Shown: piece after piece, positions 1-64,000 of the stretch | Layout of the letters: each line of letters opens with the position of its first letter | Numbering within the stretch: the stretch's first letter is position 1 | NCBI GenBank assembly: GCA_043228905.1 | Contig: JBHGNT010000021.1 | Location: 5,084,001-5,148,000, forward strand | DNA length: 64,000 nt | Reading direction: 5' to 3' | Origin: Azolla caroliniana | Lineage: Eukaryota; Plantae; Polypodiophyta | Notes under the pieces: generated by a model | The model's input: the letters and a program-made list of their open reading frames with translations, nothing else | Told to the model about the DNA's origin: nothing | Database searches by the model: none | Program-made: the position numbers and the translations under genes

Positions 1-149
1 CTTGATCGGACACTTCAATCACAAAGCTTCTTTTCTTGCGTTGATGGCAGCCATGTGCTGTACTTCAGTATTAGAGAGAGAGAGAGACTATATATTATAG
101 GATATACTCTCACAAAATCAATCCTCCAGTGAACTTGAAAGCTTAGCTG

Positions 150-1280
150 GTCATGGAATTTCTATCATCCAGATCTACCACATAATCTCGCTACATTGCT
201 CAAAGCTGAATATTGGTTTCATCAATTCTGCTAGCAAAATATCTGAATATCCACTTCACTGCATTCAAATGCTCCTTTCTTGGATTCTCCATGTGTATGC
301 TTATAACACTGACAACATGTAAAATCTCTGGTATTTACACAATTGCATACATCAGGCATCCTATTGCATTTGACACTTGAGCCATATACCTCACCTCATT
401 TTCTGTTGTTGGGAAAAATCGGCTGCTAATATAGTCTTTACAGGTTTAGCATAGAGCATACTAAACCTTTTCAGAAATTACTTCGTACAGCTTCTTTGAG
501 TAGGCCACAAATTGCCATCTGTCTTATCCTTGTAAATATTCATAACAAGGATTTTCTTAACAGCTCCTAGGCTCTTCATTTCAAATTCACACCTCAACAT
601 GTTCTTGAGATTAGAGGTGTGAGATAGATTCTAAGTAGCAATGTTTCATTGAAATGAAGAGTTGGGCTATGTGGTTTTTTCTCTCTTTAGAAGGGCTGTT
701 GTCACCATCCACTGTTAGAGTTTGTTTCCCGACAAGTAATGGAGCTGGGAAATGAAATTTCAGCAATGCTACAATGATAATCTGGTATTTGATACCAATG
801 TGAGATTAATGGCTGAAGGAAAGTAGTACAACTCCTAGAGATGGGGAAAGAGATTGAATCCAAATTATTGGCGTATTGAGTGAGAGATTAATGTCCAAAA
901 GTCACTATGGCCTAGAATATAGTTAAAGATTATAGTTGCTAATGTTATATTGTCAAAGTGGGAAACAAAGAGAGACATGAGATCATGTGCTAAAGAACAA
1001 TGTGAGGCATTGCCTTCATATATGTGATGTTCCAAGTATTCGTTTATAGGTTTATGAGGTTATATTAGCCAGATCGGAAGGTAAACATAATGTTGTTTAC
1101 AAATTTGAGCTCTGCAACATTAAGTTCGTTCTGCTGAAGTGGCATAAACTGAGTTGTTACTTTTACTCCAGTCCTGTTGAAGTCTTGAGAAAATATTGTA
1201 TTAGTTATAAATCTCTTTGTAGTTCTAGTTTGAGATCATGCACAATTGTATCTAATAGAGAGATGGGAACTATTTAACCA
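150..1280 (-). mobile_element. Degenerate Ty1/copia remnant (RT fragment, Met PBS, probable 5' LTR) inside an intron of the TRM7-like gene
   Basis: Minus strand around 500-600 reads FEMKSLGAVKKIL, like the copia RT motif MKDLGxAKKILG. Plus-strand TGATACCA at 790-797 is the reverse of the tRNA-iMet PBS, followed by TG at 799. Outer limits are uncertain. Confidence 0.55.
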
Positions 1281-1289
1281 ATATTGCAG

Positions 1290-3598
1290 GTGTTAAGCAT
1301 GTAGTAGACTTATGTGCAGCGCCTGGTAGTTGGAGTCAGGTATTGATTTTTCTTAGTGTGTAGAATTCATTCTTAGTCTGGTTATTGAACCTCACAAAAA
1401 CAAAGAACATTCTATAGAGGATATTGACATGTTGCAATATATTCTGAATGTAATATATGCTTTAATAAAATCCATGTTTGAAGGTTTTGAGCAGAAAACT
1501 ATATGTTCCAGCAAAGCTTGCTCAGGATACCAGGTAAAACTTTAGGCGCGTCTCAATTTTACTTTTTGTTGCATCTCAATTGATAGGCAAATGCCATCTT
1601 GGTTAGCAAAATCAAGCTGTCTTAGCGCAATTTTCTATCAAAATTTTATCATTTGAAAAACTGTAAAAGTTAGTCCCCCCCCATTCAATGGGGACCCTGG
1701 GATGCAGTTAAACTCATGGCCTATTTATTTGTCATCACATTTGCAGGGAATGCAAGGAGTCTCTCCCACTTATTGTTTCCATTGATTTGCAACCGATGAC
1801 TCCAATTGATGGGGTGATTCAAGTTCAAGGTGACATCACAAGTGCACGCACTGCAGAGCTGGTAACAAAATTCAAATGGGTGTAAAAAATATATTCGAAA
1901 AGTGTGGTGAAATTGTGCAGTATTTTAGACAAGTAATTCATTTAAATATATGTCAGGTTATCAAGCATTTTGATGGATGCAAAGCAGACTTAGTTGTTTG
2001 TGATGGGGCTCCTGATGGTATCCTTCAGCATTTTACTTGAAAAACTAATAAGTATGCATGCGAATGAGTGGTTTCTATGTATGCCTCTGCGAAATCATCT
2101 TGCAACACAAAACATGGATAAACTAGTTTTGGCACATTTTATGTTAATATACAGTGACAGGACTTCATGACATGGATGAATTTGTTCAATCACAGCTCAT
2201 TTTGGCTGTGAGTGTTTTACTTTGATTATCGTCATATCCATGCATAACATTCAGATTCAATTTTAACTCGGAATTTTATCTTTTTGTCGAGTTTTATAGG
2301 CTTTGACAATTGTGACACATGTATTGAAGCCTGGTGGGAAGTTTATTGCCAAAATTTTTCGAGGCAAAGATACAAGCCTTCTTTATTGTCAGGTATTCCC
2401 CTCTCTCCCCCTCCCCCCCCAGTTGTAATAGTTGATCAGTTAGGTTGTTAATTAACCATGTTGCAGAAGGTGATGCACAACATGTCTAATCATTGACACA
2501 TGATCGGATCGGTCTTGTATTGATCGGATCATGGGATATTCTAGAGGTGAATTTGTATTATGTGGTGCCATAAAACCAAGAAATTTGTGTAAACCCACAA
2601 CATAAAAAACATCAAGTCTAAAATATTACAACAATCGAAATTCTTATACGTGGCATATGGTAGTTGGGTTGGAGACGGCATGGATAGAGAGGAAAATGAA
2701 ACTCCCCCGTAAAAGGGGAAATGGACAAACATGGGTTCAACAAATCTGGATTGCAAAACTTTGAAGTAATATGTTTATTTCAATCTCACACCACTACATT
2801 ATTATTGAAATATGTTATTTCAACATAGATAGAGTTAAAAATGTGTTGTTTGTGGACTTTTTTAATGTACATCTTTAGGCATGGAAGGAAAGAAAATTTC
2901 GAGTAAATCATTTTCTATTCTTAATAATAAAATAAAAATACAGCTCAATTCATGTTTTTTTTTGCTTATGTGATATTGTGAATGTAACATTGACAATTAT
3001 TATTAGTGTTATTGAATTTATTGCAGCTTAAGTTATTTTTTCCGACTGTTACATTTGCCAAGCCAAAGAGCAGTCGGAACTCAAGCATAGGTGAGTTCTT
3101 TTTCCTGAAACATCTGAATGTCTAATCAGATACCTTAGTTAATAAAAATTCTAATGGAAGTTTATGTTCTCGTTGTAAACAGAGGCATTTGCGGTGTGCG
3201 AAAACTACACTCCCCCTGAAGGTTTTGACCCAAAGGACTTGTATAAGTTACTAGAGAAAGCAAGTGACCCTAACGATGATCTCGGTAATGTGTATTCTTC
3301 TTTGTTGAGTTTGTCTTAAGATCAACATATTTATCTCTTATTATTATATGTCTTGACCCTTTGATTATGTGTCATAGATTGCTGCAGTGCATGGTTTGAA
3401 GGCGTAAACAAACTATATATTCCGTTTCTCGCTTGCGGTGATCTTAGTGGCTATGATGCTGACCAATCTTATCCATTACCAAAAGTGGGCAATGGGAGCT
3501 CTTCGTATGAATCGCTAAAACCGATACAACCACCTATTGCGCCCCCTTATAAGACTGCCATTGAACTAGAAAAAAAGATCCAATCTAAAAAAGGATGA
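1290..3598 (+). CDS. TRM7: tRNA (cytidine32/guanosine34-2'-O)-methyltransferase, FtsJ/TRM7 family; 5' exon(s) lie upstream of the window
   Basis: GT-AG exons 1290-1339, 1484-1533, 1747-1861, 1957-2017, 2155-2207, 2300-2392, 3027-3090, 3183-3284 and 3378-3598 join in frame. Motifs: [101 protein letters not shown] ends at 3598. Confidence 0.93.
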
Positions 3599-6304
3599 TC
3601 TCAATATAGGAAAGAAGAGACACACACCCTTATAGCACTTGATCTCAAATGATTCTAAAAGGTTATCCATGTTTGTATATGAATGATTGTAAGAATGTCC
3701 TAACTTTGTTCTATACTGAGAAATTTTTGCCATTTGCTATTTGTGAAACGATATGTACCTACTTTTCTTGTCAAGGGCTTGAGTTTTTACCATAAAAGAA
3801 ACGTTCATTCTATTTTCTATCTTCCTAGTCTTATATATCATTAGGTAGCGTTATTGCAAATGTAAAACAATTAACCGATTAGTCATGTTTTGAAAATGTG
3901 CAGTTAATTACATATTGCATTGAAATTGACATACATGTATAGGCATCATTGTGTAAACCTTTAGCGGCCATCAATGCATTATGTTAGGCTGTGTGACATG
4001 CTATGCTTCCTATTGTAATGTGCTCGAGTGGAACGTGTGATTCCTTGTTCACATGTTTGATTTGAAAAGGAGTTGACTTTTGGTTGTTAACATGCCCACA
4101 TTGGTGTTGACATGCCCTCATCTTGGAAAAATAGTTGGCTTAGTCTCTTTGCTACCACACATTCACGTTCACATTTGCATGCACATGCATAACCTACCCA
4201 AGTCTGTGCCAAGTACACTTGCAATTGCACTCTTGCCCCACATGCCCCCACACTTGCAATTGTGTCTTGGTTAGATTGTAGAGACAGGAAATCATGGAAA
4301 TGTGAAGCAATAATGTGTAGAAGAATAATGTTATGGAAAATTTCATCAAAATTGGAATAAGAGAAATATGTAAAATATAGATTTAGAAGGGAAACCGAAG
4401 CAGAATAGAACAATAGATGTTTTATCGTCCATGTGGAAGTTTGGAAGAAAACAAGACAGAGGATAGAGATCCTTTTTTCCCCCAAAATTTATCAGTCATT
4501 AATATTAAGAAAAACGTCGGAAGGCTACAAAATGTACAATCAGAGAGTGTTATATACAAAAGAGATGGTTAGGGCAAGGACTAGGGGTGATGATATTTTC
4601 AGATAGGTCCTTGAGAGGAGACCGTGAACAGAGCTAACTTCCTCCATAACTGTAGTAATTTTCTCCTTTTCGTAAGAACAACATCCAAAGAGCCCAACAT
4701 TTTATAGTAATAGATAATGATCAATAAATTAAATCCATTTGAGTATTAAGCTTGCATGATGAAGACTAGGTCATATCCCCTGTCACCCTCCAACCCATCG
4801 CTGCTTAGCCTTCTATTTCTCAGCCTTCCGCTACTCAGCTTGCCGCCACCAACTTGTTTCCGCTGCCCAACCTACTATAGCCGATGGTTGTTCAAATCAT
4901 CTAGAGGGTTGTGTAGGGGTTTCTGTTTCTCCCACAACAGATGTGGAAAAGCCGTTTGTTCCCTTTAGCTTACCTGCTACAACCAATCCAGTTCCCGTGA
5001 TTAGCCTTTGAACCTCCTCCATAACCCCGATCTTCCTCAATGCAACGACGAACCAGGATCAATTGTTGTGCCGTTGTGAATAGTCTAATTAGGGCTCTCG
5101 TGTAGTTAACCCATATATCACACCTATTTCAGACAACGTAGTAGAGCTTTTGTTGTTAGAACAAGATCGCGCATAGATCGTAAGAGAGATTCAACGTCTA
5201 GAGAAGAGGACTACCATTGTGCAGGTTTTGGGCATTTGTACTCGGCGTGCTAATCTTCGTTTACTATTGGAAGCCGCTTTGAAACAAGATGTTGACAACA
5301 TCACGGATGTCCGAATGCTTGGTCGGAACTATTATCAAGTGGAGTTCGAGCTCGAAAGAATGGTACCGATCTTGCTAGAGAAGAAAACAGTGGTAGTCAA
5401 GGGAGGATGGTTTTCTTCCACAAGTGGATTCACAACGTCTCCGCAAATAAGGTACTTCATTATTTAGATTCATATCATACATGTGTGGTGGTGTTTCCCA
5501 ATTTACGTAAAGAATGGGTGCCCTTTGTGCATCTAATTGCCAACACTATTGGTATAGTCTTGGAGACTTATGATAAGCCTTGTCAGATCGAGGATAGGTA
5601 CATGGGAGCTATATCAACAAAACTTTTGATTTCTAAGTCTACAGTTTTGCCTTTAAATATCTTGTTGCCCAATTTACTTGACTCAAGACAAGAATCTTAT
5701 TCTCAAAAAATCTTGTATAGGGGTTTGCCAAATCAATGTTTTTGTTGTTTTGGATTTGGTCATTCGGCAAAAAATTGCCCTAAATTTAATAAAGACACAT
5801 ACAAGCATGTACCCAATACAACTATAGTTCCGTATCAGGTTAAATCTGATGGTTGGACTGAGGTAGGGCATAGGAAAACATCTTCACAAGTATCTTAGGA
5901 CAAGTCTCATCATGTGTCAATTAATAATTTAAAGGAATTCCCCCTGCTTACAAAATAGGTATTCTACTCTCCATGTAGAAGAGGATCGATCACATGAAAT
6001 GAATACTTTGGATCAACCATCACCCCATCTTTCCCAATAGAGATTTAATTCGAGTTTTCCTCACAAAAGACATACTTACTTTCCACTCAGTTGCCTAAGT
6101 CTTTCCCAATATTAGTAGTAGGCCAACTACCCTTGAAAATTATTGAGAATCAGCAGTTGATACCATTTGTTAATTTGGCTTCTTCTGAAAAATTAAAAGG
6201 AAAAGTTGTTTCTGCTCAAGATACTACAAATGTGGAAATGCCTCCAAGTGTTATGGGAATTGAAGCAAACCAACAAATCAATGTCTCAGTTAATTCGGTT
6301 CACT

Positions 6305-6409
6305 TTGATAAGCTCGTAGGAAAACCTACTTCTAGTCAATCAAATATTATGGGTGTTGATAAGCTCGTAGGAAAACCTACTTCTAGTCAATCAAATATTA
6401 TGGGTGTTG
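6305..6409 (+). repeat. In-frame 51-bp tandem duplication in LINE ORF1
   Basis: DKLVGKPTSSQSNIMGV is encoded twice by identical DNA. Confidence 0.9.
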
Positions 6410-7228
6410 AAATGACTCAAGGAGTAGATAAACTCCCTTGTGCTGTATTTCAATTCACAGTTTTACAGGATACCCTGACACTTCAAACCCCTCAAAAGCA
6501 AGTTAAGGATCATAGGGTGCATAAGTATGCAAGGAACTATTTGCTTTTAAAAAGACATGCAAGAGTTCAGGAGGGTGCCTAGAAAGGCCGCTAGGATGCA
6601 CTCCTTGAGAAAAGGACACCAATAAAATATATGTAAGATGGACACCTTACATCTTCTTTCCTGGAATGTGCAAGGCTAGGGTGGTCAGGCTTTTCGTAGA
6701 TTTAAAGGACTCTTACGCGCGTATTTAGGTACTCCTAATGTAGGTACTATTGATATTCTTTTTTTACAAGAGCATCACTTATGCATGGATAGGATTCAGA
6801 AGTATGGATCTATTTTACCAGGACGGTGGACTCATTTCTGGATTCCTGCCTTTGGCCCCATTGGCCGCCAAGCTGGATTATGCATTGCTATTAAACAACA
6901 TTTGTGGTCTATCATTGTGTCAGCTACTACTATTATGAATAAACGTGCACAATTCCTTATTGTAAAAATAAGATACCAAAAGGTTGGCCTGATGAATCTC
7001 TATGCCCCTAATTCTGCGGTAGAAAGGGCAAAGTTATGGCTATCTCTTTTTGATTATGTGAGTTTAGCGGATTGTTGGTTGGTGGGAGGCGACTTTAATA
7101 TGATCGAGGATGTTGCTGACAGAATGGGAGGTATAACTACTGCAACTTTAGGATGGGAAGCTAAGTGTTGGGACTATTGTTTTGCCTATGGTTTGCTTGA
7201 TTTATGGAAGGTGCATTCATTTTCACGT

Positions 7229-7973
7229 TATCGTGGCTTTCGGCTCCAGATCATTGCGTGAGTTGGGTGGGAACCGCCGAGGTTTTGGACTAGGAGGAGG
7301 AGAAGTTTAAGACTAATAAGAATATGAAAGAGGAAGGAAGGAATTTTGTGAATTTTCACGAGTATAGTGAATTAGAATAATTATTATTAAGAATCCAAGA
7401 ATCAATCCAAATCTTTCAATAGATGGGAAGAGAGTTAGAAGAAAATCGTGAAACACACGTATATAATGTATTCAATCAATATTTTGAAAACCCAAAAATT
7501 GACAACAACTTTACAATTTGCTCCCCCATCCTTATATAGTGATGGTAGAATCTAAGTTTACCACATGCAAGCATCATGCCTTTTTTAAACTCTAGTGTAC
7601 ATGCACACTACATGTCCATGATTAACTTTTCCCATCATGCTTTTCCTTTAAGTCAAGTGTTCATGCACACTACATGTGCATGATTAGCTTTTCTATCATA
7701 CTTTTTCATTTACCTCAAGTGTATATGTATGAATAACTTTTTCTATCATGCTTATCTAGAATATTTACATGGGATAAAGTTTAGTATAACTTTAATACTC
7801 ATAATGTACTAGTACATTGGTAAGGTTTAAAATCATTACCATGGAGGTACAAGATTCAAATCCTGCCCTATGCATGTAACATAATTATTCTAGTATTTTC
7901 TCCTATTTATTTATACTTAGTCAATCGGGTACTCCACACATATTTTACATAGTGTACAAAGTACACTACGACA
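7229..7973 (-). mobile_element. Solo LTR (about 745 bp) related to the LTRs at 20829 and 23617
   Basis: Its termini are the reverse complement of TGTCGTAGTGTA...GGAGCCGAAAGGCACGACA. Flanks are ACGT and ATGT, and LINE ORF2 resumes after it. Confidence 0.88.
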
Positions 7974-10900
7974 ATGTATACAAGGATCCCTTCAGTTTTC
8001 TAGATTAAATGGGAGTTCGGTTGCTACAAATTTGTCTCGACTAGATAGATTTTATGCTAGTAGTGTTTTTTGGGAAGTAGGTGGATTCATAGGAATTATT
8101 CCGGGATTAGCTATCTCTAACCATGACCCTCTGAAGTTACATGTTACATTTACTAAGAGGCGATACTCTAGGTAATTGCGTATCCCTCCTGCATTGTTAT
8201 CTGATGATAATCATCAGATGTCAATCACTCAGATATGGTCAAATTACAATGTCTCGAATAACTGTTTACTTAGCAATATGGCTCATGCCATACTCGATAC
8301 AAAGATTCTATTCACAGAAATAGTTTCAATGTTTGTTCATCACTGCAATTCAGAAATTGCCAACCTACGTCGTGCTCTTGCAGCATTACAATAATTGTTG
8401 GAAAGGTATCCAACTTCATCTTTGTTATGTTGTGATTTGCAGCAAGTAAAAAGCAGTTTAAGGGAAAAACAGGTAGCACGCTCGATGTTCTTTTACTATT
8501 GTAATGTTGCTCGCTGGTCACAAAGGCAAGATCGGGTCAATAAGGAATTCTTCCATCAGTTTAAACGGAAAACTAGACCTCTTTCTATTACTTCTTTGAA
8601 ACAACTTGATGAATCCTATACGTCAGATGTCTTTGAGATGCAAAGTATAGTCTCAAATTATTATCATAAGTTACTGACTGCTGAATATTTTACGATAGAC
8701 AGTTTTTACAAGAAACAAGTTGTGCTTGCAACTATTCAATAGAAGGTTACAGATGTAATGGTCTCTCAGTAATTACAACCATTTACATCTTAGGAGTTTT
8801 TTGATGCGGCTAAATCCTTAGGTAAAGATGTTTGTATGGGATAAGATGGGATAGGAATTGGCTTCTATTTGCATTATTGGGATTTTCTTAGTCCTCTATT
8901 TACTAGAGTAGTTAATTTAATATTCTCAACGGGTAATATACCTGTGGAATGGACAGAAGGAATCATATATATGATTCCTAAGTCGGATGCTCAATGTGAT
9001 GAAGTCTCCAAGTGGCGGCCAATAACATTGCTTAATGTTGTGTATAAGATTGTGGCAAAAACTATTGTTGTTAGACAATGAGTTGTACTGTCGTCTATTA
9101 TTCATGACACACAATTTGGCTTTCTGCAAGATAAAAGTATTTTTGATAATATCTTTTTGTCCTAGGAAATGGTTGCATTAGCTCAACAACATAAACAACA
9201 ACTTGTAGTATCATTGCTTGACTTTGAAAAGGCCTATGATAATGTGGATTGGGACTTTCTTGAGGTAGTGCTGTCAAGATTAGGTTTTCTGGCCGCATGG
9301 ATAAAAGATGTTTCAGCCCTTTACAGGCCTGCTTCTAGTTCAGTTTTGTTTGCCAGAGAATACGGGACATAGTAAATGACCTATTACACAGTCCAATGTA
9401 GTGGATGTTGAGTTTGCAGATGATACAACCCTTTATGTTGACGGGGAGATTGGCAATCTCGACCAAGTACAAAATGCTTTGCAGGTTTTCTCAGATGCTA
9501 CAGGTGCATCGCTTAACTGGAATAAGTCAGTTGGCCTTTGGGTGGGTGCAAAAACTCATCTTGAGTGGTATCCAGGTCCTACTTTCCGATAGCTTCATCA
9601 TGGTGAGCTAGTTCGATATTTGGGATGTATGATTGGAATAGATTTAAGGCTAGAAGCAATGTTATCTCTGTTACTATTTTCAATAAAACATAAATTAGTG
9701 TATTGGGATGTTCAACAATTGTCTTTTGCGGGTCGGGTTGTAGTAGCAAACATAATACTATTGGCATCAATATGGTTTATAGCATTTGTGTGGCTATTTT
9801 CTAGATCAGCAATAACAAACGTGCAAAGCTTGATCCATAATTTCCTTTGGGGGGGGGGGGGGGGGACATGGCTCTCATACAGTAGCCAAAGTTGCTTGGA
9901 ATGTGTAGATTCAACCTAAAATCAATGGAGGGTTGGGTTTGATAGATCCTTTGATGCAGTCAAGCACTCTCTTGACTAAGTTTATTATCAGAGGATTGTT
10001 GCCAAGATCAGAAGCTTGGAAAGGAATGTTTTTAAATAAGTTAATGCATTTAACTCCTAAGACATGAGGAGCATGGTCACCCTCTCTAAAGTGGTTGTTC
10101 TTGAATGACATGAAAACATCAAGGCGAAATCTTGCATCCAATAGATTTTTGCTAGGAATTATAAGAGCGTGGGATGCGATTAGATCATTTTTGCTTAAGG
10201 ACAAACCTTCTACCGGGGATGCATTACTTAATCAGCCTATGCTTGCCAATTCTCTACTTCGGGATAATGCAGGAAAAGTATTGGGCTTGTGAACTCACCT
10301 TGCTTGGTGTAAATTGGATAATGGGCTAGCTCCATCTGTAAGAACCTGGACTCAATTTCAACAAATGTCACAAGAAGATCAACTTGCACATCTACAATCA
10401 GTTCATGGTGCCACGATAATGATGACTACCTTATCGACAACATATTCTTTGTTTTTTATAACCTTCCAACCTAGGCAGGAACATCTATGGTTGGATTCTT
10501 CACAAATGATACATTGATGGCTATTAAAGGCATTTCACCTAATGGTTGCGTTTCTTATTTTGAGGTCCTAGAGAACAATAGATTGCAATCTTATACCTTT
10601 GATTGCAGTTATCTACAGGACTTGCGAAGTGCACCAGTCAGAGTGGTCGCCAAAACTGGAAAGAAATGGATCCTTGATCCTTATCCGTCAATTGCTCATA
10701 TGTGTGATATCCTGTGGTTATACGCAAAAGATCTTGGTGTAAGATTAACATGGGATCCGGGGGGTTGGCTTTGGTCACACTCCTTGGGGGAAAAGATCGT
10801 AAAGGTCCCCTTCTTTCAATACTCAGTAAAACTTGGAAGATCATTACCGCTCTCTCGGAATGTAACGATACCAACAGTTCAGAAACATTGGACCAATTAG

Positions 10901-11679
10901 GGTGTCTCAACCAGTTGGTCATTCATTGAAAGGGAATGTAGCACCCAATTTGCGACAATGTGGCTTTTGCCATGAACCTCAGGAGACTACCGAGCATGTC
11001 CTATGTCTTGTTCTTTTGCTCAACAAGTATGGAAGAAATTCATGTCTTTATTCCTAACAATCAATGTAGGTTACCTATTCTCATGGGGATTAGTGATATG
11101 GGGAGTATTACATTCTAGCTTGATGTTGTATGAGGCAAACAATATTCATGAGGCAATGACAATACATAATAGAAGATTGATATTAGTTAGTCCCTTCTAG
11201 CAACCTCGAAAGCAGGTGCGATTTGTCCAGATTTGGAAAACAATGACCACAATAGCATTATGGGCATTATGGAAATATTGATGTAACCGACTTTATGATG
11301 TGGTAGACATTCATATCTAAGATGTGTTGTTTGAGATATGGGAGAACTTGGTGGTAGTAGTCTGTGGCTAATATGATAATATGCAGGGTTCCCCAGATAC
11401 TATGAACAAGAAAAGGAAAAAGCTTCTTCACTTATGGAAAAAGGTGCCCATGTTTACAATGTCAACTCAATGGCAATATCGACTTCCATGGACTCTTCCT
11501 TGAATATCAACAAATGTAAACATCTTCAACAAAGTTCGATATTTGGTCCTAGGAGTATTTTACATCATTGTATAAGAAAAGTTGTAACCTCCTTGGTAGC
11601 TAGGTTCAAGTTGTAGCCTTCGGATGTTTTTTCTTAATACTATTGAAGAAAATCCTTTAAAAAAAGAAAAAAGAAAAGA

Positions 11680-11915
11680 GCCCATCATATTGTCATATTG
11701 CCCATGCACTACCACCAATAAGCTCTCCCATAATTCTGGCAATATATCTGAGAGAAGAGGAATTATGGAAAAATATTGTCTTTTACAAAGATTCTTCCAT
11801 AAGATCCATAATGTAACCGTAGATACTATTTTCCATACATGGGTTGCACACATTTGCTTGCAAGGTTGTTGAAAAAGGGAGACAGAAATTAGATGCATGT
11901 TGATGATAGTCATAG
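11680..11915 (-). mobile_element. Inverted fragment of a related LINE ORF2 C-terminus
   Basis: Minus-strand peptide ...VWKIVSTVTLWILWK...ELWESLLVVVHGQYDNMMGS resembles plus-strand 11150-11400 (IWKTMTTIALWALWK...EIWENLVVVVCG*YDNMQGS). Confidence 0.7.
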
Positions 11916-12058
11916 CTTATTAAGGAGTTAATAGGAATAAGTTAACTCTAGCCAATCCTTGTTTTTGTTGTTTTGGTGAGTCAGAGGATAGAGGTCTTAT
12001 TAAGGAGTTAATAGGAATAAGCTAACTCTAGCCAATCCTTGTTTTTGTTGTTTTGGTG
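11916..12058. repeat. Two direct copies of a ~63-bp unit
   Basis: cttattaaggagttaataggaataag(t/c)taactctagccaatccttgtttttgttgttttggtg at about 11916 and 11996. Confidence 0.85.
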
Positions 12059-15000
12059 GGCATAAGTAGAACTATAGGGAGTCTTTCCCCATCGTAAGGT
12101 CTCTACAAGCTCGAGCTAAACTCAAACTTGGAAATTCAATATGAAGTGCATGCCCTCAATCAAAATCTAAGATAAACATTAGGTTTTGTGGAAGTACATG
12201 TCAACTTGTGAACAAATAATAGTGGGAGAAAATTTATTGCAAAGAAAACACCTATAGAATGTCATACATATAATTTGTTAGGACTTGTGTTGCCCCTTAT
12301 AAATTTTCCAACATGAGAAAATAAGTTTTTTTATTTTTCTCCAAATAAAAAACTCCTTCCATTAGTTATAAAATTTTACAAATGAGATTATTATGTACAA
12401 ATCCCTATAGGGACGCGATAGTTCCATCTTATGTGGATGTCCACTGACTCAAGAAAGGGAGAGGACGATCATTGTTGGATGAAGGCTATTCGTTGTCTTT
12501 CAACTCCATCGGAGCTGCCCTTGAGGCCATCATATTGGCTCTTTAGAGTGGCTACAATTTCACTCCATATCTCTTGCAAACGAAATGCCGAGAAGAAAGG
12601 AATCGGTGACAAATGCTCTTTGTGAACTATATATTGGTATTCAAGCTATGAGTTGTTGAATAGCATGGAAAATAGAAGAATGCATGGTATTGTCAATACA
12701 AAGCATTGCCAACACTAAAATCATCAAGTTTTTTTATTCCTACCTTGTTCTTGGGCTTGGTTCAAACAATCATTTGTGGTGATTGATGAAGTTAATGTTC
12801 TTGAACTTCATTTTGGACCATTCATTTCATCAACATACAATGTTTTTGGGATTGGTTCAACCATTTATTTGATTGATAAATTTAAGCTTCTTGTTCACAA
12901 CATGTGGTTACATTAAGCTAAACTTTTTTTGGGAAAAAAAAAACATTAAGCTAAACCATTCAACTTATTTATAGATTAAATTTCTTATTCATAGTCAATT
13001 CTATCCACCACTTGATTTGATTGGATTTATCCTTCATTTGATAAATAAAATAAAATTTTTAATCATGAACCAAGACATCCAACACACTTCTAAATGTGTG
13101 CATACGTTACATGTTATTCACACATCAACTTGTTGTCCAACACAATCTTAATTTGCACATATAATGTCAATGCTTGCAAGTGCCATCTATCTAACTAGTG
13201 GGGTTTTGGAAGTGGGGCTTTATGTTACATTCGCTATATTTAACTCTAAGGGGTTTGTGAGGCAATTGATTAGTAAGCATCAAATATTTAACCGTATGTA
13301 AACACATTGCTATATGTGTTGTAATCCCTATGTCTCACCAAAAACCAAATAATTGAATTTGCAATTTGCGATATGAACTTAATAAGTCTTTTTTTTTTTC
13401 CAAAAACAAAACTCCAACTTGATAAGTCTTAAATAGTAAGGATGTAGAATTAGGTTTGATAAGGTAGCTTGAATGAATTGTCTAATAGAAAAATATAACA
13501 AACAACCATTATATTAGGGGCAATATCAAAAGTACCCCTCCTAGCTCAAGCAATGCCATGCCATATACCCATATCGTTGACAAATATAGTAGTTAATATT
13601 GTTAAATATATACTTCTGTTAAACCAAATGTCCACTAATATGAAACTCAGCGTGTGCTAGAGGGGAATTGCGAAAAAGAGTCACAATTGCTAATCATTCA
13701 TTAGCAACATTATTAAATTGATCATATGACATGTATTTACCAACATGGTGCACATAAACTTTGATAACTATAATTTAAACATGTGAAATAACTTTATTTT
13801 GTGACGAAGCACGTAATTATCGATGTTATTACCAATTTAAAATCAACCGAAAACTAGTGTGATACTCTAATGGATGCTACATAAGTTTGTAATCAATGTG
13901 CTCAAAGATAAACTACTATAACATTTTAACTAGTTTTCTTTTTTTAAAACCTAATATTAAGAAAATAAATATGTTTGACAACCATGAGCTATAATCCTTA
14001 GTCCTTTTCAATTTGTAAAAGATCTCAAAATGATTGATGTGTAAGCTTCAAGAAATCAATTGGATGTAGAGTTTTTTTTTTCCAAACAAAATATGCTTCA
14101 TTAGTAAGATTATGCATACTTGACAACTTGATTAGGCTAACAACATTACATATGCTTCATTAGTAAGTTTCTGCATACTTGATGTTATGTACACATAACG
14201 TTGGTGAGGGTAGGTCACTAATATTTACATTAGTGAAGGGTATGTTCACTATTATTAAAAAGGGGACTAATGATTGGATAGAATGAATGATATGTGCATG
14301 CACTATCATGATTTAGACAACCAATGAATAGAGAGCCTTTTAGAAAGGCACATCTATTCAAGGGGCCTAGGAAAAGGTATAAATATGAGGCTTAGCTACC
14401 CTCATAGGTACATCACGTCGGAAGGCTGCTGTCGTAGACACCGGTGGTGCGGGCTAGGCTTTCGTCTCGACGATCGTGTTTATCTCTTCCAAGGTATTAG
14501 TCATCCTAATATCCGGCGGTATGGGACGTCGGTGGTAGGTTGGCTATGTCTAGATCATAGCTCGGGGGTGGTCGGGTGGAACGGGTTCTTCTATCCAATC
14601 TATTTTCTTCCTTTTTACTTGATTTGGTCTATTGATTAGTAATAGACTCTTAACAGTGGTATCAGAGCTTTTACTAACAATTTTTTTGTTGTTTTGATGT
14701 TTTTGCGTGTGAGCGAGGGGGATCTAACAAGGCTCGTCATGCTCTTCTCAGGATCAAAACAACACTCTAAACCCGGTATTCTTCTTTTTTGATCTCTTCT
14801 CTTTTTCTATTATGCGTTCTTTATGGTCGAATCAAATTGGTATTACGTTTTATTCTCTTTCTTTCTACCTCCTACTACGCTACGATTTTACTTATTATTA
14901 TGCATCGGGCCGAGCGTGTTTGCACTAATCGCACACGCTCAACTCATGGCCTTTTGCATATTGCGATATATATCTCACTCTCTCCTCTCTTGAACTCTTA

Positions 15001-16512
15001 CGATAATAATTATTCTTGTGCATTGGGTCGAGCGTGTTTGCTCTAATCGCACACGCTTATCTCATGGCCGTTTTGCATATGATGTTGAGTATACCACTCT
15101 TCCCCTCTATTGAGCCATCACTTGGCCGATTCTAAGGGATGATGTGGCCTTGACGAGGTGTATGTTGCCTACCTATGCCACTCTACTCTCTATTAAGCCA
15201 TCAATTGGCCGATTCTAAGGGATGATGTGGCCTTGACGAGGTATATGTCACTTACCTATGCCACTTTCCTCTTTAATTAGCCATTACTTGGTCGATTCTA
15301 GGGATATGTGGTGGTCTTGAGGAGGTGCATGTCAACTACCCTAGGGTTTCGTATCTTAGGGCATGTTTGATTCCATACACCTAATTGTTGATTATTCTAA
15401 TTAAATTTTAATTTCATAAGTATTGTTTCACTTATATGATTTTCTAGTAATTATTATTTACCCGCCCACAATTAACTATCCTTTTTCCACTTCCTTTTCA
15501 TGTATAAAGTATTTACATCGTTTATTTTTAATGTAACCTTTACGTGTACACTATTTTTTTCGTATGGAGTGGCTTGTTGAACGATTTTTTTTCAACGGGT
15601 CATCTTGGTTTAACTCTTATCATCAAGCCTTAGAAAACGAGTAAAACCATATGAGTTCCCTTATTGATGTTTTACTCATGGATTTGAGTATTACATCTTT
15701 GCGCACAACACCGTCATCACTTGTATCAATTTGTGGCTTATGTCACAATTGTGCAAGTTATAACAATCATATTGGGATGTATATGTGCATACCTTGCACT
15801 TCCCATTTATTTGTGACATTGTTTTTTTCGTAGGTAACACATGGGTTCTTTTTTTTACCCTTGTTTTCGTCACTACTTAACTCTTATGAGTAGTGCCTTA
15901 TTTTATCATTTTATCATCACGTTTGCTTATTGCTCGCAAGACTAGAATATTACTTGTGAGTGCACTTGTCTTTTCACGTAATACACTTTCTCGACCATAT
16001 AATACATGATGGGTTGGCATTAATATAAGGCTATCTAGGAAATTTCATTGATGTAAGAACCATGGTTGAGCCTCGGGGAGCCGCCATGATTACTCAAGAT
16101 AGAGATCCGAGAAATACATCTTAGCTATGTTTTCCCCCATGGTTTTTAAAACACCATAGTGTTACCATAGTTATCGGATCTTGAATCACATCTCATATGT
16201 CTAGAGGGGTAAAGACATGAGATACTTTCTTGGATAAAGTTCTTTCAATCAAAATTTCAAGCATTCATTTTGCTTGTGTATTTTCTGAACCTCCTTATTT
16301 TATTGCATACCCACAGCGTGCATCATGGAACAAGTTTTGAACGCAGTTGGAACGATCTCTCCAAATGAGACCTCTCAACCCCAATCCGCATCTCGCACAC
16401 AAGCTGAGATCACTATTGAGCAATTGCTCACTACTATAACAATTAAATTTGAAGGTCTAAAATATTATCCTTGCAAGCTAAGTTTATTTTATGCTAATTA
16501 AAAGCTAATGCC

Positions 16513-19500
16513 TTGAATCAATTGGCCGAAATGAGACAGGCCAATATGGCATTGGAAAAGAAATTCCAAGAATTAACTATTGAGTCCAAGAAAGAAGGTG
16601 AACCTTCCTTCGTAGTCACGCCTTTCAAGGGAGATAAGAAAGAAAGAACCGAGGAGGCCATTAGCACTTGGCTTGGTCGTTGGGAGTCTCACTTTGAGCT
16701 TCATCCCAAGCCCGATGCAGTAAAAATTGGTTATGTCGGTCGTGAGTTAGGTGGCCGAGCTGCTGCTTGGTGGCGTGGCCTAAGGACCGCAAAAAACTTA
16801 CCCACAACTTGGGAAGGTTTCGTTGATGTTTTTAAGAAACAATTCTTGCAGCCACCTTCTCAAACCGAACAAGCGCAACACTTGCTCACATTGTCTAGTA
16901 AGCCATTTACCTCTCTCGAGGATTATGTGCATCACGCTCGGACCCAGATCCAAAAATCGGGACTTACGGGTGAGAAATGGTTTGTTGCTTGTTTTTTGAA
17001 TGGTATTCCCAATGGGGATTATCATTGGATTGTCCATGACAAGGACCCCACAACTTTCGAGGAAGCCGTCAACATTGTGCTGCGATACCATAGGACTTCC
17101 AAGAAAGACCACAATAAACCTGAGTTCGCCAAAACTCCGAATGTCAAGTTCATTGGGAAACGTAAGCAATCCAGTGACACTCTTGACCGCGACTCAAAGA
17201 AACCGAACCTCTTCTGTGCATATTGCAAGAAGCGGGGCCACACAAAGGATACCTGTCGTCGTCTTGAGAGGAAGTCAATGAACACCCCTCCTCAAGACAA
17301 ATCTACGAGTCACACAGGTGAGTCTTTTGATATTGTTGAAGTTCATACCAATCACTTAAGTTTATGTGAATGCACTTTTCCTTCACATTTACTTGGACCT
17401 AATGATTTACTCCGAGCAGTCGGATATATCAATGGAACACAAGCACATTTCTTGTTTGATTCCGGTAGTTCTCACAATTTTCTTAATGATCACTTTGTGC
17501 AGCAAATGGAGCTCCACATAAACGCAAGTGATCATATCTATCAAGTTCACATGGCAAATGGAAACGTTCAATACATCAGTGGCATTGTTTGTCAACTACC
17601 AATTCAAATAGATACTTATTTGGAGAAGCTTGACTTTCATGTTATGAAATTACAATCCGCAGATGTCATTTTAGGATATCCTTGGTTTTTTAATAAAAAC
17701 CCTTCTTTGTCCATTGATTGGGTTAATCACTCAATCACATTTGAACTTAATAATTGTAAACATTTTATTCAATGTTCCAAACTTCCTTCTCATTCACTTG
17801 TGTCTTCTAAATCTTTAAGTGAGTATTCTAGTTCATTAATTTATTCGTGTGTAATTGATCCTGCGGTTCAATTTTATTATTTTAATATTGACGCCACACA
17901 ATTACCACATTTTGAGCAACGATTACTCGACTCTATTTTAGAGGATTTTCAAGATGTGTTTCCTACTGAATTACCGCTTACTTTACCACCTAAACGTAAT
18001 GTGGACCATCAAATTGAACTCATCCCTGGGGCTGCTCCTGTGAGCATTCCACCTTACCGACTTAGTCGATTAGAAGAGGATGAGATCGCTAAACAACTTA
18101 AGGAATACTTGAGTATGGGCCACATTAGGTATAGTAAATCACCTTGGGGTGCGCCAGTTCTATTAGTCAAGAAGAAGGAAGGTTCGTGGCGAATGTGTAT
18201 CAATTATCGCCGTTTGAATAAAATGACAATTAAGAATGCATATCCATTACCTCGTGCCGATGATTTGATTGATCGTTTGCACGGGGCTCGATATTTTACG
18301 AAAATTGACTTACGAACTGGTTATCATCAGATTCGCATCGCCGAGGATGATATTCCTAAAACCGCTTTTCGTACGCGCTATGGCCATTATGAGTTTTTAG
18401 TCATGCCATTTGGGTTGACTAATGCTCCAGCCACATTCCAACAAGCGATGAATGATGTTTTCCGAGATCAACTCGGTGATTTTGTTGTCGTCTTCTTGGA
18501 TGATATTTTGATATATAGCCGTACCTTGCAAGATCATGTTCAACATGTTCGATTTGTTTTGCGAAAGTTGCGTGACAACTCTTTCTATGCAAAACATTCA
18601 AAATGTGACTTCTTCCAAAAATCTATTGTGTACCTAGGTCATTTAATTACAGAAAATGGCGTTGAAATTGAACCTTCTCGTATTGAAAAGGTTAAACTTT
18701 GGCCCATTCCTCGTAATATTCGTGAACTTAGATCATTCTTAGGGTTTGTTGGATTTTTACGAAAATCAATTCGTAACTATTCCAAATTGACTACGCCATT
18801 AACTGACCTTTTAAAAGGTCATCCACGTAACTCTGTCAAACCAATTTCATGGAATGAACAACTTGACAAATCATTTGAGACACTCAAGGAGCATGTGTGT
18901 CAGGCTCCCACTCTTCTATTACCAGACCCTTCTAAGCCTTTCTCAATTGAAACCGATGCTAGTGATTATGCTATTGGTGCCGTTCTTTATCAAGGTGGTC
19001 ACCCTATTGCTTTTGAAAGTAAGAAGCTTGATGCTGCTCAATCTCGGTATTCGGTTCAAGAGAAAGAGTTGTTTGCGGTGATACACGCACTTAAAACATG
19101 GAGGCACTATCTTTATGGAAATAAATTTGTGGTTACAACAGACCATCAATCATTAAAGTATTTTTGTGACCAGCCCGATCTTGTTGGTCGTAAAGGCCGT
19201 TGGGTTGACCTTATGCAAGATTTTGATTTTTCCATACGATATCGCAAGGGTTCTATGAACACCGTTGCTGATGCTCTTAGTCGCATTAAAGAAGTTAACA
19301 TGCTTAGCTTCACGGAAATAAAATCTGATCTTTTAGATCACCTTCGAGGGAAATACCTTGATGACAGTTATTTCTCAAAATACTAGACGAAAGCCGAATC
19401 TGGTTTAGATGCCGATACTAGCACCCTACCCTCGAAGGCGACCTTTCACATTACAAACGGTTTGCTCTACCGTAGTGGAAAGGTCTGTGTTCCAGATTTA

Positions 19501-20802
19501 CCAAATGTTAAACAGAAATTTTTTCATGAATGTCATGATGCACCATCTGCTGGTCATCCTGGAATACAACGCACACTCGTTCTCATCTCGTGTACTTTTT
19601 TCTGGCCTAAGATGCGCTCTGACGTGCATAAATACGTAACTCAATGCTTACAATGTCAGATTAATAAGTCGGAACGACTTAAAGCTGCTGGTCTTTTACA
19701 TCCCTTAGATATTCCCAACAATAAATGGGAAAGTATCTCGATGGATTTTATTGTTAGTTTACCTCGTACACAGAGGGGTCATGATGCCATATGGGTTGTC
19801 GTTGACAGGCTAACAAAATTAGCTAGATTTATTCCTACAAAAACCACGGTAACCGCTCACCAATTGGCTTATCAATTTGTTGATGAGTTATTTCGTTTTT
19901 ATGGATTACCGATGGATATTGTTAGTGATCGAGATTCCAAGTTTACTAGTGACTTTTGGACTCAGGTCTTTAAGAAACTAGAAACTACGTTGAGCATGAG
20001 TTCCGCAGATCATCCTCAGTCTGATGGACAAACTGAACGAGTTAATCAAATTATTGAGGACATGCTTCGAGCTTATGTAGCAAAAACCCCTTCTAAGTGG
20101 GAGCAATACCTTCCTATCTTAGAATTTGCCTATAATAGCTCTAAACATACATCCACTGGATATAGTCCTTTTATGTTGATGTATGGTTTTCAGCCACGTG
20201 CCCCAGTTGATGTCACGATTCATCGTGATACATTAGACAGTACACGCAATTTTTTGCAAGACATGAACCAAATGTTGCATATTGCCAAAGAAAATGTCAA
20301 GACAGCTCAAGATCGTGCTCGATTTTATGCTGATCAGGATAGACGTCCTCGTGCATTTACTATTGGTCAAAAAGTTTTTTTGCGTGTCCCGATTGATTCT
20401 ACGTCATTATCTACGGGCAAGTGCGCTAAGTTAGCCCCACGATATTGTGGCCCATTTGAAATCCTTAAGCGAGTTGGGTCATCTGCTTATCACCTTGCCT
20501 TACCTCGTAACGTTGGTATTCATCTTGTTTTTCACGTCAGTCGTCTAAAACCATTTTTAGGCTCTGGTGATAACACCATCACAATCCAAGATCTTGTAAC
20601 ATTAGAGGATTTTTCTTACAAACCTCATGTTCCTGAACGAATTCTTGATTCTCGTACTAAACGTTTACGTTCTAAAGAGATTCGGCTATTCAAGATCAAA
20701 TGGATGGATAAACCTATTGATGATGCCACATGGGAACGCGAGCATTCGCTTAAGGCACAATTTCCTCACTTTATATTGCAAGAGTGCAATCTTTTGAAGT
20801 AG
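16513..20802 (+). CDS. Gag-pol polyprotein (gag, CCHC knuckle, protease, RT, RNase H, integrase, chromodomain) with one in-frame TAG at 19384-19386
   Basis: Motifs [55 protein letters not shown]...CLQCQ, SMDF...SDRD...GQTERVN, YCGPF and C-terminal PERILD...[14 protein letters not shown]. The ORFs at 16513 and 19462 share a frame. Confidence 0.93.
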
Positions 20803-20828
20803 GGGAGTATGTTATGTACACATAACGT

Positions 20829-23800
20829 TGTCGTAGTGTATTTTGTACACTACGTGAAAAACGTATATAGTATTAGATTCAATAAAAAATGAAGAAATAG
20901 AAGAAAATAGCAAAATAAATGGAACATGCATAGGGCAAGATTCGAACCTTGCACCTCCATGTTAATAATGTAATGTCTTACCATTACACTAGCATTTCAT
21001 TAGTGTTAAAGCATAGATGTCCCACATAGAAAGGTAAATTCACGCTAGGATAAACATTAGAAAAACGCATAACAAAAGAAAAAGCTACACATACACATCT
21101 AGCGTGCATGATAAAAAACGCACAAGTTAGAAAAAGCATGATCACTTTAGATAAAGCATATAGTCTATCTATAGGAAAAGCATGGGGTCTATAGTTAGAG
21201 AAAAAGCATGGATTACTAAGACTTCCTCATCACTACATAAGGATGGGAAGCACAATGTAATTGTGTGTAAAAATACTTGGAAACTGGATATGTTTCTAAA
21301 ACAAACACCAATTAATAAACTATACTCGTGGGATTCACGAGGATTCTATATCATTCTCTTTCAACCCAAATTTATATTCTTATATTCATATTGATTAATC
21401 TAATACAATACACTTGTGGGATTCACGAGTTTGCTATAACTCTTTCTTACAACATATTTATATTCTTATTAGCCTTAAAACTCTCCTCTTCCTAGTCCAA
21501 AACCTCGGCGGTTCCCACCCGACTCACGCAAACGATCTGGAGCCGAAAGGCACGACACAAGTTGGTGAACCCGACGTGAAGGCGGGTGGCAAGGAGATGG
21601 AGAATCAACAAGAGGCGATGAACATGATGATGATAATGTTTGAGCGGATGCAACAAGAACAACGTGCGATGTCGGAGATGAAGGCGGCAGTAGAGCGGCT
21701 TCTGCGACGAAACGGGGAATTCAACGGTAAGGGTGTGTCACGCTACCTACGTGAATATAAGGCGGAGATGATGCAATATCGGATACCGGAAGGATTGCAA
21801 GTGATATCCTTTAGTCGGGTGGCCTCGGACGAACTACAAGAGAGAATCCACAAGATACAACAACAAAACTCGACATGGGAGTCCTTTGAAGAAGCTTTAC
21901 GGGAGGCATATGACTATGAGAGATGGACGGGACGAGATCGACGAGAATTTGACGAATGGGTGGCGTCGGAGAAGACTCACCGAAGTGCAACGCAAGCGTT
22001 CCTAGAGTTCGAGCATCGTTTTGCTCGACTCTCGGAGCGGGAACGAAGATTGGTGGGAGGAGATAAAGTCTTAATGTTCGTAAGATCGATCGATCGGAAA
22101 GAAAGGATGGACATTGGGATCGAACTCGAAGACGATGAAGGTACAAATGGTCTTACCGAGGATTGGGCTAAAGTCGAAAGGGTATGCCGGAGACATGATG
22201 AGAGGAAGATGAGAATCTTGTCAACGACATGGCCGATGAAGGATGGTCGATTGAGGAAAAACGATGAAGCCAATATGAAGGCCGAAATACAACATGATGG
22301 TACCACGGGAGAAAGAGTGGAACAAGACACCCACTCGTCTTGTGAAAGAACGATGGCGAAGGATAAGGCCGATAATTCAAGTGTAGAAGGAAATTTCGGG
22401 ATACAAGTGCCCGAGACATCGGGTCAAAAAGGGGTAAGCATAATAGATGTTTGCATAATTGATGCAGATAAAGAGTGTGAAGCGGATGTGATTAAGGAGG
22501 TAGCCACAAAAGACGAAATCGAATCGGAGGTGGCTATGGACGAATCAATGGCGGATTGCCATATCGAGACTTCCCCACCACTGATTCCAGAGACTCCGGC
22601 GGTTGCGATCGAAAGGCAACGTGAGACCGAAGAGACGGAAGGTGGCGGAGAGAAAACGAATGTCGAAGCCGACGAATACGATGAAGAGATAGCCGAGAAT
22701 AATGCTAAGGGTGAAACTACGAAAGAAGGTAATACCGAGGATTCATGCCAACAATATCTAGAGACTTCGGCGGTTGTGTTCGAGAACCAACGTGAGACCG
22801 GAGAGACGGGAGATGGCGGCGAGGAAGGTAAAGTCGGAAGTCGGTTCGGATGGAAAATGATCCATCCGAAATTCCAATCTAAAAGAAAGTGCGACAATGC
22901 GGAGGTCGGGTCTACGACGGGAGAAGCGCGTAATACAGAGCACGCTCTACGGCGAATAAAGAAACGCGTGTTATGGCGAATAAAGAAGCACGCGCTACGG
23001 CGAGAAAAGAAGCATGCATTACAACCACACGAGGACCGAACAACGAGCACATATCGGAGGACCTACGTGGCGAACAACGGAAAGAAGTGCCGAAAGTCGA
23101 ACCGGACAAGGCAGGTGAAAACGAAGAAAAGAAAGCAAATCCGGACGAAAAGAAAAGAAAAGAAACCGACCCGAAAGAGCACTGAATCGGTAAAAACCGA
23201 TCAACCGAGTCCGGATCGACCGAATACAAATCGGAAAGGAAGCCGAACTAAACGAAAGACGATCCGACGAGACCGAATCGGAAGTAAGCTAATCCGACTA
23301 AACCGAAAATCCGAAAAGAAGTCGAGATTGATGAAGAAAAGAAAGAGGGCAAGAAAAGATACTACCGCGGATGACAAGGACCAAGCGGGCCATGCAAAAA
23401 GCGAACGAAGACTATGGTGGATCGGATGTCGACAATGGTTCGGGTGGAAAGAATGGATGTGCTCCAAATGGAGAGACAAAGTCAACATAACAAGAGAAGT
23501 CGAGGGTACTACGAGCCGGCAACGAAACCAATCGGGTAGAGCCCGGACGGAGGAGACTAACAAACACCAACAACTTCGGCACATACCGGAGGATGTGCGG
23601 GTTTGGAGGGGGTGAGTGTCGTAGTGTATTTTGTACACTACGTGAAAAACGTATATAGTATTAGATTCAATAAAAAATGAAGAAATAGAAGAAAATAGCA
23701 AAATAAATGGAACATGCATAGGGCAAGATTCGAACCTTGCACCTCCATGTTAATAATGTAATGTCTTACCATTACACTAGCATTTCATTAGTGTTAAAGC

Positions 23801-24345
23801 ATAGATGTCCCACATAGAAAGGTAAATTCACGCTAGGATAAACATTAGAAAAACGCATAACAAAAGAAAAAGCTACACATACACATCTAGCGTGCATGAT
23901 AAAAAACGCACAAGTTAGAAAAAGCATGATCACTTTAGATAAAGCATATAGTCTATCTATAGGAAAAGCATGGGGTCTATAGTTAGAGAAAAAGCATGGA
24001 TTACTAAGACTTCCTCATCACTACATAAGGATGGGAAGCACAATGTAATTGTGTGTAAAAATACTTGGAAACTGGATATGTTTCTAAAACAAACACCAAT
24101 TAATAAACTATACTCGTGGGATTCACGAGGATTCTATATCATTCTCTTTCAACCCAAATTTATATTCTTATATTCATATTGATTAATCTAATACAATACA
24201 CTTGTGGGATTCACGAGTTTGCTATAACTCTTTCTTACAACATATTTATATTCTTATTAGCCTTAAAACTCTCCTCTTCCTAGTCCAAAACCTCGGCGGT
24301 TCCCACCCGACTCACGCAAACGATCTGGAGCCGAAAGGCACGACA
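20829..24345 (+). mobile_element. Nested non-autonomous gag-only LTR retrotransposon with apparently identical 729-bp LTRs
   Basis: LTRs 20829-21557 and 23617-24345 (TGTCGT...ACGACA); PBS TGGTGAACCCGACGTGAA 21563-21580 (tRNA-Trp); PPT GGAGGGGGTGAG before 23617; TSD ACGT, confirmed against the uninterrupted host 5' LTR. Confidence 0.93.
21597..23615 (+). CDS. 672-aa Gag-like protein with acidic middle and basic C-terminal regions; no recognisable pol domains
   Basis: An open frame runs from the ATG just after the PBS to a TGA overlapping the PPT. The N-terminus (FNGKGVSRYLREY...WESFEEAL...GLTEDWAKVERVC) resembles the gag remnant at 33830-34600. Confidence 0.75.
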   Translation: MENQQEAMNMMMIMFERMQQEQRAMSEMKAAVERLLRRNGEFNGKGVSRYLREYKAEMMQYRIPEGLQVISFSRVASDELQERIHKIQQQNSTWESFEEALREAYDYERWTGRDRREFDEWVASEKTHRSATQAFLEFEHRFARLSERERRLVGGDKVLMFVRSIDRKERMDIGIELEDDEGTNGLTEDWAKVERVCRRHDERKMRILSTTWPMKDGRLRKNDEANMKAEIQHDGTTGERVEQDTHSSCERTMAKDKADNSSVEGNFGIQVPETSGQKGVSIIDVCIIDADKECEADVIKEVATKDEIESEVAMDESMADCHIETSPPLIPETPAVAIERQRETEETEGGGEKTNVEADEYDEEIAENNAKGETTKEGNTEDSCQQYLETSAVVFENQRETGETGDGGEEGKVGSRFGWKMIHPKFQSKRKCDNAEVGSTTGEARNTEHALRRIKKRVLWRIKKHALRREKKHALQPHEDRTTSTYRRTYVANNGKKCRKSNRTRQVKTKKRKQIRTKRKEKKPTRKSTESVKTDQPSPDRPNTNRKGSRTKRKTIRRDRIGSKLIRLNRKSEKKSRLMKKRKRARKDTTADDKDQAGHAKSERRLWWIGCRQWFGWKEWMCSKWRDKVNITREVEGTTSRQRNQSGRARTEETNKHQQLRHIPEDVRVWRG

Positions 24346-25265
24346 ACGTTGGTGAGGGTAGGTCACTAATATTTACATTAGTGAAGGGTATGTTCACTAT
24401 TATTAAAAAGGGGACTAATGATTGGATAGAATGAATGATATGTGCATGCACTATCATGATTTAGACAACCAATGAATAGAGAGCCTTTTAGAAAGGCACA
24501 TCTATTCAAGGGGCCTAGGAAAAGGTATAAATATGAGGCTTAGCTACCCTCATAGGTACATCACGTCGGAAGGCTGCTGTCGTAGACACCGGTGGTGTGG
24601 GCTAGGCTTTCGTCTCGACGATCGTGTTTATCTCTTCCAAGGTATTAGTCATCCTAATATCCGGCGGTATGGGACGTCGGTGGTAGGTTGGCTATGTCTA
24701 GATCATAGCTCGGGGGTGGTCGGGTGGAACGGGTTCTTCTATCCAATCTATTTTCTTCCTTTTTACTTGATTTGGTCTATTGATTAGTAATAGACTCTTA
24801 ACACTTGACAACCTGATTAGGCTAACAACATTACAATGGCTCTAGCCATGACGACCTATGAAAACCACAAATAATACAGTCTAAGATTATTTCCACCTTC
24901 TCACCCAACCTTTTTGCCAAAAACTTCAAGGCACAAAACTATTACCACTATTTGCAAAGCATGTGATCAATGCATTCAATGGTGCCCTACCTGTTATAGG
25001 CATGGTTCATCCCCCCCCCCCGTGAAACTCATATCAATCAACATCCATGTCTTGTATGCGCTGTCATCATTGCATTCCATGAAACCACATATGTAGTTAG
25101 AAGCCTTTGGAACACATCTCATACTTCAACAAGCCAGCTAACATGGTCATGAGAGTTCCATTTCCGGCTTTTATAAAATGGTGTGTTACACCTTCCATTT
25201 CCAACTACTCTTTTCTCTACGTGAGCTTCCATTGCAACCATCACAACAACTACTTCCAAGGTTCA

Positions 25266-27760
25266 TTACAGCTTCTGCACTAGAATTCCTATGAATCCTC
25301 CAAATTTCCTGCATCTTACCAAAGGTGGTTCGTAAACATGAACTCCACAATCGATGAACATCTCCCTAAGTAATGTTGTTACCATGCCAACACCCATAAC
25401 AACAAGTAATGTTGATGCCATGCCAAAGTCCATAACACCAAGTCCATTAGATTCAACATGTTGTATTGATATAGATTCTTTCACTATGATTCCTTGATTG
25501 TTGCTGCATTTGAGAGTTCATCCAGATGAACATACCATATTAAAATTCTCTCAGCCACGTTGCCAGCTATCTCCTCATCAGTTACGACGTCATTGGCACT
25601 GGACACCTCATGCAACCTCCTTAATCCACGAGATTCTACAACAACATGTCAGCTAATTAACGACTTCTCTTGTATTTTTCTATGACCTTAGCTGAATACT
25701 AAACATGATAGCAAATTAGCTACATGGTAGGTAAATAACAGCCACTCTTGATACTGCTCGATACTCCTACATCCTCCCTAATTAGCTACATCTTAGCTAA
25801 GTATGGAAGTAGCTAATTAGCTACCACTTAGCTAATTAGCTACATCTTAGCTAAATAGATATTCTTCTTAACTATGGCAGTAGCTAATTAGCTATCACTC
25901 TTGATAATGCTTAGCTAATTAGCTACATCTTAGCTAAATAACTATTCTTCTTAACTATGGTAATAGCTAATTAGCTATCACTCTTGATATTGTTTAGCTA
26001 ATTAGTTGCTAGACTATAGGTCGGCAGTAGCTAATTAGCTACATCTTAGCTAAATAGTTATTCTTCATAACTATTGCAGTAGCTAATTAGCTATCACTCT
26101 TGATAATGCTTAGCTAATTAGTTGCTGACTTTAGATTGTCAGTAGCTAATTAGCTATTCTACTTAAGTATGGTAGTACCTAATTAGCTACATTGTAGCTA
26201 ATTAGTTGCTACAATATAGGCTGCAATAGCTAATTAGCTACTTAAGTATGGTAGTAGCTAGTTAGCTACCACTCTTGATACAACTTAGCTAATTAGTTGC
26301 TACACTATAGATTGACAGTTGCTAATTAGCAATTCTACTTAAGTGTTTAGTAGCTAATTAGATACATTGTAGCTAATTAGCTACTACACTATAGGCTGGC
26401 AGTAGCTAATTAGCTACATCTTAGCTAATTAGCTGCTAGACTATAGATTGGTGGTAGCTAATTAGCTATTCTTCTTAACTATGGCAATAGCTAATTAGCT
26501 ACCACTTTTGATATTGCTTAGCTAATTAGCTAAGATGTAACTAATTAGTTACTACACTATAGAGACAAACGACAATTTTACCTGTTACTTTTCTCCACTC
26601 ATCTGGGAAAGTTGTATTGCAATCCCCCAAATAGACTACACCAATGTGACATGCATATTGAAAGCAAACGATATGGTATGTGTGCTGCCATGGTCGTAGG
26701 TGTACCAATAGAGTAGCAGTTTTGTCCTCTACGCCTAAGTTGCAAGCGATGCAACGTGCTTGAACAGTCAATATATTGTTGTCTGGTTCTCCTTCGTTTT
26801 GTACGGGAGCAAGAATGTTGAGGTCAAATTCTTGTCTACTCTTTACCATCCCCTCCACAAAATGTAGTTGCTTCTTAAGGCAACTAACTACCTGTTCTTG
26901 ACGGGAGTATTGTTCCTAGCACGCAACCAAGAAATTACAGATTTATCATTCCTTAATGAGGAAGATAGAACAACAAGAAACAAGAATCATTAACTTACTA
27001 GGAGGTTCTCGAAATTGTAATCATCGACAATATTTACACCTAGAAGGTCCAGGTTCATTGAAAGAACCTAGATCTTTGTCTACAGTTGTATTTTCCACTA
27101 GGGATCCAACGACCCCTCAATTTCGAGCTCATGTTGAGCAACCTGTTTTAGATAATGCCTCACTAAGCACATTTTCATGTACAAGTTATTTATAACATGT
27201 TACATACTAGCCTATATCATCGACATTGGCTTTCATTGTGTTTCGGTGTGGTGTATACTTGCGGGTTTGTTGGGAGTCAACAGTTGCATCATCAACTACC
27301 ATGCTCCAGAATCTTGCCATTTTTTGTTGCAAGCTCCCCATATTCCGGCATCGTTCTACCGATGCCTCACCATAAATAGCCCAAGCTACCCTGTACATTT
27401 CAGGGTCCGTTGCTTCCTTCATTGTTTTGCAATACTCGTATGCAAAACCTCTCGCAAATGCAACAGACAACTTGTTGTTGACCGGGACCTCTTGATGTAC
27501 TTTTTGGTGGATCCTGATGCAGTTGTCATACAACTCCAGTCATACATGCTTGAGCTTCACCTCGCCTTTCATTCTAGGACTTTATAGACTGACAACCAGT
27601 CTACATCACTAATCAATTTATCTGTTAGAACAACAGGGACAATACCCTCTAGCGATAGACCATATATGTTGTTAAAGTCTTCTTTTGTCTCACAAAACTT
27701 TGCAAAGTTCAACACTCTAAGATATGGAGGAATGAGCCACCTGAAATAAAAAATCAATAC
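25266..27760 (-). pseudogene. Degenerate multi-exon ORF with a RING-like Cys/His motif, probably transposon-associated
   Basis: CIACNL...PWQHTYHIVC...LGDC in ORF 26541-26858; candidate donor at 26581 and acceptor at 25636. Other fragments were not recognised. Confidence 0.35.
25690..26550. repeat. Satellite-like array built on the palindrome TAGCTAATTAGCTA
   Basis: Many exact and near-exact copies separated by short recurring spacers (acatctt, tcactcttgata, ttcttcttaactatggcag). Confidence 0.92.
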
Positions 27761-28280
27761 ATATTACCTCTGCTCTACTAGGACATGTGTATTTAGAACC
27801 ATAATTGGTAGGGAAGAATCAAAAATAAAAAATTAGCCACATTCACCCAAATCCTAAATCGAGTTTGGGGGAAGTTCGCAGACAAACAACCATTGAAATC
27901 AGAAATGTGAATCGGTGCAAAATTCCAACACTAAATCTGAAATTTTCAACAGTAATCAGAAATCAACCGCTTAAAAAATAAAATCCCTATTTAGAAACCC
28001 TGTTTAGAAACCTTAATCAGGAACCCTAATAAGAAATCAACCGCTTAAGGAAATCAAAAAGCCTAATTAGAAACCTTAATAAGAAACCCTAATAAAAAAT
28101 ATGTATGAAATCAACCCTAATAATAAAAAATTGTCAATAAAAAACACACATGCTGCTATACCCTGATCTTCAAGACATCCTTGTTTGGGACTCTAACGAC
28201 TTCATCCTAATCATTTTTTATAAAACATGAATAGGCAACAAAGTTACAGTTATTAGAAAGGGAAAAAAATTAATTTAATT

Positions 28281-29900
28281 TGTAACTGATACATACATGG
28301 ACGAGGATCGAGCTGGTGGTGTGCTGTAGCTTTGAAGGTGCAATGTCGATATCAGAGTTTTTGTGCTGTTGCAGAAGCTTCGTCTACATTCATGCTTAGA
28401 GTACTCCATATGTTTGGATTTCGAACTCAAACTCGGGATTAACAGGAATTTGGTGACATTCAAGTCGAGTTTAGATGAGGGCACTATTCCCCAAGTTCCA
28501 CTACGTCAAAAACCAAAGTTCAAATTTTTGAGTATTCTCATAAATTAAATGACATATATTTAACTAATAAAGCACAATGCGCTGAAATACACAATTTGGA
28601 AACACGGGAAAAAATGTACACAGATTTTACGTGGAAACCCTAAAGCGGGAGAAAACCACGGAAAACGGAACTTCACTATACGGTGGATATACAATGACGA
28701 GATTAGAGTACAACACTCTCTACACCGAGTGTATCAACCGCGCAGGGCTCTTGGTGTAATGTATTATAGAACACAGCTATGGTGCCGCTCGCTCAATCTC
28801 TCTTCTCGTTCTCACTACTCTCACTTCTTGTATATCGTTTGCCCTAGGTGTATTTATCCTAATACACAATATTTGCTATTTGCAAATGTAGCCCCTACTA
28901 TACATCACTTAGACCATTATTATCTATAATAATAATAAGTAGCTATTAGCCGCCTCTAGGATCAACTGTCCAGTCGGTCCGACTAGTCGGCCTGGTCATA
29001 GACCATCTGGTCGGCTCGACTAGTCGGTTGCGTCTTCGACCTGGATCTCCTTTGTGTTGCCTCACCCAGTCAACTCTCACAATTGACTTCCTCGCAACCG
29101 ACTCTTCAACCATCGGTGCTCGGCCCGAACAGTCGGCTCCTCCCACTGGAGGGACATATTCCTAACAAACTCCCCCTTCACTCCTGTGGGGAGGAGTTCG
29201 TTATTCTTGTCCTCTGTCGACAGACTCTGAGTCTGTCCATCGGTAGGTTCTTTGTCAGGATGTCGGATCCATTGTTGTCAATATGGATCTTCACGAGGGT
29301 AAACTCTCCTTCTTCGACTTTCTCCTGCAACCAGTGATACCTTCTTTGTATGTGCTTGGTCCGGGAGTGGTATGCAGCATTCTTGGCTAGATGTATGGCA
29401 CTCTGGCTGTCATAGTGAAGCAAGAAATCCTTTTGCTTCATCCCCAACTCGTTGAGAAAGTTTCTCATCCAAATCAACTCCTTGTCGGCCTCTACAACTA
29501 CCATATACTCTGCCTCTGTGGTCGAAAAGGCCACAGACTTCTGCAATCCCCTTGCATAGGTCATCATGTACCCTGACGTGGATCAGCTTGAGTCTACATC
29601 CCCTGACATGTCCATGTCGATAAACCCTTTGAGCATGGGTTTTTGGACACCATACTTAAGACACACACCCGAGGTGCCTTTTAAGTACTTGAGTATCCAT
29701 TTCACCGCTGCTCATTGTTCTTGTCCTGGATTACTCATGTATCGGCTTACTGTTCCCACAACAAATGTTATGTTTGGTCTCGTGCAGACCATAGTGTACA
29801 TTAAGGCCTCATCTCAGCCTTTTCATTCAGTTAATTGGCAACATTGAGTCGACCGGCTTTGCTTCCGACATGTTGAATCTTTCTAGGATGTTCGTCACAT
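28281..29900 (-). mobile_element. Ty1/copia 3' portion: RT end, RNase H, PPT and 3' LTR (about 28281-29167)
   Basis: QKSVAFSTTEAEY, YDSQSAIHLAKNAAYHSRTKHI, ILERFNM. PPT (plus CTCCCCCT) lies next to the LTR end ...CCTAACA at 29167. Left LTR end is tentative. Confidence 0.85.
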
Positions 29901-30650
29901 TGTCCTGTTGTCACGCTTGCGCGTAGGAAACTAAGGCAGGACAACGGGGGCCCTGAACCGAGGAGTGCGCGAAGATAGAAGGCAAAGAAAGAGAAAGAGT
30001 GAGACGGTAAGAGCCAGATGCCGGCAAGCACAGAGCTTGCCGTATCAGACAATGAGACGACAACACACCAAGACAAACAGAGAGTCGCAACAGTTTAGAG
30101 AAGATTGCAACTGAGTAGAGATCACACTTAGGAAGAATCGATTACAACTTAAGAAGAGTTTATTACAACTAAACGGAGATTACAACCGGCACGTCGGCGT
30201 CCTCACCAAACACTCATACTCGCACGCACACACACACACACACCAGGTCCAAAATGTGTTGTGTAATCTCTACCGGAAGCACACGGACTTTCCTCGCGAA
30301 TAGAGGCGTCCACCCAAGAATCCTATAGAGATAACAAAAGAAATTGGTGCTCGGTTCCCAGTCCGACCACACCTTCTCCTCTCCCCAAAACCCGATCCCT
30401 CTCTCAGTCTTTCTTTCCCCTTTTTATAGGCCGCTGAGGGTGGGCCATTACATCCTTGTTACATCACCTTTATTCTTTGTCCCTTCGGATAGAGATACGC
30501 CTTGATTTGCTAACCTATTAGCATGTTTATATTTACGTCACACTGACCTATTCTTAAATAAGGTACATTAACTTAAATCGGTGCAAATCCGTGTAAAACT
30601 CGTTCACGCGTTAGGACTCCCAATTCCTCCTATGGCTGGTTTTCTCCACA
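29901..30650 (-). mobile_element. LTR-like segment (solo or recombinant) joining a copia RT remnant to a gypsy integrase remnant
   Basis: TGT...ACA termini, ACAT on both flanks and a minus-strand TATA (CCTATAAAAA) near 30421-30430. Confidence 0.45.
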
Positions 30651-32658
30651 ACATCCACCGGCATGCGCCTAAAAGAGACAAATACCGGGAGAAAACCGGT
30701 CCATCGTCAACCATTGCTCTCCGAATCATCGTCCGCTCTCTCCAGGACCGGCTAGTCTTCGTGCCGCTTCTTGACCGCCTTGATTCTCTTCCCCGCCACT
30801 AGCACCACGTTCCGCTTTCCATCGAGCTCCGCGAGATGGTAGGTGTTGTTGTTCGTGCCTGTTACGGCGTAGGGCCCGAACCACCTCGTCTCGAACTTAT
30901 GCGTTGCCTTGTGCGGATTGTCGAGGCTATTGTTGTAAACTAGCACCCAGTCGCCTTCCTCGATCTTCTTCGGTCATAGCCGGTGCGTCCGGTCGAACCA
31001 GCCTTTATTCTTCACCCTCGCAACGTGTAGCTTCGCCTTCGCCCGGTCCACGTCCTCCGGTCTTCGCTCAAGTTGGCGAACCCACGCCACCAACAACTCT
31101 TCTCAGCGCATCTCGTCTCTCCAGTCCACTGTTGCCCATGAGGAAATCGTCTGCTCCATCGGCATAATCGGCTTTTGCCCGTACATAAGCTCCGTCGGCA
31201 TGAACCCAATTATCGAACTGTGCGTAGTTCGGTCTGCCCAAAACGTGTAAGGTAGGAGTCGCGGCCGATTACGACTTGTCCTTCGCACGCTCGTACTAAC
31301 GCCTTCACGATTGGCCCGTGTCCGCGCTCCACCTTCCCGTTCGCCTCCGGATTGTACGTTGTAGTGAGAGAGAGCTTAACCCCTAACTGGCCGAACAACT
31401 CCTCGGCTTCCTACGCATCAAGCTCTCCCCGATCAGCCACGATCTTCCCTACGCACCTGTACTGGCATATCACTTCCTCGATCAAGAACCAGCAGACGGC
31501 CGCAGTCGTCTTGTTCTGCAGCAGATGACCCTCCACTTGGTTCATCAGGTCCTCTCGTGCAAGCGCCAAGTACCGCATCTGCCCTACCCTCATCGGCATC
31601 GTCACTAAGTCCACCATCCACTTGAAATGGACAATCGGCGGGTAGGTCGGGTGCAGCTCGTCTCGGTGCCAAATCGCGGAATGCACTTGGCAGCTTTCAC
31701 AGGTCGTCATGAATTGGCGCACGTCCCAGTACATTCCCGACTACCAATATTTCTCCTTCAGCTTCTCGAATGTAGCCCACATTCCGCGGTGTTCGGCCCA
31801 AGGGCTCTCGTGATACACCGTTATCAATGCCTTCGGTTCCTCTACTCTTGCTGCTACGCGGAGTGGGACACCGTTTCGCTTCTTCGGATGCCTCCATAAG
31901 CTCCCGTCCCATAGGAAGAACCGATACGCCTTCTTTCGGATCCGGTTTGCCTCATCCTTCGTCCATGCCGTGTCTGGTGTCAACGTCTTCAAGTACCTAC
32001 CGAACTGGAGCCACTCCCCGTCGTACTCGCCTTCGTTAAATTTGTTAATTGTCGAAGTGTGCTCTTCTCTTGCCGCTATGCTTGCCGACTCGAAGAAGTC
32101 TACACCGACTTCTTCGTCTTTAGAAACCATGACGTCTTCATCATTGAACCGTGCTCTGGAAAGCATGTCGGCCATGGCGTTGTCCTTCCTGGAGATGTGT
32201 CATATCTCCGAATTCAGGGACTTAATGTACGCGATCCACCTGAGCATTGTCAGGTCTGTTGTCGCGCATCCAGAAACCATACTAAGGATCAGTAGGCAGT
32301 TTGTCTCAATTATTACCTCTGTCCCGATCAGATAGTCTTTGTCGACCTAGACTGCTGAAACGATACCCCAAAGTTCGCGCTTAACCTGGGCATATCCTGG
32401 CTGCCACTCACTTAGTACCTTTGCTCCGAGTCGGATGGGGAACCTTGTGCCATTCTTGTCCTCCTGGTGGACCACCCATCCGATCCCGGTCGGACTCGTA
32501 TCCACGGTCATATAAATTGGGACCCCCCCTTCATAAACCGCTTTCGAGAGTGTTGGTACCGCAGTTAGCGCCTCCTTCAACCTTCAGACCGACTCTGCAT
32601 GCTCTTCGCTCCATTCGAACTTACGCCCCTTCTTCAACAACCCGTAGAGCAATTCCGT
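30651..32658 (-). mobile_element. Degenerate Ty3/gypsy pol remnant (RT end, RNase H, integrase)
   Basis: YMTVDTSPTGIGW, KRELWGIV, ADMLSR, HESPWAEH...CESCQ, VADRGE, YNPEANGKVERGH, KFETRWFGPY, with several stops and frameshifts. Confidence 0.85.
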
Positions 32659-35600
32659 TGTCGTGAAGATTTTCGGCGATAGTGTGTAAATTGTGAGGAA
32701 AATACAAAATCGAGTGTGGTTCTTCTCACAAGATATGAAACAATAATAGTGAAGATACTATTCTAAATAAGTTTAATATCTTGGTACGAAAAGATGGAGG
32801 TCTTAAAGAGCTTTCGAATGCACTTTACTACATAAGAAACAGACAACGAAGTGTCAAGTTATGTGGGTATAAAGATTGCGAAGAAGAAGAGAAAAACAAA
32901 ACTATGAGATATCCCACATAGATAGGACAAATAATGATCCCAGAATATATAAGCAGACTAATATCTCTTCATAATATATCTATGTGTTTGGAGCATAGAA
33001 AGGTTGAGTTGTATGACTTGATGAATGGATGCAGCCAAATTTGATGGTTTTGGACGAATCCAGTCAGAACCGGACCGTTAGACGGATCGCGAAGGAATCG
33101 GATGCGGATCGGATGGACCCAACGGGTAGATTTATCGCGACGCACGATGTCTTGAAGTTTTCCGGTGTGAAATGAACAAAATCGTCTAGTTCTTTGGAGG
33201 TCAAGTGAAGGTGTAATATGCACTTAAACATTTGTAAAAACAAGACTAAAAAGCCTAGTAAAAAGAAAATTTGTATACAAAGGGGTGCAAGTAAAAATTT
33301 GAACCTTGCACCTCCAAGTTGAAAGTCGATAGGCTTACCACTAAGCCAAGTCATCTCTTCAAAAGGTTTACTTGATCATTTTACATGTAAATTCTCATAC
33401 ATGAGAGCTTAGATGATGACATGGCAAACATGCATTTCATGCATTACGTGCATGTCTTGCACCCTCACATGCACCATATGCATGGGGGCATCTATAAAAG
33501 AGTGGAAGAATCAAGCAAGAAAAAACTAATGAAAAATTTGGGAAAAATAAGAAACTTGTTATCCTATTGTTGATGTATCTTGTCTCTCAAATCTAAAGTT
33601 AAGCGTTTAATCTTTATCTCAATCTCTCTCTTTCTCCATATCAATCTATCTTAAATACTTTCTCGTTAAAGCTAGTACAAACTTCAAATCCTTCCGGTCC
33701 AGAACCCCGGCGATTCCGCCTCATGATCCGCACATAGTGCCGAATTTTCACGACATAATTAAGTGGTGAACCCGACGTGAAGAGGCGGTAGGAAGGATCA
33801 AGTCAAGGATCGATCGATACTTGGAGATGGCATCCTCAAGTAATCAAGTAGGAGAGCTCAAAAGGATGATGCTAATCGTCAAACAAATGATGAGATCTTG
33901 GGACAACGATGCGAGCGTGGAGAATGGAGAAGGTCGTCGACCGTGTCGTAGAGCTCGAGGGTCAATTTGATGGAAGGAACATTACGAAGTTCCTTGATGC
34001 ATAAAAAAGGGAGATGAATCAAAGGGACGTGTCCGAAACGCGTCAAATTACAAGTTTCAAAGAGAGTGGTCGCCAACAACCTCCAAAGATGCGTCATTGA
34101 GCTTCAAGAAGGCAAGACAACATGGTCCGAGTTCGAGAGAGCAATATTAGCGTAGTTCGCGACGGAAGATTTGTCGAGGATGACTCGACATGCCTTGATG
34201 AAGTGGATAGAAAAGAAAAATAGAAGATGAGCGCCTCGAGGGTATACGACGAATTCGACCAGATGTTTAGTCGTCCCCCCAACACAGACCAAGTGTTGCT
34301 TGAGGAGGACAAGACTTTGTACTTCTTAAAAGTTGTGGATATGAAGGATAGATGAGAATTGGGTCTGACTCTTCTTGAAGATGATGCCCAAGCAATCGGG
34401 CTTGTGGCAGACTGGATTGCGGTGAAACGAGCGTGCAATAGGCTCGACAAGCGTCGTCAGTGGGTTGATGACACCAACTTGGCAGGATCATCCGAGGAGA
34501 AAACGAGACAACCGAAAGTAGTTGAGCCGCCCAAACAAAGCAACCCGGAAGAAAAGAAGATCGATGACGACATCATCAAAGAACTGGCGAAGAAGTTCGA
34601 GATGGTCACGATGTCGTTCCTTTCGGCGCCAGATCGTTGCGTGAGTCAGGTGGGAACCGCTGGGGTTTTGGACTAGGAGGAGGAAGAATTTGAGACGATT
34701 CTAGTTATGAATAGATTATAAGAAAGAGATAAAAGAACTTGTGAATCCCACAAGTATATATAATTAGATTTATTAATATTTAGAATCCTAATAACAATTT
34801 AGCATAGATTGGAAGAGTAGATTATATAAAACTTCGTGAATCCCACGAGTATATGTTATTAATTGGTGTTTTAGGAAATATATCCAATTTCCCAAATTTT
34901 TCACACACCTTTTACATTGTGCTCCCCATCCTTATGTAGTGATGAGGGAGTCTTAGTAATCCATGCTTTTTTTTTCTAACTATAGACTCCATGCTATAGA
35001 CTATATGCTTTATCTAAAGTGATCATGCTTTTTCTAACTTGTGCGTTTTTTATCGACTATAGCGTTCATGCACGCTAGATTTGCATGCGTAGCTTTTTCT
35101 TTTAGCATGCGTTTTTCTTTTAACTAAAGTTTATCCTACGTGAACTTACATTTTTTATGTGGGACATCTACTTTTTAACATGAATGAAATTCCAGTGTAA
35201 TGGTAAGGTTTCACATTATTAACGTGGAGGTGCAAGGTTTGAATCTTGCCCTATGCATATTATATATATTTTAATATTTTCTACTATTTATTCATATTTA
35301 TTAAATCGGTACTTTATAAGTTTTTCACGTAGTGTACGAAATACACTACGACAACGCTAGCCAACATGAATTGTCGGGGCCCCAAAGGAAAAGAACCCTT
35401 TAGATGCGTGTGGTGCGATAGCATGGACCACATGAGAAGGGATTGTGTGAGCCTTCGGGACGCCATTCGACAAAATATCGTATAATGGATGGCAACATGA
35501 TCTGCTCAAGTGAGACTAGAAGACCCCTACGGGTGAATTTCGGGAGAGGGGGAATGAAGAAAACCATGGAAGATGCCGAGGCCACTCATGTGGATGCGAT

Positions 35601-36112
35601 GCACTATGCTGCATTGGTTGGAATAAGTGTCGGGAAAAACAAAACTGAAGTTGCTAGAGCGGGAGCGAAGTTTTGGTCTACCGTTCTCGAGTATGAGAAC
35701 AAGGGAAAGGTAAGTTCGAACGAGGTCGAGCTTGCATACCGAAGTGTGCAAAGCATAACCGGATGGTCGGATCCTGTGGATGACAACACCATACTCGCGG
35801 AAGTGATGTGTGACAACCACAAGGTGTTCGTGGATGAAAAGAGAAAAAAAATGGAAGGGCAAGAAAACCCATAAAAAAGACATGAAACAAGGAGCGCGAA
35901 AAAGAAAGAAGATGCAAAAACGAGTCGAGCTTTACAAATGGAGGAAGGAGACTCGAGGCGAAAAGGGGAGTCGAGCAAACGAGTCGAAGAAACGGTACAA
36001 CCCGTGAAGGTTGGTGTCAAAGACCCCACTTGGAAGACAAGAATTATGCCTACCTATAAGCTAAGGTCGGACATAGAGCAAACGACAAATTTGAAGAAGA
36101 TTCTCGAGGAAT
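32659..36112 (+). mobile_element. Truncated Trp-primed Ty3-type element: 5' LTR 32659-33755, PBS and decayed gag
   Basis: LTR with inverted ends TGTCGTGAA...TTCACGACA; PBS TGGTGAACCCGACGTGAA 33764-33781; gag fragments (GQFDGRNITKF, GLVADWIAVKRAC) similar to the ORF at 21597; truncated at the hAT fragment. Confidence 0.8.
34612..35353 (-). mobile_element. Solo LTR (about 742 bp) of the same family as 20829/23617
   Basis: Reverse-complement similarity along its length; flanks ACGA and ACGC; it splits the gag frame ATG GTC ACG CTA GCC AAC ATG. Confidence 0.9.
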
Positions 36113-37118
36113 GTGTTCAAGAAGGTAACAAAACGATCAAGAAGACTAGTAAGTGGTCTTGATAGTGAGAATGAAGATAGTGATTTCAACTTGAATATGT
36201 TTCATGGTAATGTGGAAAATGGTAGTTTGGATGAATGCATTAGCATTGGAAAGGACTTTGTCCAACATGTTATTGATGCCTTAAACAATCGTTTCCCGGA
36301 TGTTACATTTTTCAATGCTGTCAAGTTGTTTAATCCCATTGAGGAAAATGAAAGAGAGAAAAAGACAAAGGAATGGTTGCACAAACTTATTGGGAAGTTT
36401 AATATTGATAGGCAAATTGTTGAGATGAAAAGATGCTTTAATGAACGAGAAGATTTTGTTGGTATGCTTGTTAGAATTGCTAAAGGAAGAGGAATGCATT
36501 ATGCATGGGATATTTGTTGCAAAGCACAATCTTGGTGGCAATTATTTCCGGGTATTATGCAATTGTGGCAACTATGTATGACTATTCCTATTAGTACAAC
36601 AGCATGTGAACGAGGTTTTTCACGTCAAAATATCATAAAAATGATATTAGAAACGGTTTATCTTTGGAAACTTTAGATGCTTTGATGTTTATATCCTTGA
36701 ATGCTCAAGATACATCAAACATTTGTTGGAGGGATATATTTAACCTTTGGTTTGAAGAAAAAGAGAGAAGGATAGTATCATTGAAGTAGACACATATTGC
36801 ACAATGCTTAATATGAGGAGTCACGATATGATAAACATTTTTTGTGTTTTTTGCGCTTTAAGAAATATATGATGATTTAAGTATTCAATTTGTATGATTT
36901 CATTATCTTTGTGAGGTAGTTATGTTTATTTGTGTATCTTTGTATACTTTCTTTAGTAATAAATTGTATAATAATGAAGCATCATATAGAGCTTTTCATT
37001 ATTAAAACTTGTATGTCAAATGGCATGTTTGTTTTTGCACTCTCATGTCCTATGACATACATATTTAAAAAATGCCCGTCAAAAAACTTAAAGACTAACC
37101 TGTCAAATCCAGGCCTTG
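36113..37118 (+). mobile_element. hAT DNA transposon 3' portion (transposase dimerisation domain and probable right TIR)
   Basis: LNNRFPD...LWQLCMTIPISTTACERGFSRQNIIK matches the hAT C-terminal motif. Candidate terminus ...TCCAGGCCTTG at 37118. Confidence 0.75.
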
Positions 37119-37119
37119 G

Positions 37120-40100
37120 TTAGTATCTAGTAAAGAATAACGTTGAGTAATTTGTTGCTCAACTAAATTGGAGAAGCGGGAAGAGTTGGCGCGCTCCAAA
37201 AAGGTATCTTCTACTATAAAAGGACTCACTCCACCTTCAAAGTCCTTGCTCCTTCTTTGCGATGGAGTTTCCTTCTGCTCCAAGGATTTGTTTTCATCGC
37301 CATCTCGTTGCACGCCAAACTGTTGACATTGATGGTCGCGCTTCTCCTTTTATTGACCTCGCCTCCTGCTGGTTGTGGTGTTGATGACAGCATTGTTGCT
37401 CCATGTTCTACTACTGATCACGAGGTTGTTGATGGCCATGTTGATGTTGGTGGCAATGCCGATGGTGACCGAGCTGATGGTCGTTCTGGTCATGGCCGAG
37501 CTTTTGGTGGTGGTGATGGTCATGGTTGAGCTGATGGTGATGGTGGTCGAGTTACTAATCATGTAGATGATCGAGAGGATGTTGATAGTGTGGAGGGTCA
37601 TTCTGATTTTGTGGAGAATGATCATGCTGAATTTGTGGAGGATGATCATGTTGATCATGTCAAGGATGTTCGTCTTCATGCGGCTTCATCATAAATGTTG
37701 ATGCGGGAATGAATTTGACTTCTTTATTCTGTCGACTTTCTAGAGTTTTCATTCACCATCGACTTTCACTTATGTTAGCTACTCTTTCTAAATCCTTCAC
37801 TAAAATCTCTTGATAATTTTCGCGATTTTGATGAGATTTCCACAACCAATCTTTCTTTTCCTTATCTATTGTATGCGTCTCGTGTGTGTCTTCACAGTGA
37901 TCGGAATCCTTGTTTGTAAGGGTAGGTCGGAATGTTGTATAGGTAATGAGTTACTCCTACATCCTCATCTTCTGCTAGAACTTCAGCATGTTTGCGATGT
38001 TGGAACTACTTCGAAACACTCCTTGTGATCGGACCACCATAATTTTCTATTTTGGAAACATTTGGAGTAATTAGATCATTAATGTTTAAATTTTGCTTAA
38101 AGTCGTGTACCTCATGTTGTGTTTGTTGCTCAAGTACATTAATTTCATCAAATATGACTAATCGGCTAAACAAAAACTTGTGTGTATGTAGATCAAATAA
38201 TTTGTATGCTTTAACTCTAGAAGATTCACCATATCCATCAAAAATACATTTTCTAGTATGAGGATCTAATTTCTTCCTTTTCTCTATAGGTACATGACTG
38301 TAGTGATTGAACACTCGTAGATGACTAAGGTTAGGTTTATGCTTAAACCAAAGTGAATATGGTGTTTCCAGACCGAGTATCTTATGTGGTGATCGGTTTT
38401 GCAGGTAACATGCAATGTCAACAGCTTCTTACCAAAATTGAAGAGGCATTCCAGCAACTTGAATCATACTTCAACATACATCTAGGAGGGTTCAATTGTT
38501 GCGCCCAACTATACCATTCTGTTGTGGGTTGTATGGTACAGCATGCTCATGCCTTATTCCATTTTCTTCACAAAACCTCGTCCATTCAAGAGATTGCATC
38601 GGTCCACATAGGTCTGAATGAATTAGTTGTAGTGGTCATTCCATCCTTTTCTGTTTGCCTTTTGGAAACTTCTGTCGACATTGCTTGTCGTAGATGCATC
38701 CCTCACATATTGATATATATCTAAATTACTTCATTGGAATTCCTTCGAATAATTTATGAACTTGACCAATCTTCATCGCCTTCGGGTTGAGATGCCCGAG
38801 TCGATGATGCCAAAGCATTGTAGGATCAATGTGTGCAGCGCCTGACGCAAAGAGGGCTTGTATAGGACTTTTGTCCATCATTTGTAAAGGGTAGAGTCTT
38901 CCAGATTCGGGGCAAGTCACTCTTAACATCTCACTAGTAGGTAATTCATGAGAAATATGCAAAATTATTATTGAATTGTATATGTACTTGTTCCATTTTT
39001 TATTGCTTCACTTATGGATATTAAGTTTCTCATTACACCTGGAACATAAGAAACATTTGGGATGCTCACCATCTTTGATTTGTTTAGAGACAAGTGTACT
39101 TCCCCTTTGCCAATGACAACTTTTGTGCCATGGTCGCCGAATGTAACTTGGAGTGCTTGTAGAAGGGGGCAATAGTTATGTAGAAGATTTTTGTTATTTG
39201 TCAAGTGATGCGTCGCCCAAGTGTCGAAGAACCAAAGGTTGCCATTGCCTATCTTTTGATTCACTTGACCTTCATTTGCATCACTTGTAAAAGCTTGAAT
39301 AAAATTATTTTCTTCATCTTCTTCACAATAGCTCAGATTATCATTTTGTAATGATGCACTATGTATTTGAGGATAAGACTTCTTCCCTTTCCTTTTCAGA
39401 TCAAATTGCTTCTTTCTACAATCCTTTTCAAATTACAATACCTACATGTTGTCACGGATCATAAACTCAAGAGACAAGCAAGAAGATAACCAAATGGACA
39501 AGAAAGAAGATAGTATTAAAGGAAAGACTCCATAACTGGTGTTGTTCACCTTGAATTCCTTCAAGGTGAACTCCTCTATTTATACTACATGGCATGCATA
39601 CTTGTTGCACGCATGTGAATCTACAATAGAGCATGTAGGTATGCATGCATGTGCCAAGTGTAAATACTACAAGGGAGCAACTATGCACATGATGCTAGCA
39701 AAATAATGACCATTTACATACATAACTAGTACTAGATATCTTGGTTAACTCATAATACTAGATTATAACATGGTCGTGTCAAGAGTTCGAATCTTGACAT
39801 TATCCCCCCTCTTGCGCCGCCTTCCCAAATCGGCCGTTGGTTTGTGGGGATATCGGTGATGAAAATCTTGGACGACCTCTGGGGCATTTTGTAAATTTGC
39901 CGATGGTTCCCATGTGGCCTCAGACATGGGGTAACCCCTCCATAGGACGAGGTATTGCAAGTGTCGACGGTGCCAACGCGAGTCAAGGATTTGGTCGACC
40001 TCGTATTCCTCCCCTGTCGTCAATTGCACAGGTGGTGTGGTGGGGCTTGACGTCCTGGGAGTTGTGAAGCATAATGGGGTTCGAGGAGGGAGACATGAAA

Positions 40101-41782
40101 AACATCGTGAATCCGGAAGTGGGATGGAAGAGCGAGCCGGAAGGCGACGGGATTGATGCACTCGATGATACGGAATGGTCCCAACTTCTTGTAATCAAGT
40201 TTCGCACATGGACGAGTAGTAGAGATGTGTCGACGTAACAACCAGACCATGTCTCCAACGACAAAGTGTGGAGTGGAAGATCGATGGCGATCAGTTATGG
40301 AGTCTTTCCTTTAATACTATCTTCTTTCTTGTCCATTTGGTTATCTTCTTGCTTGTCTCTTGAGTTTATGATCCGTGACAGTTTGTTCACCTTGAATTCC
40401 TTCAAGGTGAACTCCTCTATTTATACTACATGGCATGCATACTTGTTGCACGCATGTGAATCTACAATAGAGCATGTAGGTATGCATGCATGTGCCAAGT
40501 GTAAATACTACAAGGGAGCAACTATGCACATGATGCTAGCAAAATAATGACCATTTACATACATAACTAGTACTAGATATCTTGGTTAACTCATAATACT
40601 AGATTATAACATGGTCGTGTCAAGAGTTCGAATCTTGACACATGTGATTGTAGATATCGTCAAGCCTCCCATTCCACTTTATTTGTTCTTTTGTTGAAAC
40701 TTCTGGTTGTTTGAAAACCGTTGGAATTTTTGCTTCGCAAAGTTGCCTCAATTATTTCTCCTTGAGGCTGCCATGGCCATGTGGCTAGCTCGTGTTGTGA
40801 ACTTGTTCTTTTCCTTTGTAGTTCATCCTACTTTAACTTTGCTACTAAATTTTGTAAATTTAAATTTTTGTCTTCACTGTGAATACTTATAAAGGTCATC
40901 CATGATTTTGGTAGCGCTTCCATTAAAATTTCACATTTGGACATTTCATCGATATTATTACCTGAAGAGATGGCTATGTCTAATTGCTTTTGCCACTTCA
41001 TTATAAATGTGTCAATTTGTTCGCCTTCTTTCATCTGTAAATTCATTAATGCTTTGAACGAAAAAAAAAATAGTTGTCACGTCAGATGGTTGATGAATCT
41101 TTCACAAATACTCCCACATTTCATTTGTTGTGTAAGTTTCGAACATAATCAACTTGCTCATCACTCAAGTGCATTATTATCTCCATTCTAACATCGAGGT
41201 CTTTGCTTTTCCACATGCTCTTCCTAGGTTCTTGTTCAAGCATTTTCATGGGACCATCTATTATATCTTTTAGATTATTACGCTCCATTATCAACTTCAT
41301 CCGTGTCTTCCACATCCTGTAATTGTGAGTAGTTCGTTTCTCAACTACATATTTTCTTACCAAACTTGATATATTTGCAGGATGGTGATTGTTTGATGTA
41401 GATGTGGATAGGTTTTCTAATTCTTCTTCGAACTCCATCTTGCTTAGATCGTTTGGATCAATCCAAGAACAAAATCTTTTGTGTTTTGATTGATGTCTCT
41501 AATTTAGTTTTGATACCATGTAAGAAATCAAGCAATTACACAAGAGATAGGAAGAAGATAACAGGGGGGGGGGGAGAGAGAGAGAGAGAGAGATCAAAAA
41601 CTAATAGTTGTATTTCTCACACCACATGAATAATGGTTACAATGTGTATATAAGAGAGAGAAGATAGTTACAAAACGTTTTTATAAAAGAGGGGTATTTT
41701 AGGAATTATTATTTATTACTTTATTTATCATAATATGTTTTATTTTTACTCCTAATATTATACTTTATTTTATATTCTAACA
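37120..41782 (-). mobile_element. Degenerate Ty1/copia 5' portion (LTR 41519-41782, Met PBS, gag, protease, integrase), RT/RH absent
   Basis: TGATACCA at 41511-41518 next to LTR TGTAAGAA...TTCTAACA; NYRMWKTRM, LQMKEGEQID, WFFDTWATHHLT, LWHHRLGHLN, RKKLDPHTRKCIFDGY. Confidence 0.85.
39450..40640 (-). mobile_element. Internally deleted Tcn1/Tf-like chromovirus (two ~350-bp LTRs, integrase C-terminus and chromodomain) nested in the copia gag knuckle
   Basis: TSD CATGT on both sides; LTRs 39450-39799 and about 40292-40640; PPT (plus TCCCCCCTCTT) at about 39803; KLDYKKLGPF...HDVFHVSLLEP and EEYEVDQILDSR...YLVLWRGYPMSEATWEP. Confidence 0.88.
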
Positions 41783-43080
41783 TATGAAATAATCAAATGA
41801 ATAGATTAGAAACAGAGATTAACAAGGTAACTTCACAAAGATCAAGATCAAGACAGAATTTGAGAAAGAAAGAGACAGAGAGGCAAACAATATGTAACTA
41901 TATTATTCAAACTCAAAGTTACAATGGAGGCAACAATAACAATGAGCTCGGTTACAAAGTTCAGTTTAAATCCAAACTCAACTAGGGCAACTACCCTTTC
42001 CAATATTTACAAATATGGCCTCGAACTAGTCTGTCCAATGGGAGAGTGTGAATACGTTCATTATGAAGTTGTATTCGACACTCCCCCGTAATGGGTGTAT
42101 AGAACAAAAATTTGTAAAAGGAATGAACAAAAATACACATTTATACAAGGTTGGACAATTCGGCTTTTGTCCGGATTCGGGAATGTCCAAAAAACAAGAA
42201 GTCGAATCGACTGAAGCTGAGAGGGCTTAGGTTGAATTAGCTAGTCCGAAAGTGAGTCCTAGCCGGAGAGTCTAAAGTTGAGTCAGATATGCTGATAGCT
42301 GAGTCTCGAAATGTCGATGTCGAATGTCCGAAACCATCCTGAATGTCCAACTCAATCAGACCAATTTCTCAGAACGTCCATCTAGTGCCGAAGAGACCGA
42401 CAATAGTCTATCGGAAGACACTTGGTCATGCCATCTACGTCATTATCAGCGGTAGATATCTTCTTGAGGTTGATTTTCCTTGAAATGACGTAGTCCTAAA
42501 TGAACTGATATCACACATATATATGCTTTGAGGCATTGTGTTGGACCGGATTTCTTGACAAGACGACAAGGTCTTGATTGTCGTTGTAGACAACTGGAGC
42601 CGAATCGGAGTCAGCTTGTTGAAACATGCGCGCCAAATGACCGAGCCATAAGGCCTCTTTCGTCGTGTCGGACACGGTCACATATTCGTGTCGAATACGA
42701 GTGTATAATGGTCGGGCCGTGTAGTGACCATCGCGTACATAAGGGAGCCGACTGCCGGTGCATACGGTACCGACTTCATATCTTCCCCCTCCGGACCGGA
42801 TGTCGGGCAGTCTCGTTGAGACAACCGAAGGTTAATGGGGAGCGGGGTCGAAGCAGACTTGGTCGAGTGCATGTTGAAGCGTTCCAAGACACGTCCGATG
42901 TAGTCGGTTTGAGACAAGAAAAGTTGTCGTTATCGCGATGCTGACTAATCTTCATACCAAGTATGTGTCTTGCCGGACCAAGGTCCTTCATGGCAAACTT
43001 CAACCGCAGTTTCCGAACGAGTTCGGTGAGCTCTCCGGCATGCCAACCGGAGAGTAGCATGTCGTCCACGTTAATGTTGG
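41783..43080 (-). mobile_element. Ty1/copia 3' remnant (RT, RNase H, PPT, partial LTR ending 42080)
   Basis: VDDML, FAMKDLGPARHILGM, VPYAPAVGSLMYAM; RNase H-like VYNDNQ...NPVQHNASKHI at about 42520-42600; PPT (plus CTCCCCC) after GTATTCGACA at 42080. Confidence 0.8.
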
Positions 43081-46000
43081 TCAATGTTATGGTAATCCAA
43101 GTGTTGTTTTACAGAGTGAAAATGTGGGGTGGTATCATCTCACTTATTGCATAGAATGAAATGAAGAAATTTCAAAACTTGTTAGGAGTTAAAATCCTCA
43201 ACAATATTCTACCTTGCCATGCTATCAGAAACGGGTGCTTACCTAAAGAGTATACCAAAATGTCACAAAAGTGCCCAGTCACAAAATGTCAAAACATGTT
43301 TGGAATGTATGAGTCAAGGTACAAAAAACTAATATGAGTAAATTCCTCTCATTTGGAAAGGTGCTTAACATTATGAAATAATTAAAAGGAGGGGGAGCAT
43401 CATATATACATGTATATTGTTAAATGTCAACATTAAAAAATACATTGCAAATGTTAAGCCTTATTGTTTGCCCCTTATGCAATATATAAATGCCAAAATG
43501 TATCCAACCCCATCTTACTACCTCCATGAGCATGGGCTCTCAAAAACGCAAAGGTTCTTTGGTTAGAGTTGCAAAGTCACACGAGTGAAGAAAGCTTGTG
43601 CCTCTTTCCTTTCCCACCTCTTCGAAAGCATTCACACAAGAGAGGTGTTGACGTAGCATCATGGTATCATGACCCAAGTATGAATATATGCAAGGTATAT
43701 AATGAAAACCTAGTGGAGGATGATCAAAACTTACTTCTCGTCACATTATATAATTTCCGAGAAGTATGACTTGTTAAACATGAATGATAATTTGGTGTCA
43801 TACTCAAATCTCCACCAAAAAGGGATAGCACTTATGTGCATGCGTTATATTTCACACGAAGAGTTTTTAATGCAAATTGGTAACCCCCCTTCATACGAAG
43901 GAGTCACGTATACAAGTTGATATGTTTCATCAAACCCATAGGTCAAATTTGACCTTCTCATGGAAGGTAAAAAAAAACTATTCTATTTTCTTTCTATTCA
44001 ACCCCATTCTATATAGGTGCAATGTTTCCTTCACCTATCTTAAACAGCTGAAACTCTTCTTGCAATATGTTGATGTCCTAGGAAACCTCAAAAAACATAT
44101 TTAATCTTCTCATAGGTAGTCGTGGTTCAATGTTCATGTGCCCCTATTATTACTGTATAATAGCAAAATGTTCTCTCATTTTCTTTCATGTTTATGATGT
44201 AGCATTGCGTATGCACCTTGTATATTACAAAATAATAATGTAAGAGAGGGAATAGAAGACATAATATTAAGAGCGTGTCACATACAACATAAGTGACTTG
44301 CTCTATTTTGGATATTATAATATTATACCAAGGATGAATGAGCATGGAGTGAAAAATAAAGCCATTGAATATATTATAGTTTATTGTTAGTCAACACCCT
44401 AATGGACGACGACGATTGATAGTAGTGGATTTGATTTTGGGCTCATTTATCTTTGGCACTAAATACCTAACTAGTCTACTTAACGTAACGAAAATAAAGA
44501 ACTCCGTATTTAAGCTTGATCTCAAGCATTTCCCTTAATATGTAAGGTTGGTCTATACACCAATCTCCTAAACCAGCAAAATATTGTTTTTTGCTCAAGT
44601 GGACCAACACAACTCTTACCTAGGATTATTGTTTCAACTTTTGCATTTCCAAGGGTCAATACCAAGACTTGAGGTTTGCCTTCTTCACATAGGCTATTTG
44701 TGGGTTTGGGGGCATCTCCCTAGAGCCCAAGAAAAACAACACTCGTCAAATTTAAATAATTTATCTCTCAACTACATACCACCATGGAAGACAAGAAGAC
44801 TTCTTAAGGTTAACGCTAGAATGAACAAATGCTTAATCACTACATTTTAAGAAATATTGAGTCTCCATTGAACAAATCACTATCTCCATTGCTCCTGGTT
44901 TTAGGTGTTTCCCAACCGTAACAAGTTTTTGTGTTTGTTGCAATCAATTAATTGGAAGAAAGTGGTTCGTAGTAGAAAGCAAGGGAGAGAATAAGGGCCA
45001 TGAGGTAGATCTACTGTATGGCCACTAAAGGCCCCTTTATAATGAGAGCTCTTTCTTTTTTGTAAACTCTATGGGGGTCCCTTTCACATTACAAACCTAT
45101 TGGCCATCGGGCCATTGCCATGTAATAGAGGTTCCCCTCGCAACCTACAATATAGGCATGCTTATTGCATGCAAGAGGTAGTTCCTACACTAAAGGAATG
45201 TTTCTAGTATATACATATAAGATTATGTTCAATGTCCTAAATTGAAAATCTTACGACATTATTTTCGTAAACATTGGATTGGTTTGTAGAACAACTTAGT
45301 GGTTCGCATAACATAATCTCAATGTAGTAAAGTAACAACTAAGATGCAACTTGTTTGGGTTATTTAGGATTTGATAAATTGTGTGCTCACATAGAAATAG
45401 TATAAGCTTGAAAGCTATCGATATTGGACTGCATTTTAACGTTTTAACAATCAATACAATATTAACATTTTGAGAACATGACAAAATGTGATGAACTAGT
45501 ATGTTTCTATCTAACAATGCAAGCTACAAACATACATGCAATTTTAAGTTGCACCATTACTCTTGGGCAAGAGATGCAAAACATAGTGAATCTATGATAA
45601 TAACTATTGATTCAATCAATTCGCACAAAACACATCAAGATTTAACCTCAATTACATCTACCACTTAACCAAGATGATCATTTTGTTTTTGAATACTTAT
45701 AGCGATAGGGTGTGATTCAAGAGAAGGTTTCCTACTATTTATCCAACCCCACAAATAGTTTGTCTAGACTACATATAGTCATCGCCATCGGTATATCTCT
45801 ATTGTGTTAATGGGTTGTACATTGTAATTACACAAAGTCATTAATAGACAAGGTCCTTAGAAGAAGAAAAGATAAAGTCTAAATGCTGAAAAGTTGGTAA
45901 AGCATCAAATGTTTGACAATGTGCAGCGATACCAATCAATGTTTTATTTGTAACCAATGGTGTAGGATGCACTCGGCTCAATTTTTAAGAAACTAGTAAA

Positions 46001-46611
46001 TCACCAAACACTGGACAATTGTTTGGGGCATGATAAAGACCCATGCATCCATGAGCTCAACCATCACAGGGACAAAAGAGAGTTAGACAGCCCTAAATTG
46101 TAAGAAAAAACCGAAAAGCACCGAAGGTCCAACAATGCTTTTTTCGGGATGATCTCGAGATAAGATAGAAAGAAAGAAAGAAATATTAACGTCTTCTAAA
46201 GTCAAAACAGGCCCATGAGATATTCACAGGCTCGCCCAAATAACAGGCACAAGATTTAACAAGAAAAAAGAGCATGGAACCTCAGGAACTGTCTCAGATG
46301 TGCACGAGGACTTAGGAGCATGAGATGCATTCATTTGGCTGGCAGCCACGGACCTCAGGAACTATCTTGAATGCCTACAAGGAGCTCAAGAAGGTAGGCA
46401 GGCAAGTAGCCATAGGTAGATCTTGTCCAAGGGGGAAAAAAAGCACCAAGAGTGTCGTGGCGGGGTGTGTTTGGATGCGCTTCGAGGCACAAAGTGGTTG
46501 GGGGTTCGAGCACCGAAAGAAGAAAGGCCCCGGACATAAAATAAGCAATGATGGGCATAAATGAGTTAGTGAGTGGAATCTGTCTGTGTATGTCATCTTA
46601 GATAGCCAATT

Positions 46612-46631
46612 ATATACATACATACATACAT

Positions 46632-46662
<31 letters not shown>

Positions 46663-46893
46663 TACATACATACACACACACATATACATACTCATACATA
46701 CATATACATACACATACACACATACATATACACACACACATACATACACATACATATAGATACATACACACATACATTCATACATATACATATAGATACA
46801 TACACACACACATACATACACATACATACATAAATACATGATAATACATATACATGCATGCATACATACATACATACATACATACATACATAC
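46612..46893. repeat. Compound (TACA)n/(CA)n microsatellite
   Basis: Directly visible; it explains the spurious ORFs 46375-47058 and 46692-46982. Confidence 0.95.
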
Positions 46894-47570
46894 TCTGTTT
46901 CTAAGAAAAACTTCAGGACTGACTGTGTGAGAGAGAGAGAGATAAAAAAATATACTCTGTTTCTTAGGATTGAAAGCTTCATACTTCTGAAGTTCTCTCT
47001 GTGTGTGTGTGTGTGTGTATGTGTGCGTTCTTCTTCTTCTTCTTCTTCTTCTTAACAATCACAACCACCCAACATCTGCCTTATTTCTCCATGCCCATTG
47101 CTACTTCATAGCTTTCTTCTGCTTCTTTGAGACCTGAGGTAGAAGGAAGATCATCCACTCGTATTAATCCCCTTGTTTATTTTCTTCTTCTTCTTCTTCT
47201 TCTTCTTTTCTCTCTCTCTCTCTCTCCCCCTCTGCCATGGTCTTCTTCCCCAGTTGAAGCACAACCAAGGAAAGGTAGACAGACTGGAAGGAATACACTC
47301 TGCAATCTAATTTCATTCCCCCCTTTCTTCAAAGCTTACCCGGTTACTCTGTTTGTAAAAGGATGGCTCTTCATTGACATTTTCTGCTTGGCAAGAAGAT
47401 CTACCAAAATTTCCATTCAGTGAGAGAGAGAGAGAGAAAGAAAGAGAGATGATCTGCAACGAGAGGAGAATAGAAGAAGATAATCCCTGAGAAGAATTAT
47501 TTTTTTTCCCTTCTAGTTTGTGTTATCTATCTATACTTTCCTATCTTTTTATATCTATCTATATAGAGAT

Positions 47571-50500
47571 ATGAAGCATGAAAGAGAAGACAATACTGAT
47601 GCTGGTCCTGCCTCTAAACGACTTCGCGTGGAAGAGTAAGAGTTTTTCTTTCTGTTTCTAAGCCCTGGGTTTTCCTTACGTTTTACCTCTTGATTCCTTT
47701 TCGTTTTCCGAGGTCTCAAGATTTCAAAGAGAATCTTGCTTTGTTTTGGAAATTGGCTGATTTTCATTGGTTCGGTATTATCAAATGGTTTCGTGCTGAT
47801 TTCTTTGCTTTGTTAATCTCAAAATGTTTAGGGGAAAGCATGATTTACCAAGAGTAATCAAGTGTTTGCCATTAACTTTATTTTATAAATCTCAAGATTT
47901 CATGAGAAAATATTGCTTTGTTTTGAAATTTGGCTGAGTTTCGGAAATTTCGTGATATAGATTAAGAAGCATTATGTATATATGTCTATGGTAATCATGA
48001 TTGAGTAATTTTTTCCTGTTTCTAATTTTGTAAATCTCGTTCTCTTTTACACTCTGGTTGAATTTCAGAATCTGTATGATGTCGCTGAAGAAGCTATCTA
48101 TGCATATTTATTGTATACCTGATCGAGTTTTTGTTTCTGTTCTTTATTTTTGCAAATCTCAAGATCTGGTTGAGTTTCAGAATCTCTATGATTTGAATGA
48201 AGAAGCTATTGTAAGCAGGATCAAGTGCTTTTCTCTGGATTTTATTGTAAATCACAATTTTTATTTGAATATTTATGGCATGCATTTAGGAGCTATTGCG
48301 ATGCTTCTATGGTAAGCATGGTCAAGTGTTTTCAATGATTTTGGATGTTGTTTGGAATTTCATTATTTCATTAGAAAAGCATGGTTGTTAAAATTTGTTA
48401 ATCTTTATGGCATGAATTAAGAAGCTATTGGTATATTTATATCAAGCATAGCCTTTGGTGTTGGTGGTGCTTGTGGTTCTCTTGATTCCAAAAGAAATGA
48501 TTGCTTTATTTTGAATGTTGATTTGAGTTTGAGAATCTTTACCATGTGACTAAGATGAACTATTAGGTAACATGCACTCAAATGCTTGCTACTGCTTTCT
48601 TGTTAAATCTCAAGATTTCAAGAGAAAGGATTGAAATTCGTTTTGAGTTTCAGAATTGTTATTTCGTGATTTAAATAGTACACATGCCCAATGTAGGTTT
48701 TGAATTTATGACGGGAATTAAGAAGTTACTAATATATGTCTATATAAACATGATCAAATTATGTGAACATGTTTGTCATGCCTAGGCGACTTTCTGAATC
48801 TTTATAATGGGAGTGTAGAGCCTACAACCTGCCCATGGCTTGCATGATCATGATCTAAATGTGATGGAAAACAGGTCTAATCAGCAAGGACAAGCCCAAA
48901 GATTGACTCCAAATGACGCCCTTGGATACCTTAGAGCAGTGAAAGAGATGTTCCGAGACAATAAAGGGAAGTATGACGAGTTCCTCGTCGTCATGAAAGA
49001 CTTCAAAGCTCAAAGGTAAGAACTTGTCTGTTAGAGAGATCTTAGGTTTGATATCTTACATCATTTTTCTGTGATGTTGATTCTTTGCAGAATCGATACA
49101 GATGGAGTAATAGTAAGAGTAAAAGAGCTTTTTAAAGGTCACCGTGACCTTATCTTAGGCTTCAATACTTTTCTTCCAAAAGGTTATGAGATAACGCTTG
49201 AAGAAGGTCCAAAACGGCAGCCAGTGGAATTTCATCAGGCCATTAACTATGTAAATAAGATCAAGGTACCACCTGGATTATTTTCTAGATGTTGGAACAC
49301 ACATTGGCTATGTAAATAAGATCAACATGCCTCTGCATGCCTTTTGTATGCACTAAATCATATAATCATTTTCTTTGTTTGATGACCTATGTGGAGCTAT
49401 TGTATTTTTTCCAGTTTAGGTTTCAACATGATGAGACAGTTTATAAAGCATTTTTGGAAATCTTGAATATGTATCGTAAAGGTAGCAAATCAATAAGTGA
49501 AGTGTATAAAGAGGTATGCTGTATTTATTTTACTATAGTTTTGTGCTCTATCAAATGTAGTACCAGATTTGGTATAGAACAGACATATTCCTATACTCAT
49601 TTCAATAGGATTGGGTACCAGGTTTCTATAATATTTAAAGAACATGCAGATCTTCTGGAAGAATTTGCATGCTTCCTTCCAGATACTAATGGCTACGTAA
49701 AGCCCCATTCTAAAGTTCAGGATGACTCAATTTTACCTCACAAACCACAGCTTGAAAGGGCTATTAAGGTATTCCTTTCATCTCTACATGATACTAATTT
49801 ACTGACAATGTGCAAGGCGTAATTTAAGTGGTTTTTGTGTCTAAAACTAGAGAGAGGCAGTTGAAGCTTTACCTGAAGATGAATGTAGCTCAGAAAGACC
49901 TGATACACATAATCCTGGTGCTATTAAGAGCAATAAAGATCAGCACAAGAAGCTACAAACAGAACCACACGGAATTGAAAGAAAGCATAAGACGTATCCA
50001 GAAGATCAGCAGCCTAACAAATGTAAATCTACGAGAATAGCAAATGATGCGACTTGTACATTAGAGAGTGTTAAAGGAGATCCATGTGTTGGAAACAGTG
50101 CTGCCTGTCCTTCAGCTGAAAAGAAACTCTTGAAATGTAAGCATTCTATGCATCACTCGAATGCCTTGTTTTTAATTCTGAAGACATCTGATTTTGAGCT
50201 CTAATGTCTCAGCTGTGCAAAAGCAACATGGTTTCTTTGAGCTGGTGAAGGATACATTACAAAATGCAGAAACTTATCAAGAATTCCTGAAGTGCCTAAA
50301 GCTCTATAGTGAAGAAATAATTACACGAGAGCGATTGAATTACCTGGTTTGTGTTCTCTTTTATGCATAAATAATTAAAATTTTTATGGGATGGTTAGTC
50401 CAGTGGTCTGGGTGCTTGCTTTGTAAGCCAAAAATCAGGAGATCACATCCAACTTTTGTTTGCCACAAATAGCTCATTAAGAGAAAAAACTTCCTACGTT

Positions 50501-50751
50501 GACTTTGTAGTAATGTTTTACCATCTCCAGGTTGATAAAATGTTCCTGAAGTTTCCAGATTTAATTAAAGGCTTCAACGATTTTTTGAGACATTGTGAAT
50601 TGAATGGTAAGAAAACAGATTTTTGAGTTCATGTAGGCTCCTATATATCAATACTCATTCATATTACTTTTTTCTTGGCAGATGGATATCTTGCAAACAT
50701 TGTTCATAAAAGTAAGTTCAGAGATGATGATGTGTGTGTGTGTGTGTGTGC

Positions 50752-50794
<43 letters not shown>

Positions 50795-51603
50795 GTTGGA
50801 TGAAATTTGACACCAGGTGATGGATCTAATCTAGTTGCAAAAGAGTGGAAATGGGACAAAGATGCTGTTGATAAAAACAAAGGGGATGCAGGACAAGGTA
50901 TGGAGAAAAAGAAAGAAACCGACAAACATCCTTTGAGGATTTCCAATACCACCAGTGGAAACAAGTATATGATGAAACCAATTTCTGAGCTAGATTTAAC
51001 TGAGTGCAAGCAGTGTACTCCTAGTTACAGGCTTCTACCAGAGAATGTATGTTCCCTCAAAAATGAATTTGTTCTCACTTACGCTATTTCAAATGCATTG
51101 GCTGTCATTAATATTGACTTAAAAGTAAATACTTGCAGTATCCAATACCTAAGGTCAGCTGTCGGACAGCTGTAGGAAATATTGTGCTCAATGATTCCTG
51201 GGTGTCAGTTACTTCTGGAAGTGAAGAAGCTCCTTTCAAGCATATGCGCAAGAATCAGTATGAAGAAAGCTTGTTTCGATGTGAAGATGATAGGTAGTTT
51301 TTTTAATTCTTAATATAAGCTCTCTTAGTTTAAATATTATTCAAAGATATAATTGTTATGATATGAACTTATGTGGTGGATGTAAAAATATATCCATGAA
51401 CCCAATATACATAGGTTTGAGCTTGACATGCTTGTGGAATCTACTGGTGTCACAACAAGGCGCTTAGAAGAGTTAATGAAAAGGATGCAAGATGAAAACA
51501 TTAAAGAACAAATTAGTATTGATGAATATCTAACAGGTACTTGCTTGTTTTGAGAACCTAGATGCAATGCATATTGTAAGCTGTGTTGGCCATGATGTCA
51601 TTA

Positions 51604-51637
<34 letters not shown>

Positions 51638-52429
51638 GAATCTTCCTTCCACTTATATCTATTTCACTATTTCCCAGCTATTCAGCTCCGCTGTATTGAA
51701 CGCATTTATGGAGATCATGGTCTTGATGTTCTCGAGCTGCTGCGCAAAAATCTGACAGTGGCATTACCCATTGTGATGAATCGTCTAAAACAGAAGCAAG
51801 ATGAGTGGTTAAAATGTCGGGCAGATATGAACAAAGTTTGGGCTGAAGTCTATGCCAAGAACTACCACAAGTCACTCGATCACCGCAGCTTTCATTTCAA
51901 ACAGCAAGATAAAAAGCGTTTGTGTGCGAAAGGTGATAAAAGACATATAGATAAAGCTTATCTGCACACATTCATATCTAAATTAAATGATAGAGGAGAG
52001 CTATCATACAAGGTCAAAGCATATTAAATGTCAATATAATGGGAATCTGAATGTGCATATGCTCCATATCCTATATGATCATGTGTTCCATCTGGGGATT
52101 ATCTATCTATTTATCTTGATTAAACTATGGGAGAGCTGTGAGGAAACTGGTGAACACAAATCTTCTGTAATCCAAAATAGGGAACCTGTTAATAACACAG
52201 TTGTTAAAGGTGTTAAAATTAAAGAAATATATTGTTAGTATACCAAATTACCTTTAGTTTAAGCACTCTAACACTCAAACACTCTAGCACACATCATATC
52301 ATTTGCCTCTTTTGCTGTCTGGATGTGACTCTTCAGCCACTAGATCCGCGAGCCAAATTTTGGGTTCTATGAATCATATTCATGACTTAATATTCCACAT
52401 TGATGTCTTGACCTGGTCATGTTCCCCAC

Positions 52430-52464
<35 letters not shown>

Positions 52465-55400
52465 ATAAGAGGAGAGGTGTCGTGAAGAATAAGACGATGA
52501 TGGTTAACAAAAATGTTGTGTGGTTGTGTGCTAATGCTTCTCTTCCCAACTATAGGACATGCCCCTATGTAGATGCCCCCATGCATATGAGTTACTTACT
52601 ATGCATGTCCACCCTGTCCACGTCCATCCCCAGGGACATCTTATGAGTAGGTTGTGACCATTGATCAAATCCACCTATGAGCATGTTCATCCATTACTTA
52701 CTACTTTATTTTGTGTACAGAAGAAGCTCAGAAAGTTCCTATGTCCTTTCGGTTGCATGGCTGTACCTTGAGTCGAGGGATGCACCTATATACATAACAA
52801 GACTGTGAAGGCATCTTCATTTAAACTTGCTTTAAAGCATAGAGGTTTATTATGCATGTTTTTTGCATGGACTTTCTCTTCAGCCACTCACTACATGGTT
52901 CAGACATTGGGCCCTGGGGATCGATGGTCGACATGATATCCTCCTTTGACCACCAGAACTTACTGTAGAGCATGTCATCCACTACTTACTTTCTTGTTTT
53001 GTGTACAGAAGTTCAGAAAGTTCGTGTGGCTATTTGGTTGCATGAATGTCAGTGTTCCTCAGATCTTAATTATCTTGGAATTGAGGAAGCACCTATATAT
53101 TTAACAAGACTGAAAACATCTTCATTAAAACTTGCTTTAAAGCATAGAGGTTTATAATGCATGTTATTCCATGGATGTGGCTCTTGAGCCACTGGCTGCA
53201 TGAGTCAGACTTTGAACCCTATGAACCATACTCATGATGTTCAGTCTACATGAGACGTGATATCCTCCCTTGGCCACAGGACCCCACCGTAAAGCGTGTC
53301 CTCCTTTAGTTACAACTTCGTTTCATGGACAGAAGGAAGTTTAGAATGTTCTTGTTTCTATTTGGTTGCATGAATGTCAGTCACTTCTGAGACCTTAGTT
53401 ATCTTTGAGTTGAGGAGTGCGCCGATATTTTAAGGAGGTGGTGTCATATCTTCTTTACAACCTGGTTTAAGGGATTGAGGTTTACAATGTATGTTATTTT
53501 ACATGATAATTTTACTAACATACACAATTGTGCCTTCTGTCAACTTTGGCATGTGGCCTAATGCCAAGAGTTCTCTTTTGTTTCCAGTGCTTCTGGCAGA
53601 GATCAAAGAGGCCAATGGGAAAAACAGGAAAGGTGATGAATTTATACTGTCTTTAGCAGCTGGAAATACAAGACCGTTCATTCCTGATCTGACATTACAG
53701 TATCCGGATCATTGTATGAATGAGGATCTATATGAAATTGTTAAGCATTCAGCTGATGAGATGTGCACCACGTCAGAACAAGCAGATAAAATTATGTCTC
53801 TTTGGAAACAGTTTCTTGAACCTATATTTGGTGCCTCCCATCATAAAGAGAATGCTTCACGGAGAGTAATGATGAAGCCTGCACGATCTCAAAGTTCTTT
53901 TGCAACCAATAGTGATGCTAAAGTGGACAGAGATGGAAGAAAAGTAGTGAGAACTACAGGCGATAACCCTAAGAATTCACAAACAGGAATCACAAGCCGA
54001 CCAGCTTTGAATGTTAGTGAAATGAAGCGGGAAGCTGAAAAAAGATTGACTGTTTCACACATAAAAGCTGATTCAGTGTCAATAGATAATTCCATACCTG
54101 ACATCAGTAAAAATGGATGTTCAGGAAAAGTAGAAAGAGAGGAAGGTGAGCTTTCACCATCTCAAGATGCAGAGGAAAACCATGCTGGAGTTGATGGTTC
54201 TGAAGATAGTCTACATCCACCTTCTCTTGAGAATGTGAGTGCAGTGAAGGTAGCGCTATCTCAGGATTGCCTTAGCAGCGAGGAAGAAAAGGGTGCAGCG
54301 GACGGTGGTGACCTGATTGAAGGTGAAGATGGAAGTTTGCAGCGAATTAGTGGTAACTTTGAACCTGGTGAGATGTCATGTTCAGAGTCCCTGGAAGATT
54401 GTAGAGATGAACAGATTGTCAAGAAAGATACTAGCTTCAAAGGGATTCAAAATTCTGACACAAACCGATTTTTAATAGGTAATGATAGGCGAATTTCTAG
54501 ATGCAAAGCTCTTGTGCTTCACAATCCGCCAATCTCTACTAGTTTAGCTGCAGAGGATTGCAAGCTTTTTTATGGGAATGACAACATTTATCTGTTATTT
54601 AGGCTTCATCAGGTAGTGATACCTAATTCTTTTCCAGACTATCCTTTTTGATGTGATGAGAATAAATACTGAGTAACTGGTCTTTTATAATACCATTGAT
54701 TACAGGCACTTCATGAGCGTATACATGCAGCTAAGATTTATGCAGCTGCAACTGAGGAAAAAATGAAAACCTCCAAGGAGATAGCTTCTCCTGAGCTGTA
54801 TCACAAGTATGCAATGATTCTTTTTGCATTTATGCTGTCAATTCTAGTTTTTAAAAATCCATGTTGTAAATCCTTCTTTTCCATCAACTCTCCAGATTTT
54901 TGCAGGCTCTTTATGAGCTCTTGGATGGGACTGCAGATAATGCTAAATTTGAGGATGTTTGTAGGTCAATCATTGGGACTCAGTCATATCTCATGTTCAC
55001 AATGGATAAACTTATTTTTAAACTTGTCAAACAGGTATGCGTAATATAGCATTGTAGGGTTAAAATTTCAAGAATGAGTTTTTTCTAATTAAATGCAATG
55101 CACTGGTTTTGCAGCTCCAAGCTATAGCATCTGATGAGTCTGCATCCAAGTTACTTATGCTTCATGCATATCAGAAATCTCATGCCCATGGTCTTGTAGA
55201 TTCTATTTATCATGCCAATGCATGTATGGTATTGCATGATGAGAATGTCTACAGATTTGAAAGAGTAAGCAGTTCTTAAGATATGAGAGAAATTTGTTTT
55301 TGTTTGTGATTTCTACTTCTTTTACAGATAAAAAAACATTAAAAATTTACTCGTGTAAGTATGTATGCATTTAACCTGTCTCTTTCTCTGGGTAGTAAAA

Positions 55401-56051
55401 TGTGCATACATCTATAGCTTTCTGATTTCAAATAGCATGCTGACCATGTTTCTTAAACTGCTCAGAGATTGAAACCTACCAGTCAGCTTTTTATCCAGCT
55501 TATGGATGCGGGTCCTGAAAGATCAGATGTCTTTGCAAATGCTGTAGAAACGTCATTTGCAAAGTATCTTGATAAGTTTTTGTGCAAGGAGCCACTTCAT
55601 AGAGAAGAAAGGCCTCCTATTTACTTGAAAAGGTGAATTGTGCAAAGCTCTTTTTATCTAATTGTGTGAATTCTCATGAATTGGGAGACATGCTAAATGA
55701 ATAGCGCGTTCTTCATGGACAGGAACATGGTTCGTTATAATCTAAATTATGAGCAGAACGGACTTGTAAATGCCCTGGAAAATGTTGATATTGTAAATGG
55801 GCTAGAGTACAAGATATCCTGCAATACCTACACGGTAAGTTAATGTATATACTTTCCCATGCTAGTACTGAACTCTTTTAAGGTGCTTGCCATAAACTCA
55901 CATATAGATGTGTTGTTGCAAACAGGTTTCATATGTTCTAGATACAGAGGATTTTCTCCATCGGAAGAAGAGGAAGAGGAGAGTTGGTATTTCTGCTCGC
56001 ATTGATGTGCCTAGATTCCAGAGGTGGCTTGATAGACACATAGATCTCTAA
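47571..56051 (+). CDS. SIN3: SIN3-like paired amphipathic helix co-repressor (PAH1-3, HDAC-interacting domain, Sin3 C-terminal domain), about 20 exons
   Basis: Exon 1 MKHERED (47571-47635); PAH1 [13 protein letters not shown]...[21 protein letters not shown]; PAH2 [14 protein letters not shown]...[14 protein letters not shown]; [12 protein letters not shown]...[14 protein letters not shown]...[14 protein letters not shown]; [17 protein letters not shown]; EREEGELSP; [15 protein letters not shown]; last exon [10 protein letters not shown]...TAA at 56051. Some internal boundaries were not fully checked. Confidence 0.93.
50731..50793. repeat. Intronic (GT)n(GA)n microsatellite
   Basis: Directly visible. 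Similar simple repeats at about 51606-51637 (TA), 52434-52460 (CT) and 62887-62944 (GA). Confidence 0.95.
52300..53500. repeat. Three diverged ~300-bp tandem units plus a partial unit in a SIN3 intron
   Basis: Recurrent blocks gagcatgt..atcc..tact, gtacagaag..cagaaagttc, ggttgcatg, aacttgctttaaagcatagaggttta starting near 52679, 52968 and 53292. Confidence 0.75.
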
Positions 56052-57280
56052 GCAGGTAAACAATAGTGGTATATGATGCATCCAAAGTGGTGTGTGCATG
56101 ATGTGATTGGGAAGTTGGCGTGTGCATGCTGTAGCCAGTAAGTTGATGTGTGCACGAATGGTGCAATGGTAAGTTGGTATGCACTCAAATGATTTGTGGT
56201 AAGTTGGATTACACATGATATGAATGGCATGTGGCCATCTTGCCTGCATCTCATCTTGATCATATTTATGTGATGCTTTGCACAGATGCGATCCTTACAC
56301 TGAATCTTCTATACAAAAGTCGTGTACTCCAAGGATGTCAAGCCATAGCTTTTAAGGCTATAATGTTGTAATTTTGTTTATTAGAAGAGGACGTCAACTA
56401 ATGCTGGAACAAGCACATTTTCGGAAGATGCTGATCATACATGGTAAAGAGAGAAAAGAAAGCAAGAATTGGTATGGATTCCCACTCTGTACTTTAATCT
56501 GCTACAAGAGAAAAAAGTTGACAGGATAAATGTGATATATATATATATATAGCTCATTCTTTCCTCCATCACCATAAATAGAATTCTAAGTATGATGATC
56601 ATATCGTCTTGATATGAATAAAGAAAAAGTATATATACGATATATATTAGCATGCAAGTCACAAAATTAAGTTTGTGATCATTTGTACCAAGTGGCTACC
56701 GCCAATGAATAGTCTTTGAGGTGAAATTTGTTGTTTGTACATGGGACAGAGCCTCCCGCCATATATGATACAAGTTCCCTCTTTACGATTCTAATATTCG
56801 GAAAGAGCTAGTTCGTAACAATTTTTTTAGGTAGATTTGGAAAACATTTTTTTGAGTGTATCAATTGCGAATGAGGAATAAAACGTAATGGTTCTCCCTC
56901 TTAACCAGCCAAGTGTAGACATTTGAGCATAAAAGTAACTTCATGGTATTGAAAGCTAGAGATGTGCTGTCTCTAGTTGTAACCATTTGTATTGAGTGAT
57001 TCAATGTGATGAAAGGAGTTTTTTGGCTTTTATCCGAAATCTTCAAGTCAAGAAGACTAAATCATTTGTGGGTTTTATAGACCATTTTGACGTCTTAGAA
57101 ACAGTGAATGTGTTTCTTTTTTGGTATATGGCATAAATAATGTCTTTAAAGATTTAGGATAAGGTATGAATACCTCAATCAAGAAGGGTGGATCATGTTT
57201 CAGTTCCTCTCTTTACTCTCACACAGTTTTGTTTCAGTTTCTTTCTCAAACAATGGTAATATGGAAACAATCGCTACAAG

Positions 57281-57506
57281 AATGCATTTAGGACCAATTT
57301 AGGTTCAGCCTAAAACAATCATCTGCATCATGCTAAGTATGGCAATTCTATGATGCCTTTGTACACATCTCTACAGTGTACATTATGTAGAAACACATCT
57401 ATATAAAACAATGCACGTAGGACCAATTTAGGTTCAGTCTAAAACAATCATCTTAATCATACTAAGTATGGCAATTCTATGATGCATTTGTACACATTTC
57501 TACAGA
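57281..57506. repeat. Two diverged direct copies with ~130-bp period
   Basis: aatgca..taggaccaatttaggttcag.ctaaaacaatcatc...ctaagtatggcaattctatgatgc at about 57281 and 57411. Confidence 0.85.
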
Positions 57507-58769
57507 GTGTATCTATATTAATAGAGAAGCAAATTTACGTGACTTGGTGAAATCTTTCTTCAATGAAGTTTGTTAATTTCATTTTTGTTCATAGAAATCG
57601 CTTGTCTACCAAACTATAGTAAAATATCCCTTGAGCTCCAATGTTTCAACAGGTTGAAAAGAGCTATCCATTGGTGAAGAAATGTGGGTAACTAATTGTG
57701 AATTTATTGTCTTGCTATAACCTATGTTTAAATCTCTTATTATTATTGTTGTGCACATGTTAATGGCATATTTTATTTCTATGTTTATTCTTGGAACTTC
57801 CAGAAAGAGTTTCTTGGTTTTGATAGCACTTTTTTTTATCCTTCTTTGTTTAATGATAGTCATCAATAATTATTGGTTTTCGTGATTGATCAATTGTATG
57901 GGAAAACATTTTGCAGCATGTGGTTTATCTTCTCTATCACAAAGAAGCCATTAGTTTGTATTTCAAGTGTTCTTCTCATGCTACAAAATAAGTAAGACTA
58001 TTTTTATACAAATTAGGAAAAAAATATTAAATTGAACAAATTTTAGGATTCAATTTGTTGTTCCAGAAGCACAACGTATGATAGCATAAGTTGCAATCAA
58101 GCACTTGAAAGAATTCACAGAAATTACAAGATGTCCTTATATTTATTCTGGAAAAACAAAACTTGTCAGGATAAAGTTCTGCAAATAGACATTTTCTCTT
58201 GTTTTATCCAAGAAAGAATTCGTCAAAGAAACATTTCTTAGTTATATAGAATGGCATGTAAGAACAAAGAAGGCAAAAAACAATTGTAGGGCTCACTGTT
58301 GAGATCAATCAATTCTGAATGTTCCAGAGAAAGAGAGAAACATCAAAGTAGCAATGTAAGATTACAAGAGAAGAGAAACATCACCTCAAAGAAGATGAGA
58401 ATAATGTGGAGATTAAACTTTCGAAAAAACCAATCACAATAGGTGCTAGCCCTATCTTGATTATTGGTAATAAAAACCAACTCATTTTAAAGATGGGAAT
58501 TCTTTGAAGCATTGAAAACCTTATATAGGCTACACAAATAAATGTTCTTGTAGATAGAAAAGAAAACACTCATCAGTTTTGCTATTTATGAGGAATATGA
58601 TCTAATGTTGGAGACATTAAAAAGTGAGTCTACAAGCTAATGATTCCCTTAAAATTTATACACTCAAAGTCTAAGGAAAATACTTTCAATGTAAAAAATA
58701 AACCATGATTCCACTTATATCATACATTGTTTCTTCATCTTCAATAGAAAGAACAAGGTTAATGATGAC

Positions 58770-59138
58770 TAGCAATGGGCCCACTTCCGACTCAAACTAA
58801 ACCGAACTGTTAAACCGTGGCTTAATGGTTTATTGGTTCAAAGATAAATAAACTGTTAGGTTTGGTTTCAAATGTTATGATCCGGTTCGGTTCAATTTTG
58901 AATTTCATGGTTTATCAATTTATCAGTTTCAGTTTAAAGGTTTATAAGTTAAAAAATATTCTTAAAATTTCACCTCTAAGCTCTAATTTTGAACTTTTAA
59001 TTTTAAACCTCTAGGCTCTAAAGGGTTCAGTTTAAATGGCTTCATAAATTTTAAGCAAATTGGTTTGGTTTTTATTATAAATAAATGGTTTGGTTTGGTT
59101 TGGTTTCAAGGCCAAGAAACCGAACCGGGCCATTGCTA
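58770..59138. mobile_element. hAT-type MITE
   Basis: TIRs TAGCAATGGGC / GGCCATTGCTA; 8-bp TSD ATGATGAC / ATGATAAC; internal AAACCG/CGGTT subterminal motifs. Confidence 0.8.
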
Positions 59139-59774
59139 ATGATAACCATCTAGTATGATTATTTTTAAAGATCCTTTCCTTACATGGGATCAAACTCATA
59201 GTCTAATGGTTTCTCCATTGTATATGAGTTTTCTATGTGATATTCTATCCTACAAAGAAATGAATGGTTATATTTCATGACCCTTCACCTAGGTGAGATC
59301 ATCATTCTCACAATTTAACCATTTCTCAAGTGTTTATGGACCTTCTACATAATCCTCCACTATCCACTAGGCCATCATGACAAACTTCACATCATTGATT
59401 TCGTATCTTATCTTTTACTATCTTTGCAAGAGAAATGAAGGATTATATTTTATGATTGTTGTATGACAGACACATTGTTGATTCATCGTGTATGTTCAGG
59501 ACTTTGCATCACACAAGCGGTGCGTGCTACAACTATTTAGTATTTGTGGTCCACAAAACACACACAAAGCAACAAGTGCATAAGGATATTATGTGCATAC
59601 ATTATTAATACTAATTGATCTTGTGTTTAACTAAATAAAGAAATTGCATCCTTCTCACTTCAGGAGAATAAGTGACCCTTCTTTCATGGTCTCATTTTTA
59701 GTGAGAGGAATGTTAATTTTCAGTGAGGTTCTTGGTGTTTGCACTTCAAACCCTCTGAGCTGAAGTATTCATAT

Positions 59775-62726
59775 TCAAAGAAGCCCTTTCTCTCTACAAC
59801 ACTTGATGGCACCATCGAACATGTCTTCGAGAGTATGTTCATATTCAAAACCAAGGTTTTTAAGCTTGGACGAATCGAAATAATGGAGCACTGGCTCCCC
59901 CAAATATGCCAAGCTACAACAAAAAGACAAAAAAACCTCAATCATGTGAGCATAAATAAACAAGAAAGACAAAAATAAAGTTTGAAATAAATGTTAACAC
60001 ATTTGCAATTACTCTGTTGGGATTTTGAACTCGGGATATCGTTTGGTGATAAGATTCACCACATCTCCAATGGATGCATCCGTCGAAGAGCATATGTAGC
60101 GACCCTTTGCTGTAGGGTGGTCATACAGAAAGATAAAAGCCCGCATCACATCGTCTATGTGGACGTACGATAACCGTTGGAGGAATGGTAACTTGAAATG
60201 CTCCCCTAAAGAATGATCGCGTAAATTACATCTTCATTCATCATGCATTTTGTGTACATGGAAGAACTTTAAAGACCAATGTGGAGAAAATACTTACTAT
60301 GCCTTCAACACCTCAAAAATGAAAACAATTTGACGCCTGAAGTAGAGAAAAGGGCTGTTTAGACATTTTACCTGTGATAAGGGCCACCGAATCCTTTACA
60401 CTGTTGGGGATCTTTGAAATCAAGAATGGCCCACTCACGAGGGCCGGGTTGATAATAACCAAATCCAGATTATGGTCTTGTGCAAATTGAGCAGCTGCTT
60501 TCTCTCCAAGAGTTTTTGCCACAAAGTATGGCTAGAGAAAATACCATCACATTCAGTAAACACACACATAGCCAAATGGAACTTCTTTCATCTTACCAAA
60601 CTAAAATACAGGAAACTCAACAGATCAAGAATGCGTCATTTCATTGCTAAGCCCAAACTTCTGAATTCAAATAGGAATCCATTAAAATCAAGTAATCAAT
60701 TAATTCTTAAACCCCAAGAGGCTAAACCACTAAATAAAAGCCCACTCAAACCATTCGTGGACTTCAAAATAATCAGACATTGATTAGAGACTCTTAAATT
60801 CATAACTGGTACATCCAAGTAATACATGTTAGAGAAAAGTACCAGGATACCCCTGGAAGTTCGTCTATTTACCAGAATGCCCCTGGGAGTTCCAAATTTA
60901 CCAAACTACCCCTATGTCCAAAAAATTACACTTTATAAAGTAATTATAAAGTCAAATCTACAAACCCTATTTACCAAAGATGGAAGAAATGGCCCGAACT
61001 AGCCCTATTTACCAAAGATTTGAGTGTATAATTACTTTATACAGTGTAATTTTTTGGACATAGGGGTAGTTTGGTAAATTTGGAACTTCCAGGGGCATTC
61101 TGGTAAATAGACAAACTTCCAGGGGTATCCTGGTACTTTTACCATACATGTTATTCAACAAATAGGCTACTACTTCAAATCCTAAAACCTCCTAACCCAG
61201 AAAATCCTAAAGCTTCCTAGGCCTTAAACTTCAAATCCTACAACACTGTACCCATTATTCAAGCACTAGATATTTTTTTTTATGTTGAAAATACTGACAT
61301 ATGAGTGCTTACCCAGCCAGGGAGATTGTTCTTAGTTACAAAGTCGACATCAGTCCAACACGTCTCATCATATACTTTATCTGGCACCTCCTCGCCCCCA
61401 AATCGAATGGCAGCTAGGGATGAAGTGTGGACAACACGCTTTACCGATGGTGATTTGATACAAGCCCTGAGCACATTGAGAGTACCTTGGATAGATGGAT
61501 CGATAACATCCCTCTACAAGAAAGTTAACACATAAATGTCATATGGTGAGTGATTAAGAAACCCATGACCTATTCATCAAAAGAATGGTTAAATAAAATT
61601 GGGTTCACCATTCAATCGAATTCCAGAACACAATATGAGTGCTCAAATCTAGTCTATTGAAGGAATGAATGGTTGAATCGAGTTCAGTAACACCATACAA
61701 ATGAGAATGTCCATCTATTAGTGAAATAAATACTGAATCACGGCCAAGGTCATTATAAGAATAAAAACCTTAAAATCTACCAATCAGATGAATAGTCAAA
61801 TCAAGCCTGAAAACAAAACATGAATCAAAACCTTAAATCTATTGATCAGATCAATAGTTTAATAAAGGATGATTACATTGCATGAAAAAAGAAAACCTAT
61901 AGTTCAATTCAGCCCAAAACATAAATTCTTATGTCATCCATCAGAAAATGGCCAAATCAGCGAGTCCAAGATCACCATATAGATATAATTTTAGTCCACC
62001 AATCAAATGATGGACAAACATCTTCCTTTAACAATCAAATTAACAAACCGATCAAACAAGCAGATGAATAAAAACCTTAATCTATCAATCAACTGAAAGA
62101 AATGAGTGAATCAACAGCTTAATTGAACAACCCAAGGCATGGATGAAAATCTTATTCTTTTAGTGAAAAACAGAATATATCAATCAAATGAATGAAACAT
62201 TAAATCTAGTACGAGAATATGTAAGGACCAACCTGTGGATCTTCAACAATGAAATTGGTAGGGCATGCCAAATGGAAGACACCATTGCAACCCTTGACAT
62301 GCTCATCAAAGTCTCCCTCCACAAGAAGATCACCTTTCACAATATCCAAGCGTTGAGCCAATGCTGGATCAATTTCTAGCAAAGGTTGCAGATCTTGCTT
62401 ATCCTCTGGCATTATTAAAAAGGCCTCACATTATTATTATTGTTATTGCGAAAATCTTTTTTTTGGCCAAATTGACAACATTATAAATACAAAAATGGTA
62501 GTAGAAGACAAGATGCGGGAAGAAAAATTGTGGAAATAAAAATAAAGCTATTAGGAAGAGAAGAAAAGATATGAGAAACGAGGGCGGAAATGGTGAGCAA
62601 TATAAGTGGACCTGGGTTCAATACTGCAGCTCGCACTCTGTATCCTCTTTCCAGGAGTCGCAAGACGAGCATTGACCCGAGATGACCTGAGCTACCAGTC
62701 ACCAACACTGTGCTCTGTGTTTCCAT
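59775..62726 (-). CDS. Dihydroflavonol-4-reductase/anthocyanidin-reductase-like NAD(P)H-dependent reductase, 6 exons
   Basis: Exons 62726-62612, 62405-62233, 61513-61313, 60531-60372, 60205-60013 and 59913-59775 join in frame: [31 protein letters not shown]...[24 protein letters not shown] (YxxxK), [31 protein letters not shown]. Confidence 0.92.
60832..61143. mobile_element. Mutator-like foldback MITE in intron 3 of the DFR-like gene
   Basis: About 130-bp TIRs (GAGAAAAGTACCAGGATACCCCTGG... / ...CCAGGGGTATCCTGGTACTTTTACC); 10-bp TSD ATACATGTTA on both sides. Confidence 0.92.
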
Positions 62727-62882
62727 GGAGACCTTCCTCAAACCCCCTAAGGCTCTAATCCTGGAAACCCTTTTACCTAAAACCCTAATCCTCGAGCATT
62801 AAAAAAAAACCCAAAACCCTGATTTGATTAAATCCCTAGATCCTTGCAGCTTTCAAGCCAGACATCGGTGGCATATGTGTAT

Positions 62883-62935
<53 letters not shown>

Positions 62936-64000
62936 GGGAGAGAGCAAGTTACATGTGTGTATGAAGGTAGAGGTGGCATGTCTCCTGCACGAGTTCCACG
63001 TTCTGAGTAGCGTAGCCATAGCTCATTACTACTGCTTAGAAAATGATGGAGAGAGAATCGAAGGGAGTGAGAGAGATGGGGATGGGATGGGATATGTCAT
63101 TTGTCCAAGCCGTTTAAGCCTTAATTTTGGTTTAGGAACTGGTTTGGCTCTAAACGGTTCGGTTCGGCTCGGCTTGAGCCTAGCCAAATCGAACTCAAAC
63201 CGGTTAAGGGGCCATGCCTGGACTTTTATAATGTATCTATATACTCTGTGTAGTGCCAATATGTATCTATATAATAGGTTGAACACCTGTTTCCAAGAGC
63301 ATAACTTGATAGGAGGTTCGTGTTACTTAGTGTTGGGCAAAGTCCCAAGAACAGTGTCAACGTTCTGGTTGCATTGGGACTTTTTGCTGACCAACCGGAA
63401 TCTAGCCGGTTCATATTTTTCGAACGGGCTATTTATATAGTTTTGAAAAAAAGATATATAATAGAAAAACACTTGTATGTTTTTCTTTCCCCCTTCTTGC
63501 CCCCCTTCTTCGCACTGCTCCCTACTCCTTGCTCCTTGCTCACTGCCGCTACCCACTGATTGCACAACATTTGATGTTCACTACCCCACCACTCTAAAAT
63601 ATGTATTTTGTTTGTTTTTCTTTCTCTGTTTCTTAATTATCTCTATTTCTCTCCTTTTCTCGTTGTTTGAATCGGTTTTCCTCTCGATTTCTCTCTGTTT
63701 GAATTTGTTTGAGTGCTATGCGCATGATGGTAATCCACTTCCGATTCATGTGAAGGTGTTTACTTGGTGGTCAATGGTGGGTGGGTGGCATTTGGTGTCA
63801 AATTTTAAATGTCTATTCTTGTGCCATCTTAGGGCTACCCCATTGCTGCACACACCTACAACTTGGAATGCTTACTCTTACACTCGCATCTAATATTTCC
63901 TTAGGGGTAACATTATTCATCGTCATAGGAAGTGTGAAGTTGGTATCGTTGTCTTCGAAAGGTGTAGCCAGTAGGTGTCTAATCATCTCGATTCTAAGAA

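Follow-up and report, generated by a model that had tools for sequence, protein, structure and literature searches.

The LTRs of a young Phygy-type Ty3/gypsy element in the window (the whole 64-kb stretch of DNA analyzed here) carry in U3, antisense to the element, a short cassette with perfect A and B boxes that is, judging from its sequence, very probably derived from a tRNA. Tentatively, we read this cassette as the worn copy of a tRNA gene that may have been kept as a Pol III/TFIIIC-binding cis-element. The initial annotation had described a minus-strand A box and B box, the latter within a GCAAG/CTTGC stem, at a spacing of 43 nt; the sequence is as claimed, with 43 nt from the start of the A box to the start of the B box. 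The parts of the copy in the 5′ LTR are as follows.

20935..20991, minus strand: tRNA-derived cassette, tRNA positions 8-63 (RF00005 alignment and tRNA HMM), antisense to the element, 106 bp inside the 5′ LTR
20981..20991, minus strand: A box TAGTGTAATGG, 8/8 consensus positions
20939..20948, minus strand: B box GGTTCGAATC, 8/8 consensus positions, in a hairpin loop, within the GCAAG/CTTGC stem
20921..20963, no strand assigned: extended hairpin around the B box (z −3.0 and −3.4), folding about equally on either strand
20912..20915, minus strand: first T4 run after the B box, a possible terminator at chance level

Both 8/8 scores are counted against A-box and B-box consensus sequences that we take to be the standard ones.

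Aligned to RF00005, the cassette takes up model positions 8 through 63 in register, with one inserted base, and scores 13.4 bits, below the family cut-off of 29 bits (E = 2.5 in a 131-nt scan against all Rfam families); the anticodon stem is mismatched. Rfam at gathering level returns no match in the 64-kb window, a 1-kb LTR scan returns no tRNA match, and RF00005 matches are absent for metagenome loci L046 and L019 and for a further window copy at 33.3 kb. ARAGORN calls no tRNA in the window or in 13 loci; this, the low score and the mismatched anticodon stem rule out a functional tRNA gene. An independent tRNA profile HMM, built from 390 phage tRNAs called by ARAGORN and not fitted to the cassette, gives 19.3 bits (E = 3.9e-5), the top match of the 64-kb window, and at most 5.5 bits on 20 block shuffles of a 57-kb LTR set, so the likeness exceeds chance. 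The same HMM scores 29.2 bits on L046, whose closest phage tRNAs are Asn and Lys, 21.8 on L059, 18.7 on the 33.3-kb copy, 11.0 on L008, and 10.6 on a solo LTR copy at 35 kb.

The element that carries the cassette has the following organization.

20829..24345, plus strand: young, pol-less Phygy-type Ty3/gypsy element of 3,517 bp, with identical LTRs, ACGT on both sides and a primer-binding site (PBS)
20829..21557, plus strand: 5′ LTR, 729 bp, TG...CA
21233..21242, plus strand: TATA-like site, predicted Pol II promoter, ~240 bp from the A box, matched in position in the solo LTRs and L018
21563..21579, plus strand: PBS of tRNA-Trp type, motif 5 nt past the LTR
21588..23615, plus strand: single gag-like ORF of ~675 codons with a long low-complexity tail
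23617..24345, plus strand: 3′ LTR, preceded by a purine tract
23723..23779, minus strand: cassette in the 3′ LTR, identical to the 5′ LTR copy

Because the two LTRs are identical at 729/729 positions, the recurrence of the module in the 3′ LTR, as first noted, is that of an identical copy. The PBS at 21563 has an isotype that we take to be tRNA-Trp. No Pfam pol domain was found in the element. The R/U5 part of the LTR holds a repeat of a 53-nt unit (21313-21365 and 21401-21453) with a small inverted repeat inside; the repeat is also kept in the solo LTRs and in metagenome locus L009. The element is flanked by a 4-bp duplication, ACGT, that fits the NCGN type. In the parts of the published Phygy description available to us, the target duplication is 4 bp, NCGN, and 81% have a tRNA-Trp PBS (PMC6317226); the element at 20829 shares the duplication, has a PBS that we take to be of the Trp type, and differs in that the described copies are 7.7 to 10 kb long and come from Physcomitrella, whereas this one measures 3.5 kb and lacks pol. 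Those parts of the description make no mention of an LTR cassette.

The further Phygy LTRs of the window, their cassettes and the neighboring elements are as follows.

14183-24803, plus strand: chromovirus-type Ty3/gypsy element, its 3′ LTR split by the Phygy-type insertion
34612..35353, minus strand: solo LTR of the family of the 20829 element, 80% identical, inserted in the gag of a second family, flanks GCGT/TCGT
35193..35249, plus strand: cassette in this solo LTR (W35), B-box C changed to T
7229..7973, minus strand: older solo LTR of the family of the 20829 element, flanks ACAT/ACGT
7810..7866, plus strand: decayed cassette in this older solo LTR
32659..33755, plus strand: 5′ LTR of the second, distant Phygy family, PBS at 33764
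33292..33348, minus strand: cassette in this LTR, antisense, 18.7 bits, perfect 4-bp D stem
39450-40640, minus strand: chromovirus-type remnant with a chromodomain ORF at 39763-40191

The young element is inserted 19 bp inside the 3′ LTR of the chromovirus-type element, which encodes gag, protease, RT, RNase H, integrase and a chromodomain, with one stop between two ORFs and LTRs that are 99.8% identical. Both solo LTRs contain the module, as had been observed before; their cassette regions match at 85% over 109 nt and 76% over 111 nt. A fifth window copy, at 33348-33292, was missed by the initial annotation. It belongs to the second family, whose broken gag is 29% identical to that of the 20829 family and whose LTR (32659) has CCGT on its left; its place in a Phygy LTR rules out a free SINE.

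The LTR of the 39450-40640 remnant starts with a hairpin that has an antisense B-box-like loop and is 85% identical to the cassette over 39 nt; this chromovirus LTR hairpin (39759-39799 and 40600-40640) was rejected as a cassette copy, at 4 to 5 bits on the tRNA HMM, within the range of the shuffles. Over its last 89 bp, the 5′ LTR of the remnant has an inverted orientation compared with the 3′ LTR, and it is not followed by a PBS; this may be connected with self-priming of Tcn1-type elements, or be a rearrangement. An isolated tRNA-like stretch at 50389-50444 (plus strand; 13.7 bits, E = 0.002), with an A box and no B box, lies in an apparent intron of a Sin3-like gene, an exon of which has its best named match in Marchantia (47%). 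The host is probably a land plant without seeds. The window also holds a degenerate tandem array on a palindromic 12-nt unit (25709-26562) and a 136-nt inverted repeat (60824-61151; 93% complementary, 56 nt apart) that is a possible MITE or hairpin-RNA locus.

Relatives were sampled in metagenome contigs by their PBS pattern, independently of the cassette, which gave at least 120 loci, with flanks for 80; the loci come mostly from one series of assemblies, and some of their LTRs were probably collapsed by assembly. Among the matches listed, the cassette profile matches six metagenome LTRs (L008, L018, L019, L046, L059, and L083). Over window and metagenome, all 11 copies among the matches listed lie in LTRs and all 11 are antisense, in line with the U3 position and orientation claimed from the window. 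Outside Phygy LTRs there was no copy in 240,751 bases, a sample biased to Phygy elements; in the read-out of the DNA runs, where contigs are short, ~1% of contigs continue into unlike sequence. The proposal that a tRNA or SINE head had been captured survives as to the tRNA origin, and found no support as to a free SINE source in this biased sample.

Cassette-bearing LTRs are 590 to 1,150 bp long and have a TATA-like site, the elements are at least 3.5 kb, and the carrier loci include a gag-protease element (L059) and a pol-like ORF of 1,047 aa (L019). In L019 (29-4045), this ORF, in which RT, RNase H and integrase are joined to a short gag start, makes up a Phygy-type unit of ~4 kb, and a second PBS and gag start follow the LTR, in a tandem array or a collapsed assembly. 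The 616-aa ORF of the cassette-bearing element in L008 (868-2718) has no match to the Phygy gag profile. A gag tree of 19 rows, 18 of them with 170 aa or more and the other being L018, rejects a single clade of carriers (AU p = 7e-74); L008, L019, L046, and L083 were left out. Among 25 complete metagenome LTRs (from 26 rows; L052, with no gag after its match, was dropped), the cassette is present in 4, among the matches listed, and absent from 21; it is therefore not needed for Phygy replication. Locus L009 is 84% identical to the 20829 element in gag and 75% identical over the final 243 bp of the LTR, but its U3 differs and is without the cassette, and L057 and L078, close to L059 in the gag tree, are likewise without it. 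The cassette is optional. Exchange of U3 blocks has likely carried it from one family to another or removed it, and loss from an ancestor would leave the same pattern. In viral contigs, the LTR-end pattern and gag gave no matches, the PBS pattern six unrelated matches, and the cassette pattern two chance matches.

Other tRNA-like stretches occur in the sample. In another Phygy family, a sense-oriented tRNA-like 3′ half (16.7 bits) stands twice downstream of the TATA-like site of L062 (~380 and 216 nt from the end of the LTR), and is also present in L049; this is possibly a second, independent tRNA capture. Next to a Phygy LTR, L041 (2245-3040) has a tandem series of degenerate tRNA-like copies, which ARAGORN missed.

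The cassette is the sole blastn match between the LTRs of the 20829 element and L046 (80% over 45 nt) and between those of L008 and L046 (76% over 68 nt), and the A-to-B spacing is 43 to 44 nt in all nine copies measured, of ten. The fixed box bases are identical at 12/12 in each pair of W1, L019, and L046, compared with 16 to 20 of 29 other positions. Across four family representatives, 10/12 box columns are invariant vs. 11/29 others (Fisher p = 0.009); the choice of other representatives gives p = 0.05 and 0.06, and the full set of ten copies, some of them decayed, gives p = 0.23. Three of the metagenome copies were first found via the B-box pattern, so box conservation is inflated. Between families, 7 to 8 of the 8 nt that precede the B box are identical vs. 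40% in pairs of real tRNAs, so the copies have a single origin. In alignable families, five of six pairs show the cassette better kept than the rest of U3 (cassette/rest identities of 0.88/0.83, 0.75/0.60, 0.65/0.65, 0.82/0.64, 0.81/0.57, and 0.77/0.59), and other U3 windows equal it in 75/234, 3/234, 149/234, 155/663, 106/645, and 40/235 cases (1 to 64%). Between families the box bases are thus kept more strongly than the anticodon arm, an advantage that is weaker with other representatives and absent with all ten copies.

In the young element with identical LTRs, both boxes are perfect and the anticodon arm is scrambled. Among the contigs of the sequencing runs, one set diverges across the anticodon arm and is then A-box-like again, the same pattern as between families. 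By contig depth, a rough measure of variant share, the invariant B-box C (20944) is changed to T in 28% (X4) and 30% (X1), a change also seen in W35 and L059; the partner change of the same CpG, tolerated by the B box, takes 13% and 11% in the two runs. Summed contig depth in X4 reaches 607,000 over the B-box hairpin vs. 20,000 to 61,000 on its flanks, a peak that we do not count as evidence because contig depth cannot rank parts. Of three further runs presumed to be RNA, X23 gave one contig (depth 2.9), X20 gave 17 from another organism and X24 gave none; contigs carry no information on strand or level. We consider present or recent selection on the cassette probable.

What is kept, namely the two boxes, their spacing, their orientation and a place upstream of the TATA-like site, agrees with a site for TFIIIC binding, whether or not a short transcript is made. 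The cassette lies upstream of that site in the LTRs inspected, at 140 to 240 bp in the three measured. In yeast and animals, tRNA genes and B boxes have barrier activity. If the cis-element reading is right, as it could well be, TFIIIC would bind the cassette, and Pol III might transcribe a short hairpin RNA from it (~87 nt in the 20829 element, 20998-20912). The cassette faces away from the predicted LTR Pol II promoter, and a bound site would help to keep that promoter open, as a putative barrier or nucleosome-free anchor with the chromatin of the flank on one side and the TATA region of the 5′ LTR on the other. A wider proposition is somewhat doubtful: that in coding plant LTR retrotransposons a tRNA gene has been domesticated into a portable Pol III/TFIIIC cassette that faces outward from U3. 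Such a cassette would shield the Pol II promoter from silencing and/or give rise to a short antisense hairpin RNA, and distant families would exchange it as an optional module against silencing.

The cassette might instead be a passenger, a tRNA gene or short SINE captured once into Phygy U3 and copied or swapped since, with no present function. Its optional occurrence (4/25 complete LTRs, among the matches listed), the B-box C-to-T change in ~30% of contig depth, the decay of the cassette in W7, L018, and L083, its only moderately better conservation than the rest of U3, and the ascertainment of copies by a B-box pattern all agree with this. Neutral decay or recent exchange should, however, strike evenly, and the boxes are kept at 12/12 against 55 to 69% for the rest; nor do a fixed spacing, an orientation that never flips, and a young family with perfect boxes beside a scrambled anticodon arm sit easily with an idle sequence, and we consider such a passenger unlikely.

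Selection could also act on the hairpin, either in the sense RNA of the element, whose 3′ end holds U3, or in single-stranded cDNA at the stage of packaging or reverse transcription; origin from a tRNA would then be incidental. The region 20918-21000 folds with z −3.6, and among nine copies folded, with L083 left out, the hairpin has z −2.3 to −4.1 on the tRNA-like strand in six and −2.2 to −4.1 on the element's strand in seven; its 5-bp core is kept with loops of 8 nt or 13 nt, and one compensatory change (G-C to A-T) occurs in the related pair L008/L083. The 5′ arm is as conserved as the B box; as the arm is no promoter element, a model of TFIIIC binding alone leaves this without explanation. 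Against a hairpin as the selected feature, the A box lies outside it and is still kept at a fixed distance, the B-box bases, located in the loop, are kept by sequence, the compensatory event is a single one, and RNAalifold on the gapped alignment finds only four pairs at −0.3 kcal/mol. We regard this alternative as distinctly unlikely.

A trans-acting product, namely a short antisense hairpin RNA made by Pol III that would be a source of small RNA, a decoy or a means of self-restraint, is very unlikely in our view. The layout of boxes, hairpin and T run in the 20829 family suits it, but the 3′ end is not conserved. The T4 run, offered in the initial annotation as a terminator, is uninformative: T4 occurs in 61 to 75% of 40-nt windows on the antisense strand of the U3 regions of cassette LTRs, L046 and L008 have none within 125 nt, and the 33.3-kb copy has an early T5 at the end of the B box. 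The stem, at 10 to 15 bp, is short for a plant small-RNA precursor, and by eye there is no complementarity to the PBS. Plant type-2 Pol III units, in the source as available to us, have an upstream CAA and a downstream run of 5 to 6 T (PMC7544208). The copy at 20991-20935 has no CAA and, counted from the A box, T4 at +76 and +84 and T6 at +102; in four of ten copies, which make up two related pairs, a CAA stands no more than 10 nt upstream of the expected start, a weak signal. A parallel for such a product is the U3 of foamy viruses, which holds Pol III miRNA cassettes of 111 to 128 nt (PMC6950176). As far as the parts of that report at hand go, the likeness is that of a short Pol III-type hairpin cassette, dispensable for replication, in the noncoding U3 of a Pol II-driven LTR; those cassettes, however, are double hairpins from animal retroviruses, yield proven miRNAs and are not described as tRNA copies, whereas the Phygy cassette is one short hairpin, tRNA-derived and antisense. 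Self-priming by an antisense RNA is ruled out by the ordinary PBS of the element.

Among published systems, Helenus (TRIMp3; Kojima 2024) and Cassandra come closest. Helenus LTRs hold tRNA-derived segments with conserved boxes A and B (PMC10886601). In the portions of that paper available to us, the likeness extends to a tRNA segment in both LTRs that is kept around the boxes and is neither a working tRNA nor a primer, to the presence of a PBS and PPT, and to a likely origin by tRNA or SINE capture. Helenus elements are noncoding TRIMs of 311 to 1,263 bp, however, whereas the 20829 element has 3,517 bp and an ORF of ~675 codons, and the tRNA part is in sense in four Helenus LTR sequences (three wasp families and Helenus-1_SMo) and antisense in the Phygy copies. 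The sense orientation fits Pol III transcription of the Helenus element; an antisense promoter cannot transcribe the element, so that explanation does not apply here, and the cassette-bearing Phygy element is no Helenus but follows a related principle. Cassandra, as described in the same source, likewise has a Pol III promoter of small-RNA-gene origin inside plant LTRs; it differs in being of 5S type, in sense, and the driver of its own transcript in a noncoding TRIM (PMC10886601).

The novelty suggested in the initial annotation is accordingly narrowed: tRNA-derived LTR segments are in print with Helenus, and for an antisense tRNA cassette in Phygy or other long coding plant LTR elements we found no published case, in a search that covered the subscription literature thinly. 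The parts of a sugar-beet preprint at hand merely cite Cassandra and Helenus (10.64898/2026.03.01.708851). Kojima remarks that part of a tRNA is present in "not a few LTRs" of Repbase, in a paper that, as far as available, analyzes only TRIMs (PMC10886601), so an unanalyzed record may exist.

For the known small-RNA promoters in LTRs, those of Cassandra, Helenus and Ajax, the explanation given is that each serves to transcribe a short noncoding element. Since an antisense copy cannot serve in that way, the Phygy cassette, if selected, would point to retrotransposons using Pol III elements in a second way, for example as a built-in chromatin barrier or as the source of a short regulatory RNA. 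Close relatives with and without the cassette (the 20829 element and L009; L059 and L057) make this idea testable. Solo LTRs, in their thousands, could also distribute TFIIIC sites across the host genome.
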